Virus record (IMG/VR): IMGVR_UViG_3300025010_000071
Location: 1 to 56,495 of that record
Source of the DNA: a virus
Taxonomy: Duplodnaviria; Caudoviricetes
Length of the DNA: 56,495 bases
Direction: 5' to 3' (one strand)
In this document: piece after piece, positions 1 to 56,495 of the stretch
How positions within the stretch are numbered: the stretch's first letter is position 1
How the letters are laid out: the number at the start of each line of letters is the position of its first letter
Position numbers and translations under genes: made by a program
Notes under the pieces: model-generated
What the model was told of the DNA's origin: nothing
Database searches by the model: none
Seen by the model: only the letters and a program-made list of their open reading frames with translations

Positions 1-1
1 C

Positions 2-352
2 ATTACCCCTGAAGTGTTGGCAAAACTTGCAGAAAATTTCCTTATCGAATATAGTGAAGCTACAGAGCAATGGCGCAAGTGGGCTAACAGGCAGTTGACA
101 CAAGTGGAACTGGATGATGTGTTTGAGGCATTGCCTTTCTCTCAGCCAGAAAAAGAGAAGATAATGGCACTTCCCCTGATGAACAGTGACAATCGGTTCT
201 TGCAGCAGATGGAGAATCGTACACTGTGGGATGTGAACAGCGCCGCTACCCAGTTCACGAAACACGAAATTCGTGGTGATCAGAGGCGTAATGACCTGGA
301 AAGAGACATTGCAATCGCTATGAGTAAAGTCGGGAAGGACTTGATAAGATGA
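2..352 (+). CDS. DUF932-like phage protein, 5'-truncated by window edge
   Basis: Frame open from base 2; C-terminal TLWDVNSAATQFTKHE resembles the DUF932 family tail motif. Confidence 0.5.
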   Translation: MTPEVLAKLAENFLIEYSEATEQWRKWANRQLTQVELDDVFEALPFSQPEKEKIMALPLMNSDNRFLQQMENRTLWDVNSAATQFTKHEIRGDQRRNDLERDIAIAMSKVGKDLIR

Positions 353-540
353 TTTATGAAATCTTTTTGTCGGCAGGACAGGAGGATGGTTTTATCGTGC
401 GTGGTGCTAAGTCTATGGACGAGGCTGTCACAAGGACAATTCACCACGCACGACAGAAACACCCCGGTCTATTTGACGCTAATGGGATGGTAAAAGAGTA
501 TGGGTTCCCATTAGTGTATGAAATTCAACAATGGCAATAG
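349..540 (+). CDS. hypothetical protein
   Basis: ATGA overlap with upstream gene; tight packing. Confidence 0.6.
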   Translation: MIYEIFLSAGQEDGFIVRGAKSMDEAVTRTIHHARQKHPGLFDANGMVKEYGFPLVYEIQQWQ

Positions 541-549
541 GAGGATATT

Positions 550-765
550 ATGTCTGAGAAAACTATATTGGAAAACTACTATGATGAATTAGAGCTTGCC
601 CAAACTTGGAAAAAAGAAGGAAGAATATTTGTAGATGCCGATGTAGCTGGTAAAGAACTTGCAGACGGAAGAGAATTTGTACCAATTGATGAATACATAG
701 AAGATTTTGAAAAATGTATACGGGAAATGGAAGCAGGAGCCGATCAAGAATTATATAATTATTAA
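550..765 (+). CDS. hypothetical acidic protein
   Basis: Strong RBS AGGAGG before ATG. Confidence 0.7.
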   Translation: MSEKTILENYYDELELAQTWKKEGRIFVDADVAGKELADGREFVPIDEYIEDFEKCIREMEAGADQELYNY

Positions 766-775
766 AGGAGGCATT

Positions 776-1204
776 TTGGAAAAGATAGGAGTATGGGTAC
801 CAGTAGATCAAAATGGTACTTCATTCAAACAGATATTTGAAACTGATGGTATGACGTATGCAGATTTAGTGGAGAAGGTATATCGTGGAATTGATCTGTT
901 TCTTGTTCATAGTGTGGATAACAGTTTCAATTACATTTTTCCTATGGCTTTTGCAGAGGATAGATTGATTCCACTTTCTGCTATCATGGCAAACAATTAC
1001 AGTATAATGCCTACTGGTAAGAAGTTGGGTGAACTGGAATGCAGTTCCGTTACTGCTAATTACTGGACATGTGACTGTAAAACATATTTTGTATGGCACA
1101 AGATCGTACAGAAGTGCCACAGGTGCAATCAAACAGTTAGTAATGCGCGTAACAGGCTACCAGATTTAAACAATCTCATCAAATGGGACTATTTGGTTCC
1201 GTAA
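776..1204 (+). CDS. hypothetical protein with C-terminal CxC/CxxC zinc-ribbon-like motif
   Basis: AGGAGG before TTG at 776; CDC and CHRC motifs. Confidence 0.55.
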   Translation: MEKIGVWVPVDQNGTSFKQIFETDGMTYADLVEKVYRGIDLFLVHSVDNSFNYIFPMAFAEDRLIPLSAIMANNYSIMPTGKKLGELECSSVTANYWTCDCKTYFVWHKIVQKCHRCNQTVSNARNRLPDLNNLIKWDYLVP

Positions 1205-1237
1205 ACAGCGCAATCCTTTAATTAAATGGAGAACAAA

Positions 1238-1570
1238 ATGGGTATTGACAATTTGACAATTGGTGAAATTAAACAGTTAGCTTGTATGTTCAATACAAAA
1301 CAATGTGATAATTCTGCATGGGAATTGGATGAAGTTTATTTGATCAGGACAGTGACTATGATTGACACTGGTAAAGTGGTTAAAGTTACTGATCAAGAAA
1401 TTGTATTAGAGGATGCTGCTTGGATTGCTGATACTGGAAGATTTTCCGATGCTATTAAAAAATGTGAATTCAATGAAGTGGAACCGTTTCCAGATGGTAA
1501 AGTAATAATTGGTCGTGGAGCTATTATTGATGCAGTAAAGATTAAAAAATCTCCCAGGAGCCAAAAATGA
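1238..1570 (+). CDS. small beta-rich phage protein (DUF6948-like, possible Sm/SH3-like fold)
   Basis: GGAG RBS before ATG 1238; YLIRTVT..TGKV...IVLEDAAWIADTGRF..EVEP..IIGRGAIIDA pattern. Confidence 0.6.
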   Translation: MGIDNLTIGEIKQLACMFNTKQCDNSAWELDEVYLIRTVTMIDTGKVVKVTDQEIVLEDAAWIADTGRFSDAIKKCEFNEVEPFPDGKVIIGRGAIIDAVKIKKSPRSQK

Positions 1571-1788
1571 ATACAGCAGTTTTACGAACTGGATTTGACA
1601 GGTCATGGTCAGGGTCAAGGTCAGGGTCAGGGTCAGGGTCAAGGTCAGGGTCAGGGTCAGGGTCATGGTCAGGGTCAGGGTCAGGGTCATGGTCATGGTC
1701 ATGGTCATGGTCAAGGTCATGGTCAAGGTCAGGGTCAAGGTCATGGTCAAGGTCAAGGTCAGGGTCAGGGTCAGGGTCAGGGTCATGA
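1567..1788 (+). CDS. low-complexity peptide: 11-aa leader plus (G/R/W-Ser)31
   Basis: ATG overlaps upstream stop (ATGA); frame ends exactly where the repeat ends. Confidence 0.6.
   Translation: MNTAVLRTGFDRSWSGSRSGSGSGSRSGSGSGSWSGSGSGSWSWSWSWSRSWSRSGSRSWSRSRSGSGSGSGS
1600..1785 (+). repeat. tandem hexamer array (NGGTCA)x31, N = G, A or T
   Basis: Read directly: 15 GGGTCA, 8 AGGTCA, 8 TGGTCA; no other variation. Confidence 0.97.
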
Positions 1789-1898
1789 AGATTCAATAAT
1801 TGGAACCTATCGGGATTTTGTTTTCCTGTCAGTCAATAGTCAGGTAAGCATGATAGGCAGAAAACAAAATCCCGATGCAATCTCCGCGAGAATCCAAT

Positions 1899-2198
1899 AT
1901 GAGCAGATTACAGAAGAAAGTTATTCCCTCAGAAGATGAACGAGTACAGTTATTGGTTAAACGCCATTCAAGAGTATATTACAAAAGGCTTGGTAAGTAC
2001 CGATACGTTGTAGTATTCCCTATGCTACCTGGTATCCCACCGTATAAACAGGGACTTTTTGTCAATTCAGAATATAATGGAATTTTTGATAGAGTTATTG
2101 AATCAGAAGTAAATGGAGTTTTACTGGAATATGAGGATATTCCAGAACTGGTTCTCAATCTCATAAAGAGAGAGTTATATCATGGCGGATATTTGTAA
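1899..2198 (+). CDS. hypothetical protein
   Basis: ORF overlapping the helicase start; start codon uncertain (1875 or 1899). Confidence 0.55.
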   Translation: MSRLQKKVIPSEDERVQLLVKRHSRVYYKRLGKYRYVVVFPMLPGIPPYKQGLFVNSEYNGIFDRVIESEVNGVLLEYEDIPELVLNLIKRELYHGGYL

Positions 2199-3666
2199 GC
2201 TACACACATACGATCCTATTTTCACTTGGTGCAATCGAAAGGCGGCAGACACTTTACGGAATCTGCTTTCATACGAGTACGAGGTATGGGAAAAGAAACA
2301 ATTCGGGAAGAAGAAGAAAATATATAAACGGTACCTGATTGAAGGACGGAATTATGGTGACTACTTTTTCCTTTCGGGACTGGTTGACCGATGCATTGAC
2401 TACCTCCATAAAAACAACATAGAGTATGAATATGTATCAGACATTCCCGAACTGAGATTCAGTAGTCCCCACCTAGAAACAATCCAATTCCGTGAATATC
2501 AACTGAACCTGATTAATATTGCCATTGAACGGGGATATGGTGTTATCATTTCACCTACGGGAAGCGGGAAATCCATTATTCTGTATGGTGTCATATCTTG
2601 TTTCCCTAAAGAGAATGTTCTGATACTGGTTCACTCCCTTGATCTTGTGAAACAGTTACATGATGGGCTAAAGGAATGTGGTTTCGATGGTACTGGTATA
2701 TATTCCAGAGGGAAACCTATGCACAGGATAACGGTTTCTACAGTACAAAGTTATTCTAAAGTTGCTAAGGACTGGAAAAATCATTGGGATGTAGTAATAG
2801 TTGACGAAGGGCATCATGTTGGTAATCCAAATAGAGGATGGTACTATGATGCTTTAACTTATACAAAATGTCCTTGGCGGTTCGCATTCACCGCTACTTT
2901 ATCTGATAGAGTGGAAGCACGGTTTGCCCTGGAAGGATTGATCGGGCCTGTAATTGGTGAACTTACAATGGCAGAAGGACAAGACCTTGGTTTCCTTGCT
3001 ACTCCTGAAATTATATTTCGGATAGTACCTGTACCAGAAACAGTTCGGAACATTCGTAAGGATACTTCTTACAGTAAGATTTACACTGATGGTATAGTGG
3101 ATAACTGGACAAGAAATGCTAAGATTGCTTTTGAAGCTGAACGGGAAGTGAAAAATGGTGGCACAGTTTTGATCCTTGTCAGCAGGATAGCCCACATACA
3201 TGCTATTATTGAATTTATGGACATGCCTGTTGAGATTGTTCAGGGATCGGTTTCCAAGGAACAGCGGTCAATCATCAAAGAGGAATTAAAGAACGGTGAT
3301 ATTGGTTGTGTCATTGCAACTATTGCTTGGGTAGAGGGTGTGGATATCCCATCACTGTCTATGGTAATCAATGCTGCTGGTGGCATCTCTGAAAGAGAAA
3401 CCTTACAGAAAATTGGTAGAGGGTTGCGGAAAACAGAGAATAAGAATACAGTGAAGATTATTGAATTTATGGATATTGCTAATATTCCCAGAAACATATT
3501 AAAACCAGCACAAGGAGCCCATATTCTTCATAGGCAGAGTGTTATAAGATGGGAGATTTATGAGGGACAAGGTTGGAAACCAATTTTGGAACAAGACGAT
3601 AGTCATTACATAAAGGAACCTTTACGGAAACAGCTTTATGCTAAAGAAAACCAAGACAGACTATAG
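2182..3666 (+). CDS. superfamily 2 DNA helicase (UvsW-like)
   Basis: FREYQ Q-motif, SPTGSGKS Walker A, VDEGH, TAT, EGVDIP, QKIGRGLR. Confidence 0.93.
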   Translation: MADICKLHTYDPIFTWCNRKAADTLRNLLSYEYEVWEKKQFGKKKKIYKRYLIEGRNYGDYFFLSGLVDRCIDYLHKNNIEYEYVSDIPELRFSSPHLETIQFREYQLNLINIAIERGYGVIISPTGSGKSIILYGVISCFPKENVLILVHSLDLVKQLHDGLKECGFDGTGIYSRGKPMHRITVSTVQSYSKVAKDWKNHWDVVIVDEGHHVGNPNRGWYYDALTYTKCPWRFAFTATLSDRVEARFALEGLIGPVIGELTMAEGQDLGFLATPEIIFRIVPVPETVRNIRKDTSYSKIYTDGIVDNWTRNAKIAFEAEREVKNGGTVLILVSRIAHIHAIIEFMDMPVEIVQGSVSKEQRSIIKEELKNGDIGCVIATIAWVEGVDIPSLSMVINAAGGISERETLQKIGRGLRKTENKNTVKIIEFMDIANIPRNILKPAQGAHILHRQSVIRWEIYEGQGWKPILEQDDSHYIKEPLRKQLYAKENQDRL

Positions 3667-4585
3667 CAGTTTCAACATTATCGGATTCTTGGATGAGTAT
3701 GGTATATCGTATAGAACGTCAGGTAAGAACATTGCAAATGGTTGGATAGGTATTGAAACTTGTCCTTTCTGTTCTGGTAGTGGGTTTCATTTTGGTGTAA
3801 AGCTTTCTTCTAATAACGGTAGTTGTTGGATATGTGGTGACGGTGGAAATGCCGTCAGTATCATAGCTAATGTTGCGGAAGTAAGTTGGAAAGAAGCTTA
3901 CCAGATACTGCATAAGTTCAATTCAGATGTTGTGGATTGGATTCCTGAATCAGATAAACCAGGACAACAAGTTATTTTACCTGACGGTATAAGAGAAAAA
4001 TTAACCAAGTCGGCAAAACAGTATTTGATTGGTAGAAAATATAATCCTGACTTTCTGGTTCAGCAATACAAGATCCGTTGTACTGATCAGTATTCTACTC
4101 TATATGTTGAAGACAGGGAGTGGGACTTTTCAGAACGGATATTGTGTCCCGTGTACATGAATCGGCAGATGCAATGTTATGTTGCTCGGGATTACACTGG
4201 AGAGAAAGATCCAAAATATATGAATTCCCCTGTAGTGGCATCGATACGGGAACCAAGAAGTTGTATTTACAATTATGATACCTTGAAAGGAAAGATTATA
4301 ATTGTAGAAGGTATTACAGATGTATGGAGATTTGGTGCAAAAGTAGGTGCATTTCTTGGGATAACATTTACACCACATCAGATAAGAAGTTTGGCTGAAA
4401 AAGATATTGAAGAGGCTACGGTATTGTTTGATCGTGGTGCAGAGAAGAGGGCAAAAGAATTGGCTCATTCTTTGGCATCTGTTATTCCTGTAGTAAGAGT
4501 GGCTTTTATCGAAGAGGATGATCCTGGTGTAATGGAACAGGACGTAGCGTTAAAAGTTAAATACCAACTTATAGGGGAGGTATAA
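3638..4585 (+). CDS. DNA primase (Zn-binding plus TOPRIM)
   Basis: CPFC..CWIC zinc domain, KYMNSP, IIVEGITD TOPRIM motif. Confidence 0.88.
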   Translation: MLKKTKTDYSSFNIIGFLDEYGISYRTSGKNIANGWIGIETCPFCSGSGFHFGVKLSSNNGSCWICGDGGNAVSIIANVAEVSWKEAYQILHKFNSDVVDWIPESDKPGQQVILPDGIREKLTKSAKQYLIGRKYNPDFLVQQYKIRCTDQYSTLYVEDREWDFSERILCPVYMNRQMQCYVARDYTGEKDPKYMNSPVVASIREPRSCIYNYDTLKGKIIIVEGITDVWRFGAKVGAFLGITFTPHQIRSLAEKDIEEATVLFDRGAEKRAKELAHSLASVIPVVRVAFIEEDDPGVMEQDVALKVKYQLIGEV

Positions 4586-4854
4586 TGGAAAAGTGGAAAG
4601 ACTGGATTATAACAAAGCATTTAGTGTTTCATTGGATGACCGTAATATTAATAATTTGGGTATCATTTGCTGCTGGTGCATTGGCAGAGTATAACTATAT
4701 CCGAATGAATAGAATGGATAAAATTGTTGTACAGAAGTATCGGTTTCACCATAAATGCTTAGATGGAACAGATGTAGAGTATATTGCCACTGCAAAGTTA
4801 AACACAATGGTGGTATGTAATGAACTACCAATAGAACCTACTGAGGTAGAGTAA
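4585..4854 (+). CDS. single-pass membrane protein
   Basis: Hydrophobic stretch VILIIWVSFAAGALA. Confidence 0.6.
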   Translation: MEKWKDWIITKHLVFHWMTVILIIWVSFAAGALAEYNYIRMNRMDKIVVQKYRFHHKCLDGTDVEYIATAKLNTMVVCNELPIEPTEVE

Positions 4855-5235
4855 ATGATTGGCGGGCTTGAAGCCATCTTATGGTTAACCCTCAATGTTT
4901 ACCATGAAGCCCGATCGGAAGATCAGTTCAATCAGATTGCGGTGGCTCATGTAACTTTGAACAGGGCCAATAAAGATGGCAGAACAATCAAGCAAACGGT
5001 TCTTAAAGACAGGCAGTTCAGTTGGACGTTTCAGAAAACCAAAGATGAATATTGGCCAGACGATTGGAAAGCTTTCCTGAAGTGTCTTAAAAGTGTACGG
5101 GTTGCGGCTACTGGTTATGATTTCACCCAAGGAGCCACTCACTATCATGAGAGAAAAGTAAAACCTTATTGGACTAAGGGGATGCACCAGATAGGTACAT
5201 TTGGGGCACATAAATTCTATGTATCACGGAGGTAA
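4855..5235 (+). CDS. cell wall hydrolase, SleB/Hydrolase_2 family
   Basis: NVYHEARSE, AVAHVTLNR, QFSW, GATHYH, GAHKFY motifs. Confidence 0.9.
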   Translation: MIGGLEAILWLTLNVYHEARSEDQFNQIAVAHVTLNRANKDGRTIKQTVLKDRQFSWTFQKTKDEYWPDDWKAFLKCLKSVRVAATGYDFTQGATHYHERKVKPYWTKGMHQIGTFGAHKFYVSRR

Positions 5236-5236
5236 T

Positions 5237-5557
5237 ATGAGTAAACCAATAATGGCAAGTTTCACAAGAGAGACAGGTAGGTGGAACGGTAAGACATTTG
5301 TTGATCGGGAATTCTATAATTACAGTAAAGAAATACAGATGGAAATAGTAGATAAGGATGATAAACCTATACTGAGATTTATCGGTGGGCCTACCGGTTA
5401 TGAATCATACTACATTAAGGATTTCTTGAAACCCTGGCCCAATAGACCCAGTGAAATATGTATATGTGGTGGTACAATAAACAGTTACCACAGATGCAGT
5501 GTTCCTTGGAAAGAAGTAGAGCAATTCTTGTCAGATAATGGGTATCAGGAGAAATAA
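5237..5557 (+). CDS. hypothetical protein
   Basis: GGAGG RBS before ATG 5237. Confidence 0.65.
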   Translation: MSKPIMASFTRETGRWNGKTFVDREFYNYSKEIQMEIVDKDDKPILRFIGGPTGYESYYIKDFLKPWPNRPSEICICGGTINSYHRCSVPWKEVEQFLSDNGYQEK

Positions 5558-5599
5558 ATCGGTAGTAAACTGTAATTCAATCCTGTAAGGAGAAATGTT

Positions 5600-7594
5600 A
5601 TGGAATTTAAAGAATTCAAAGTGGCGGTACAAGAACAGTTCAAGAGGATGCAGGGGGCCAATCTGTTTCGGGTAAATTTGGATAAAGATGTTCTTTGGAA
5701 AACATATCTGGAAAGTTTTCCTGAAGGAACAAACCCTATATTTCGTGAACGAACGGAACATGACTGCCAGTGTTGTAAAAGTTTCATTCGAGCAGTTGGT
5801 AATGTTGTTACTATTACCAATAACAAAATAGAAAGTATTTGGAATATCAATATTGGTGGGCATTATCAAATTGTTGCTGATGCAATGGCAAAATACGTTG
5901 AAAGTTTCCCAATTGATAATGTATTCCTTCATGCTGAAAAAACAGCTGGAACAGATAAAAACTATCAACAATTGGAGAACGGGGAAGTATTAGGATGGGA
6001 GCATTTCTTTATTGATGTTCCCAGCAAAAACTACTGTAAAGGAATTGATATTGGTACAAAGTTATCAGAATACCGAAGCACATTTGATGTAATGTATCGT
6101 GGACTTGAAGAAATAACGGTTGATTCTATTGAAACCGTTTTAGAACTCATCGCCCAGAATTCTCTGTATCGTGGGGAAGAACATTTACATTCCGTAAAAT
6201 CATTTCAGGCACTAAAAAATGAATTTGACAAATCGGATAGTAAAATTCTATTCTGTTGGAACAAGGTTTGGATTACCCCGACTGTTGCGAGAATTAGAAA
6301 TACTTCTATTGGTACTCTTCTGGTTGACATATCAGAAGGAATAGATTTAGAAAAAGCAGTCAAAGCGTTTGAGTCCAAAGTTGCCCCGCACAATTATAAA
6401 AGAACTTCCGCAGTTGTGTCAAAGTCAATGGTTGAAAGTGCAAAGAAAAAGTTGGAAGAACTCGGTCTGGTTGAAGCTCTTGAAAGACGACATGCAGTCA
6501 TTGAAGATATTTCCATAAACAATGTGCTGTTTGCTGATCGTGCTGCAAAGAAGAGAATGGATGTATTCGATGAGATTGCTGCAAAGACAACAAAGATTCC
6601 GAAGAAATTGGAACGTGTCGAATCAGTGGATATTGAGACATTCGTCAAAGAGATTCTTCCAAGAGCGGAATCGATTGAACTGATGTTTGAGAATAAGCAC
6701 ACTTCCAATCTGGTGAGTTTGATTGCTCCGGCAATGCAGGGAAAGAGCATGTTCAAATGGGATAACAACTTCTCATGGTCGTACAATGGCGAGGTTGCTG
6801 ATTCGATCAAAGAGCGGGTCAAGAAAGCCGGGGGCAATGTCGGGGGATATCTCAGATTCTCCCTGTCATGGTTCAATTTTGATGATCTTGACTTGCACAT
6901 GGTTGAGCCAAATGGATATGAAATTTTTTATGGGAACCGAGGATTTAATAGTCCTTGTCGGGGAACGCTTGACGTTGATATGAATGCCGGTTCGGGAACC
7001 ACCAGAACCCCTGTTGAAAATATCTGCTATTCCGATAGGAAGTATCTAAAGGATGGAACTTATCGACTGTTTGTACAACAATTCAGTCAAAGGGAATCGA
7101 AAGATGTTGGGTTTGAGGTTGAGTTTGAAGTTGAAGGCAGAATGGAGACACTAACTTATGACAAACCAGTAAAAGGTAATGTCCCTGTTCTTGAAATTAA
7201 GTATTCAAAAACGGATGGTATAAAGATCATCAAATCTCTTCCGTCCTCGCAGTCAACAAAGGAAGTTTGGGGAATCAATACACAGCAGTTCCATAAGGTC
7301 AATGCAGTTATGTTTTCCCCGAATTATTGGGATGAGAAGGCAACAGGAAACAAACATTACTTCTTCATGCTGGATGAGTGCAAGAACATGGATTCAGCAA
7401 GGGGTTTCTACAATGAGTTCCTGTCGTCAGAACTAGATGCCCATCGGAAAGTTTTTGAGATTCTTGGATCGAAGATGAAGGTTGAAAACTCAGAGAATCA
7501 ACTGAGTGGTCTTGGTTTCTCTTCAACCCAAAGGAATGAGGTTCTTTGTCGTGTAACTGGGAGTTTTTCCCGCACAATCAAAATCACTTTTTAA
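5600..7594 (+). CDS. large phage protein with YfaP/DUF2135-like C-terminal domain
   Basis: HDCQCC motif near N-terminus; LSWFNFDDLDLHMVEP...LDVDMNAG...PVENI motif. Confidence 0.7.
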   Translation: MEFKEFKVAVQEQFKRMQGANLFRVNLDKDVLWKTYLESFPEGTNPIFRERTEHDCQCCKSFIRAVGNVVTITNNKIESIWNINIGGHYQIVADAMAKYVESFPIDNVFLHAEKTAGTDKNYQQLENGEVLGWEHFFIDVPSKNYCKGIDIGTKLSEYRSTFDVMYRGLEEITVDSIETVLELIAQNSLYRGEEHLHSVKSFQALKNEFDKSDSKILFCWNKVWITPTVARIRNTSIGTLLVDISEGIDLEKAVKAFESKVAPHNYKRTSAVVSKSMVESAKKKLEELGLVEALERRHAVIEDISINNVLFADRAAKKRMDVFDEIAAKTTKIPKKLERVESVDIETFVKEILPRAESIELMFENKHTSNLVSLIAPAMQGKSMFKWDNNFSWSYNGEVADSIKERVKKAGGNVGGYLRFSLSWFNFDDLDLHMVEPNGYEIFYGNRGFNSPCRGTLDVDMNAGSGTTRTPVENICYSDRKYLKDGTYRLFVQQFSQRESKDVGFEVEFEVEGRMETLTYDKPVKGNVPVLEIKYSKTDGIKIIKSLPSSQSTKEVWGINTQQFHKVNAVMFSPNYWDEKATGNKHYFFMLDECKNMDSARGFYNEFLSSELDAHRKVFEILGSKMKVENSENQLSGLGFSSTQRNEVLCRVTGSFSRTIKITF

Positions 7595-7642
7595 GTGAAC
7601 TGAAGTCCAACGTAGTTAAACATGAATCAAAAGGAGAACATC

Positions 7643-8038
7643 ATGAATGGAATGTTTGAGAAAGCGTCAAGAGAAGGAATCCGGTTTGAATCTTCCAAGG
7701 GAAATCTAACCGTTGAGGATCTGTGGTGCTTGCCGTTGTCGAGCAGGAATGGATCAAACCTTGACAGTATCGCCACTGGGCTGTATTGCAAGCTGAAGGA
7801 AGAGAATACCACCAGCTTTGTCGTCAAGGCGAAGAAAGCTGATGAAATCCTTCAGTTGAAATTCGATGTGGTAAAGCACATTATCGATGTCCGGTTGGCT
7901 GAAGAGGATGCCGCTGAAAAGATCAAGGCAGATCGGCAGAAGAAACAGCGGATCATGGCGATCATTGCCGAGAAGGAAGATCAGAGCTTGATGGGCAAGT
8001 CTCTGGAGGAATTGAAGGAGTTGGCAAACTCGCTGTAA
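7643..8038 (+). CDS. helical hypothetical protein, probable partner of upstream gene
   Basis: AAGGAG RBS; MFEKASR..GNLTVEDLW.LPL pattern and coiled-coil tail. Confidence 0.7.
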   Translation: MNGMFEKASREGIRFESSKGNLTVEDLWCLPLSSRNGSNLDSIATGLYCKLKEENTTSFVVKAKKADEILQLKFDVVKHIIDVRLAEEDAAEKIKADRQKKQRIMAIIAEKEDQSLMGKSLEELKELANSL

Positions 8039-8047
8039 GAATCTTAA

Positions 8048-8085
8048 CTGAATTGTGGCTCTTGTTTATAGGAGCCACAATTCAG
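8048..8085 (+). terminator. 14-bp perfect inverted repeat (terminator or processing hairpin)
   Basis: CTGAATTGTGGCTC / GAGCCACAATTCAG just after a stop; no U-tract. Confidence 0.55.
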
Positions 8086-8098
8086 AAGGAGAAATGAT

Positions 8099-8263
8099 AT
8101 GGCTATTAAACCAATAGTAGATATTGGTGATGTAATTTCCCAGTTGCAGCATTTACTTAGTTGCAAAGAGCTTCTGGAAGAATTATACCACCAAGTTGAA
8201 ACATATAGTAGGATAGATGATATGACTTGGACACGGGTAAAGCTACTGATAGGAGAGAAATGA
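8099..8263 (+). CDS. small hypothetical protein (54 aa, not in ORF track)
   Basis: AAGGAG RBS; MAIKPIVDIGDVISQL... Confidence 0.55.
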   Translation: MAIKPIVDIGDVISQLQHLLSCKELLEELYHQVETYSRIDDMTWTRVKLLIGEK

Positions 8264-8385
8264 TCTTAACTATATTTTTAGTTGGCATTTTCATATTGCT
8301 TTTATGCAAAGTTGGGGGAGACAAACAGCAAACCAATCAACAGAGACAGTGGAAGAAGCAGATGAAATTCTTAGAAAAATTATGA
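8260..8385 (+). CDS. small membrane peptide (41 aa)
   Basis: ATGA overlap; MILTIFLVGIFILLLC hydrophobic segment. Confidence 0.45.
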   Translation: MILTIFLVGIFILLLCKVGGDKQQTNQQRQWKKQMKFLEKL

Positions 8386-8395
8386 TGGTTTTTTC

Positions 8396-8424
8396 TTGCA
8401 ATGTGTTTCCTTTGCTTGTATGCT
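8396..8424 (+). promoter_or_regulatory. sigma70-like promoter
   Basis: TTGCAA-17 nt-TATGCT at the start of a long intergenic region. Confidence 0.6.
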
Positions 8425-8440
8425 CTCTAGGTATGCAGAA

Positions 8441-8596
8441 TGTTAGGAAGCTGGTCACTTCTTAACAAAAGAATAATAGGTTGGTAAAAATATAAAGATA
8501 AATTTAACTGGACAAAATCAAGTTGCGACCCCATAGCCACATGGAAGATACCGGTTTGTCCAGGATCGGTATTTCTCATTGTGGCTATTTTTATTT
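8441..8596 (+). ncRNA. candidate structured 5' leader / attenuator of the replication operon
   Basis: Hairpins at 8441-8467 and 8533-8588, T-tract, and alternative pairing CTGGACAAA (8508-8516) with TTTGTCCAG (8555-8563). Confidence 0.5.
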
Positions 8597-8607
8597 AAGG
8601 AGAACAA

Positions 8608-8910
8608 ATGGCAAAGCTGATCAAGAAAGAAGTTCCAGAAGAACTGGAAAAAGAAGAGGTCATGGTAGGAATCAGTAATCCATGGGCTATCCCTGTTATT
8701 ATCCCTCAGTCATCGGTTGACCATATAGTAAGAATGTATGTAGAAGGGGATGAGTTGGCATTAACAGCTATGGTAATCTATCTACAATGTCGTTCATGGA
8801 AAATGAAACGACAAGAATGGAATGATGAAATACTCTGCACCACTTTTAATATCAGCAAAGAAGAATTGGATCACGTAATAAATATATTGGAAACCGTTAA
8901 ATTTTATTAG
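8608..8910 (+). CDS. small winged-helix-like protein
   Basis: AAGGAG RBS; ILCTTFNISKEELDHVINIL HTH-like pattern. Confidence 0.5.
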   Translation: MAKLIKKEVPEELEKEEVMVGISNPWAIPVIIPQSSVDHIVRMYVEGDELALTAMVIYLQCRSWKMKRQEWNDEILCTTFNISKEELDHVINILETVKFY

Positions 8911-8920
8911 GAGACTGGCA

Positions 8921-10237
8921 ATGGTTACAGAATCTAAATTGAAACCATTTGCAATCTTTGACTCTACCTTGCAGGAATTCCAGAAAAAAGGAAGGGAAAA
9001 GGAACCGTATTACATGGAAGCCTATTTCTTGTACAGCTTTTACTATTCCCAAGCACTGAAACAAGATACACATTCAGTTTACTGTACAAAAAATTGGACA
9101 ATGGAAGTAACAGGGATATCGGTTAGAAAGCTTCATGGTGCAAGAGATTTACTACAGAGAATGGGTTTAATCTCTGAGTACGAGTACAGTCCTGAACATA
9201 ACAAATACTTTTTCACAGTTAAAGTGGATACATTGGTAGATGCAGAGGTAGGGGGGATACGGAGCGTAGGGGGGGAGGGGGGTACGGAGCGTATATGCAA
9301 TTCTCCTACTAATATTTATTCTCCTACTATAAAACCCATTAATATAAATATTAATGAATCCAGTTTAGAAAAACCAACTGACAAGCAAAAGTTTATCCGA
9401 AAAGATATTGCTCAAGAACCAGAAGAGAAAGAAAAACCATTGCTTGTTAAAAAGATAATAAGACCATCTTTTGTAGATTCAAACGGAAAATATAGGGAAA
9501 CCAAAAAGAATGTGGATTCTATTGAAATAGCGGCAAATATTAAACACGCACTGGAATATTGGAACAGTAAGGAGGAACTGGTTACACATACCATAAATGA
9601 AGATAGCCCGTCAAAAACCTTGCTGCATTGTGTCCAGTTAATCAAAATGTTTTTCTCTGGTAAACTGATTAAACATGCTTTATTGCCAAAAAATTTCGAT
9701 CAGTCTTTATGGAAAGGGGGAAGACAGACACTGGAAGATTGGAAATATTTTGTTGATGAAATTTGTTTATGCTTGAATGATCCTGGTTTATTGCCTAAGA
9801 AGAACGGTAAAGCATTGGCACTGCCTGTATTCCTTGAGGGAAGTGAACGGTTAGAGTTGCCCGCTTTCATTTTCAATTACTGTTTGGGCGACTACAAGAC
9901 AGCAACAGTTGATGTAAACCCGAAGAACACCATTAAGATCAAGACATTTTGGGAACAGTTAATTGGTAAGTTTAAAGATACACCAGAGAATCAGAAAGCT
10001 TTTGTAGCCATAAGTAATCTCAGTGAACAGACATTTGCCGAAAGGAGAAAGGTAAATAAAAACTGGATACCTGCAATGAATGAATACTTTCCCGCTAATA
10101 TTGTCAAGAGTATCTTGCGACAGAATCTTTGGATAAAGGAGAAGGGACACCAGCCCGTGTATATGGATACAAAGTTCTTTAAAGGAATGGTGTCCCGCTA
10201 TGACTATGATCGCACTACAGGGAAAATCATATTTTAA
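8921..10237 (+). CDS. putative replication initiator / origin-binding protein (N-terminal wHTH)
   Basis: YFLYSFY..TMEVTGISVRKLHGARDLLQRMGLI wHTH pattern, low-complexity linker with DNA repeats, position upstream of DnaB. Confidence 0.55.
   Translation: MVTESKLKPFAIFDSTLQEFQKKGREKEPYYMEAYFLYSFYYSQALKQDTHSVYCTKNWTMEVTGISVRKLHGARDLLQRMGLISEYEYSPEHNKYFFTVKVDTLVDAEVGGIRSVGGEGGTERICNSPTNIYSPTIKPINININESSLEKPTDKQKFIRKDIAQEPEEKEKPLLVKKIIRPSFVDSNGKYRETKKNVDSIEIAANIKHALEYWNSKEELVTHTINEDSPSKTLLHCVQLIKMFFSGKLIKHALLPKNFDQSLWKGGRQTLEDWKYFVDEICLCLNDPGLLPKKNGKALALPVFLEGSERLELPAFIFNYCLGDYKTATVDVNPKNTIKIKTFWEQLIGKFKDTPENQKAFVAISNLSEQTFAERRKVNKNWIPAMNEYFPANIVKSILRQNLWIKEKGHQPVYMDTKFFKGMVSRYDYDRTTGKIIF
9247..9356. 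repeat. ori-like element inside the initiator gene
   Basis: TACGGAGCGTA x2 (9258, 9283) in G-runs; ATTCTCCTACTA x2 (9300, 9318); AT palindrome CATTAATAT-AA-ATATTAATG (9337-9356). Confidence 0.55.
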
Positions 10238-10275
10238 CGGGAATGCCCCTAATTTCAATTTTCGAGGTAACAGGT

Positions 10276-10542
10276 ATGAGTGATAACACTAACCCTAAGC
10301 CGTTAAATCCCGAAGGAATCTCCGCTATTCCTGAAGGGGGAAATGATACAGAACAGGAGAAGCAGACGAGAAAGATAAATGCTTGGGTTTCTCAAGCAAT
10401 AGAAGCCGAACTTATGATGGAAAAGATAAAAGAGTCCAAGATAGTTTGTCCAGTATGCAGCATCTCTTACAAGTATGATGGAAATCTTCACGATACCTAT
10501 TTCTTTACTCCACAATGTAACTGTCCTTTAAGGAGAAACTAA
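10276..10542 (+). CDS. hypothetical protein with CxxC/CxC motif
   Basis: GAGG RBS; CPVC and CNC; stop overlaps DnaB start. Confidence 0.55.
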   Translation: MSDNTNPKPLNPEGISAIPEGGNDTEQEKQTRKINAWVSQAIEAELMMEKIKESKIVCPVCSISYKYDGNLHDTYFFTPQCNCPLRRN

Positions 10543-12053
10543 TGGGACTGGTACGAGTAGAGGAAGTGGATAATGTTACAGAGGAATTAATCATAGCCGG
10601 AATGATATCCAGTAATTCATATCTTTCCTATGTTGCGGAGAGGTTACAGTTACGGTACTTCCGAAGTGATCAGTGTAAAGTAATTGCAAAATTAATACTG
10701 GAGTTTTTCAGTAATCATAAACGGTCCCCCGGTGCCAGTATGCGGGAGCTTTATGAATCGGCTATCGATGATCTACCAGAAGATGATGCCTTCATTATCG
10801 GGAGGTTGCTGAAGAACATTGCAAAGAAATATGGTTACAGAGAAATATCCTTTGAAGTATTGAAGGACACTACTGATGGTTATTTTGAGGTTAGATCAGT
10901 TGAAACTTTGGTAGATAAAATATCAGGGTTGACTGCTCGCGGCAAAACCGAAGAAGCTTTAAAAGAGATTGATGAATGGTACAAAGATCCAACAAGGCAT
11001 ATCATTTCTTCTATCAGTCCATTTGATACATCTATGGCTGAAGCAGTTATGACTGCCGATAGATTGCTCTATAGATTCAAGAATGATCTGGACTCAGTGC
11101 TTCCACCACAAATGTCAAACAAACTGTATACGTTTCTTGGTGGAACTAAATCAGGCAAGTCTCAGTGGTTAGGCCACCTTGCGGTCTGCTTTGCAGAAGC
11201 AGGTTTGAAAGTGGCTATATGGCAGTTTGAGTTGACAGAGACAGAATACATTGGCAGGTTAATGTCTAATATATCTGGTAAAGAAATAGATCCAAGACAT
11301 GACAGGGATACCAAAGATGTAGAATTATCCGTATTCGATTGTGAGCATAACAGGGACAGAAGTTGTGCAATGGAAGACTGTCCAAATAATGAAGACTTTG
11401 AATCGTTTGACAAGTACGTTCCAGAAGCATGGACGCCATGCTGTTTCTGTAAAGGGCATCCGGAATTTAGTCCTGTAGTATGGAAGATGGAAGCAAAGAT
11501 TGGTGTAATCAATTCCATTAACTCATTGAAGAAGGAACAGATTACATGGTTAAGACAATTCGGTGACAATATCAAAATGTTTCCTGGTGAATCTGGTCAT
11601 GTAACTTCAGAAGATGTAAAGAACCAACTGTTACGGTTACGGTTATCAGAAGGGTTTATTCCAGATGTAATAATTATTGATCAAGCTGATAATATTGCTG
11701 CAAGTTCTCGGTATCATGAAAAGAGACATGAGATAGGTAGTGTGTGGTTGGACTTAGCTACTCTTGCCAAGCAGGGATACCTTGTTTGGACTGCTAGTCA
11801 GACGAACAGGGGTGGGTGGGGTAAGGAATGGATAGAGACTTCCGATGTAGGGGAAGATGCAAGTAAGTTTATGGTGTGTTCTGGTGTTGTTACGATTAAC
11901 CAGTATAAAGGTGGGGACTTTGACGAGTACGAATGGAATACCCAAAGGTTAAGGGCATTCTATTTCAGAAATGCGAAGATACCTGGACGGGACGTCCGAG
12001 TGCTGAACGACTTCTCTCGGTACATTGCTTGTCTTGATTGTTGTAAAATGTAA
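10542..12053 (+). CDS. dnaB: replicative helicase, DnaB-like, with Cys-rich insertion
   Basis: GGTKSGKS Walker A, FELTE, VIIIDQAD, VWTASQTNR, DVGED motifs. Confidence 0.85.
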   Translation: MGLVRVEEVDNVTEELIIAGMISSNSYLSYVAERLQLRYFRSDQCKVIAKLILEFFSNHKRSPGASMRELYESAIDDLPEDDAFIIGRLLKNIAKKYGYREISFEVLKDTTDGYFEVRSVETLVDKISGLTARGKTEEALKEIDEWYKDPTRHIISSISPFDTSMAEAVMTADRLLYRFKNDLDSVLPPQMSNKLYTFLGGTKSGKSQWLGHLAVCFAEAGLKVAIWQFELTETEYIGRLMSNISGKEIDPRHDRDTKDVELSVFDCEHNRDRSCAMEDCPNNEDFESFDKYVPEAWTPCCFCKGHPEFSPVVWKMEAKIGVINSINSLKKEQITWLRQFGDNIKMFPGESGHVTSEDVKNQLLRLRLSEGFIPDVIIIDQADNIAASSRYHEKRHEIGSVWLDLATLAKQGYLVWTASQTNRGGWGKEWIETSDVGEDASKFMVCSGVVTINQYKGGDFDEYEWNTQRLRAFYFRNAKIPGRDVRVLNDFSRYIACLDCCKM

Positions 12054-12090
12054 AATGAACGGCAATAGTTGGTACTATTAAATAATTTTA

Positions 12091-12119
12091 TTGACAATAG
12101 GTAAACGTATTAGTAAACT
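12091..12119 (+). promoter_or_regulatory. sigma70-like promoter upstream of the queD-dpdA region
   Basis: TTGACA-17 nt-TAAACT with AT-rich upstream element. Confidence 0.75.
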
Positions 12120-12158
12120 TATAGGTAAGAGTAGTTCAATCCAATTGCAGGAGGGCAT

Positions 12159-12362
12159 ATGGCAAAGTTTCGGAATACATTTAATTGGTACTTTATAAGT
12201 ATGCTATTGGTAGCTATATTTGTTTTCGGTACTTATGTTAGAAATGCAGTACGGTTTGTCAGTTGTGATTTTGAACCAAGCTATAAGGCAGAAGTTATGT
12301 ATGGTGTTGGTTTAATTCTGCCTACTTTTTTAGCATCAGCTTTCATGGACTTTGGTAAATAA
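12159..12362 (+). CDS. small two-TM membrane protein
   Basis: GGAGG RBS; two hydrophobic segments. Confidence 0.65.
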   Translation: MAKFRNTFNWYFISMLLVAIFVFGTYVRNAVRFVSCDFEPSYKAEVMYGVGLILPTFLASAFMDFGK

Positions 12363-12373
12363 TATTTGGAGGA

Positions 12374-12787
12374 ATGATGTACACAATACGGAAAGTGTTT
12401 AAGTTGGAAGGAGCCCACATACTGTCAAGGTCATTCTCCAAAGTCTGCCAAAGAATTCATGGCCACTCGTATCGTGTGGAAATATTTATTTCTACTGAAG
12501 AGTTGAATGCTGACGGTATGGTAGTTGATTTCAAGTTGATGAAAAATAACATTGGTTACATGATAGACTGTTGGGATCATAGATGTTTGGTATCAAGTGA
12601 TTCCTACAAAGGCATTGAGTTACTGGGAACATTCCACGACTCTTTTGTTGTTGTTCCGTTTAACCCTACTGCCGAGAATATGTGTAAAGATATTTACGAT
12701 CGGGTAAAAGAATGTGTTCCCAATGGTTTCACTTTAAAAGTAAGAATACATGAAACGGATACTGGCTATGCAGAATACTACGAATGA
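12374..12787 (+). CDS. queD: 6-carboxy-5,6,7,8-tetrahydropterin synthase
   Basis: AH..CQRIHGHSY, GMVVDF, WDH, PTAENM, HET motifs. Confidence 0.95.
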   Translation: MMYTIRKVFKLEGAHILSRSFSKVCQRIHGHSYRVEIFISTEELNADGMVVDFKLMKNNIGYMIDCWDHRCLVSSDSYKGIELLGTFHDSFVVVPFNPTAENMCKDIYDRVKECVPNGFTLKVRIHETDTGYAEYYE

Positions 12788-12980
12788 GTTAAATATAAAC
12801 TATGGCATTAACAAGGTTCAGAAAAAGGGATTTATTTACAGAAATGGTAAAATAAAAATAATGGGGGATTGGGATGATGACAATACCCATAAGGAAATAA
12901 GGAGAAAAATTAGAGAAGATAATCCAGGTTGGAACATTACAGGGTATTGTTTACCTAGTGGTGATGAAAATGGTGAATGA
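12750..12980 (+). CDS. hypothetical protein
   Basis: Fills the gap between queD and queE; start uncertain. Confidence 0.45.
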   Translation: MKRILAMQNTTNELNINYGINKVQKKGFIYRNGKIKIMGDWDDDNTHKEIRRKIREDNPGWNITGYCLPSGDENGE

Positions 12981-13815
12981 AAAAATAGGACACCATGCTA
13001 CTTACTGGGATGGTAAAAGTATGGTAGATTCCTGGAGTAATACATGGGAACATACTCTTCCAGAAATTAAACCATATCCATATATGCATATAAAAGATAA
13101 TCTATTTGGTATGCCGTGGTTAACCGGAGATGCAATTAAATTCAAAATGGATATTCAATTTATCCAGAGGAACATTATGCCAATCCTATTAAGGGAAGTT
13201 CAATACACATTTAGTGGTGAAGTGGGACACATAGTCCAAGGTTCTCCGATCCTTTTAATACGTACCCAGGGATGTAATATGGAATGTCCCTGGTGTGACG
13301 CTCAAGGTTCACAGGACTTTGAACATGGTCTGTCTGTAGATCACCGAGTACTAGCAGAGTTGATGTACAATTCAGCTTTTCCTATTCTGCTTACTGGTGG
13401 TGAACCACTGTTGCATTCCAAAGCTATTTTAGAAGCACTGTGTTTATTGGATAATATTTACAACGTCCGTAGAACGGTGCAAATTGAAACAAATGGTTCA
13501 ATAGCCATAGATCCAGAATTACTTACGTACGCCACATTTGTTGTTGATTATAAGTTCCAGTATCAGCATCAAATGAAACGGGAAAATTATGATCTGTTGA
13601 CTAACAAAGATTGGATCAAGTTATTAGTTACTGACCAAGATGATATTTTAAAATTAAAACAGTTTATTGAGGATTTTCCGATTGACACAAAAGCTAAATT
13701 GGCAGTGTCCTGTACTGACAACCAACTTTATAAGGAAGTCTGTGATTTGGTACTTGACAACAAATGGCCCATTATTGTAAACGTACAGATACATAAACTT
13801 TTAGGGATAGCATAG
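12958..13815 (+). CDS. queE: 7-carboxy-7-deazaguanine synthase (radical SAM); alternative start at 13177
   Basis: TFSGE, IRTQGCNMECPWCD, LLTGGEPLL, QIETNG, VQIHKLL motifs; GAGGA RBS before ATG 13177. Confidence 0.9.
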   Translation: MVMKMVNEKIGHHATYWDGKSMVDSWSNTWEHTLPEIKPYPYMHIKDNLFGMPWLTGDAIKFKMDIQFIQRNIMPILLREVQYTFSGEVGHIVQGSPILLIRTQGCNMECPWCDAQGSQDFEHGLSVDHRVLAELMYNSAFPILLTGGEPLLHSKAILEALCLLDNIYNVRRTVQIETNGSIAIDPELLTYATFVVDYKFQYQHQMKRENYDLLTNKDWIKLLVTDQDDILKLKQFIEDFPIDTKAKLAVSCTDNQLYKEVCDLVLDNKWPIIVNVQIHKLLGIA

Positions 13816-13828
13816 GAGGTGGTTCCCG

Positions 13829-13972
13829 TTGTCTGAAACTAAAACTTTAAAGTGTAAAAAATGTGGTTGGGAATGGGTTCCCAGAAAGGCAGATGTAAGG
13901 CAATGCCCGCATTGTAAAACAGCGTACTGGAATGTGGACAAGAAAGAAATACAACCAAAAAAGGAGAAGTAA
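13829..13972 (+). CDS. 47-aa zinc-ribbon protein (not in ORF track)
   Basis: AGGAGGT RBS, TTG start; CKKCGWEWVPR..CPHCK..W. Confidence 0.7.
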   Translation: MSETKTLKCKKCGWEWVPRKADVRQCPHCKTAYWNVDKKEIQPKKEK

Positions 13973-13973
13973 A

Positions 13974-14579
13974 ATGGGTGAAGTTAACGAGGTAAAGGAA
14001 GTCAATGCCGCCAATCTGAAGAAAGCAGTCAAAGAGTTGAACGACCTGGCAGTAGAAGGGGTTGCCAAAATCAGGACAGTTGGAATCAATGTCAATGATA
14101 TGGCTCTCCAGTTTATCAAAGCCTGTAATGCCGTGAATGACATTGATGAGAAACTTCTCACTGATTCAATGGTGGAAGTATATAATTCCCTTCCTGCCCC
14201 GGAAGAGTTGGCGGTAGCTCAGAAGGCACCGAAGGAGAAGAAAGCCAAGGAGCCCAAAGAGAAGAAGGTAAAAGCACCGAAAGAGCCCAAGGAAAAGAGA
14301 GAGCGTAAGGGGCCACATGATGGTGCAGCCCGCAGCCGTTACAATCATCTTCAGGGAGCAAAATCTGGTAAGCTTGATGATGAACTCTTTGCTGGTGGTA
14401 CGATGGAAGATATCATGGCCAAGTGTGAAGTTCCCATGCTCCGTGTAAAGGGACATGCAAAGCATCTGGTTAACGATCTTGGTCTGACCTTGACCATTAC
14501 CGAGAATAAGGAAGACCCGATGAAGTCCAAGTACAAGATCAAGGAAGAGAAGTGGTCTGCTGAAGCCGCAAAAGAGTAG
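13974..14579 (+). CDS. Lys/Glu-rich putative DNA-binding protein
   Basis: AAGGAG RBS; KAPKEKKAKEPKEKKVKAPKEPKEK linker and HTH-like C-terminus. Confidence 0.6.
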   Translation: MGEVNEVKEVNAANLKKAVKELNDLAVEGVAKIRTVGINVNDMALQFIKACNAVNDIDEKLLTDSMVEVYNSLPAPEELAVAQKAPKEKKAKEPKEKKVKAPKEPKEKRERKGPHDGAARSRYNHLQGAKSGKLDDELFAGGTMEDIMAKCEVPMLRVKGHAKHLVNDLGLTLTITENKEDPMKSKYKIKEEKWSAEAAKE

Positions 14580-14602
14580 CAGTAAATGAAGTCAGTCTGA
14601 TT

Positions 14603-14639
14603 ACAATGGAACCGGTACATTAGTTACCGGTTCCATTGT
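14603..14639 (+). terminator. 15-bp perfect hairpin, probable terminator
   Basis: ACAATGGAACCGGTA / TACCGGTTCCATTGT with short T run. Confidence 0.65.
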
Positions 14640-14663
14640 TTAAACTCTACCAAAGGAAAAGAA

Positions 14664-15266
14664 ATGATTTCTAAAGTAACATCAAAGGTTGATTACATTT
14701 TGCTGAAGAAAGCGGCAGAATTAATCATTGAAGCTATTGGTGAATCTCAATTAGACCCGAATTTTGCTGGTACTCCTGATCGATTTGCCAGGGCGTTTTC
14801 TTCTTTCTTCATGTTACCGGCAGAAATAGAACAACAGATGGAAGAAATTCTCAGTGTGTCCTTCCCAACAAAAGGGTACAGGGGAATGGTTTTCTGTACC
14901 GGAATTGAAGTAGTATCATGGTGCCCACATCATTTACTGCCAGTACTGTATGATATCACTATAGGGTATATTCCTTCAGAGAATGGTAAATTACTTGGTG
15001 CATCTAAACTTGCCAGACTTGCTGATATTCTCTGTAAAAGAGCGGTTCTGCAAGAAGACCTTACTAACCATATTGCTTCATCTATTGAAGGATTAACTGA
15101 AGCTGACGGTGTTGCAGTAGTGGTAAATGGTAGGCATGACTGTATGCGTATTCGTGGAATCAAACAGATGAATTCTGTATTCAAAACTTCGGAAATGCGG
15201 GGATCGTTCAAGACAAATCCAGAAACAAGGGAAGAGTTTTTCCACCTTATTGCAAATGGAGATTGA
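14664..15266 (+). CDS. folE: GTP cyclohydrolase I
   Basis: TPDRFARA, SWCPHHLLP, GASKLARL, LQEDLT, HDCMRIRG motifs. Confidence 0.95.
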   Translation: MISKVTSKVDYILLKKAAELIIEAIGESQLDPNFAGTPDRFARAFSSFFMLPAEIEQQMEEILSVSFPTKGYRGMVFCTGIEVVSWCPHHLLPVLYDITIGYIPSENGKLLGASKLARLADILCKRAVLQEDLTNHIASSIEGLTEADGVAVVVNGRHDCMRIRGIKQMNSVFKTSEMRGSFKTNPETREEFFHLIANGD

Positions 15267-15477
15267 AATGGTTAGGGTACCAGAAAATTCAGATAGTATT
15301 ACAGTAAGTGTTTATCTAAAAAATGGGGATTTCTTTGAAAGAAAAGACTGTACTATGGCCCCTACTGGGGAACACGAAACACTAATAAGTTTTTGGGAAG
15401 GGGATGATATAGTTGTTTTTCCGCTGGAGCAAGTTGACCGTTTTATATACCATTTTGATACTGTAAAAGGAGTTTAA
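15250..15477 (+). CDS. hypothetical protein
   Basis: Packed between folE and next gene. Confidence 0.55.
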   Translation: MQMEIEMVRVPENSDSITVSVYLKNGDFFERKDCTMAPTGEHETLISFWEGDDIVVFPLEQVDRFIYHFDTVKGV

Positions 15478-15479
15478 CC

Positions 15480-15944
15480 ATGACTGATCAAGTAATTGAA
15501 TTAGGGGATACTGTCAAAGATAGGATTACTGGTTATACTGGTGTAGTTACTACCATTAATTCTTATCTGTATTCTTCCCCACGAATTGGGGTACGATCTA
15601 AAGAACTTCATAATGGTATTCCTGTTATGGAGCAGTCTTTTGATGAAGTAGAATTGGAAATAGTTGAGAAACAAACCATTAAAATGCTGATTACAGATAA
15701 ACCAGATATTTCTTTTATGGATTTGGTAGAAGACACCGTTACAGGTTTCAAAGGAAAGGTTGTTGGTATTGCCAAATTTCTGACAGGTTGTTTTCGTATA
15801 GGGGTCCAAAGCGAAGCAATGAAAGATGGTTCCCCTGTTAACTGGCAGTGGTTTCCTGATCCACAAATTAAGGTATTACAGAAAAAGGAACAAGAGCCAG
15901 TTAAGCGTCTTGGTGGTCCTATGCCTACTTGTAACAGGGGGTAA
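15480..15944 (+). CDS. protein with two tandem SH3-like repeats
   Basis: LGDTVKDRITGYTGVV..RIGV and FMDLVEDTVTGFKGKV..RIGV. Confidence 0.7.
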   Translation: MTDQVIELGDTVKDRITGYTGVVTTINSYLYSSPRIGVRSKELHNGIPVMEQSFDEVELEIVEKQTIKMLITDKPDISFMDLVEDTVTGFKGKVVGIAKFLTGCFRIGVQSEAMKDGSPVNWQWFPDPQIKVLQKKEQEPVKRLGGPMPTCNRG

Positions 15945-15947
15945 AAT

Positions 15948-16316
15948 ATGGTAGATATAAAACGGAATACCCATATTGTCATAAAGAGGGATGACGTTAC
16001 CAAGTATCTTTCTGAGGAAGAAAGAGATACGTTGGATAAAATAGTTTACGAGATAAAAGTACGTAGAGTGGCTAATCTCATACCACCACATAATGAGTAT
16101 ATTGTCTGCAACTGGAACGAACCATACGCCCAGAAAGTGTTAGATGTTATACTGGAAGGAGAGGAATTAAAAAGTGGTACAATTTTTATTGATGTAGAAA
16201 AAGAAGCTTGGGAATCAATTAAACAGGCAGTAGCTGAATCTCCTTGGATACCTGAAGACTATTATATGAATGATTGGGTAGCCGATATTCGTTCTTTTCT
16301 TCTTAAAAAGGATTGA
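15948..16316 (+). CDS. hypothetical protein
   Basis: HIVIKRDD..YIVCNWNEPYA.KV pattern typical of phage accessory ORFs. Confidence 0.6.
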   Translation: MVDIKRNTHIVIKRDDVTKYLSEEERDTLDKIVYEIKVRRVANLIPPHNEYIVCNWNEPYAQKVLDVILEGEELKSGTIFIDVEKEAWESIKQAVAESPWIPEDYYMNDWVADIRSFLLKKD

Positions 16317-17311
16317 TGCAAATGAACTTGGTGAAAGCCGAAATACTGTTCAGCAGAAAATGTAACCTTGCTTGTAAGCATTGTTCTATGGTAACTGGAC
16401 AAAGTAACTCCCTGACCATTGAGGAATGGAAAAAGGGGTTTGATAACTTGAAAGAATTGGGATGTTCTTTCGGTGCTTTCTACGGAGCAGAACCGTTACT
16501 TGAGTTCAACAAACTGAAAGTAGTTTTGCCCTACGCTGAATCTATTGGTATCCATACTACGGTAATTACTTCTGGTACACGTATTCCAGATTTTCATAAC
16601 AAGTTGAAAGAACTGCATAAGGCTGGTGGTAAAAGCCTGTCCATGTCGTATGATATACTGGCATACGATATGAGTTCCGCAAAGAAAAGAGATGCTGCTT
16701 TAAAGTCTTTGAAGTACTGGAAGACATTTCCCGATATACGGGATGCAGCGGCTATAACCACTTTGACAGCAAAGAACTTTCACCTGTTACCTGCAATGGT
16801 TCAACATATGAGTGATCTTGGTATATGGACATTCTACGATATGATTCATGAAGATCGTGGACAGCCCGGATCAAAGTGTAGGGGTAAGGCTGGTAATCTA
16901 ATGTTTCAGCCTGAGCAATTAGGCAAACTGTTTGAAGTACTGGAACTGGTTAATGATATGAGTAAGAATGGATTCCTTGTCCATAACTCTGATAACTTTG
17001 TGAAAATGCTTCAGTATATGTATGGTAATTCCCCTGATATTTATAGTTGGTGCTGTGCATGTGGCGGTACTGTATTTCCATCATGGTTGACAATTGACTG
17101 TGACGGTACCGTTTTACCGTGTGACGATTTCCATGTTACCAGAGAGTTCAAATTTCATCATGATTTAGATACTTGGTGGCCTAAGTGTATCCTTGTATTC
17201 AGAGAACAGATACAGAAGAATGATTGCCATTGTTGCTGGAACACACATATTGATGCCCACTTTATTAAAGCAGGGCATGGTAAACTTTCCGATTACATTC
17301 ATGGGGTGTAA
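16313..17311 (+). CDS. radical SAM enzyme with Cys-rich SPASM/twitch-like C-terminus
   Basis: CNLACKHC, GAEPLL, C-terminal IDCDGTVLPCDD and CHCCW. Confidence 0.9.
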   Translation: MMQMNLVKAEILFSRKCNLACKHCSMVTGQSNSLTIEEWKKGFDNLKELGCSFGAFYGAEPLLEFNKLKVVLPYAESIGIHTTVITSGTRIPDFHNKLKELHKAGGKSLSMSYDILAYDMSSAKKRDAALKSLKYWKTFPDIRDAAAITTLTAKNFHLLPAMVQHMSDLGIWTFYDMIHEDRGQPGSKCRGKAGNLMFQPEQLGKLFEVLELVNDMSKNGFLVHNSDNFVKMLQYMYGNSPDIYSWCCACGGTVFPSWLTIDCDGTVLPCDDFHVTREFKFHHDLDTWWPKCILVFREQIQKNDCHCCWNTHIDAHFIKAGHGKLSDYIHGV

Positions 17312-17312
17312 T

Positions 17313-17519
17313 ATGTATGAAGACTGGGATGATGATGCAGTTACAGAACAGTGGAATATACCAGAGGCAACCGATAAACATGAAACTGTATCAATAACCA
17401 CTGATGGTAAAAATTGGAGATTAGCAATCTCCTGTGATATGGGTTACGAATGGACTAATGCCGATTTATCCGTTATTATAAAATGGATTAAGGAAAATAA
17501 ACCGGAGCTATTGCTATGA
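17313..17519 (+). CDS. hypothetical protein
   Basis: ATG just after radical SAM stop; ATGA overlap with queC. Confidence 0.55.
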   Translation: MYEDWDDDAVTEQWNIPEATDKHETVSITTDGKNWRLAISCDMGYEWTNADLSVIIKWIKENKPELLL

Positions 17520-18274
17520 GGGAAGAAGATCAGAGTAATATTGAATGGGGAATGGCAGATATACAAGACCAGTACAGTAAATCACGGGTCTTATGTATTT
17601 CTGGTGGAGTTGACTCCGTTATTGCTTGGTATTACCTGAACAAACCCACAGCAGTGTACTTCAATACAGGTGTTCCTTATGCTGCAAAAGAGAAGAGAGC
17701 TTTAATGAATCTGGGAATACCATTCATTGAGGATAACTCCCTGAAATTTCCAGAGACCAGTATCTACATTCCCCATAGAAACTTGCTGTTTGCTTCAAGG
17801 GCTTCTCAGTACGGGGACACCGTATATATGGCAGGACTGAAAGATGATATGGTAGAAGACAAGAATGAAATGGCCTTTGCTGTAATGTCTGATTGCCTTA
17901 CTGCTATTGGTAAGAAACCAGTACAGGTGCTTTCCCCTTTCTGGGGTATGATGAAGGAAGATATTATCCGATGGTTTCTGGCTGATAATGGACATGCCGA
18001 ATACATTCTGAAATGTACCTGTTCTTGTTATTCTGATATTGGTAAGGAGTGCATGGCATGTGAAGCATGTTTCCGAAAGAACTGTGCCTTATTTGCTAAT
18101 GGTATAAAACGTCCATTTGAATTCAATAAACTGATATCGTATTATACCAATAGGGCATTGGAAGGGGTTTACGTTTCAGAAAGAAACGAAAGTATTCTTA
18201 ATTATGTGGAGTGGCTGAATGGACAGAGAAAAACTGTACAACACACCGAGAGACAAGAAGGTTTTCTTCTTTGA
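17516..18274 (+). CDS. queC: 7-cyano-7-deazaguanine (preQ0) synthase
   Basis: SGGVDS PP-loop, IPHRNLLF, CSCY..CMACEAC zinc site. Confidence 0.88.
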   Translation: MREEDQSNIEWGMADIQDQYSKSRVLCISGGVDSVIAWYYLNKPTAVYFNTGVPYAAKEKRALMNLGIPFIEDNSLKFPETSIYIPHRNLLFASRASQYGDTVYMAGLKDDMVEDKNEMAFAVMSDCLTAIGKKPVQVLSPFWGMMKEDIIRWFLADNGHAEYILKCTCSCYSDIGKECMACEACFRKNCALFANGIKRPFEFNKLISYYTNRALEGVYVSERNESILNYVEWLNGQRKTVQHTERQEGFLL

Positions 18275-18545
18275 CATTGATGGTACTATTACTGTTGAAA
18301 CTGAAGGGTGGGATTATCTGAAGAGAACCCCACGATTGGAAGTTATCGACAAGATAAACACCCTTTATGATTCTGGAGTAGTTCATGTAGTGTTTTGGAC
18401 TTCCCGTTTATCTATTGACAGGAGAAAAACAGAATTTTGGCTGGAGGCTCATGCAGTAAAGTACCATGAATTAAAGTTTGGTAAACCATTCTTTGACTTG
18501 TATATCTGCGACAAGGCAATAAACATTGAACAGTGGGAGAAATAA
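18219..18545 (+). CDS. small HAD-superfamily phosphatase
   Basis: FDIDGT motif I, WTSR, GKP..D..ICDK motifs. Confidence 0.85.
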   Translation: MDREKLYNTPRDKKVFFFDIDGTITVETEGWDYLKRTPRLEVIDKINTLYDSGVVHVVFWTSRLSIDRRKTEFWLEAHAVKYHELKFGKPFFDLYICDKAINIEQWEK

Positions 18546-19148
18546 ATGGATACAGTACATGCTGATGGTAAATGTCCTCTTAAATTAAACTTTGGTTGTG
18601 GTTCTGATATAAAGGAAGGGTGGTGTAATGTTGATGCACACATAGACCAGGATTTCGACTATTCTCATTTAAAAGATACCTGGATACTGGAAGGGAAAAT
18701 TGTTTCACCACATGCTCTGCCCAGTAATCACTTTGAGAGTATAGATGCGATTATGGTTATGGAACATTTACACTATGATCTTATTCCAAATACATTATTT
18801 TGCCTGTATCGCTTTCTTAAAGATAATGGCACCCTGAAGATTATTGTTCCAAACTTTTTGAAATTAGCGAAAGATTTAATACAGAATGAAGCAGTACCCA
18901 AAGGTAGTTTAGAATATGTGGATAATATCCGTAATATAAATAATGAGTTTCTTGATCCTACATTTGAGGATATGGGATTCATTCGTGGGCACCAGTCAAT
19001 ATGGACACCGAGACTTGCTGAAAGGTGGTTACGAAATGAGGGATATAGGGTTCATTCGTGGGCACCATTTGGCGTGGAAGATTATCATTTGAAAATAATT
19101 GCAATTAAACCTGAAGGGAATCCTTATGGTAGCCCAAATAAAGACTAA
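18546..19148 (+). CDS. class I SAM-dependent methyltransferase
   Basis: LNFGCG, NVD, VMEH, LKDNGTLKIIVP motifs. Confidence 0.85.
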   Translation: MDTVHADGKCPLKLNFGCGSDIKEGWCNVDAHIDQDFDYSHLKDTWILEGKIVSPHALPSNHFESIDAIMVMEHLHYDLIPNTLFCLYRFLKDNGTLKIIVPNFLKLAKDLIQNEAVPKGSLEYVDNIRNINNEFLDPTFEDMGFIRGHQSIWTPRLAERWLRNEGYRVHSWAPFGVEDYHLKIIAIKPEGNPYGSPNKD

Positions 19149-20004
19149 CTTCATCCTAGATTCGGGCGCATTTTCGGCCGACCAGAAAGGCACTGAAGTA
19201 GATGTTTACAAGTACATGGATTTTATCCGTGAGAACAAAGTAGAACTCTATTTCAACCTTGATGTTATCGGTAGTGCTGAAGGTTCCTGGAAGAATCAGG
19301 AGATAATGGAGAAGAGCGGGTTTAGTCCCTTGCCAGTATTTCATGTTGAAGACGAAGAAAGATACTTAGACAGGTGCATAAGCGATTACCGATACTTTGC
19401 ATTAGGCGGAATGGCAGGGGGAGTATCAGAGCAGTCAAGGGAAAGATTTCTTGACAGATGCTGGGAAAAGATTTGCCCTGCCCCAACATATATGCCTGTC
19501 AGTAAGGTTCATGGGTTAGGACTTGCAAGTCCATTATTAATTACCAAATACCCTTGGGCGAGTTGTGACACAGCCAGTGGTATACATTACGGTAGATATG
19601 GGATAATAATTATTCCTCGAATGAAACATGGTGGGAAACCAGATTACCTGTCACCACCTTATTCAATCTATATAACGGAAAGGTCTACTACTGTACAAGT
19701 TGAAGGAAAGCATATACGGAATGTGGCACCATCTGTCAGAAAATGGATATATGAATACATTGTTTCCAGAGGGTTTGCTGTAGGCAAGATTGATCTTGTT
19801 CCAGTTCTGAAAGGGTATGAGTTACAGGAAGGGGAAAAGTTTACTGGCAAGGAGAAGGTTTTGATTGAGCGGGTAATTGAACCTGGGGTTGTATCTAATG
19901 GGACTATCCGGGATTACTTTAACTTAGATTTTTACCTACAGATGGAGAAGGCTATACCTGAATGGCCTTGGTCGTATAAACCGAAAATGAAAAGGATGTT
20001 TTAA
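19126..20004 (+). CDS. dpdA: TGT-fold DNA deazaguanine transglycosylase (DpdA-like)
   Basis: LDSGAFS, NLDVIG, PVFH, ALGG, VHGLG, SCDTAS motifs; context of folE/queD/queE/queC. Confidence 0.72.
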   Translation: MVAQIKTNFILDSGAFSADQKGTEVDVYKYMDFIRENKVELYFNLDVIGSAEGSWKNQEIMEKSGFSPLPVFHVEDEERYLDRCISDYRYFALGGMAGGVSEQSRERFLDRCWEKICPAPTYMPVSKVHGLGLASPLLITKYPWASCDTASGIHYGRYGIIIIPRMKHGGKPDYLSPPYSIYITERSTTVQVEGKHIRNVAPSVRKWIYEYIVSRGFAVGKIDLVPVLKGYELQEGEKFTGKEKVLIERVIEPGVVSNGTIRDYFNLDFYLQMEKAIPEWPWSYKPKMKRMF

Positions 20005-20014
20005 AGGAGAAATT

Positions 20015-20386
20015 ATGTCAGCCGATCTTATAGAAGTGTACAAAGCCGTACAAGAGATAAATGAAAGTATGTTTGGCTGTTTTGTAGAACCTCCAGTAGA
20101 AGCAAAGGATTTTGATGATTGGTCTAATGCCATTACTTACAGTAAACTTTACCTTCTTACTGATGGGGAAACTATCTCAATAAGTTTTCTGGATATCCCT
20201 ATATGGGATACTGATATGGATGAACGGGAATATGATGATGAAAAGGATGACTGGGAACCATTAGTTCTGTTTCTCAAAAGGAAAATAACTGGAATACTTT
20301 CTAATATTGTAAGGATAAAATTCAATGACAATACTTCTGATAGTGGTAGTAGTGCTAGTGGTACAGATACTTCTGTTAAAGCTTAA
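20015..20386 (+). CDS. hypothetical acidic protein
   Basis: AAGGAG RBS. Confidence 0.6.
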   Translation: MSADLIEVYKAVQEINESMFGCFVEPPVEAKDFDDWSNAITYSKLYLLTDGETISISFLDIPIWDTDMDEREYDDEKDDWEPLVLFLKRKITGILSNIVRIKFNDNTSDSGSSASGTDTSVKA

Positions 20387-20407
20387 CGGTTACAAAGGAG
20401 GGGAGTT

Positions 20408-20650
20408 TTGATTCTTTACCTCGCGGGAGGATTCCACTTTAGCAATACTGTAGAGTCCGAGAAAAAACTAGCGGAACAGATGATTTCCTTATATAATCGA
20501 TACAATAGACTTGCAACTTTCTATTACGAGAAAGATGCACGGAACATAATAACTGTCATGGAGGAATTAAATGGAGACAAAGGAATTGGTACGGATAGTC
20601 AATCTTCTCATGGTTGCAGTAGAGAGGAAAGCAGTAGTATCCCAGTATGA
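20408..20650 (+). CDS. small protein resembling the N-terminal module of DpdA-like proteins
   Basis: GGAGGG RBS, TTG start; MILYLAGG...NRLATFYY. Confidence 0.5.
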   Translation: MILYLAGGFHFSNTVESEKKLAEQMISLYNRYNRLATFYYEKDARNIITVMEELNGDKGIGTDSQSSHGCSREESSSIPV

Positions 20651-21650
20651 TCACGTAGTGTTTTATGGTGGTGCAATCTCCACTTTCAATGGAAAGATAT
20701 TTATTTCCCACCCTGTCGATCTTGATCTGGAATGTTCTGTTCCAGCAGAAGACCTGTTGAATATTCTGAAGACAGTGGAAGATAAGGAAGTAACTTTAAC
20801 GGTTGACAAAAACATGTTAAAGATTAAATCCAGTGACGTAGAAGCAGAACTGTCTACCGATGTTTACGAAGACAATGTTGTTAAGACCATTAAGTACCTT
20901 GATATTGGTAAGTTCACCAAAGAGGATTACAAGAAGACAGCCAAAGAATTCATTCAGGCATTGAACGATTGCCGTTTCAGTGTAGGGAAAGATGTATCCT
21001 GTTCCCATAATTCCTTCTGCATTCATGTAATTGATGAAGCAGTTGAATCTACTGATGGTTACAGGTGTTCAGAATACATAATGGATTCCGTAATGGATGA
21101 GATGCTTTTACCAGTATCTTCAGTTAATTCTCTCTTATCCTTTGCCCCTGTCTATTATGTACTTGACAATGGCTGGGCTCATTTTATCGATGAGAACGAT
21201 GTTTTCTTTTCTATATCGGTTATCAAGGGAACCTTTCCAGATGTTCCTAAGATAATGGATAGGGCAAAGGCAGAAGTAGAAGTGGCATTACCGATTCAGA
21301 TAGCAAATATCCTTTCTGAATTTGGTAAGCTTTCTTCAGGGGAGACTGATATTTACAAGTTTATGGAAGTGGAAATAAAAGGTAAGGAAATTATCTGTAA
21401 AACGGATAAGCAGGGCTGTTCGGTAAAGAAGAAGATTCCTTTTCCCGAAAGCCAAACTGACCTAACATTCCTTATCAGTCCCACGTTGCTGAACAGTGTG
21501 TTATCGAAAACGAATATTATCGGTATAAACTATACCAGTAACATGGCATCCTTTTCTTCAAAGAACTTTACTCATGTAATGGTTCTGCCTGAAGGTAAGG
21601 AAGAGAAAGAGGAAGTATATACTGGAACAGGTAGCGACGTCCCGTTCTGA
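20571..21650 (+). CDS. DNA sliding clamp, DNA pol III beta-like
   Basis: 359 aa; STDGYR and GTFPD motifs of beta clamps; replisome context. Confidence 0.75.
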   Translation: METKELVRIVNLLMVAVERKAVVSQYDHVVFYGGAISTFNGKIFISHPVDLDLECSVPAEDLLNILKTVEDKEVTLTVDKNMLKIKSSDVEAELSTDVYEDNVVKTIKYLDIGKFTKEDYKKTAKEFIQALNDCRFSVGKDVSCSHNSFCIHVIDEAVESTDGYRCSEYIMDSVMDEMLLPVSSVNSLLSFAPVYYVLDNGWAHFIDENDVFFSISVIKGTFPDVPKIMDRAKAEVEVALPIQIANILSEFGKLSSGETDIYKFMEVEIKGKEIICKTDKQGCSVKKKIPFPESQTDLTFLISPTLLNSVLSKTNIIGINYTSNMASFSSKNFTHVMVLPEGKEEKEEVYTGTGSDVPF

Positions 21651-21786
21651 TATGGAAATAATATGAATTATATTGAACCTGAAGTATTCTGGTGTTCATA
21701 TTGTGGTAAAAATATCTGGGTTCAGGCTTATCCAAATATACAACCTGAACATTTAATCTGTGAAAAATGCAAACTGGAGAAACGGT

Positions 21787-22728
21787 ATGAAAACAAAAAC
21801 CATCAAGACAGTGCTGCGAAAGAAGATTGACAGTTGGCTGAAGTCCATTGCAGATGAAAGAATCCGTAAGATTGCAGAAGAGAATACAATAGTAACTGGT
21901 GGTTGCATAGCCAATATGCTGTTGGGAGAAAAGGTAAATGACTACGATGTATATTTTCGCTCACAGTTGGCGGCAAAAGAGATTGCCGAGTATTACATTG
22001 GATTGTTTTCCATTAAGAACAGGGAAGGGATTCCATGTAAAATATCTGTAGATACTAGAGAAGACAGGGTAAAGATAGTGGTTAAGTCTGCTGGTATTGC
22101 AAGTGCTGATGGTACAGAAAAACCGTATGAATATTTTGAAGGATCACCGGAACAGAATGCTTCCAATTATGTATCAGATGTAATGCAAGATCCAGGAGAG
22201 ATTGAAGATAAGTTTGAAGAGGTATCGGAGAAGATTGAGGATCAAGCGGAAGATACCGATACACAGTACAAACCTGTCTTCCTGAGTACAAATGCAATTA
22301 CCCTGAGTGGGAAGATTCAGATGGTGTTCCGTTTCTTTGGGGAACCTGAAGAGATCCACAAGTATTATGATTTCATGCACTGTACAAATTACTGGACAAG
22401 TTGGGACGATAAACTGGAACTGAAGAAAGAAGCATTAGCTTGTCTGCTTTCCAGAGAATTGATTTATGTTGGCAGCAAATATCCGATATGTTCTATCTTT
22501 CGTGTCCGTAAGTTTATTAAACGTAATTTTACCATTAATGCTGGTCAACTTCTGAAAATCTGTATGCAGATATCAGAACTGGATTTAACCAAAATAGAAG
22601 TATTGCAGGATCAGCTTACTGGTGTGGACTGTGCTTACTTTCTGGAAGTTATCGGTAAGTTGAAAGAGAAAGATCCAGAGAAGGTAAACTCGGCTTACCT
22701 GATTGAGATAATCGACCGACTTTTCTAA
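21787..22728 (+). CDS. Pol-beta-superfamily nucleotidyltransferase-like protein
   Basis: VTGGCIANML....NDYDVYF (GG..DxD), YDF.HC motif. Confidence 0.7.
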   Translation: MKTKTIKTVLRKKIDSWLKSIADERIRKIAEENTIVTGGCIANMLLGEKVNDYDVYFRSQLAAKEIAEYYIGLFSIKNREGIPCKISVDTREDRVKIVVKSAGIASADGTEKPYEYFEGSPEQNASNYVSDVMQDPGEIEDKFEEVSEKIEDQAEDTDTQYKPVFLSTNAITLSGKIQMVFRFFGEPEEIHKYYDFMHCTNYWTSWDDKLELKKEALACLLSRELIYVGSKYPICSIFRVRKFIKRNFTINAGQLLKICMQISELDLTKIEVLQDQLTGVDCAYFLEVIGKLKEKDPEKVNSAYLIEIIDRLF

Positions 22729-22735
22729 GGTAGAA

Positions 22736-23266
22736 ATGATTACCCAAGCAGAGTTAAAAGAAATACTTCACTATGATCCAGGTACTGGGATATTTACGTG
22801 GAAGACAGATGGTCGTGGCCGTGGCCATAAAATTGGCAATGTTGCGGGAACTTGTACCGAATATGGTTATATTCGTATAGGAATATATGGAAGATACTAT
22901 ATGGCTCATTGTCTTGCTATACTTTATACGGATGGTTATTTATCAGAATATACAGTGGATCATATTGATAGAGTAAGAGATAACAATAGGAGAAATAATT
23001 TACGGGAGGCCTCTCATCAATGCCAAATGAGAAATAGTGGTATAAATAAAAATAATTTTAGCGGTATAAAAGGAGTTACATGGAACAAAACATATAATAA
23101 ATGGCAAGCACAGGTAATGGTTAATGGAATGTGTAAATACCTTGGTCTATTTACAGATTTTCTGGAAGCCTGTTATCACCGATTCGCGGCTGAACAGTGT
23201 CTGGGTTTCCAGGACTGTGATATAAATTCATCTGCAAAACAGTATATTGATGGGAAGTTAGGGTAA
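22736..23266 (+). mobile_element. free-standing HNH homing endonuclease with AP2 domain
   Basis: LHYDPGTGIFTW, VDHIDRVRDNNRRNNLR, SGIKGVTW..KW.A..YLGLF; next to DNA polymerase. Confidence 0.88.
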
Positions 23267-23345
23267 TGTACTTTCTGTTCCGTTAAACGATGTGATGATG
23301 GTTTTAGATAGACAAAACTAATGTGGACTTTCCCAAGGTGAATTA

Positions 23346-25946
23346 ATGAAGATTAAAAGTTTCTGGAATGATGGGCCTGCCATCAGTGAGGATTGTGATT
23401 CCTGTGGGCTTCACACTATTTGTAAATCACCATTCTCAAAACATTACGGTAATGGTAGATTGAATGCTTTGATCATTACTGGTAAACCTTCTGCTATTGA
23501 AGACAGTAAAGGATTTGGTTTCTCAGGGGAAACAATGGATACCATGAAAGAATTCTTTTCCAGTGTAGGAGTGAACCTGGAGAACAATTTCTGGAAAACA
23601 TCTGCTGTCTCCTGCTACAGTAAAGGGGAAATAAAAGATGACCATATACTGAAATGCAAACCGAATCTGATAGACAAGATCAAGGAACTAAAACCTAAGT
23701 ATATTTTAACTGTTGGGAATGCTGCAACAAAAGCTGTTCTTGGTAAGATAGGCAGGAAAACCCCAGCACTTGAAACTCTGGTTATGAGGGCCATTCCTGT
23801 ACATGAATATGGTGCCTGGGTTTTGCCTATGCTGAACCCAGGCAAGATGAAGACAGAGAATCAGAAAGCTTATTTCGGCAGACTGGTTAAGTTTGTTATG
23901 GCTGAGATAAAACAGAAGAAAGAATTGGTAAAGGTAAATCCATTTGAGAATGTAAAAGTCCTAATAGAGTACAAGGATATTATAAATGGACTGGAAGACC
24001 TGTTATCCGATTCTGATTTCGTTTCCTCAATTGATATTGAAGGAACTGGTTTAAAACCACAGTATGAAAAACACTGCATTACTTCTGTTGGTATATCTAC
24101 CAGAAAGGGAACAATAGCTTTTCCACTTGACCATAGTGAAGTTACTTTTTCCGATCAAGCCTACAACAATATTGTTGAGTTACTTGTGGAATATCTGGAA
24201 AGAGAAGATATCAAAAAGATCGCCCACAAGTTGCAATTTGACACAATGTGGTTAGAAACTATTCTTGATTGCACTGTTAATGGATGGTTGCAATGCACCA
24301 ATATAAATCAGCATCTTCTGGATCATAGAACAGGGGCCAAAGGATTAAAGGAACTTTGTTTCCTTAAATGGGGGATCAGGGATTATGATAAAAAAGCCGA
24401 CAAGTATATTGAAGCTGACAGGCAAGGGGCAAAGGAACTCAACAGAATGCGGGAAATGCCCCTGTACGATCAATTGCTGTATGTAGGGGCTGACGCCTAT
24501 CTTACCCTTAAACTAAGCGATGACGAGGACGAAGAATATCGGCAACTTGATTCTAAGAAGAAATATTACCCTCGCATCCTGTTTACTGAAAGTGCCAGAA
24601 CTTTATGCACTATGCAAGAGAATGGTATTCCGATAAATGCAGAATATTATGTAAAGGCAGAAGAGGAAGTAACTGGTAAGATCCAGGATTTAGAAGAGAA
24701 GATAGCCAATGAACCGTATGTAAAGAAGTTTACCAATCTGTATCGAAAGAAATTTGAGCATTCAAAGCCAGCCGATCTGAAGAGACTGTTCTTTGAAGTG
24801 ATGAAACTGGATGCTAAGAAACTGGGAACTACTGATGGTGGTAATATCTCTTTAGATGAAAAGGCACTGAAGGATATTGGTTTACCCATATGTGAAGATA
24901 TTTTATCTTTAAGGAAATTGCTGAAAGTACGGGATACATACCTGTCCCAGTTTGCAAGAGAAGAGGTTAATGGAAAGATTCATCCGTTTTTTAACTTAAC
25001 AATTGCAAGGAGTTACCGCTCAAGTAGCACCCAACCGAATTTCCAAAATATTCCCAAGAGGGATGACTACGCTAAGAAGATAACAAGAACTGGGATTGTA
25101 ACCGAACCTGACTGTGGTATTGGTGAGATTGACTTTTCCGGAGTTGAGGTTTGTACATCGGCAGCGTATCATAAAGATCCAAACTTTATTGCATACCTGA
25201 CTGTTGATGGGTCTGATATGCATAGGGACAATGCTTGTGATATTTGGCAGGTTCGTAAAGAGAATCTGGATGAAGATGGAAAGATCAGATTCTATATAAA
25301 GAATCAATGGACATTCCCTCAGTTCTACGGTGATTACTGGGGAAGTTGTGGTCCACAGTTATGGGAAACTGCTATCGAGAAAGAGAAATTTGTTCTACGA
25401 AATGGTACCCCATTAGTGGAACACATGCACGATAAAGGAATCCATAATGTAGACGATTTCCTCAAGCATTGTAAGAAAGCGGAAGAGAAAATGTGGAATG
25501 AACGGTTTAAAGTTTATACTGCATGGAAGAAAGAAGTAAACGATTTCTATATTAAGTACGGTTACGTGGAAACGTATTTAGGTTTCAGATTTTATGGTCT
25601 ACTGGACAGAAAGCAGACAACCAATTACCCCATACAGGGAACAGCGTTTCATATCCTGCTGTGGTCTATCAACCGTATACAGGAGTTTATCAAGAAAGAG
25701 AAATTACGGTCATACCTTTGTGGTCAGATTCATGATTCTTTGGTGTTTCAGTGGTACCCAGAGGAACGTGATTACTTATTGACGGAGATGAATGAAGTAT
25801 GTTCTAAGAGAGTGCTAAAGGAATTTGAATGGATCAACGTCCCTTTCAAAATTGATGTGGAATTGTCAAAGGTAAATGGTAATTTTGCAGGGTTATCTAA
25901 ATATGTAAAATCGGGGGATATATGGGTACCGAAACCAAAGAAGTAA
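23346..25946 (+). CDS. polA: family A DNA polymerase with N-terminal uracil-DNA-glycosylase-like domain and 3'-5' exonuclease
   Basis: UDG-like N-terminus, DIEGTG ExoI, YVGADA ExoIII, PNFQNIP, DFSGVE motif A, K....FPQFYG motif B, QIHDS motif C. Confidence 0.95.
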   Translation: MKIKSFWNDGPAISEDCDSCGLHTICKSPFSKHYGNGRLNALIITGKPSAIEDSKGFGFSGETMDTMKEFFSSVGVNLENNFWKTSAVSCYSKGEIKDDHILKCKPNLIDKIKELKPKYILTVGNAATKAVLGKIGRKTPALETLVMRAIPVHEYGAWVLPMLNPGKMKTENQKAYFGRLVKFVMAEIKQKKELVKVNPFENVKVLIEYKDIINGLEDLLSDSDFVSSIDIEGTGLKPQYEKHCITSVGISTRKGTIAFPLDHSEVTFSDQAYNNIVELLVEYLEREDIKKIAHKLQFDTMWLETILDCTVNGWLQCTNINQHLLDHRTGAKGLKELCFLKWGIRDYDKKADKYIEADRQGAKELNRMREMPLYDQLLYVGADAYLTLKLSDDEDEEYRQLDSKKKYYPRILFTESARTLCTMQENGIPINAEYYVKAEEEVTGKIQDLEEKIANEPYVKKFTNLYRKKFEHSKPADLKRLFFEVMKLDAKKLGTTDGGNISLDEKALKDIGLPICEDILSLRKLLKVRDTYLSQFAREEVNGKIHPFFNLTIARSYRSSSTQPNFQNIPKRDDYAKKITRTGIVTEPDCGIGEIDFSGVEVCTSAAYHKDPNFIAYLTVDGSDMHRDNACDIWQVRKENLDEDGKIRFYIKNQWTFPQFYGDYWGSCGPQLWETAIEKEKFVLRNGTPLVEHMHDKGIHNVDDFLKHCKKAEEKMWNERFKVYTAWKKEVNDFYIKYGYVETYLGFRFYGLLDRKQTTNYPIQGTAFHILLWSINRIQEFIKKEKLRSYLCGQIHDSLVFQWYPEERDYLLTEMNEVCSKRVLKEFEWINVPFKIDVELSKVNGNFAGLSKYVKSGDIWVPKPKK

Positions 25947-26152
25947 TGGAAAGCCCAATTTCTTTTGCTCTTAGATGGATATTTATTTTTTATATGGTGT
26001 ATACTTGTTACCAAGAAACTGGATTGTTTACTTCCCTTTTATTTATATTTATTTTTATTCAAATGGATATACACGCCTATGCTATTCGGAAACTGCTTAA
26101 TATTCATATAAGGAGGATTAAATGGGAAGAGTGGAAAGCCGATCATTCATAA
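25946..26152 (+). CDS. small membrane protein
   Basis: TAATG overlap with polymerase; two hydrophobic stretches. Confidence 0.5.
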   Translation: MESPISFALRWIFIFYMVYTCYQETGLFTSLLFIFIFIQMDIHAYAIRKLLNIHIRRIKWEEWKADHS

Positions 26153-26325
26153 AGAAAATCTGGTTCTTTCTTTTATGTCGTATTGGTATTCATAGACGGA
26201 AGCAGCACTACGTAGAGAACATAACTACCGATAGTAATGCTATTATAACAGTAGGTTGGTGGGACTGTCACGATTGTGGTGCCAGTAAAATAAACTTCTT
26301 TTACGGTAACAAACCATGGCTATAG
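26122..26325 (+). CDS. small zinc-binding hypothetical protein
   Basis: AGGAGG RBS; C..G.H...CHDCG. Confidence 0.55.
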   Translation: MGRVESRSFIKKIWFFLLCRIGIHRRKQHYVENITTDSNAIITVGWWDCHDCGASKINFFYGNKPWL

Positions 26326-26489
26326 CAAGAAAGAAGCAAGTAACCCGTATTGAACTTGATCTTAAAGAATATGAAGCAAAATGGTTATTGAATATGTTGC
26401 AGAATTCCTTTGAAGAAAACGAATCACTGGAACATAAGGAAATAAGGGAATCTCTATTTACCGAAATAAAGGAGGCTTTGGATGAGTAA
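26316..26489 (+). CDS. small hypothetical protein (57 aa, not in ORF track)
   Basis: MAIARKKQVTRIELDL...; bridges adjacent genes. Confidence 0.5.
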   Translation: MAIARKKQVTRIELDLKEYEAKWLLNMLQNSFEENESLEHKEIRESLFTEIKEALDE

Positions 26490-27414
26490 CAGTTTACCGT
26501 TGAAGTACAGACCAGAATATTTCGATGAAGTATATGGCAATGATGCTGCCATTAAATCAGTTGAATCAATGCTAGACAGGGACTTTAAAAACGTGCCCAA
26601 AGCATGGTTATTTACAGGGGCAAGTGGTTGTGGCAAGACTACAATGGTCAGGATCATTGCTAGAATATTGGAATGTGCTGATACTGATTACCATGAATAC
26701 AATGCAGCAAATACAAATGGTATCGATACCATAAGGGAGATAAATGCTACTTCCAGATTATCCCCTATGGGGGGAAAAGTAAAGGTTATCTTACTCGACG
26801 AAAGCCATATGATATCGTCGGCAGCACAGAATGCTATGCTTAAAATGCTTGAAGATTCACCAAAGTATACATTCTTTTTTCTAGCTACAACAAATCCAGA
26901 AAAGATTATTCCAGCAATCAAAACCAGATGTGTTGCAGTAAACATGAAGTCGTTACCGTCTAACACTGCTTACTCTTTAGTTAAAGATATAGCAGAAGCG
27001 GAGAAGGTAGCCGTTCCTAATTCGGTTCTGAAAGCTATCAGTATGGCATGTGGTGGTTCTGCAAGAGAAGCAGTAAAGTTATTAGACCAGGTTATCGATA
27101 TCGAGAAAGAAGAAGATGCTCTGGATATGATAGAGAAAACCATAAGTTGTGAAACTTCGGTACGTGACTTATGTATGGCTATGATGGAAGAGAAACCGTG
27201 GAAGATTCTATCGAAGATTATAACTGATCTTGATTCAGACCCAGAAGCAGCAAGGAGAAGTATTCAGGGATGGTTTTCCAAGGTTCTATTGGATAAAGGG
27301 GATATGAAATCCGCTATGATTCTGGAAGCATTTTCTGAAAACTATTTTGATAGTGGTAAGGCGGGTCTGATCCTCTCTTGCTTTACTGTATTTACGGAAT
27401 ATAGCAGAAAATGA
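26482..27414 (+). CDS. dnaX: clamp loader ATPase, DNA pol III gamma/tau-like
   Basis: KYRP..FDEV.G, GASGCGKT, LDESH, AQNAMLK.LE, TRC, GSAR motifs. Confidence 0.92.
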   Translation: MSNSLPLKYRPEYFDEVYGNDAAIKSVESMLDRDFKNVPKAWLFTGASGCGKTTMVRIIARILECADTDYHEYNAANTNGIDTIREINATSRLSPMGGKVKVILLDESHMISSAAQNAMLKMLEDSPKYTFFFLATTNPEKIIPAIKTRCVAVNMKSLPSNTAYSLVKDIAEAEKVAVPNSVLKAISMACGGSAREAVKLLDQVIDIEKEEDALDMIEKTISCETSVRDLCMAMMEEKPWKILSKIITDLDSDPEAARRSIQGWFSKVLLDKGDMKSAMILEAFSENYFDSGKAGLILSCFTVFTEYSRK

Positions 27415-27443
27415 TTGATTCTATCAGGATAGTAAAGTAAACT
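27415..27443 (+). promoter_or_regulatory. sigma70-like promoter for the recombination operon
   Basis: TTGATT-17 nt-TAAACT; shares AGTAAACTTATA with the promoter at 12091. Confidence 0.6.
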
Positions 27444-27487
27444 TATACTTTCAGGGAGGGGTATTCTATTTAACCATAGGAGAAGTT

Positions 27488-27997
27488 ATGGCAGATCGAA
27501 TGAATGATTTTCGGATTGATAAACTCAATTTGGATATGGAATGTATTCGTCAAGCAGAACTGTATAAGGAATACAGCGACAACTTGGCTTCCGCAGTATT
27601 CAATCGGGATAAATGCAAGGAGGAATTAGCGGTACTGAAAGCGGAAGTAGATTCGGAAATAAGGGCGGATCCTTCTGAGTATGGTTTTGAATCAACAAGA
27701 CCCACTGAGACAGCAATAATCAATACAGTTATTCAGGATTCCAGAGTTGTAAAGAAAATGGAAGAATATCTGGAAACCTGTTATCAGGTAAATACCCTTG
27801 AAGGAAGTAAGTGGGCAATGGAGCAGAAGAAGACTGCTCTGGAACTTATTGTTAAGTTATATGTTTCTGGTTACTGGGCTGATCCCCATGTCAGTAAGAC
27901 TGATGGAGAACAGTTCGAGAAAAAAGTAGTGGATGCTGAAAGTGTTAAAGAATTGGAATCGAATCCAAGAATGAAAAGGAGGCAGAAGAATGGGTAA
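27488..27997 (+). CDS. helical protein, possible UvsY-like recombination mediator
   Basis: Long coiled-coil with PTETAI..V motif directly upstream of SSB and RecA. Confidence 0.45.
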   Translation: MADRMNDFRIDKLNLDMECIRQAELYKEYSDNLASAVFNRDKCKEELAVLKAEVDSEIRADPSEYGFESTRPTETAIINTVIQDSRVVKKMEEYLETCYQVNTLEGSKWAMEQKKTALELIVKLYVSGYWADPHVSKTDGEQFEKKVVDAESVKELESNPRMKRRQKNG

Positions 27998-29009
27998 AGT
28001 ATCCAAATTCCGTAGTCAGGAAGGGTACCACGAGGAACTGAAGAACAGAACAGACGAGACAGTTGGTGGCAATTATATCACCATTTTCGTCAAAGATACT
28101 GATCTGAATTTCTGGAAGGATAAAGAAGGTGATCACGCACTGGATGTTATTCCCTGGATATCTTCAGAGAATCATCCAAACTATCCGAAAGGGAAACCTG
28201 TATACAAGGTTGAGATTTGGGTGCATAAACACGTAGGACCAGAGAAAGGGGATTATATTTGTCTCCGTAATTACGGAGAAGACTGCCCTCTCTGTGATGC
28301 AAAATCAGAAGAGATGGCAAAGGATAATCCCAGGAAGAAAGTGGTTGAAGCACTGAAGGGTAGCCAGAGGTGCCTGTACAATGTTGTCGTATACACTGAC
28401 AATCAGGAACAGAATGGTGTTCAGATTTGGGAAGCCAGTTCCTACCTTGCAGAAGGCCCGTTCAAAGAGACTGCAAAGAATAAGCGTACTGGTGAAAGGA
28501 TTCCATATTCTGATCCTGACCGTGGTAAGACTATTACCTTTACCATTGCTGGTAAGAATAAAGGTAAGAAACTTACGGGTATCGTGTTTGAAGATCGACC
28601 AGAACCAATTGCTGATGAAATTCTTGACCAGGCATACACTATTGAAGATTACCTGGTTAAACCTGAAGTGGAAGACCTGAAGCTTATAGCAAAAGCAGTT
28701 CTTTCTGGTGTGTCCGACGAGGACGACGAACCAGAATTACCTGTTCGTAGTCGCCGTAGAGGTGAAGATTCCGAGAAGGAAGAACCTGAACCACGTAAGG
28801 AAAGGGAAACTTCAAAACAGGAAGAGGAACCACCTCCACGTAGAGGTCGCAGAACTGAAGAGGAATCTGGTGGGTTGAACGAAGAACCAGAAAAAAAGAA
28901 AGAAGAGGAACCAGAACCTCGGCGTAACCGTCGTCAGGAACCTGAACCTGAACCAGAGAAGAAAGCGGATGAACCTCCCCCTACCAGACGTTTAAGAAGA
29001 AGGGATTAA
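27990..29009 (+). CDS. single-stranded DNA-binding protein (gp32-like) with charged tail
   Basis: WVH..VG...YIC....CPLC, LYNVV, GVQIWE, DPDRG motifs; long Glu/Arg/Pro tail; upstream of RecA. Confidence 0.75.
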   Translation: MGKVSKFRSQEGYHEELKNRTDETVGGNYITIFVKDTDLNFWKDKEGDHALDVIPWISSENHPNYPKGKPVYKVEIWVHKHVGPEKGDYICLRNYGEDCPLCDAKSEEMAKDNPRKKVVEALKGSQRCLYNVVVYTDNQEQNGVQIWEASSYLAEGPFKETAKNKRTGERIPYSDPDRGKTITFTIAGKNKGKKLTGIVFEDRPEPIADEILDQAYTIEDYLVKPEVEDLKLIAKAVLSGVSDEDDEPELPVRSRRRGEDSEKEEPEPRKERETSKQEEEPPPRRGRRTEEESGGLNEEPEKKKEEEPEPRRNRRQEPEPEPEKKADEPPPTRRLRRRD

Positions 29010-29012
29010 ACA

Positions 29013-30080
29013 ATGGCGACACTAAAGAGAAAAGAAGTTTCTATTACTGCGGAAGATTATACTGATGCAGTTTCAGAACGGGAAGAGGACAAAATCCCAA
29101 TAGATACTTCTATCCTTGTCTCTACTGGTGTCACCCTCCTTGACCTTGCCATTTCTGGTGGCAGGGTCAGGGGAGGGGGTATGCCTGGTGGCATTATGGT
29201 AGAATTGTTTGGGGGATCAGGTTCTGGTAAGACTGCTATTCTTACAGAAATTGGTGCATCTGTACAAGCAAAAGGTGGTGAGGTTCATATCTGTGATCCT
29301 GAAGCAAGACTTGATCGGGAGTACACAAGGATAACTGGACTGGAACTTCCAAGAGACCATTACTATCGTCCTAATACAGTAGGTGATAGGAAAGATGCAA
29401 AGGGGAAAGTAACGGAATTAGGACTGGAAGGTATTATAATGGGATGGGAACCTAAAAACCCAGATGTAATAAACCTTCTCGGTGCTGATTCTATTGCTGC
29501 CTTGTCTACTGCAATGGAAATGGATGATGGTGATAAACGTGGTCAACGTAAGGCAAAGGAGTTATCGGAACTGTGCCGTAAGACTGCAAGAATAATTGCC
29601 CATGAGCATAAATTGGTAGTATTTACTAACCAGATTAGGGATGGTGAATTTGGTGTTACTACTCCTGGTGGACATGCTGTACCATTTCATTCTTCTTTGC
29701 GAATTGCCTGTAACCAAAAAGAGGTAATTAGAAAAGTAAAGAAGAATGAACATGGTGTAGAAATTAAAAAGGACGTTGGTATTATTTCCAATCTGTTTGT
29801 AAAAAAGAGTTCAATTGATGATCCATTTAGAACAGTGCCTATGTACTTGATGTTCGGTATTGGTATAGATGATATACGTGGCAATCTTCAGTATTATAAG
29901 GACATGACTAAGGGAACGGTTTACGATTGTGTTGATAAAACCTATACTTCCTTGGACAGAGCCGTGGAATACATTGAGGAAAACGACCTTGAAGCAGAGT
30001 TACGAGAAATGGTTATTGATGTGTGGGAGCAGAATGAAGCTCTATTTAAAGTAAACCGTAAAAAGAAAAGGAGATTTTAA
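29013..30080 (+). CDS. recA: RecA/UvsX recombinase
   Basis: STG..LLDLAISGG, ELFGGSGSGKT, DPEARLD, DSIAAL, FTNQIR, TPGG. Confidence 0.95.
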   Translation: MATLKRKEVSITAEDYTDAVSEREEDKIPIDTSILVSTGVTLLDLAISGGRVRGGGMPGGIMVELFGGSGSGKTAILTEIGASVQAKGGEVHICDPEARLDREYTRITGLELPRDHYYRPNTVGDRKDAKGKVTELGLEGIIMGWEPKNPDVINLLGADSIAALSTAMEMDDGDKRGQRKAKELSELCRKTARIIAHEHKLVVFTNQIRDGEFGVTTPGGHAVPFHSSLRIACNQKEVIRKVKKNEHGVEIKKDVGIISNLFVKKSSIDDPFRTVPMYLMFGIGIDDIRGNLQYYKDMTKGTVYDCVDKTYTSLDRAVEYIEENDLEAELREMVIDVWEQNEALFKVNRKKKRRF

Positions 30081-30082
30081 AG

Positions 30083-30250
30083 ATGGCTGAATTTGCAGAA
30101 GTAAAAGAAAGTTTGACAGAGAAGTGTACTGAATTGTTGGCAGAACTCAATGGTCGCCAAAGCAAAGCCGCGTACAAGAGAGCAAGGCAGTTGACAAAAG
30201 AAATAGCGGTACTCGGTAAGGAATACCGAAAGTTGTCCACAAAAGAGTAA
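30083..30250 (+). CDS. 55-aa basic histone H1-like (Hc1-type) protein (not in ORF track)
   Basis: SKAAYKRARQLTKEIAVLGKEYRKLS matches the KAA..RAR..T......K..RK.S pattern. Confidence 0.65.
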   Translation: MAEFAEVKESLTEKCTELLAELNGRQSKAAYKRARQLTKEIAVLGKEYRKLSTKE

Positions 30251-30259
30251 TATAAAGTT

Positions 30260-30394
30260 TGGCCTGTAGACCGAAAGGCGAGCTAAGGATTCTGAAAAGA
30301 ATCTGGTAAACTCTTGGTAACGAACTTGAAATCTGGCATATCGATAATACCAGATAGAAACAAGGTGAAGCCCTAACTAAGCCAATACAGGCCA
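30260..30394 (+). ncRNA. candidate structured non-coding RNA (~135 nt)
   Basis: 9-bp closing helix TGGCCTGTA/TACAGGCCA enclosing several hairpins, GNRA loops, followed by T5. Confidence 0.6.
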
Positions 30395-30411
30395 TTTTTA
30401 TTGGAGAAAAT

Positions 30412-30615
30412 ATGGAACTATCCGTGGTAGAAGAACCTTTTTCAATGGAAAGAATATATACTTTAAAATTTACTGCTTTTGAATTTATGGAAGTCACGTG
30501 TAATCTTTCTGATATGGATCGTGCCATTATACAAGACTGTGATAAACCCGATGCAACTATAGCCGATAAATTACTCGCGCTTGAAATAATAGCGAGAAGG
30601 ATTGAGCGGAAATGA
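30412..30615 (+). CDS. hypothetical protein
   Basis: GGAG RBS; ATGA overlap with exonuclease. Confidence 0.6.
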   Translation: MELSVVEEPFSMERIYTLKFTAFEFMEVTCNLSDMDRAIIQDCDKPDATIADKLLALEIIARRIERK

Positions 30616-31487
30616 AATATAAACGACTGGTAATCGATTGTTCAAGTCTCTGCTATGCTGATGCCTATTCCCTGAAAGGATTGAGGACCAGTGAGATAGA
30701 GACAAGCGTTATCTATGGATTTTTGAATCAGCTACTACACTTATCAGAACAGTTCAAAACCAATAGATTTGTATTTTGTTGGGATAGCAAAGGATCAAAA
30801 CGGGAAGAGATATTTCCAGAGTATAAGTTAAAGCGTAGACTGAAAAAGAAAGATAGTACGGAAGATGAAAGGGCTTTTTACCAGTCCATGATACAACAGA
30901 TTATTAGACTTCAACAGGAAATTATTCCATCTATAGGATTCAGAAATTCTTTTTCAGTTGATGGATTAGAAGCTGATGATATAATGGCTGATATAGTTAT
31001 TGGATATGAAGATTGTTTAATGGTTACAGATGATGAAGATTTGTTCCAGATGTTGGGATATGCTGATATGTATAAACCAAGAACAGAAGTTTTATGGACA
31101 CCAGAGAAATTTAATTTACATTATTGTATACCTGTTGATCAATGGGTTAATGTAAAATCAATTGGTGGTTGTACTTCTGATGAAGTACCTGGAATACCAG
31201 GAGTAAGGGAAACTACTGCTATTAAATGGCTACTTGGTATTCTGAAACCCACACACAAAACGTATCAGGCAATATTGGCAGGTAAAGATATTATTGAAAG
31301 GAATAAGAAATTGGTTAGACTTCCATTTCCAGGTACTCCAGAATTTGAACTGAAAAAAGATGAATTCAATATGGATAACCTGATGAAAGTTGCTGATGAA
31401 TATTGGATAGATTCGTATAAGACAAAATTGGGAATGCAACGGTGGGAAAATTTCTTTAACAGGAGTAGGATATGTTCTCTTACGTAG
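30612..31487 (+). CDS. 5'-3' exonuclease / flap endonuclease
   Basis: VID, FCWD, R..IFPEYK..R, EADD, DEDL.Q, SDEVPGIPGV motifs. Confidence 0.93.
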   Translation: MKYKRLVIDCSSLCYADAYSLKGLRTSEIETSVIYGFLNQLLHLSEQFKTNRFVFCWDSKGSKREEIFPEYKLKRRLKKKDSTEDERAFYQSMIQQIIRLQQEIIPSIGFRNSFSVDGLEADDIMADIVIGYEDCLMVTDDEDLFQMLGYADMYKPRTEVLWTPEKFNLHYCIPVDQWVNVKSIGGCTSDEVPGIPGVRETTAIKWLLGILKPTHKTYQAILAGKDIIERNKKLVRLPFPGTPEFELKKDEFNMDNLMKVADEYWIDSYKTKLGMQRWENFFNRSRICSLT

Positions 31488-31741
31488 TGGCTGATCCTGA
31501 TCTGAATGACGAATACGGTAACCCCAGTAAAGAAGCTGGAATATACATGGATGCCGAAGGAAAGATGTATGCTCTATGTAATACAAAATTGGCACAGAGA
31601 GTGATAGACGGATACTTTGGAATGTTTCAAGTTAAACTGGAGGCAATAGACAAGGATGAGTGGGAAAAAGCGGATCACCGTTTCGTCAGCAAAAGCGAAG
31701 GGGAGAAGATTGCAGCAACTGGTGGCACAGAAGGTATCTGA
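31472..31741 (+). CDS. hypothetical protein
   Basis: AGGAG RBS; overlaps resolvase. Confidence 0.5.
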   Translation: MFSYVVADPDLNDEYGNPSKEAGIYMDAEGKMYALCNTKLAQRVIDGYFGMFQVKLEAIDKDEWEKADHRFVSKSEGEKIAATGGTEGI

Positions 31742-32039
31742 TTTACTGGGAATTCCTCATGGTAAGGATGAACTTATCCAGTCAAGGGAGATGGGACAGT
31801 CTGGTACCGATGTTAAACTGATAGGAGAAGCAAAGGAAAGATTCAAATTTTCCATTGAATGCAAAGCCCAGGAGTCTTGGTCAATACATGACTGGATAGA
31901 CCAGGCGAAAGGTAACAAGATAACTGGTACTGATTGGCTACTTGTTGCTAAAAGATCAGGAAGTGAACCAGTAGCTGTTATGGATTTAGATACCTTTTTC
32001 CGATTGCTGAAAGCAAGACCAACTTTGAAAAGGAAATAA
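31656..32039 (+). CDS. Holliday junction resolvase (PD-(D/E)xK)
   Basis: AKAKGRRLQ, GTDV, SIECK, DQA motifs. Confidence 0.85.
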   Translation: MSGKKRITVSSAKAKGRRLQQLVAQKVSDLLGIPHGKDELIQSREMGQSGTDVKLIGEAKERFKFSIECKAQESWSIHDWIDQAKGNKITGTDWLLVAKRSGSEPVAVMDLDTFFRLLKARPTLKRK

Positions 32040-32050
32040 AGGAGGGAGCC

Positions 32051-32242
32051 ATGGCTTGTAAATGCAAAGTATTTCATACTATTTCTGATAATCCTGATGA
32101 AAATGATATGGTTGAATGTGGTGAGCCAGATTTAATTACTGATGTTTGTTATGATCATTGCGTTTTATGCAAAACCTGTAGGAAAGAACCGGCTGATCCA
32201 GAAGTTGGGATTTGCGAAAAATGTATTGACAAAGCCGTATAA
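32051..32242 (+). CDS. small Cys-rich protein
   Basis: Multiple CxxC motifs; GGAGG RBS. Confidence 0.55.
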   Translation: MACKCKVFHTISDNPDENDMVECGEPDLITDVCYDHCVLCKTCRKEPADPEVGICEKCIDKAV

Positions 32243-32259
32243 TTGAAAAGGAAATAACT

Positions 32260-33666
32260 ATGAGTTTAAAATCTGTATTGGATCAATTAACCATAATTGA
32301 AAACATAACATCTACCAATGATAAGGTAGCTAAACTTGCAGAGTTTCTGGAAGACCCAACATTCCGTAAAGTAATTCAGTACACTTATAATCAGGGATGG
32401 GCATACAATCTGAAGGAAGTTAATTTTGTGGCAGAGAGTACCGCTACCGATATAAGTAACATTTTTGATTACTTTGACTTCCTGAAACAGAAAGGTGGTG
32501 CAACCAATGTTGAGAAAGCAAAGTTTAATTGGATATGTTCCATTGATAAAGAGACAATAGAAGTTGTTTCCAGAATATGCAAAAAGGATTTGCGGGCAGG
32601 GTTCTCTTTCAAAACCATTAACAAGGCAAAGAAAGGGATAGTGGAAGAGGTTCCATACCAGAGATGTTCCACCGAAGATGAAATACATAGGGTATGTTAT
32701 CCAGCTATTGTGCAGAAGAAAGCAGATGGAATGTTTGCCTATGGGTTTCCGTGGAAGGATGATGAAATATTCACTACAAGATATGGTAACACATTCCATT
32801 TATTTGGTTACTTGAAAGAAGAACTCCTTGAACTTCTTAACGGTGAAAAGTTTGTTACTGTTGGTGAAATGGTAGTAATAGACGAAAATGGAAAAGTGCT
32901 TGATAGAAAGACTGGTAATGGTTTCCTTAACTCTTTTGTACAAGGTTGTGGTTCAGAAGAGATAGCAGAACGAGTGGTTTACGTTCTATGGGGAATTATT
33001 CCATTTGAACATTATGAGAAACGATTCAGCCCTATACCATATTCACAGAGTTTTCCTAAGTTATGTGGTATGGTAGATAAGTTTCTCAACAAGAATTATC
33101 CTGCTGGTGGATTAGGACCGATAGAGGTTATTCCATATGAGATAGTGCATAGTGTAGATGAAGCCAGAGCCTTCTACAAAAAGATGCGGGATAATGGATT
33201 TGAAGGGGCCGTACTGAAAGACCTCGGTGAAATATGGAAACCTACCACCAGTAGAAAGTTCATAAAGATGAAGAACAGGGCATTTGCCGAATTCAGAATC
33301 GTCAAAGCATTACCAGGAACCAAGGGAAAGCAATATGAACATTGTCTTGGTGCTCTGATAGTGCGAACAGAAGATGGTGGTATTGTTACTGAGATAGGGA
33401 AAGGTTTCAGTAAAGAGGAACGTGAACGTGGTATAGAGTGGTGGGATTCCCACTTTGATGATATTGTCACCTGTTCTTTTGAATCAGTTATTACGGACAA
33501 AACCAATAGGACAACAAAGAAACTGTTTCTGGAATCATTTGAGGAAACCAGGTTCAATGAGAAATGGGAGGCCGATACCACCGAGTATTGTGAGAAGCAA
33601 TGCAAACCGAAAAAAGAAGTGAAAGAGGAACCGAAGAAACTGAAAATAAAATCCCTACTAATTTAA
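32260..33666 (+). CDS. ATP-dependent DNA ligase
   Basis: KADG adenylation motif, VGEM, EGAVLK, KMK, GAL, IGKGFS. Confidence 0.92.
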   Translation: MSLKSVLDQLTIIENITSTNDKVAKLAEFLEDPTFRKVIQYTYNQGWAYNLKEVNFVAESTATDISNIFDYFDFLKQKGGATNVEKAKFNWICSIDKETIEVVSRICKKDLRAGFSFKTINKAKKGIVEEVPYQRCSTEDEIHRVCYPAIVQKKADGMFAYGFPWKDDEIFTTRYGNTFHLFGYLKEELLELLNGEKFVTVGEMVVIDENGKVLDRKTGNGFLNSFVQGCGSEEIAERVVYVLWGIIPFEHYEKRFSPIPYSQSFPKLCGMVDKFLNKNYPAGGLGPIEVIPYEIVHSVDEARAFYKKMRDNGFEGAVLKDLGEIWKPTTSRKFIKMKNRAFAEFRIVKALPGTKGKQYEHCLGALIVRTEDGGIVTEIGKGFSKEERERGIEWWDSHFDDIVTCSFESVITDKTNRTTKKLFLESFEETRFNEKWEADTTEYCEKQCKPKKEVKEEPKKLKIKSLLI

Positions 33667-33681
33667 TCAGGAGAATATAAA

Positions 33682-34377
33682 ATGGAAGAATTTATTTTAA
33701 AAGGTGGGTATGTTACAAAAGATAGACGGTTAGATAGAATTCCAGAGTTTGATGAAAGAAGTAAAATGTATCGGGTAACTGCTCTGACAACAGAACGGCA
33801 ACCCATAAACAAGATTCATTTATGTACTTCCTTTTTAGACCAGGGGGTGGAGGGGATGTGTGTTGGGTATGGTTTAAGTCATGCTTTATTGGCCGAACCA
33901 TTCCAAATGAACAAAAAAGTAGTTACTCCTAAATTTGCCAGAGAAAAGATTTACTGGCCAGCACAGCATGATGATCCGTGGCCAGGTGGTTCATATCCTG
34001 GGGCCGATCCATATTATGAAGGAACTTCGGTACTGTCAGGAGTAAAGGTTCTCCATAGAGAAAAACTAATTAAAGGATACCATTTTGCATTCAGTTTTAC
34101 TGATCTGGTTATTGGTGTATGCTATAAAGGCCCACCAGTAATAGGAATAAAATGGTTTGAGGGAATGCAAACACCTGACAAGAATGGTTTTGTTTTCCCT
34201 ACAGGTAGATTGGTAGGTGGTCATTGTTTAATTATCTCTGGCATTAACTGGTTTGATGAATACTTTCTGTTACATAATTCCTGGGGAAAGAAGTGGGGAA
34301 TATTTGGTCAATGCAAAGTCCGTTTTGTTGACATGGCAAAGTTGATGGTAGGTGGTGAATTTATCTTCTTAACATAA
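33682..34377 (+). CDS. papain-like (C1A) cysteine peptidase
   Basis: DQGVEGMC, GGHC, HNSWG..WG catalytic motifs. Confidence 0.85.
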   Translation: MEEFILKGGYVTKDRRLDRIPEFDERSKMYRVTALTTERQPINKIHLCTSFLDQGVEGMCVGYGLSHALLAEPFQMNKKVVTPKFAREKIYWPAQHDDPWPGGSYPGADPYYEGTSVLSGVKVLHREKLIKGYHFAFSFTDLVIGVCYKGPPVIGIKWFEGMQTPDKNGFVFPTGRLVGGHCLIISGINWFDEYFLLHNSWGKKWGIFGQCKVRFVDMAKLMVGGEFIFLT

Positions 34378-34387
34378 TGGTGAAATT

Positions 34388-34717
34388 ATGGAAAGCTGCT
34401 CTGAAAAATGCCCTTATGATACCCATTGTGATGGTAAGAATTGTCAACGACCAGACATGCAAATAAATAATTCACCAAACGCCCCAGAACCAGCACCAGT
34501 AAAGAATAATCATCCCGCTGTATGGGATTTGGTACTTGCTGATATGAAGGAACGAGATAGTATTGGTAAAGAGAAATATAATACTAGACTACAACCTTTC
34601 AATGGTCGTGATCCACTGATAGATTTATACCAAGAGATTTTGGATGCAGCGGTGTATATCCGTCAGATCATTTACGAACGGGATATGATGGTCAATGGTG
34701 GTAAAAATGAAGATTAA
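34388..34717 (+). CDS. MazG-fold nucleotide pyrophosphohydrolase-like protein
   Basis: ER..IG.EKY...L...LYQEILDAAVY motif. Confidence 0.6.
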   Translation: MESCSEKCPYDTHCDGKNCQRPDMQINNSPNAPEPAPVKNNHPAVWDLVLADMKERDSIGKEKYNTRLQPFNGRDPLIDLYQEILDAAVYIRQIIYERDMMVNGGKNED

Positions 34718-34837
34718 CAAAATACTGGATTGGTTATCTCAATTGCTTAAAATAAAACCGGCAAGGGACTTAGTTCATCTTAGAAAACTTATGAAGGTGG
34801 CAGCTACAGCCATCGATACCGATATGAGGACAGTGTT

Positions 34838-35410
34838 ATGATTTCTCTTAAACAGAAAGAACTAAAGGAATGGCAGGAACAAAACTTCCCTCGTTCCCGA
34901 TATGAAGAGATGACCAAAGACCAACTCATTGATATGATCCTTGCTATGCAGTTCTCTCTTGGTATGGCTGAAGAGGTCGGTGAAGTCGCACACCATATAC
35001 TGAAAGGGGTGCAGGGGATTCGGGGTGGGGTGAATGGCTTTGATATAAATCAGATTGCTGACGGAGTTGTTGATTCCGGTGTATATGGTCAACAGCTTCT
35101 ATCCCATTTCGGAGTTGATTCTGAAAAGGTTACTGAAGTGGTTATCAATACCGTTCTAAGACGAGATTGGTTAAATAATCCATCTGGTTCCAATCTTGAA
35201 GAAGGGGAAATTAAAGTTCCCAAAATGAGACCATCACCAGAACAAGGCGGTGGTTGGTTAAAACCGTCAGAAGAAATATCTTTATATGAAACTGTAAAGA
35301 AGAATGTCCACAGTAGTTCAATCTATTTTGAAGGCAATATGCCGATTCCAGTTATTACTTGGATAAAAGAATTGGCTAATGAAATTGAAAAGAGAATGGA
35401 GGGGAAATAA
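34838..35410 (+). CDS. MazG-like nucleotide pyrophosphohydrolase
   Basis: LGMAEEVGEVA..K...DGVVD motif. Confidence 0.75.
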   Translation: MISLKQKELKEWQEQNFPRSRYEEMTKDQLIDMILAMQFSLGMAEEVGEVAHHILKGVQGIRGGVNGFDINQIADGVVDSGVYGQQLLSHFGVDSEKVTEVVINTVLRRDWLNNPSGSNLEEGEIKVPKMRPSPEQGGGWLKPSEEISLYETVKKNVHSSSIYFEGNMPIPVITWIKELANEIEKRMEGK

Positions 35411-35601
35411 TGGAAGCACCAAAGTATCCAGCTATTTGTATGGTACATACACCATCAGGACCAACCTATTGTTGTGCAGATCATGCCGAAAAGGTAGTGG
35501 CTCTGTTTAATTTTATGGGAGCCTATGTTCATATTGAAACCATATTTGATGATGCTGAGTGCGAAAACTGTTTGAATGAAGCTAAAAAGCGGGAGAAATA
35601 A
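35410..35601 (+). CDS. small Cys-containing hypothetical protein
   Basis: CCADH and CENC motifs; TAATG overlap. Confidence 0.6.
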   Translation: MEAPKYPAICMVHTPSGPTYCCADHAEKVVALFNFMGAYVHIETIFDDAECENCLNEAKKREK

Positions 35602-35603
35602 AA

Positions 35604-35867
35604 ATGGAAAAACAAATATGGAAATATACTTTAGAACCAGAAACCACAATTGCAATGCCACTTGGAGCAGAAATTCTTACTGTGCAATCACAACACGGAA
35701 TTGCTTGTCTATGGGCACTTGTTGATCCATCTGCAAATAAAGTGTTAAGGAAGTTCCGAGTGTATGGAACTGGTCATCCTATTACTGAAGAGAATGGAAA
35801 GTATATTGGTACATTTCAGTTGCATGAAGGGTATCTGGTATTCCATGTTTTTGAATATCCTATGTAA
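35604..35867 (+). CDS. hypothetical phage protein
   Basis: IWKY.L..MP.GAEILTVQ.Q..LWA.VD..GTGH..YIGT.Q..VFHVFE pattern. Confidence 0.7.
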   Translation: MEKQIWKYTLEPETTIAMPLGAEILTVQSQHGIACLWALVDPSANKVLRKFRVYGTGHPITEENGKYIGTFQLHEGYLVFHVFEYPM

Positions 35868-35876
35868 AGGTGGGTT

Positions 35877-36944
35877 ATGATAAACTCTATTGAATTAGCA
35901 GACTGGGAAGGGTTCCCATATGCCAGTATAGAATTTGCTAAAGGGGTAAATGTAATCATTGGCAAATCTCATTATGGCAAAAGTTCCCTTGTCCGGTCTA
36001 TAAACTGGGTATTGGAAAACAGACCACAGGGAGTTTCCTATTTCCCTCATGGTAAAAAGAAACCGAGTACAGAAGTATCCATTGATTTTACTGATGGTGG
36101 ATACATAAACCGTTTAAGAAGCACTTCCGATAACTATTATGAAGCTTCAGGGGAAGAGGAACCATTCTCTGCATTACGGACAGGAGTACCAGAACAGGTA
36201 ACAAAACTGTCCAATATGACAGGGATTAATATCCAGTTACAGAAAGATGTTAATTTCTTTCTTGCTGAACATTGGACACCAGGAAAACGATCAAAGTTCC
36301 TGAACAATATTGTTCATCTGGAAGAGATGGATGTAGCTACAGAGATTATTAATTCCACTATAACTGAGATGAATTCTAGTTATAAGGTAAAGACCTCAGA
36401 ACTGGAATTGGAAAAAGTAAAGATTCAAGAATTAGAGTGGGTAGACAAAGCAATTGCTGCTCTGGATAAGATATCCGAACTAGAAAGTAAGATTATAGCT
36501 AATGAGAAAAGATGTGGAAATATTGAGTTTATCCGAGAAGCTATTATCCAGTTGAATACTCAGATCGCAGAATTACCAGATATGACTGCCTTACCGTTTG
36601 CTGAAGCAATACTGGTATTCGATGAGAATCTATGCCGAAAAGAGGATCAGGAAGAGAATATCAAAAAATTAGCGGGAGACCTTCGGGATTTGAAAGTCAG
36701 GGAAAAAGGTGTCAGTATACCTCCCCCTACTGAATTGAAGAAATTAGAGGCATTCTCCGCTAAAATTCAGAGCAGTAAAGCATCTGTAAAGCATCTGCAA
36801 TCGATAAAGACAGATTTGCAGGTACAGAAAGATATGGAAGATAAAGCCATTAAGGTAGTAAATGGCAAAGAAAAGGAACTGAATGCACTGTTACAGTCAA
36901 TAGGAATTTGTCCATTGTGTAATGGAAAAGGAAAATGGATATGA
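35877..36944 (+). CDS. sbcC: SbcC/Rad50-like ATPase, N-terminal half
   Basis: GVNVIIGKSHYGKSS Walker A, Q-loop, coiled coil, ends at CPLC hook; no Walker B. Confidence 0.85.
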   Translation: MINSIELADWEGFPYASIEFAKGVNVIIGKSHYGKSSLVRSINWVLENRPQGVSYFPHGKKKPSTEVSIDFTDGGYINRLRSTSDNYYEASGEEEPFSALRTGVPEQVTKLSNMTGINIQLQKDVNFFLAEHWTPGKRSKFLNNIVHLEEMDVATEIINSTITEMNSSYKVKTSELELEKVKIQELEWVDKAIAALDKISELESKIIANEKRCGNIEFIREAIIQLNTQIAELPDMTALPFAEAILVFDENLCRKEDQEENIKKLAGDLRDLKVREKGVSIPPPTELKKLEAFSAKIQSSKASVKHLQSIKTDLQVQKDMEDKAIKVVNGKEKELNALLQSIGICPLCNGKGKWI

Positions 36945-37831
36945 GAATAATTGCAACTGGAGACTGGCACATACGTGGGAAAGGCCCACGTATCCGGAAG
37001 GATGACTATGCCGAAGTACAATTCAACAAGATTAAATGGATTAGAAATTTAGCGAATGAATTAGATGCTACAATAATGGTGGCGGGGGATGTATTTGATA
37101 AACCGTATTGTTCATTGTATTGGTTAAATCGCTATATCTTCTTGCTGAAGACAGTAGAGAATGGTGTAGGTGGTATATTTGGTCAGCATGATATTTTCTA
37201 CCACAATCCTGTACTGGATAAAACACCGTACAATACTTTGTTGGCAGCAGGGGCAATACAAGAAAACCCACCAAATGATTACGATTATAAATGGGAATGT
37301 ATTTCTTTTGGACAGGAACCTAAAGAGGGCGGCGACTGTCTACTCATTCATTTCCCAGTAACAGCAAAAGAACCACCTTTCTTTATGCCAGATGCTTTAT
37401 CAGCGAAACAGTTTATGAATAAGTATCCAGGGTATAAGTTGATTGTTTCTGGTGATTATCACGATCATCACATTACTAAGTACAAAGATCGGTTACTGAT
37501 TAATCCTGGACCGATAATGAGAAGTGCCAAAGATAAAATGAACTATAAACCCAGTGTAACCTTTGTTGATACAGATACACTGGAATATAAGGTGTACTAC
37601 ATTCCCATAGAAGAAGACGTATTTGATCTGGATAAGATTGATAAGGATGATATGTCTTCCTATAAACAGGATGTTAAGGAATTGGCACAGAGTATCAAGT
37701 TCCAAACGCAAGGTAAAGAATACGAGGAAGTTCTCCAGATAGTTATAGAAGAAGCAAAAGCAGATAAGGTAACCAGAAAAATTATATCAGACATAATGGA
37801 GAAGGTACATGAACGACTTGGAACGAATTGA
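36935..37831 (+). CDS. sbcD: SbcD/Mre11 metallophosphoesterase nuclease
   Basis: GDWH, AGDVFD, GQHD, GDYH, NPG motifs. Confidence 0.9.
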   Translation: MDMRIIATGDWHIRGKGPRIRKDDYAEVQFNKIKWIRNLANELDATIMVAGDVFDKPYCSLYWLNRYIFLLKTVENGVGGIFGQHDIFYHNPVLDKTPYNTLLAAGAIQENPPNDYDYKWECISFGQEPKEGGDCLLIHFPVTAKEPPFFMPDALSAKQFMNKYPGYKLIVSGDYHDHHITKYKDRLLINPGPIMRSAKDKMNYKPSVTFVDTDTLEYKVYYIPIEEDVFDLDKIDKDDMSSYKQDVKELAQSIKFQTQGKEYEEVLQIVIEEAKADKVTRKIISDIMEKVHERLGTN

Positions 37832-38066
37832 AGATATAAAGAATAAACTGGAAAAGTCTAAGGAAACTCTTGCAAATATTCGTGGTAAGATATCAGCAAA
37901 AGAGGATCAGTTAGTGGCAGCTGGTTTCAAGAAGTCCGATAATATTCTGGCAGACGTGGATAAGGAATTGCTCCGATTAGGCAAAGAGATACAATCAGAT
38001 ACCGAGAAACTGAATGAAATGATTGAAGACTTCAAGGTAAAGTTCCCAAGTATATTTGAGGGGTGA
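37809..38066 (+). CDS. small coiled-coil protein between the SbcC halves
   Basis: Heptad pattern; overlaps both neighbours. Confidence 0.65.
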   Translation: MNDLERIEDIKNKLEKSKETLANIRGKISAKEDQLVAAGFKKSDNILADVDKELLRLGKEIQSDTEKLNEMIEDFKVKFPSIFEG

Positions 38067-38067
38067 T

Positions 38068-38676
38068 ATGGAAATAGCAACCGTAAGAGAAAAACTCAGG
38101 GATAAACGGTCAGAGAGAGCAATCCATAAAGATAACATTACCCGATTAAACAAAGAACTGGATACCCTATTTACCTCTACTGCTGGGCATATTAAAGCCA
38201 GAGAGTTAATGCAGAAAGCGGCAGAGTTGACCCAGAAGAATCTGGAAGAACACCTGTCTAAGATCACGACAAAAGCTTTGGATATTGTCTTTGAAGAAGA
38301 AGCACCGTTGTTTATTGTCCGGTTTATATCAAGGAGAAATGTATCAGAATGCGATATGTTTTTCTCAGATGATGGTGTAAATGAAATGAATCCGTTAGAT
38401 TCCTGTGGATTCGGTGCAGTAGACGTAGCCAGTTTTGCGTTACGTGTTTCTATCTGGGCATTAAGCAAAACCAGAAACTGTTTGATTATAGATGAACCGT
38501 TCCGGAATCTGGATGAAGAACGTATGCCCAGAGCATCCCAGATGTTGAAGATTTTATCGGATGAATTACAGATACAGATGATAGTGGTTACCCATGAAAC
38601 GTATCTGGAAGATGCAGCCGATAAAGTGTTTGTGGTAACCAAGAAGAATAAGATCAGTTCGGTAAAGGAGAAATGA
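38068..38676 (+). CDS. sbcC: SbcC/Rad50-like ATPase, C-terminal half
   Basis: Signature-like SCGFG, Walker B/D-loop LIIDEPFRNLD, H-loop VVTH. Confidence 0.85.
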   Translation: MEIATVREKLRDKRSERAIHKDNITRLNKELDTLFTSTAGHIKARELMQKAAELTQKNLEEHLSKITTKALDIVFEEEAPLFIVRFISRRNVSECDMFFSDDGVNEMNPLDSCGFGAVDVASFALRVSIWALSKTRNCLIIDEPFRNLDEERMPRASQMLKILSDELQIQMIVVTHETYLEDAADKVFVVTKKNKISSVKEK

Positions 38677-38927
38677 TGGCATATACTTATGTGGTTATAT
38701 TAAAGGAAAAGATACAGGATGTAATTGATTCTACGGACTGGAAGAAATTTGAAACACCGCTTACTATGGAAAAAGGGATAGAATTAAGAGTCAGTCTTAT
38801 TATATCAGTAGAGAAATGTAATAAGTTACTGAAAATGATTGAAGAGGATGGAGATAAAGAGGAACGTAAGGCATTTGAAGAATATAACCGGGAAGTTGGT
38901 ATTTCCCATAGGAGTGAACCAAAATGA
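38673..38927 (+). CDS. hypothetical protein
   Basis: ATGA overlaps at both ends. Confidence 0.6.
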   Translation: MMAYTYVVILKEKIQDVIDSTDWKKFETPLTMEKGIELRVSLIISVEKCNKLLKMIEEDGDKEERKAFEEYNREVGISHRSEPK

Positions 38928-39658
38928 TAAATGAGGAATTCTGTTGTGTACGGGCAGCAACTATTGAAGATGCTTGGCGAGAAGTAATGTGGTTGTGTGT
39001 TAAAAAAGGATATGACTTTATGGTAAAGGGTGGGTCATACGTTGGTCAGATACGCAAACAACTGGAAGATGTAAAGATTGTAATAGATAAACCGTGGATC
39101 AGGCCACTTGCTCCTATCTTACCCCCAGGTATACCTGCACCAACAAGTGATGAAAAGATTGAAGAGTATTTCCATCGTTATATTTTTGGTTCAGAGAAAC
39201 GGGAAAATGAAGTTTATACTTATGGTGAGTTTATATCCAAACAATTAGGTAGGGTACTAGGATTGTTGGTAGAATCTAACGGTAATTCAAATCAGGCAAC
39301 TATTTGCATTGGTAATATAGAAACTACTTACCTGGATGATCCACCGTGTCTCAGGTCCATATCATTCAAAGTAGTTGACAATAAATTGAATATGACTGTA
39401 TACTTCAGGTCATGGGACCTGTACGCTGGTCTACCAGAAAACCTTGGTGGGTTACAAAGGCTGAAAGAATTTGCTATCGATTATTTATTAGATGGAGGGC
39501 TTAAAGTTACAGATGGGAAGATTATTGCATTCTCAGACGGTTTGCATTTATATGACCAATACTTCCAGATAGTGGATACTTTAAATGTGGACAAGGTACA
39601 GGTGGGTGCTCAAGCATTACTGGATAAAAAAGAATTCCTGGCTAAAGAAGGAATTTAG
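38924..39658 (+). CDS. thyA: thymidylate synthase
   Basis: YTYG, PPC catalytic Cys, FRSWD..GLPEN, LHLY motifs. Confidence 0.88.
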   Translation: MINEEFCCVRAATIEDAWREVMWLCVKKGYDFMVKGGSYVGQIRKQLEDVKIVIDKPWIRPLAPILPPGIPAPTSDEKIEEYFHRYIFGSEKRENEVYTYGEFISKQLGRVLGLLVESNGNSNQATICIGNIETTYLDDPPCLRSISFKVVDNKLNMTVYFRSWDLYAGLPENLGGLQRLKEFAIDYLLDGGLKVTDGKIIAFSDGLHLYDQYFQIVDTLNVDKVQVGAQALLDKKEFLAKEGI

Positions 39659-39665
39659 GTGTCCT

Positions 39666-39941
39666 ATGAGAGCCGTGTATCCAAAAAAGATGAACAAGGT
39701 CTGCTATGATTGTGGCAATAGAGCAGCAATAATGGTGCATAACTGGAGAGAAGCCAGATACCGTTACTATTGCCCTACTTGTAAAGAGAGTAAGGCTAAG
39801 AAAGAATTAGAAATTTCTAAACTAACTTTACCCAAAACAGAATTGGAAATATCTTTATGGGAAAAACCAGAAAGGAGAAATAGAGAAGAGGAAGAGAAGG
39901 AATATTTATTGGCTTTACGGAAACAAAAGGGGTTACGATAA
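39666..39941 (+). CDS. zinc-finger hypothetical protein
   Basis: CYDCG and CPTC. Confidence 0.55.
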   Translation: MRAVYPKKMNKVCYDCGNRAAIMVHNWREARYRYYCPTCKESKAKKELEISKLTLPKTELEISLWEKPERRNREEEEKEYLLALRKQKGLR

Positions 39942-40117
39942 TGGCAAATATTCAAGTGATACGGGCATTCAAAAGGAATGGTATTACTAAAGTATATAAC
40001 TATACTGGTGATCCTATTTCTACAGGTCCCATCTATCCACTGAAACAAATAGTGGTTGGTCCTACTCTGATTAGAGTAGTGGACGATCCACCTGATAAGA
40101 ATAAACCTAAATCATAA
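39941..40117 (+). CDS. small hypothetical protein, last gene of the plus-strand arm
   Basis: TAATG overlap; its end overlaps the ferredoxin stop on the opposite strand. Confidence 0.45.
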   Translation: MANIQVIRAFKRNGITKVYNYTGDPISTGPIYPLKQIVVGPTLIRVVDDPPDKNKPKS

Positions 40118-40318
40118 TGGTGAAAAAGAAATAGCTCTGGTAGGGCAGGAATCAACTACCAGAGCTATTCCGGCTTTAACGTCTTCTCGTTCTAATGCCC
40201 AATCAGAAACGTCAATCCTTCCTTCATAGACTGTTTTGAATCTCGGTAAAATCTTTTCACAGGAACCACAGTCTTCGCATTTACTTTTATCCAGTTTCAG
40301 AACGTGCTTGTAATGCAA
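40112..40318 (-). CDS. ferredoxin (single 4Fe-4S/3Fe-4S cluster type)
   Basis: DKSKCEDCGSCE...SCPTRAI; AGGAG RBS before TTG. Confidence 0.85.
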   Translation of the reverse strand: MHYKHVLKLDKSKCEDCGSCEKILPRFKTVYEGRIDVSDWALEREDVKAGIALVVDSCPTRAISFSPL

Positions 40319-40330
40319 AATAGTTCTCCT

Positions 40331-40846
40331 TCAATCGGTGTCTTCCGCACCATACAGTAGATTATTGGCTATTCGATCAGCCCAGCCTCTGGAATTATCA
40401 TGCCAGTTATCAAGATCTTTCAGAAACTTTAGTCTACCAGCCGTCAGTCTCATTACCAGATCACTATCTGTAAAGCTAAGAATTTTTGCTCTGGTGTATG
40501 GCCCTATTACCCCATCAGGTTCAACCTTCTCTCCACCAATTACTATATTCATTTGACGCTGCAATTCTTTTACTGCTCTACGGATACCACTATGTACACC
40601 AAAATCAATCAACTGGAAAGTGATACCGTCAGGAAGTTGTCTTGAAGATATAGGAGCAATAAAATCCCGCTCGTATATTACTGCGGCATCTTCAAGGGAA
40701 AGGTTTTTGATATCTAGGTGAGGATAGGACCTTTTCGATATACCCCACTTAGTTTCTCCCCCTGGATCGGCTTTAGGGGATCGATTGGAATACCCCCCTT
40801 CATGACCATTAATACGGACAAGCCATTTCTTAATCTTTTCTCGCAT
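40331..40846 (-). CDS. endolysin, glycoside hydrolase family 108
   Basis: HEGGY..DPGGETKWGIS, DGVIGP.T, GW..R motifs. Confidence 0.93.
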   Translation of the reverse strand: MREKIKKWLVRINGHEGGYSNRSPKADPGGETKWGISKRSYPHLDIKNLSLEDAAVIYERDFIAPISSRQLPDGITFQLIDFGVHSGIRRAVKELQRQMNIVIGGEKVEPDGVIGPYTRAKILSFTDSDLVMRLTAGRLKFLKDLDNWHDNSRGWADRIANNLLYGAEDTD

Positions 40847-40847
40847 C

Positions 40848-41414
40848 TCAGTTCCTTATCCCTCTTGCATATTCCCGCGAAAATTTTAGTGCGGCATTCA
40901 CTTTTTCTTTATCGTATGATAGTTTGTACCTGTCGCAGATAAAAATGAATTTAGCTATATATTCCGCATGAAATGAGATATTAGGAGGTAACCATTTATC
41001 TGGGCTACTATCACCTTTACCACTATGAACAGTTCTATTTACTGCCAGAAGATTATCTACATCATTGGCAAATTCTTCTCTTTCTGCATTTGTCCAGTTT
41101 TCAGCACCATGTTCCCAAGCATACTTCAACGGTACAACATGATCAATATCCAAATAACTGGCTGAATGGAATATTTTACCAGAATATGGACAAACCCATA
41201 TTCCAAGTTTAATATCATTCCCCACAATGGAAATAAGGTAATTACCGTTAGCAGTCTGAACAGACTGTTTTATCAATACATCTTCACGGGTATTAAATCC
41301 ATTTCCATCTAAATCAGACCAGTGTTTAAAGTGCTTACTTCTGTTATACTGTTCTGTATATGAAAAACTTGGAAACAGAAATATTACCAAGATACAAATT
41401 ATTACTTTATTCAT
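40848..41414 (-). CDS. secreted HNH nuclease (DUF1524-like) with signal peptide
   Basis: ATGA-coupled start MNKVIICILVIFLFPSFSYT; YNR..F.HW.D.D, CPYSG, DIDHVVPL..AW..GA, FAND..NLLAV, K.D..P..WLPP. Confidence 0.85.
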   Translation of the reverse strand: MNKVIICILVIFLFPSFSYTEQYNRSKHFKHWSDLDGNGFNTREDVLIKQSVQTANGNYLISIVGNDIKLGIWVCPYSGKIFHSASYLDIDHVVPLKYAWEHGAENWTNAEREEFANDVDNLLAVNRTVHSGKGDSSPDKWLPPNISFHAEYIAKFIFICDRYKLSYDKEKVNAALKFSREYARGIRN

Positions 41415-41893
41415 GGAACTATTACCTCGGCAGACTTCAATAATGGTTGGATCCACTCTAAAACTTTTACTGCTGCAACTGACGCCACAGCCAAATAAAT
41501 CAGAATCCTTTGCCAATTTGTTTTTTTCCAATCCTCTAAAGTAACCACTCTAGCTACTAATAAACCGTACTCTGTTTTAAACAAAGCAAGTTCTACTTTA
41601 TCAACTTTACCCTGTTCGACCTCTTTTAAGCGGGAGTAAATCTCACCACGGCGAAGTTCACATTTAGTGGAACAACTGGTATTTGTTTTCTCTATTCTTT
41701 GCAATTCGGTGTCAATGGAAATTTGCCTTGCTGTTGTAGTGGAATTCACTAAATCCCGTAGAGCTTCCAGTTTCTCCTTAATGGAAACCATCACCCGTTT
41801 CTCAGCCTTCTCTATGGATTCCTCCACTCTGCCTTCAAGCCTTTCCATAGTCTCGTAGACTGACCTCCGTCTTTCTTCAGGGGAATCTTCCAT
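41411..41893 (-). CDS. coiled-coil protein with C-terminal TM helix (lysis-associated)
   Basis: GGAG RBS; heptads then ILIYLAVASVAAV. Confidence 0.6.
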   Translation of the reverse strand: MEDSPEERRRSVYETMERLEGRVEESIEKAEKRVMVSIKEKLEALRDLVNSTTTARQISIDTELQRIEKTNTSCSTKCELRRGEIYSRLKEVEQGKVDKVELALFKTEYGLLVARVVTLEDWKKTNWQRILIYLAVASVAAVKVLEWIQPLLKSAEVIVP

Positions 41894-41897
41894 GAAA

Positions 41898-42362
41898 TCA
41901 CTTCTCCAAAAGTTCGTTAAAATTCTTCCGTTTAATCAAAAGGTCTAGCCATATTGGAAGTTTTCCTTCTATCTCATTCAAATGGTTTTTAGATAGGGTG
42001 CCATCAGCACCAGCACTTAACGATTGCCCAACAAAAGTTACACCAGATTTCTTAGATGATATTAAGAACAGTATTTCTGGTCGCACTCTCTTTGCTACCC
42101 CACAAAGGAAAACCCCTGTGGGGCGTAAATCTTCATCGGTTAAATCAGCAATGACTAAATCTATATTTGGATCTTGTTCAATTATAACCATTGCCTCTTT
42201 ATAGTCATGAACACATATAATAGTTTCTACTCCCAAAGATCGTAAAGAGGTACAGGTTTTTTCCAATTCATTATCGTTCTGTTCGACTACCATAATTATT
42301 AGATTTTTAACGGTACACATTGGCGTATTCTCCATTGGAAAACTGGTTGCATTACTTTTCAA
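41898..42362 (-). CDS. stand-alone CheY-like receiver domain protein
   Basis: IMVVE, EAM..I..DPNIDLVIAD, G..L, PEI.FLISS, SLSAGADG.LSK. Confidence 0.8.
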   Translation of the reverse strand: MKSNATSFPMENTPMCTVKNLIIMVVEQNDNELEKTCTSLRSLGVETIICVHDYKEAMVIIEQDPNIDLVIADLTDEDLRPTGVFLCGVAKRVRPEILFLISSKKSGVTFVGQSLSAGADGTLSKNHLNEIEGKLPIWLDLLIKRKNFNELLEK

Positions 42363-42612
42363 TCTGATCGGTTACCTCAACTTCTGGTTTTTTAAATACA
42401 CCAGTAAGATTGGCAAGTTTAACCATAGCACCAACGAAGACTTCAATAGCGGGCCATACTGAATCAATTTCTTTAAAGATTACACTGAGACTTTCCCTGA
42501 TGGCAGCAATCTTCTCCTTCCCCCAACCAGAAGCAGGAATAAACTCTTCGATCTTTTGTACTGCTTCAATAATAGCCGGCACCATCTGCAAAAACATTAA
42601 TATGTATTTCAT
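42352..42612 (-). CDS. small holin-region protein
   Basis: GGAGG RBS; amphipathic, G.GKEK motif. Confidence 0.55.
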   Translation of the reverse strand: MKYILMFLQMVPAIIEAVQKIEEFIPASGWGKEKIAAIRESLSVIFKEIDSVWPAIEVFVGAMVKLANLTGVFKKPEVEVTDQIEK

Positions 42613-42941
42613 TTCGGTTCCTCCACTATAGGACCAATCTTTAGGCCATCCGCCCCTTTCAGTTTTCTCGTAGTGACAATTGTCAGAACGATGTTTACAG
42701 CATTTAAAATACCAGCAAGTGATCCAGAAACAATAATTATCACTTCATCATTTACTGGCAATTTAACATCAATCGCCTCCAACCCAAGAACAATTGCAGT
42801 TAGAATAAGAGCAATTTGGTTCGCAGTAATGGCAACATTCTTCCAGCCTGCTGGGTCCGAAACCTGTTGCCCTGCCTCCAACGCTTCCTTGAATTGCCCT
42901 ACATTTTTTATCAGTGAGATCCATCTCATAGTATGCTTCAT
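42609..42941 (-). CDS. putative holin (two TM segments)
   Basis: IALILTAIVLGL and IIIVSGSLAGILNAVNIVLTIV; basic C-terminus; lysis context. Confidence 0.6.
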   Translation of the reverse strand: MKHTMRWISLIKNVGQFKEALEAGQQVSDPAGWKNVAITANQIALILTAIVLGLEAIDVKLPVNDEVIIIVSGSLAGILNAVNIVLTIVTTRKLKGADGLKIGPIVEEPK

Positions 42942-43035
42942 CTCCTATAATTAGCCTGATATAATCATTACTGGTCATCGTTCTGGGAGTACATGAGGAC
43001 AGGATTAGCAGAATAGTTACGGCCACCCACTTCAT
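42769..43035 (-). CDS. putative lipoprotein overlapping the holin gene
   Basis: MKWVAVTILLILSSC lipobox; ATGA-coupled to upstream gene. Confidence 0.4.
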   Translation of the reverse strand: MKWVAVTILLILSSCTPRTMTSNDYIRLIIGDEAYYEMDLTDKKCRAIQGSVGGRATGFGPSRLEECCHYCEPNCSYSNCNCSWVGGD

Positions 43036-43406
43036 TCTCTATCCCTCGGCCGTTCCGGTAGACCCTCGCAGAATTTGCACTCTGGGTCGAGACACTTAAA
43101 TTGCTTCCATCCGTCGCATATTGGGCAAAGCCACGTTTCCCATTTTTCAGAATACTTCAGCGGCAAGCCACAGTAGGCACATTTCTTATCCTTCTTTTGG
43201 AATAACTGCTTTATCCACTTCACTAACTTCTTCGCATTCACTTTTATTACAATTATCTTCTCTTTCGGTGGTGGGCCATAAGCGTCTTCGGTCAGCATCC
43301 CCATTTCCTCCAATACACCAATCACTCCCATCGCCTGTGACCAATACGGAAGCCTGTGGTGATCTTCGAGATATTTTGCCACTGGGTGATTTTGTATGCC
43401 GTTCAT
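43032..43406 (-). CDS. hypothetical protein with C-terminal zinc ribbon
   Basis: GAGGA RBS before ATG 43406; CAYCG, CPICD, CLDPECKFC. Confidence 0.55.
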   Translation of the reverse strand: MNGIQNHPVAKYLEDHHRLPYWSQAMGVIGVLEEMGMLTEDAYGPPPKEKIIVIKVNAKKLVKWIKQLFQKKDKKCAYCGLPLKYSEKWETWLCPICDGWKQFKCLDPECKFCEGLPERPRDRE

Positions 43407-43490
43407 GAGTTTCCTCATTAGGATAATTACAGACTGGGCATTTAGACCCACCAACGTATAAGTGCTGGCAGGTTTTACAGATAGGAGCCA

Positions 43491-44165
43491 TTAGTTATCG
43501 GTTACTATAACAGGGGTGTCAACTACTTCTACACCAGGATCGGTTACGGGGAAATCAGTAGAACCACTTGCAGGGGTAGAAGTTGCTTGGCCTTCCTCAC
43601 CAGTATTAGTGGAGGTAGCATGAGTTTCACTGGTAGTTTTGTTATTGGTAGTATTAGCATCGCCACCTTCAGTGTTGTTGGTAGTTTTATTCCCTGCACT
43701 AGACCCAATAGCTTCAATAGCTTTCACTGCCCCAACAGCAATAGTGGCTGTAGTAGCTACATCGGCACCACGATTTATAGCGGTTCTAACTGTGGCCCCC
43801 TGTTCTTTTAATTCTGTTCCCATAAATGCCCAGAGATTATCAGGATTATGGCATGGGTTTGAATCTTTACCAGTAGCAGATGCTACGAGTCTAGCAGTTT
43901 GTGCCTGTAATTTCACTACCATGCAGTCTCGGCTATCCATCCCGGTACAATCTACTTTCAAGGATTCCCCATAAGCTTGCATACATCTTTCTTCAGCAAT
44001 AGCCTGTTGTCTTGCAATGTTGGCCAAAGAAGATTCAGATGTACTGACAGTGCCATCTTTGTAAGAGGTTGTGGTTGTGGTACCAAGAAGTTTGGCTGTT
44101 TTAGATCCACACCCAACCAGCAGAACTGACAACGAGATTAACAGTACAGCACCAATTCTTTTCAT
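43491..44165 (-). CDS. lipoprotein with Thr-rich tail
   Basis: MKRIGAVLLISLSVLLVGC lipobox. Confidence 0.75.
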   Translation of the reverse strand: MKRIGAVLLISLSVLLVGCGSKTAKLLGTTTTTSYKDGTVSTSESSLANIARQQAIAEERCMQAYGESLKVDCTGMDSRDCMVVKLQAQTARLVASATGKDSNPCHNPDNLWAFMGTELKEQGATVRTAINRGADVATTATIAVGAVKAIEAIGSSAGNKTTNNTEGGDANTTNNKTTSETHATSTNTGEEGQATSTPASGSTDFPVTDPGVEVVDTPVIVTDN

Positions 44166-44168
44166 AAC

Positions 44169-44609
44169 TTACCTCACTGGACAGTATTGAACATGCGATG
44201 GTCGGCGACCGTATGGCGCAACAACATAGATGCCGACGTAAGATTCCCCCAACCTGGACACAAAACCATTAGCTTTTCCTGAATCCAATCTATTTGCTTT
44301 CCTCATATTTACCCTTCGGATGAAAAGACCATCCGAGAATCGTACAGAAGCATACCTCATTTCATTCCATAATGGTTTCCTGATCTTTGCTGTTCTACGG
44401 TTACCATTTTCGATACGGTCTAATTTGAAGGTTTGGCATCTACTACGAACTGCCGCAGACTGCTCAACAGTAGATTGGTCTTCCTCGTCTTGAACCAATG
44501 GATCAAACTTTGCGGTTACATCACCAGGACCAGTAGGCTTATTCTCGTTGTCTTTGTGACAACCAGTAAAAGCAAAAACAACTAATACCATAAGCAAAAG
44601 TCTTTTCAT
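44169..44609 (-). CDS. lipoprotein
   Basis: MKRLLLMVLVVFAFTGC lipobox. Confidence 0.7.
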   Translation of the reverse strand: MKRLLLMVLVVFAFTGCHKDNENKPTGPGDVTAKFDPLVQDEEDQSTVEQSAAVRSRCQTFKLDRIENGNRRTAKIRKPLWNEMRYASVRFSDGLFIRRVNMRKANRLDSGKANGFVSRLGESYVGIYVVAPYGRRPSHVQYCPVR

Positions 44610-44619
44610 CTCGATCCCC

Positions 44620-45081
44620 CTACTGTAATGAATTCCATATAGCAAAACTACCACCAATTACACCAAATGTACCGTATAACCAATTTCTATATTCCTGTTG
44701 TCTTGCACCATCTTTAAAGTAGTATTCAGCTATCCATATAACAAAAACAGTCGCAGCCACCTTTGAAGCAATTACCACACCTTTTTCTGGTTCTTTACCG
44801 AATAGAGGATTTGCTTCAACATACCCTTCATCCAGTTTATCAAAAGTGGTTATGGTATCTGCTACCTGTCCGGCTATGGCTGTTCCTAACCAAAACTTAT
44901 TCCAGTTTGTAAAATTACTGGTTTCTTTTTTCGGTTCTATTGGAACCATAAACATTTCTTCGATCGGTAACTGTTCTACTGGTTCTAAATATACTTTTCC
45001 ACAACCAAGTAATTGTGTTATTACTAGAAGCAGGGCAATTGTCCACAGTACGCCAGATATGATTTTTTCTGATTTACTCAT
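44620..45081 (-). CDS. membrane lipoprotein (D..TT/EANP type)
   Basis: LLGC lipobox; ADTITT..GYVEANPL and TM helices. Confidence 0.65.
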   Translation of the reverse strand: MSKSEKIISGVLWTIALLLVITQLLGCGKVYLEPVEQLPIEEMFMVPIEPKKETSNFTNWNKFWLGTAIAGQVADTITTFDKLDEGYVEANPLFGKEPEKGVVIASKVAATVFVIWIAEYYFKDGARQQEYRNWLYGTFGVIGGSFAIWNSLQ

Positions 45082-45356
45082 TGCTTCCCTGTTTCCAGTT
45101 CAAAGTTTAGTACTGCTAAATCCAACAATGGTTGAATCTCCATTTTTGACTGCTCGGCAAAGTGTAACAAGTCAATCGTCAATCCAAGAATATCCGTTTC
45201 CAGTTTGTCCTCGCTGAACCCATCTGTATCTGGTGGTATCCATGCGAGTAACGCTTTCTTCGCCCTCTCGGCGCGCTCTCGATTTATAAACTTCATTGCA
45301 GATTTTCGTCCGTGTAATGCTGCATGAACTACAGTACTTGTACTTACTTTCTGCAT
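45078..45356 (-). CDS. hypothetical protein
   Basis: N.ERAERA..AL...DLLHFA pattern; start uncertain. Confidence 0.55.
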   Translation of the reverse strand: MQKVSTSTVVHAALHGRKSAMKFINRERAERAKKALLAWIPPDTDGFSEDKLETDILGLTIDLLHFAEQSKMEIQPLLDLAVLNFELETGKQ

Positions 45357-45357
45357 C

Positions 45358-45441
45358 TTACATCGGCCCAGCGATCAGCCACAGCACCGCCGCCAGTTCG
45401 ACAGCGAGGATGACCAGTAGGGTGTTGATGATACTGTTCAC
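45358..45441 (-). CDS. 27-aa TM peptide (not in ORF track)
   Basis: GTGA overlap, GGAG RBS; MNSIINTLLVILAVELAAVLWLIAGPM. Confidence 0.4.
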   Translation of the reverse strand: MNSIINTLLVILAVELAAVLWLIAGPM

Positions 45442-45953
45442 GCCATCTCCATCGAACATCTCATGATATTCCCCACCTCAACCCCATCCACCACAATCGG
45501 CTGCCAGATCTCCGGGAAGTCCCGCAGCACATCAGCCAAGGTGAATCCCAGAAACTCACCCACCAGCACCCCGGCACGTTCATTGACAATCTGCTCGCCC
45601 TTCTTGCCATCCTTGAGATCCTTATCCACCAGACCTTTCGGCACCGGCTTGAGAGCCTTGAGAGCTTCCGTCACATCAGCACCCATCAGCAGGCCACCCA
45701 TGACCGGGGAGTCCTTGTACTTATCACCACATGGAGCAGCAACATCGAACGTCTCGGCATGTTTAGGGTCGTCTATTGCTGTCGGGTGGAGGTCTTTGAG
45801 GAAGTGGAAGAATGTCACACCTTTGACGATGCCATCCTGAATGAAGGTTCCTACAGGCCATGAGTTCTCAGGCCGCAGGCCGAAGATTTCTTGTGGTTTG
45901 GCTGGGTCTACGAGATAATATGCGCCGAATGATGGTCCTCTGTCGAGTTTCAT
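45438..45953 (-). CDS. hypothetical protein, possible fibre accessory
   Basis: GAGG RBS, ATGA overlap, G+C-rich codon use. Confidence 0.6.
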   Translation of the reverse strand: MKLDRGPSFGAYYLVDPAKPQEIFGLRPENSWPVGTFIQDGIVKGVTFFHFLKDLHPTAIDDPKHAETFDVAAPCGDKYKDSPVMGGLLMGADVTEALKALKPVPKGLVDKDLKDGKKGEQIVNERAGVLVGEFLGFTLADVLRDFPEIWQPIVVDGVEVGNIMRCSMEMA

Positions 45954-46219
45954 TCCACCACCTCGTCATCAATAGCCTTCAGCACCTCAGCCAATTTCTG
46001 CTTGCCGAACTCTTCACCAGTGGAAGTCTCCCACCATCCATCGCTGTCATCATCGGTTGAGGCTATCCCAGCAAGGATTGACTTGATCTTATCTTTCAGT
46101 TTGTCTGCTTCTTGCCTGGTCATAGTGCATACCCCCATTGTTATTAACCAAGCAAATAGCCAATCTTCGCTTGCATAGTAATTTTCTATATTTTGAACAG
46201 AAGTCCTGCCGCATAACAT
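45950..46219 (-). CDS. hypothetical protein
   Basis: Coherent C-terminal ~57 aa; true start probably internal. Confidence 0.5.
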   Translation of the reverse strand: MLCGRTSVQNIENYYASEDWLFAWLITMGVCTMTRQEADKLKDKIKSILAGIASTDDDSDGWWETSTGEEFGKQKLAEVLKAIDDEVVE

Positions 46220-46249
46220 TTAATGATTTGTGCACGCATCCTTTACATT

Positions 46250-47470
46250 TCATACGGCATACCCCGCAACCTTCAGTATCTCCGCCTCACTCGCCGACTT
46301 GCCCCAAAGTTGGGTCTGCAAGAAGCCTATAGGCACTGTGAGATTGTAGCCGAATCGCAGGTGCGTCAAGGGATTCATGCTGCCGTCATAGGCTGCCCAA
46401 CTGCCCCAGACTATATTTGCATCTATGGCAACCATTGCAGGGGTGTAGCGGCGACAGCCTGGCCTTTTTTGTGTTTTTGCAGAGTTTATCTGCACTATGC
46501 TTAGCAGCATAGACCCTCTGTCCCACGTAGCATTAATCACAGAGGTATTTGCTCCATCGCTATTTCCAATTTGCGGAGTGCCTGAAACATTACTGAATTT
46601 CAAATCGTGCAGACTGTCTCTTGATGTTAGAACATTACCATAAAATGCCGTTGGCAACTCCCCACTCCCCACACCCATCCAGCACAAAGCAGCAGCCGTA
46701 AACGCACCCCCGCTCAGGGCAGCGGTCATAGCTGCATTCAGCGGTATCGCCAGCCCGTTGCCGCCACTGGTGGATGCTGTGGAGGTTACTGAAATCCCCT
46801 TGCCCACTCGCGGAAACACATGCCCGCCAGCGGCAGTCAGCATCCAGTGCTCGCAGTTGGTCGGGGTAAACAGGCAATCCGCTGCGGTCCCGGTAAACTG
46901 TAAAGGCGTTGCCGCTGTCGCCGTCCCGAACGCTCCACACACAACCTCTGCACCAGTACCAAAGCACTGCACACAATATTTCTGAGCCGTAAGCGTTTTC
47001 GTAACTTGACCAGTTGGGTCTGCGTTGAATAGCTCGCTATACGCAGGCTGCACCATCACCCCTTTGCCAGGATGATTGACAGGCCACGGCACCATGTTGC
47101 CTGAAGCGTCGGGCTGGAGTCCGGCTACTGAGGTCTGGATAGTCGGGCCGATCATCGACACGCCCAGGTCTTTGGCGTTCCATACGGAGAGCAGGTTCCA
47201 CCACTCGTCAGCCTTGACTACTCTGTCAGCCCTCTGCATCCCCGCAGCATCCAAGTCCACACTGTAGACCGCCATGCCCTTCGGCCCGATCCGTATCTTT
47301 GCTGCCGGCACCAGCGCGGCCAAATCGACCGAGGCGTTGTTGGCGAACTCAGGGATGGCCTGGAAGTCCGCGCCGAGCGGGGCCTGGAAGTTGCCGACTG
47401 GGAAAGCTGCACCGGTGAAGGGGCCGTCTATGCCGAGGTGGCCTCTATGTTGGATTGGAGTACGTATCAT
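46250..47470 (-). CDS. putative virion fibre / receptor-binding protein (C-terminal LamG-like beta sandwich)
   Basis: GGAGG RBS; Ala/Gly/Thr-rich; ends LRFG...QLWGKSASEAEI like LamG domains. Confidence 0.5.
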   Translation of the reverse strand: MIRTPIQHRGHLGIDGPFTGAAFPVGNFQAPLGADFQAIPEFANNASVDLAALVPAAKIRIGPKGMAVYSVDLDAAGMQRADRVVKADEWWNLLSVWNAKDLGVSMIGPTIQTSVAGLQPDASGNMVPWPVNHPGKGVMVQPAYSELFNADPTGQVTKTLTAQKYCVQCFGTGAEVVCGAFGTATAATPLQFTGTAADCLFTPTNCEHWMLTAAGGHVFPRVGKGISVTSTASTSGGNGLAIPLNAAMTAALSGGAFTAAALCWMGVGSGELPTAFYGNVLTSRDSLHDLKFSNVSGTPQIGNSDGANTSVINATWDRGSMLLSIVQINSAKTQKRPGCRRYTPAMVAIDANIVWGSWAAYDGSMNPLTHLRFGYNLTVPIGFLQTQLWGKSASEAEILKVAGYAV

Positions 47471-47618
47471 TATAGCCTCCGTGCCGGATCAACCGGCCTA
47501 TTGCATATGTTAAGCAGCGCATTTCATGGTTTGTTTCCTAACTAATAAATTTGTCTTTTCCGTGATTGCTTGTAGTTTCTAGCCAGTCAGGCAATAAGCA
47601 CACACTGAAAACAGCAAA

Positions 47619-49166
47619 TCATGTTGACATGACGCCCGCCAATCTAAGTTTGGCGAGCAGCGCATTAAAGTCTACCTTCAGAGCCGCTAAATCCGCCGCC
47701 GAGCTGTCTGCTTGTGCGGTTGCCCTGGTTAGCACCCAATCGGACCATGTTGTAAGGGTTAGGGCTGAACGACGATAAATTAAGCTACCAACGACAGTCC
47801 GATATGTCTGGAAGCTGTACGTAGAGGTGTTGTAAAGCCTGCTGGTTTCCAAAAGCCCGTAAGCCGCTCCTGGAAAATCCGCCGCACCTGCTGGTGTTAT
47901 GGTTGTGAGGGTAATCTGTCCTAGCGGGAATACCGTTATGCCGTCAGCCGCTGTATACGCATTTAAAGCGGATAAAATCACTGTCTGGTTTGTGACAGAG
48001 ATATTTTTCTCCCATGCAGTCCATGCTGAGCCTACCGTCCAGAGTCGTTCCCATGATTTAATAGTATCATATGCGTAATATATTTGTCTAGTCCCGTCAT
48101 CCCCCGCCCCATCTATGTTTTTGATCCGCATTGTTACCAGTGTACCTGGTAGATCGTCAGGGAAACCAATCCTGCCACTATAACTAATTGTGGTATAGGT
48201 AATTTTGTCCATTAAGAAATCAGATGGCACACTGGAAGGCGTGAATTGATCCAATGCGGATACGTAGGGAGCTATGCCTAATGTTGTTCTTGGGTTAGTG
48301 GCTACTCCACCATCGCAAGCGATTATGTTATACGGACCAGTGGCAAAACCTGCTGACCTGCTTGGTTGCCATGGGTAGTATCCGAAATCGGCCAAGTTCC
48401 CTGCCACATCCATACCATCATTCAGTGTCACGATAGGTACTGCCGCAGTTTGGATATACGTAATCAGTTCGGCTAAATCGAGCAAATCCTGTTCGTTCAT
48501 TGTTGATTCGTCGGCATGAGTACAGAAAATCAGCCACGCATTGCTAGAAATAGCCGCATCGACTGCCGCTTTTTGTTGGGCCAATGTGAACGCACCATTA
48601 CCAAAATGCCGCCTCCCAAGTTGCCATGTGTGCAGCGGGCCGATATTAGTTCTTTCACCTAATACTACAGCCGAACGATAATATTGCCGAGAAAGTTGAG
48701 CATATCGTTCCCACGATACCCCCCCGGGATATACGTAGCTGCTGATGTTTAGCCCATATGCCGTTAATTCAAACTTTGATAATGATAACTCATCAATCAA
48801 CTCCTGTTCGGTTGTCACGCCATCCTCAAAAACGGGATGGCTTTTGCTGTGACTAGCGATTTCCCATCCATCATCCTGCAATGCGCGTAACTGGGTATCG
48901 GTTAAACTCCAAGCCGTGTTGACATAATTAGATGGAATACAAACCACGCAAGGAACTGCTGCGGCGTCAAAAACAGGTTTAAGTCGATTCCACACGGCGG
49001 AATCACCATCGTCGTCAACGAAAGTTACCAGCGGGGTTTTTTGGCGGTATTCGTGCGACGTGATAGACGCAGCAGTTACCACACACGGAGCACCAACAGA
49101 ATCCTGCCCATAAAGTTTCGCCCCAACCGGAGATTTAGCCGCGCCTGTAGTGATTATATCTGGCAT
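47619..49166 (-). CDS. virion fibre protein with NodB polysaccharide deacetylase domain
   Basis: VTFVDDDG, WEIASHSKSH, YVYPGG, LIFCTH; two knob-like repeats; C-terminal DFNALLAKLRLAG. Confidence 0.8.
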   Translation of the reverse strand: MPDIITTGAAKSPVGAKLYGQDSVGAPCVVTAASITSHEYRQKTPLVTFVDDDGDSAVWNRLKPVFDAAAVPCVVCIPSNYVNTAWSLTDTQLRALQDDGWEIASHSKSHPVFEDGVTTEQELIDELSLSKFELTAYGLNISSYVYPGGVSWERYAQLSRQYYRSAVVLGERTNIGPLHTWQLGRRHFGNGAFTLAQQKAAVDAAISSNAWLIFCTHADESTMNEQDLLDLAELITYIQTAAVPIVTLNDGMDVAGNLADFGYYPWQPSRSAGFATGPYNIIACDGGVATNPRTTLGIAPYVSALDQFTPSSVPSDFLMDKITYTTISYSGRIGFPDDLPGTLVTMRIKNIDGAGDDGTRQIYYAYDTIKSWERLWTVGSAWTAWEKNISVTNQTVILSALNAYTAADGITVFPLGQITLTTITPAGAADFPGAAYGLLETSRLYNTSTYSFQTYRTVVGSLIYRRSALTLTTWSDWVLTRATAQADSSAADLAALKVDFNALLAKLRLAGVMST

Positions 49167-49167
49167 A

Positions 49168-49803
49168 TCAAACTCCTATATTCAGGGTTTCCCCGTCAAT
49201 TGTTAAAATTGCTCCGTCAATCGTTAGTGGCTCAAATACCCATGACCATGAGGCAGAACCAGAGCCATCGAGCAGGACCGGGATTCTCCATCCAGCCTCT
49301 ATCAGCGTTTCTCCCGTAATGTCGAAATACATTGCCAGACCATCAGCAACCGTGAGCCCAACCTCATTCGCATAGTTCGTACCGCTCCCATCCAACCTTT
49401 CGGTAATCGTCGTACCCACGATCCCGATCAGGTGATGACCATTGCCTGAAGCATCCAGTTCAGCATCTTTCCCCGCATTAATCCCCGGCCAGTACGCCCA
49501 GAGCACCCCTGCCCGATGCACCCAGATATCCCAGCAATCAGCCCCAGGGAACGTCAAGGTACCAGCCACGCTGCATGTCGGAGCGTCGCCAGTAGCGGTG
49601 ATGGTGTCGGTGGTCAACAGACCTGGGCAGGGGGAACTACCTGCGCCGAGGAAGCCGCTGCTCTTGATTTGCTGGGTGACATGGCTTGCGCGTGGCAGGG
49701 TGGCGATGAGTTTGCCATCGGCTACAGTTTTCTTGTAATAAGCAAGTAAATTATCCCGGTAAGGAATCGATCTTCTATTATTAAGTAAACCGAAGTTTAA
49801 CAT
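49168..49803 (-). CDS. putative structural protein
   Basis: DASGNGHH motif; C-terminal LTIDGAILTIDGETL. Confidence 0.55.
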   Translation of the reverse strand: MLNFGLLNNRRSIPYRDNLLAYYKKTVADGKLIATLPRASHVTQQIKSSGFLGAGSSPCPGLLTTDTITATGDAPTCSVAGTLTFPGADCWDIWVHRAGVLWAYWPGINAGKDAELDASGNGHHLIGIVGTTITERLDGSGTNYANEVGLTVADGLAMYFDITGETLIEAGWRIPVLLDGSGSASWSWVFEPLTIDGAILTIDGETLNIGV

Positions 49804-49808
49804 AACTG

Positions 49809-50078
49809 TTACCCTAAATGGAAAGTACCAGAAGTAATAGCTACTGACTTGGCTCCGATAATAGAAAAAGTATTTCCTTCAATAGCAGCTATATCACTGG
49901 TAGTATCATCATCCCATGTAATGGTAAAACCACCATCAACTACACAATAAACAAGATTAGTTACCTGGGCACCAGCTGTACTGGTTAAATTTACTTTTCC
50001 TTTCACCAATGGCATGGCCTGTATCAAACCGTTACCATCACTCTTAGCTAAAACTGAATCTCTCATAATTTCCCCCAT
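49809..50078 (-). CDS. small beta-rich structural protein
   Basis: Late-operon position and composition. Confidence 0.55.
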   Translation of the reverse strand: MGEIMRDSVLAKSDGNGLIQAMPLVKGKVNLTSTAGAQVTNLVYCVVDGGFTITWDDDTTSDIAAIEGNTFSIIGAKSVAITSGTFHLG

Positions 50079-50126
50079 AAATTGGATAAGAATATCATTA
50101 CTTGGAGCATACTACAAAAATTTATA

Positions 50127-50357
50127 CTATACAAGAAAAGTTTTTCTTGACTTTTCAATACCTGCATATCCCTGAATAACTCGGTCAAATACAACTACCC
50201 GATCGCCAATTTTATATGGAGTAGTGGATTCCACCTGCATTTTACCAGTATCAGTAGAAATAATGTACCGAAGATATTCGGGGTTCCCAACTATAGTTCC
50301 AATTATTTTTACCGTCTTTTTCTTACTGTTCAAGATACTGTCAAGTATTTCTTTCAT
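50127..50357 (-). CDS. small OB-fold-like tail tip protein
   Basis: YKIGDRVVV motif; end of the tail operon. Confidence 0.5.
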   Translation of the reverse strand: MKEILDSILNSKKKTVKIIGTIVGNPEYLRYIISTDTGKMQVESTTPYKIGDRVVVFDRVIQGYAGIEKSRKTFLV

Positions 50358-50695
50358 TCTGCCACCTTTTCTATTTCAATTGAAGAACGTGCCGAGAATA
50401 CCCCACCTTTCTTCTTCTGAATAGTAATGGAAAATTTCAGTAACTTGCCACGGTAGATACCATATTCTTTATCAATTGCCTCGACTAAAGAAGAGGGTTT
50501 CAAATAAGGGACTATAGAGCAATTGGCACTGACGATGTCTTTATCCTGTTCCTCTCTATCGATGACGGCCCTTGCAGCAGATGCCGCAACTAAATCCGTT
50601 AAAATAAGGCTATTAGAGATAGTATCCCCTACGATGCATTGATCAGAAAGTTCCACACAGCATTCTGGCTTTCTTGTAACACACAAATTTATCAT
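50354..50695 (-). CDS. tail/baseplate protein
   Basis: ATGA overlaps; tail operon context. Confidence 0.5.
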   Translation of the reverse strand: MINLCVTRKPECCVELSDQCIVGDTISNSLILTDLVAASAARAVIDREEQDKDIVSANCSIVPYLKPSSLVEAIDKEYGIYRGKLLKFSITIQKKKGGVFSARSSIEIEKVAE

Positions 50696-51225
50696 GATTT
50701 CTCCAAGTAAATGGCAATGTAAACTTCATAAGTATCGAAGGAAAGAACTTGTGGGGTTAACCGATAAGAATCAAAAGAGACTGGATAAGTGGCTTTGCAG
50801 TAACACGGAATTGTACCAGTTCTGATATCCACTTTCATCTGTTCGTGGTCTACGTAAAGTGGGCCACCTACATTTCCATACCATACTGGTGTTAAAGCAC
50901 CACTAGGAACGTAGGATATACTTGGTTTATTATCCAATGAATTGATTTCAGTGAATACTAAATCATTTTCTCTGGTTCTGGTAACTGAACCAAGATGGGT
51001 AATATCACCAGCAGTAGCCAATATTTTAGAAATGTAAATACCATCTGGGCACTTAGTTAAGAAATGGTAAACATCTCCTGGAGCAAAACTGGTTTTCTCT
51101 ACTTTGTTACCATCAGAATCGGTAACAGTATCCAGTACCTCATCATGTTCCACAGTACAGGAACTGGAATCCTGAGTTACCCCTTCCCCGTAATGCAGAA
51201 CTATTGTTGCATGGACTTTACTCAT
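50692..51225 (-). CDS. tail/baseplate protein
   Basis: Beta-rich; overlaps both neighbours. Confidence 0.5.
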   Translation of the reverse strand: MSKVHATIVLHYGEGVTQDSSSCTVEHDEVLDTVTDSDGNKVEKTSFAPGDVYHFLTKCPDGIYISKILATAGDITHLGSVTRTRENDLVFTEINSLDNKPSISYVPSGALTPVWYGNVGGPLYVDHEQMKVDIRTGTIPCYCKATYPVSFDSYRLTPQVLSFDTYEVYIAIYLEKS

Positions 51226-53287
51226 GTAATGGCCTCAGTATGCATTGGATATCTTTAATATTGGGAGAAGTAACCAACCATTTATGGTATTTAGTGGTAT
51301 AGGTAATCTTCAACAAAGATTCTCCAGGAATTTCGGAAGTCAATGTACCATCTTCAGCAAAAGTAATTCCTCCTAAAGAATCCATTACCCATTCAATAGT
51401 ATTCTTTGTGTATATTGGTTTAGAAACATTTCCGGTACCATTAACAAATTCGATTAATTCATATGGGAGTTCCGAATCTGCTGGTGGCATGTTCTCAGTA
51501 ACTACTCCCAGATACTCAATGAGAACCGATTCTCCACCAGAAGTGGCAAGATACACTTCCTCACTGTCCCATGGAGTATGGAATCCTTTAACATATTTTG
51601 CAATACTTGAGACTACTTCTTCTTCTAAATTATAGGTGGTATTAGAAGTTAATTGATCCGATACATAAACAGTATTTACTCCTGACCTTTCTTCTGAAGT
51701 AGTGGAAACATTCTCGTAACGGATATCTTCTTTCAGATCGATATCTATTGTTTCTGTTTGGTAACTGGGAACTTTCTTCGGGTACACATGCATAATTTCC
51801 AATCCACCTTCTGGAGTAGACTGCATTATAGCCCCTAAAGGTTCCAGTATCTTTCTGATCACTGCCAATGGTTTTTCATTATTAGCAAATAGATAACCAG
51901 CAGGTATAAGTTCATCTACCAATTGACCACTTTCATATACATTCCAATTTACTGGAATGCTATGAATGGCTGCAAGTTCTGCTACTGTAGTAGATGCCAA
52001 ATTAGCAGGGAATTCTTTCTGTAATGTTGGTGAATATTTGCTATCTAAAAGCACCGATTGACTTCTACAAGTTAAAGTGTATATGGTAGAATTAACAGTG
52101 GTAGTCCTGGTCTTCTCCCACAACAGTAAATGGAAATCTATAGTATCGGAACCAACTGTTATAGTAATTACAACATTAGCTTTCTTAATACATAACGGGA
52201 AGTAATCTGGTTTATGTAAAGTGAATGTTCCCTCAATATAGTGCTGTTCTATGTCGCAATTTATGTTTACATTTTCGGATGGTACTTGTACTCCGGAAAT
52301 AGCAACTTTGTAATCTACTGTATTGTTCAATAGAATATTAGAAGTTATATTCCAATTCTGGCGTAAACCAGAAACAATAGAGTTAAGTAATTCCAAATTA
52401 TAGTTCTGGGAAAGTTTTAACGGTGCTCCAACTATCTGCTCCGTAATAGAATAAGAATGATTGGAACTGGCAATTATATTTCCAATTAAAGTGAAAGCCT
52501 GTTGCAATTGAACTATAGTTCTTATTTCTTTCCCGTAAACTTGTTCCAAGATTTTTATAATACTTCTACTGGAACTATAATATTGTTCAAGGAATTTTGT
52601 AATGGATTTTGCGTCTCCGTAATGCTGGGCCAGGACGGCGAGCAGTTGTAGTCCGTAGATCTGCTCAAGTTTGGCGAATAGACGGCTAGTCAAATGGTAT
52701 GGCTGCTCAAGCAGACACCGCAGTGAAAAATTCTCCAGGGTATATAATTGGTTGAGGACCGCAAGGAGAGTCGTAGAACTCTCAGATTGGATCTCGATAT
52801 GCCTGAAACCGAGATACGATCCGCCCCAGGTATTTGCACAGCGGAGCACGGTGTAACGATAGGCGGTGCTGTTGTCGATCAGGTGATACTGAGGGTCGGC
52901 CACATTACTGGCAACATGCTGGGCTATCTCTAGCGTTGCCAGTAATGTTAGATCGGTAGTATCAGCATATGTGACGTTGGCAAAGGCATCGGCTGAGTTT
53001 GTGCCATATACATACATCACTCTCACGCCTCTATCGGTGTTGGCACCTGAGACATGAGAATTTTCAATATAGATGCGTTTTATGACAAAGGCCGCGCCAT
53101 GATCGATATTGAATTTCTGGTTAGCGCCAAGTGACTGGGCTTGCCATTGGTTATAGTTTGCTGTCCCTATTAGTGGCAATGCCGGATCTGTGGAAAAATA
53201 AGGTAGGTTATATCCCGGATAAGACGAGCTCGCCTTTACGTAGGTTGAGTTTTGAGCTGGCGGGAGGTGCGATATGTAGGTTGTCAT
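51218..53287 (-). CDS. tail hub-like protein with N-terminal discoidin (F5/8C)-like domain
   Basis: ASSSY..W....ID.G..I..YRY..L discoidin pattern; LEQxY repeats; LAVIRKILEPLGA..STPEGGL hub pattern. Confidence 0.6.
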   Translation of the reverse strand: MTTYISHLPPAQNSTYVKASSSYPGYNLPYFSTDPALPLIGTANYNQWQAQSLGANQKFNIDHGAAFVIKRIYIENSHVSGANTDRGVRVMYVYGTNSADAFANVTYADTTDLTLLATLEIAQHVASNVADPQYHLIDNSTAYRYTVLRCANTWGGSYLGFRHIEIQSESSTTLLAVLNQLYTLENFSLRCLLEQPYHLTSRLFAKLEQIYGLQLLAVLAQHYGDAKSITKFLEQYYSSSRSIIKILEQVYGKEIRTIVQLQQAFTLIGNIIASSNHSYSITEQIVGAPLKLSQNYNLELLNSIVSGLRQNWNITSNILLNNTVDYKVAISGVQVPSENVNINCDIEQHYIEGTFTLHKPDYFPLCIKKANVVITITVGSDTIDFHLLLWEKTRTTTVNSTIYTLTCRSQSVLLDSKYSPTLQKEFPANLASTTVAELAAIHSIPVNWNVYESGQLVDELIPAGYLFANNEKPLAVIRKILEPLGAIMQSTPEGGLEIMHVYPKKVPSYQTETIDIDLKEDIRYENVSTTSEERSGVNTVYVSDQLTSNTTYNLEEEVVSSIAKYVKGFHTPWDSEEVYLATSGGESVLIEYLGVVTENMPPADSELPYELIEFVNGTGNVSKPIYTKNTIEWVMDSLGGITFAEDGTLTSEIPGESLLKITYTTKYHKWLVTSPNIKDIQCILRPLHE

Positions 53288-53673
53288 TGCCCGCCCCTGT
53301 TGAGTATCTCCAAGGTTGACATGCTGCTGTATTCAGTGTGACGGCAACCTGGATTAATGCACACTATGGCAGACCGGAGACCGTCGCCTATCATGGTGGC
53401 AGGAGAGATATTCACCTTCTCAACAACTGCCGCCGATCCGCACGATGAACAGATCGTTATGGTTTTATCTGCCAATCCGGCACGCTGCGCTAACCGTTGC
53501 GTCCGGGGAACAGTCTTCCGATATTCCCTCTCTTTTTTTACCATTTCAGCAGAGATGTGATCATGCAGACGTTGCCGAACAAAACGAACATCAGTCACTC
53601 CTTCCGCCTCGCACTGGTTCAGCATTTGCAGCATGTTCTGGGTTTCCGATAATTTATAGGCCATAAAATTCAT
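53284..53673 (-). CDS. zinc-ribbon protein inside the tail cassette
   Basis: CSSCG and CINPGC; TGATG and ATGA coupling. Confidence 0.6.
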   Translation of the reverse strand: MNFMAYKLSETQNMLQMLNQCEAEGVTDVRFVRQRLHDHISAEMVKKEREYRKTVPRTQRLAQRAGLADKTITICSSCGSAAVVEKVNISPATMIGDGLRSAIVCINPGCRHTEYSSMSTLEILNRGGQ

Positions 53674-55517
53674 CAGCATCTCCACTGGTCGACGAACGTA
53701 TTAATGACATAGGCATCATGAGCCTTTGCATACCAGCCGATATCAATTTGCTTGTAAAAGGCGAACACATTAAGATGGCAACTCGATTTCCAGTGAGGAT
53801 CATAATCACCACCCCCCTGATTTTGTTGACAGGGGGTGTATGCATCGCCGGAGAAACAAGTCAAACACTTGGAGGTATCGGGAACACACCTGACATCTCG
53901 GGAATATGACTGCACCTCATCATATTTTTGCCAGCAGCCAGCCTCTGCGGCAGCCGCAGACGGATAGTTGCTGCCAACCCAAAATACGGCGATTTTCAAC
54001 TGATCTATTTTAATGCCGTCCTTCTCCACAATAAAATGAGTGCCGCCGGGCAACTCCACTATGTCGCTGGAGCAATGCCCCATGATGGGGCAGAGATTTA
54101 TCCCTCCCGTCGTGCTTGTATACATCCGCACCCATTGGCCGTTTGTCGATTTCACTCCACCGTTGGCCACGCTGCAATTATCGGTAACCTCAATAGGACA
54201 AAAGCCACAGGCATCACCGGCATAGACTCTAATAAATGGCACATCAGTGACGGCATCACGCAGGGAATAGTTATCAAAGGTCATCCCCACTCCGCGAATC
54301 TTCCAGTAGTACGGCGACACACCGCCGGTGACGAAAACCACCCCTGATGTATAGTCGGTCAGAACACTTACCGAGTTATCAGCATCCCAGACAATCGGAG
54401 TAGCATCCTCACAGCAGTTTTTTGGCCTTACTATTTGTTCTGTATAAATGGCACCACAACCTTCTGGTGTAATGGGACCTAACGCAATAAATTCTATTGG
54501 TCCTGGCCACTCCCTTGTTAATTTATCAATAGTTTCTTGTGGTAAAACATTACCACCTGGATTTGGTGATTTCCAGGTTCTGCACGGATTTGGAGTTCCC
54601 TCTATACAGCATTTTTCTGCGTAAAAAGATGATTCTGCTATGGGCATGGGACCAAAAGGGCCCGAACCATATTCAATACACCCGTACACAACAGGTTCTA
54701 TTGGTTCTGTTTCTGGCTCAGGTTCTTCCTCTTCTGCTGCATTACCATCAGACCAACCACATATCTTAGCTAACATTTCTTTATCTGCTGCTATATCTTC
54801 TGTTGGTGCAGTTACACTTCCTTCATAAAACTGGTAATGATAAAAAGCCAAAATGTTTGCATCTTGTGGTTCACCAAATTCAGACCCGATATATTTTGGT
54901 ATTCCAGGAACTTCAATTTCTACTACATTATAAACAGTAACAAACTCTGCTCGTAAAACTCCAGTAACTGGTTTACCCCAAAACAAGTAGTTACCATAAA
55001 TTTCTTTTATTACAGGAGGGGAAATTAAACCAGAAGTATCAAAAACAGAACCTACCCATGAAGCAACTAAACCAGATTTTATTGGAAAATCCAATTTAAG
55101 AGAAGATAATCCTTCTATGGAAACAATAACAATTTTCTCTTTGGTTAAAGTAACAGTACTCTTTACTTTACCAACATCTAAATGCAAAGTATATGGTTCA
55201 TTAGGATGGCTACGGTAAATATTTACCAAAGCGGTGTACGTTCCACTTTTTAATCTTTTGCATTCCTCTAAATCTAACTCAGCTTTGGCTACTTCTAATA
55301 ATTTTTCTTCAGTAGGTGGTTCTTCTGGTACTGCATCTGTCTGTTCTTTATCACCGTAACACGGATTCAGATCATACAATTTATCTATTACTTCTGCCAC
55401 TTCTCCCGCAGTTACCAAGTCTTCTTCAACATCCTGCTCAATTCGTAACCAATATTCTTCTGCTGGAATTTCAGAGACACTAGAAGAATATGTTACCGAT
55501 GTAATTTGAGTATTCAT
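53673..55517 (-). CDS. Cys-rich tail protein with divergent C-terminal domain
   Basis: ATGA-coupled start 55517; Ig-like VTGGVSPYYW..IEVTD segment. Confidence 0.6.
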   Translation of the reverse strand: MNTQITSVTYSSSVSEIPAEEYWLRIEQDVEEDLVTAGEVAEVIDKLYDLNPCYGDKEQTDAVPEEPPTEEKLLEVAKAELDLEECKRLKSGTYTALVNIYRSHPNEPYTLHLDVGKVKSTVTLTKEKIVIVSIEGLSSLKLDFPIKSGLVASWVGSVFDTSGLISPPVIKEIYGNYLFWGKPVTGVLRAEFVTVYNVVEIEVPGIPKYIGSEFGEPQDANILAFYHYQFYEGSVTAPTEDIAADKEMLAKICGWSDGNAAEEEEPEPETEPIEPVVYGCIEYGSGPFGPMPIAESSFYAEKCCIEGTPNPCRTWKSPNPGGNVLPQETIDKLTREWPGPIEFIALGPITPEGCGAIYTEQIVRPKNCCEDATPIVWDADNSVSVLTDYTSGVVFVTGGVSPYYWKIRGVGMTFDNYSLRDAVTDVPFIRVYAGDACGFCPIEVTDNCSVANGGVKSTNGQWVRMYTSTTGGINLCPIMGHCSSDIVELPGGTHFIVEKDGIKIDQLKIAVFWVGSNYPSAAAAEAGCWQKYDEVQSYSRDVRCVPDTSKCLTCFSGDAYTPCQQNQGGGDYDPHWKSSCHLNVFAFYKQIDIGWYAKAHDAYVINTFVDQWRC

Positions 55518-56494
55518 CCGTTTATCAAACTTCTCAACCATGGACTAGGATCAGTAAAAGAAGACATTTTACTGCAATAACTTTGTGGATCTTCTCCATC
55601 AAATATAGCTACCACTTCAGCAGGATTCGTACAGGTATTGTAATACACTTGACGGGTAGAAATAGTCTCACACCACAATAAAATATAAGGAAACAATCCA
55701 GGACAAAACGCCAAAATATCTTGTACACATTGTGGTATTTCTAAAGGAAGTTGTTCCGTCATTGTCAGCATTTCTTCATTTAACCAAGTGGCTGTTATGG
55801 TATTCTCTAAATTTTCTATTTTATAACCATTAAATCTGGTAGTAGGAATTTTGGAAAGTATATGGTATTCCACTCCATCTTTTGTATACTCAGATTGTTC
55901 TTTTATTTCTTCTTCGGGAACTCCTTCTTCCTTTATTTCTTTATCTAGTATCATTTCGCAAACATGGTATTGTCCTACTGCTTTACCAAATATTCTTACT
56001 GCACCGAAACATTCTCTATTAAATTTTAATTTTATTCCGTCAAAAATTGCTGTTGGGTATGGAATCAATTCCCCGACCGAATTGAAACAAGGTGATTCCC
56101 AAATGATTGTAGCATCTTCAAGATAAAAATCAAGGGAAACTTCAGAAGAGTTATCCACGAATACAGAAAATTCTCTAGGCTTTTTAATTATTTCCGTGCT
56201 GAAAATAGTTCCTAAAGCTGGTGTGACATTGTAAATTAGATCAGGTTTTGATGGCCAAGAATAAAAACCAAGATAAACTTTTATTTTTGTTCCATCAAAT
56301 TCAACTGGACAACCTGCTATCTTTATTGCTTTTGCAGATGTTCCAGTAGCAGCGGCAGTCCACAATCTATATACATCCCAAATATTAGCATATTTCAAAA
56401 TCTTCGATGGAACGATCTGTTCTAGTTTTACCCATAGTTCCAGTAAAGACAGATCAGAATCATCTACCGTATATGTAACACTATGTAAAGTAGT
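55514..56494 (-). CDS. tail protein, 5'-truncated by window edge
   Basis: Frame open to window end; N-terminus HSVTY..ELWVKLEQ resembles TSVTY..YWLRIEQ of the downstream gene. Confidence 0.6.
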   Translation of the reverse strand, partial: TTLHSVTYTVDDSDLSLLELWVKLEQIVPSKILKYANIWDVYRLWTAAATGTSAKAIKIAGCPVEFDGTKIKVYLGFYSWPSKPDLIYNVTPALGTIFSTEIIKKPREFSVFVDNSSEVSLDFYLEDATIIWESPCFNSVGELIPYPTAIFDGIKLKFNRECFGAVRIFGKAVGQYHVCEMILDKEIKEEGVPEEEIKEQSEYTKDGVEYHILSKIPTTRFNGYKIENLENTITATWLNEEMLTMTEQLPLEIPQCVQDILAFCPGLFPYILLWCETISTRQVYYNTCTNPAEVVAIFDGEDPQSYCSKMSSFTDPSPWLRSLING

Positions 56495-56495
56495 A

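Follow-up and report, generated by a model that had tools for sequence, protein, structure and literature searches.

A viral deazaguanine DNA-modification cluster with a QueC paralogue, a small HAD phosphatase and exchangeable tailoring enzymes may specify an altered DNA base

The window analysed here, a stretch of 56,495 nucleotides from an uncultured virus (Duplodnaviria; Caudoviricetes; IMG/VR record IMGVR_UViG_3300025010_000071), carries on the plus strand, between positions 12374 and 20004, genes for QueD, QueE, FolE, a second radical SAM enzyme (rSAM2), a QueC-family protein, a HAD-type phosphatase, a methyltransferase and DpdA (Table 1). They form part of a replication module, with a helicase gene on one side and clamp and polymerase genes on the other. 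All genes listed in an earlier note on this DNA were recovered, all on the plus strand, and its core reading, a deazaguanine DNA-modification cluster built on FolE-QueD-QueE and DpdA, stands with members identified by family models. The span assigned there to the cluster (12374-20650) was right up to 20004, but the remaining part beyond DpdA holds only two small ORFs. The HAD and methyltransferase genes, said to overlap or abut their neighbours, do so: the former overlaps the QueC-like gene by 56 nt, and the latter begins one base past the HAD stop. The absence of queF, arcS and gat-queC was likewise borne out, with no QueF, ArcS-core or GATase_7 match within the window. A description of this gene set was not found in the literature searched. 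For comparison, 47 viral loci were found via rSAM2 (first scan) and 66 via the QueC-like gene (second scan).

Table 1. Features of the deazaguanine cluster and the adjoining ORFs.
Feature	Position	Strand	Family evidence
QueD (6-carboxytetrahydropterin synthase)	12374..12787	+	PF01242 1.2e-26; phrog_2389 4.6e-24
QueE-like radical SAM (7-carboxy-7-deazaguanine synthase)	12958..13815	+	phrog_2076 7.3e-25; Fer4_12, Radical_SAM
Conserved basic protein, 215 aa, pI 9.4, between queE and folE	13932..14579	+	
FolE (GTP cyclohydrolase I)	14664..15266	+	PF01227 3.9e-48; NF006826 165.2 bits (cut-off 162)
rSAM2, second radical SAM with Cys-bearing C-terminal twitch/SPASM-like domain	16313..17311	+	PF04055 6.2e-12
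QueC-like PP-loop/Zn protein	17516..18274	+	PF06508 48.2 bits, profile positions 89-206 only
Small capless HAD-type phosphatase, 108 aa	18219..18545	+	DxDG motif; phrog_1238 1.5e-17
Class I SAM-dependent methyltransferase	18546..19148	+	Methyltransf_23 1.5e-5, below gathering score
DpdA, DNA guanine transglycosylase of the phage 9g/CAjan/Iggy kind	19099..20004	+	phrog_887 1.3e-41
Two small ORFs	20015-20650		no family match

FolE, QueD and QueE together convert GTP to 7-carboxy-7-deazaguanine (CDG). QueD reached 84.3 bits against TIGR03367 (cut-off 89.25), and its translation keeps the CxxxHGH motif, so that it is not a DpdL-type paralogue. The QueE-like protein, which is extended by about 80 aa at its N-terminus, matched TIGR03963 with 9.9e-26 and 90.8 bits, below the cut-off of 260. 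The 215-aa basic protein belongs to no family in Pfam, PHROG or NCBIfam, and its BLAST cluster covers 29 loci of the first scan; whether it is a member of the pathway is uncertain.

Once DNA has been replicated, DpdA exchanges a base in it for a deazaguanine. The protein of the window, whose true start is probably the ATG at 19126, shares 29-35% identity with phage DpdA homologues (1e-24 to 1e-32); a tblastn search returned 176 GenBank phage records, including the 'DpdA' of Iggy (30.8% identity, 3e-24). Its profile also matches the DNA-guanine transglycosylase structure 7ui4 (4.3e-3), and D21, D55 and D157 are invariant. The DpdA of the closest relative contains an intein, and inteins are typical of genes indispensable to phages.

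The gene previously called queC does belong to the QueC family, but it encodes a divergent paralogue rather than a canonical QueC. The protein scored 38.6 bits against TIGR00364 (cut-off 150.3), and QueC structures are the best solved relatives of its family profile (3bl5, 1.7e-12; 2pg3, 1.7e-11), which also matches Cap9 (2.4e-9) and QatC (1e-3). SGGxDS, the Arg of PxRN, the Asp of YPDC and the zinc-site Cys are kept in 73 of 74 sequences at each counted position, and the four Cys of the zinc site are invariant in 29 sequences. Tyr35 and Tyr131 of E. coli QueC have been reported to be essential for preQ0 formation (PMC13329287). At the equivalent columns of the QueC-like family, Tyr occurs in 3/74 and 0/74 sequences, respectively, and the Gat-QueC domains of similar contigs have it in 9/13 and 13/13. 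In a quick tree the two groups are set apart by a branch with an SH-aLRT of 99. Moreover, canonical Gat-QueC is encoded in the cluster of the QueC-like gene at 5/47 loci of the first and 9/66 of the second scan, which are 14 distinct contigs, so that QueC function seems to be covered there already; Gat-QueC by itself has been described as sufficient for dG+ in an E. coli queC deletion (PMC6884629). At 1e-5, the QueC-like protein matches 20 GenBank phage records, which include no canonical phage QueC gene. Judged by its sequence, it is a QueC paralogue and itself an unusual part of the cluster, paired with the HAD phosphatase.

This phosphatase matched TIGR01689 at 1.9e-7, under the cut-off, and the structures 9iqw (6.4e-7) and 1xpj (1.1e-5); D19, D21, R63 and K89 are invariant in 22 sequences. 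It is present at 63 of the 66 QueC-like loci, fused in frame to the QueC-like protein in 11 of these, and Pfam models detect QueC and HAD_PNKP within a single ORF. The methyltransferase, with conserved GxG, acidic and EH motifs, is nearest to atlas clusters of Methyltransf_11/23/25, which are viral for the most part.

In rSAM2, the CX3CX2C motif (C17/C21/C24) and C248, C263, C270 and C307 are invariant among 26 aligned homologues. The proposed Cys-rich auxiliary domain was confirmed as a C-terminal Cys cluster, but with four invariant Cys it is closer to a twitch-like domain than to a complete SPASM domain. The best family matches are the SPASM/twitch enzymes NirJ, PqqE and AhbD, every one far under its cut-off (NirJ, the top NCBIfam match, reached 47.6 bits against 515). 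At curated cut-offs, none of the named radical SAM families takes in rSAM2, so that any reaction type assigned to it is conjecture. A search of 1.84 billion proteins gave 110 representative clusters at E<=1e-30; elsewhere, there were four MAG contigs only and two marginal GenBank phage records, and no cultured phage of the GenBank set carries rSAM2. By this distribution, the family is almost restricted to viruses. Two homologues contain inteins. In most loci the rSAM2 gene directly adjoins the QueC-like gene.

Across the 47 loci found via rSAM2, the QueC-like gene was present in 45, FolE in 44, DpdA in 42 and the HAD gene in 38; at both loci without a QueC-like gene, the sequence ends right past the rSAM2 match. 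The 66 loci of the second scan contained DpdA in 58 cases, a strong rSAM2 match in 34 and a weaker radical SAM gene of the same architecture in another 10. The other 20 had no radical SAM gene of this kind; about six of them extend less than 3 kb upstream, and the five contigs checked in full are all fragments. Minimal clusters consisting only of FolE, QueD, QueE, HAD, QueC-like and DpdA also exist. A methyltransferase of the window's type occurs at 8 loci of the first scan and any of four methyltransferase groups at 15/66 of the second; in other sublineages the slot of the tailoring genes is taken by an SDR, AdoMet_dc (AdoMet decarboxylase), these methyltransferases or a second radical SAM type sharing the Cys architecture of rSAM2. 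Lineages differ in the order of these genes, and their genomes measure from about 90 kb up to 183 kb. The test set beforehand, whether the extra genes recur at such loci elsewhere, was positive for rSAM2 and the HAD phosphatase (DpdA at 42/47, HAD at 63/66), although part of the co-occurrence is inherited and not independent, because most loci belong to related, syntenic viruses with a shared replication module. The three extra enzymes pointed out earlier do not behave alike: the HAD phosphatase is constant, but rSAM2 and the methyltransferase vary by lineage. HAD, QueC-like and DpdA make up the constant core, to which lineages variably add rSAM2 and the methyltransferase.

These data suggest that the cluster replaces guanine in the phage's own DNA and that the deazaguanine inserted by DpdA would be tailored beyond, or instead of, preQ0, a reading to which we give a probability of about 0.55. 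The recurrence of variable add-on enzymes at such loci supports the tailoring proposed in the earlier note, but the undescribed derivative named there is still inferred. In the mechanism that we favour, the QueC paralogue would replace or supplement the canonical QueC step and use ATP to activate the carboxylate of CDG, as in QueC, Cap9 and QatC. The latter two QueC-family ligases have been reported to attach CDG to amines besides ammonia (PMC13329287), and the altered substrate pocket of the QueC-like protein suggests that CDG may be joined to a partner other than ammonia, or that a product other than preQ0 is formed. The HAD phosphatase could strip phosphate from a co-substrate or adduct, or drive the ATP-dependent step forward. 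rSAM2, with an auxiliary-cluster domain of presumably fully ligated type, and the methyltransferase may tailor the side chain, either while the base is free or after its insertion into DNA. Both would be exchangeable modules, with SDRs, an AdoMet-decarboxylase-family enzyme, other methyltransferases or Gat-QueC taking their place in sister lineages. The phage DNA would then contain a deazaguanine derivative unlike plain dPreQ0, shielding it against host nucleases, and the gene set thus points to a DNA base perhaps not yet described.

It is possible, though clearly less probable, that the product is an ordinary one. A divergent QueC would make preQ0, or stop at the amide (ADG), and DpdA would insert a known base, while the HAD phosphatase clears pyrophosphate or another by-product and the two add-on enzymes, rSAM2 and the methyltransferase, have a different role or modify only a minor fraction. 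In four relatives of about 90 kb, rated 100% complete, the QueC-like gene is the sole QueC-family gene, occurring exactly once per genome with no second QueC beside it, and these genomes lack ArcS and any QueF above the cut-off. As the only QueC homologue of the window's lineage, it may therefore be the preQ0/ADG synthase with a different pocket. The minimal clusters without rSAM2 and methyltransferase, the kinship to true QueC structures and the retained ATP loop, PxRN Arg, YPDC Asp and zinc site agree with this. However, the equivalents of both essential Tyr are missing, 14 contigs pair the QueC-like gene with Gat-QueC, rSAM2 directly adjoins it in most loci, and canonical phage QueC genes fall outside its GenBank matches.

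It appears improbable that the QueC-like protein links CDG to the N-terminus of a protein of the phage or its host, for instance in counter-defence, with the TGT-fold protein acting on this adduct in the manner of Cap10. Cap9 and QatC are described as doing exactly such attachment (PMC13329287), both are matched by the QueC-like profile, and the altered pocket could admit a bulkier nucleophile. However, the TGT-fold protein has homologues among phage DpdA proteins, including that of Iggy, a phage reported to carry dPreQ0 in its DNA (PMC10484667). The cluster also lies between helicase and clamp/polymerase genes, and family searches of the cluster gave no CD-NTase or QatA/QatD-type neighbour. 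Least probable of all is a queuosine- or archaeosine-like tRNA modification or a free deazapurine metabolite, since, although FolE-QueD-QueE-QueC is common to tRNA pathways and a toyocamycin-type nucleoside pathway includes a HAD phosphatase, the window has no tRNA gene, neither it nor the complete relatives yielded QueF or ArcS, no phosphoribosyltransferase was seen among the cluster genes in family searches, the relatives gave no match to the PF01702 TGT model (which misses their DpdA too), and DpdA homology points to a DNA target.

The favoured reading, a tailored deazaguanine in phage DNA, can be compared with known systems. Phage dPreQ0/dG+ clusters, as described for CAjan, Rosebush, 9g and Iggy, combine FolE-QueD-QueE-QueC or Gat-QueC with DpdA (Hutinet et al. 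2019, PMC6884629; PMC10484667). The window shares with them the set of precursor genes and a homologous DpdA, and a role in restriction escape is expected. Unlike them, its lineage lacks a canonical QueC, having instead the paralogue with the changed pocket and the small HAD phosphatase, and the window adds the second radical SAM enzyme and the class I methyltransferase. Enzymes adjoining dpdA are also known from DpdL, DpdM and DpdN, which are reported to diversify the base to dDG, mdPreQ1 and fdPreQ1 (Cui et al. 2023, PMC10516641). DpdL, as described, is a QueD paralogue with LxxxHRHxF, whereas the sole QueD-family gene of the window has CxxxHGH; DpdM is a metal protein of the DUF3109 type that acts on preQ1, whereas the methyltransferase of the window is a Rossmann class I enzyme without QueF to supply preQ1; and DpdN is of a formyltransferase type that family scans did not find among the cluster ORFs.

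In cultured phages, namely Stenotrophomonas Menderavirus phages (e.g. vB_SmaM_Ps15) and Bacteroides phage BS162P1, a QueC-like relative lies beside TGT/DpdA and QueE, but it shares only 25-29% identity with that of the window. Ps15 has a small ORF annotated as 'polynucleotide kinase' immediately upstream of the QueC-like gene, and an inositol-1-phosphate-synthase family gene in place of rSAM2; by BLAST, neither this small ORF nor the TGT of Ps15 matched HAD or DpdA of the window. No report on the DNA chemistry of the Menderavirus phages or BS162P1 was found in the literature searched.

Cap9 and QatC have the PP-loop and zinc scaffold in common with the QueC-like protein. However, they are described as bacterial anti-phage defence proteins acting on protein N-termini (PMC13329287), Cap9 retains YxQ and YxDC, two motifs missing from the QueC-like family, and their context is CD-NTase or QatABD rather than the CDG pathway and DpdA. 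Finally, RaSEA and QueL are radical SAM enzymes reported to act on deazaguanine side chains, RaSEA in complex with ArcS (PMC11298593; PMC11570991). The scheme proposed here resembles these systems in its two-step logic, by which a radical SAM enzyme takes part in adding a group to the 7-side chain or removing one from it; the partner of RaSEA is ArcS, whereas that of rSAM2 would be a QueC-family enzyme.

FolE, QueD and QueE lead to 7-carboxy-7-deazaguanine (CDG), and DpdA swaps guanine in DNA for a deazaguanine. All genes that the earlier note had named for such a pathway and its possible extension were found in the window by family searches, and QueF, the ArcS core domain and glutamine amidotransferase had no match in the window. 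The gene run had been drawn as far as 20650; we could follow it to the end of dpdA at 20004, and 20015-20650 contains two small ORFs without a family match. No tRNA gene was found in the window. The gap between queE and folE (13932-14579, plus strand) encodes a basic, Lys/Glu-rich protein of 215 amino acids with a pI of 9.4 and no family match, whose BLAST cluster covers 29 loci of the first IMG/VR scan described below.

Genes of the deazaguanine cluster, in window coordinates (plus strand)
Gene product	Position	Remark
QueD	12374-12787	CxxxHGH motif
QueE-like	12958-13815	
FolE	14664-15266	
rSAM2, second radical SAM enzyme	16313-17311	
QueC-family protein (QueC-like)	17516-18274	
HAD-type protein, 108 aa	18219-18545	56-nt overlap with the QueC gene
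Class I methyltransferase	18546-19148	starts at the base right after the HAD stop
DpdA	19099-20004	start probably ATG at 19126

We consider it slightly better than an even bet (probability about 0.55) that the product of this cluster is a tailored deazaguanine base. Central to this reading is the QueC-family protein, which, judged from its sequence, is a paralogue within the QueC superfamily. Pfam PF06508 recognised it with 48.2 against a cut-off of 22, the match being limited to profile positions 89-206 in the C-terminal half of the protein, and the NCBIfam equivalog TIGR00364 was not reached (38.6 bits against a cut-off of 150.3). Searching with a profile of 29 relatives, we obtained the two solved QueC proteins as the best matches (1.7e-12 and 1.7e-11), followed by Cap9 and QatC. 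At 1e-5, only 20 GenBank phage records were matched by the protein, and the well-known QueC-carrying phages are absent among them.

The canonical signature for comparison is that set by the 2026 QueC-family study, which reports, in the part used here, that preQ0 formation by E. coli QueC requires Tyr35, Arg99, Tyr131 and Tyr189 (PMC13329287). Retained in the QueC-like family are the SGGxDS loop, the Arg of VPxRN and the zinc motif C..CxxCxxC, whose first Cys is followed by an aromatic residue, and S29, G30, G31, D33, S34, R88, N89, C171, C179, C182 and C185 are invariant in 29 sequences. Residues were counted on an alignment of 74 QueC-like proteins and 13 domains of the canonical Gat-QueC type, all from the fetched loci; 73 of 74 QueC-like proteins have the P-loop Ser, and the same count holds for the Glu of the first motif and for the Arg and Asp. 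Two motifs are not kept. The YxQxHxxE motif retains only its Glu, with Tyr at the Tyr35-equivalent position in 3/74 (Leu is commonest, 42) and Gln in 3/74, and in the YPDC motif the Tyr131-equivalent is never Tyr (0/74; Val 41, Trp 1), the Asp being present in 73/74. Among the Gat-QueC domains, Tyr occupies these two positions in 9/13 and 13/13, respectively. Moreover, in a quick maximum-likelihood tree of 86 rows, one branch with an SH-aLRT of 99 splits 12 Gat-QueC domains from the 74 QueC-like rows.

The main competing explanation, that the QueC-like protein is simply the preQ0 or ADG synthase of this lineage and the product an already known base, appears less likely to us. In its favour, four relatives of about 90 kb rated 100% complete contain exactly one QueC-family gene each; in these relatives no QueF was found above the cut-off, the weak matches being FolE, which shares the fold, and no ArcS was found. 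Against it, a canonical Gat-QueC is present in the same cluster as the QueC-like gene in 5/47 loci of the first scan and 9/66 of the second, together 14 different contigs. Gat-QueC together with DpdA has been reported to yield dG+ also when queC is deleted in E. coli (PMC6884629, for the part used here), and therefore the QueC-like gene is not needed as a QueC in viruses that bear Gat-QueC.

The reading of a tailored base rests further on the genes that accompany the QueC-like gene in other viruses. For this we used two IMG/VR scans, which share contigs and hence are not independent samples. Starting from rSAM2, with genes called by tblastn at 1e-5, the first scan gave 47 loci, of which 46 carry rSAM2, 45 QueC-like, 44 FolE, 42 DpdA, 38 HAD, 36 QueE, 34 QueD and 3 a methyltransferase of the window type; in the two loci without a QueC-like gene the sequence stops just past the rSAM2 match. 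The second scan, from the QueC-like protein, gave 71 loci, and an HMM census assigned a QueC-like gene in 66 of them. HAD is present in 63 of these 66, DpdA in 58 and FolE in 55. A strong rSAM2 match (at least 240 bits) was obtained in 34/66, a weaker radical SAM protein with, by alignment, the same CX3CX2C and C-terminal Cys layout in 10/66, a cut rSAM2 fragment in 2/66 and no radical SAM protein of this kind in 20/66. About six of these last 20 have less than 3 kb upstream, and full checks of five contigs showed every one to be a fragment. One or another of four class I methyltransferase groups is present in 15/66.

The constant core is thus HAD, QueC-like and DpdA on top of the CDG pathway. 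Of the three extra genes for which the earlier note had asked about co-occurrence with dpdA, the HAD gene is constant, while rSAM2 and the methyltransferases are frequent but exchangeable. Minimal clusters occur, for example QueD-QueE-x-FolE-HAD-QueC-like-DpdA, and in other sublineages the same position is taken by a short-chain dehydrogenase (SDR) and Gat-QueC, or by a methyltransferase, a radical SAM protein, an AdoMet_dc-family protein and Gat-QueC.

Eleven of the 63 HAD-bearing loci have the QueC-like and HAD proteins fused in frame, and in one fusion ORF Pfam matched both QueC and HAD_PNKP. The window segment shared by the two genes (18219-18274) is read in different frames, and the same pair forms a single ORF in those 11 loci. 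A search for longer forms of the QueC-like protein itself found no fusions.

Two sister arrangements are worth describing. The IMG/VR contigs L109 (4607-11597) and L123 have the order FolE, HAD, class I methyltransferase, radical SAM, a 185-aa ORF without a family match, AdoMet_dc (PF02675), Gat-QueC, QueC-like and DpdA. There is a hint in this cluster that the side chain of the lineage may be of the aminopropyl or decarboxylated-amine type. The contigs L116 (5830-11433), L118 and L120 share the order FolE, short-chain dehydrogenase, a distant rSAM2-like radical SAM protein, Gat-QueC, HAD, QueC-like and DpdA, with the radical SAM protein missing from L120.

The HAD protein has D19, D21 and K89 invariant in 22 sequences, together with the S/T-R63 motif and a nearly invariant D98, which covers motifs I-IV. 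Its family scores stay under the curated cut-offs (TIGR01662, 23.6 bits against 44.6). Among solved structures it comes closest to a 134-aa 'capsule biosynthesis protein' (6.4e-7) and to 1xpj, and the best matches in GenBank phages are GmhB-like genes of cyanophage heptose clusters with 38-43% identity. Motifs, solved relatives and GmhB-like phage matches therefore point to a small phosphatase without a cap domain, probably of the sugar-phosphate or polynucleotide type. The methyltransferase is a Rossmann class I protein that matches class I models only (Methyltransf_23), and no sequence relative of it was found in the PDB.

The TGT-fold protein is assigned as DpdA from its sequence relationships. 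It matches phrog_887 with 1.3e-41, and tblastn returned 176 GenBank phage records at 24-41% identity, including the 'DpdA' of Pseudomonas phage Iggy (3e-24) and the '7-deazaguanosine inserting enzyme' of Seuratvirus and Nonagvirus. The residues D21, D55 and D157, which we take to be the catalytic Asp residues of TGT enzymes, are invariant in the DpdA profile (n=29; motifs DSGAF, LD and S-x-D). The profile aligns weakly (4.3e-3) with the solved bacterial DNA-guanine transglycosylase 7ui4, and the Asp motifs align with the matching motifs of that protein. The Pfam TGT model PF01702 is too insensitive for these DpdA proteins, as it missed them even in relatives having one; hence its finding no DpdA in the 152-183 kb contigs L040 and L041 does not count against a DpdA there.

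In the closest relative, L001, the DpdA ORF (13100-14920, corresponding to window 19099-20004) is 606 aa long. Two parts of the window protein, residues 17-153 and 155-301, align to it with 96% identity and flank an insert of about 318 aa, placed exactly in the invariant S-x-D motif. With Cys as its first residue, Asn as its last and Ser directly after it, the insert is intein-like. An HNH ORF (L001, 12564-13103) lies just upstream.

The second radical SAM enzyme, rSAM2, has the CX3CX2C motif with C17, C21 and C24 invariant in 26 sequences (PF04055, 6.2e-12), and C248, C263, C270 and C307 are likewise invariant in the same number. These four C-terminal Cys residues would be consistent with a single, fully ligated auxiliary cluster, as in the twitch type. 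The window protein had no hit with the Pfam SPASM model; one homologue is named SPASM protein in its JGI source. Its best family matches are of the SPASM/twitch kind, led by NirJ (1.1e-12, 47.6 bits against a cut-off of 515) with PqqE, AhbD and BlsE lower, and it reached none of the curated scores of NirJ, AhbD, PqqE, BlsE, viperin and MoaA. By sequence, the best solved relatives are SuiB (4.6e-8) and viperin-like enzymes (about 1e-7).

Almost all members of the family are viral. Only four MAG contigs, with phage-like content, turned up in 185,579 species genomes, and GenBank phages gave two marginal matches. The family is large all the same: a word-indexed search collected 192 homologues, and a profile search of 1.84 billion proteins yielded 110 representative clusters at E<=1e-30; the atlas search returned generic radical SAM clusters only. 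Functional fusions were not found in a search for longer forms, the long homologues P0160 (752 aa) and P0201 (579 aa) containing Intein_splicing/HINT domains, that is, inteins. In both, the insert is located close to profile position 265 and next to the conserved C-terminal Cys motif.

The weak likeness to AhbD, NirJ and BlsE raised the idea of rSAM2 as a CDG decarboxylase, which we set aside because the QueC-like gene would be left without a substrate. The carboxyl group of CDG presumably has no adjacent sp3 C-H, unlike in the usual radical decarboxylation route, and we counted this against such a role as well.

For the tailored base, we propose that the QueC-like enzyme adenylates the carboxyl group of CDG, as do QueC, Cap9 and QatC, and then may hand the activated CDG to a nucleophile other than ammonia, or may halt at a different product. 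The HAD protein could take a phosphate off the co-substrate or the adduct, or merely pull the reaction forward, and rSAM2 and the methyltransferase would tailor the side chain. More tentatively, and with the odds somewhat against it, a large and almost wholly uncultured phage group may make an undescribed family of 7-deazaguanine DNA bases. On this route, the QueC paralogue would join the CDG carboxyl to a phosphorylated co-substrate of the amine or sugar type, not to ammonia, and the fused or adjacent HAD would remove the phosphate. Interchangeable tailoring enzymes would then give lineage-specific side chains before DpdA places the final base in DNA; in the window these may be the twitch-type radical SAM enzyme and the methyltransferase, and sister lineages may use SDR or AdoMet-decarboxylase-family enzymes. 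Deazaguanine hypermodification would thus have a new entry point in the QueC-like/HAD pair.

The window is the whole of an IMG/VR virus record, which is linear, with 56,495 bases and an estimated completeness of 60%; megablast found no near relative of the window among 50,697 GenBank phage records and no match for the cluster in GenBank phages, and the DNA polymerase shares only about 24% identity with those of cultured phages. The plus-strand half is a replication module, in which a helicase and a primase, a 664-aa phrog_1735 protein and a DnaB-like helicase precede the deazaguanine cluster, and a sliding clamp, an HNH endonuclease and the DNA polymerase follow it, succeeded by the clamp loader, a gp32-like protein, a UvsX-like recombinase and a ligase. 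The count of promoter and terminator sites was not above that of shuffled sequence. The phrog_1735 protein (5600-7594, plus strand; 1.5e-281) has 53% identity to its counterpart in phiCbK-like Caulobacter phages and belongs to no Pfam family. In GenBank, 552 phage records match it, with no annotation beyond hypothetical. The HNH endonuclease (22736-23266, plus strand) is free-standing, has an AP2-like domain and is flanked by a phrog_4400 gene and the DNA polymerase. At about 40 kb, coding strand and GC skew switch (region 40000-56495). The GC content is about 0.38 except at 46-50 kb, where it rises to 0.48-0.53. PHROG gave nothing informative for the large ORFs in that region (46250-47470 and 47619-49166), and 51218-53287 encodes a tail protein.

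The number of known 7-deazaguanine DNA bases is eight, and every addition has brought new enzymes and new interactions with defence systems, restriction included. Two things are defined by the cluster, a QueC paralogue that has a constant phosphatase partner and a radical SAM family restricted to viruses, and both adjoin DpdA in dozens of viral contigs. Should the product be new, natural DNA chemistry would be extended, an ATP-dependent ligation route on the QueC scaffold would be added, and tools for producing nuclease-resistant DNA could follow. In literature searches and in the parts used here of Cui et al. 2023, Hutinet et al. 2019 and the 2026 QueC-family study, we did not find the QueC paralogue/HAD pair or the rSAM2 family next to dpdA described; uncultured phages bearing such genes may be listed in the supplements of Cui 2023, Hutinet 2019 and Libby 2026.

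Distant relatives in culture also carry the QueC-like and DpdA pair, namely Menderavirus phages such as Ps15, Moby and Mendera, and Bacteroides phage BS162P1, so that the question can be tested directly. Stenotrophomonas phage vB_SmaM_Ps15, a cultured Menderavirus (NC_070951, 83412-88938), has FolE, Inos-1-P_synth, a 123-aa ORF, QueC-like, TGT and QueE in a row. The 123-aa ORF is annotated as polynucleotide kinase, and the published genome paper interprets the run as queuosine genes; neither this small ORF nor the TGT had a BLAST match to window proteins. The Inos-1-P_synth neighbour as a sign of a cyclitol side chain was kept as a lead only, with no such gene in the compared loci.

DpdM, a preQ1 methyltransferase with DUF3109 and the motif CxxxCxxCC, is unrelated to the window methyltransferase, which is of class I, and DUF3109 had no match in scans of the cluster ORFs. 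DpdL, a CDG decarboxylase and QueD paralogue, has LxxxHRHxF in place of CxxxHGH (PMC10516641, in the part used here), whereas the single QueD-family gene of the window has CxxxHGH. Radical SAM enzymes that act on deazaguanine side chains are known in RaSEA (PMC11298593) and QueL (PMC11570991), as described in the parts of these papers used here, and rSAM2 may resemble them in role.
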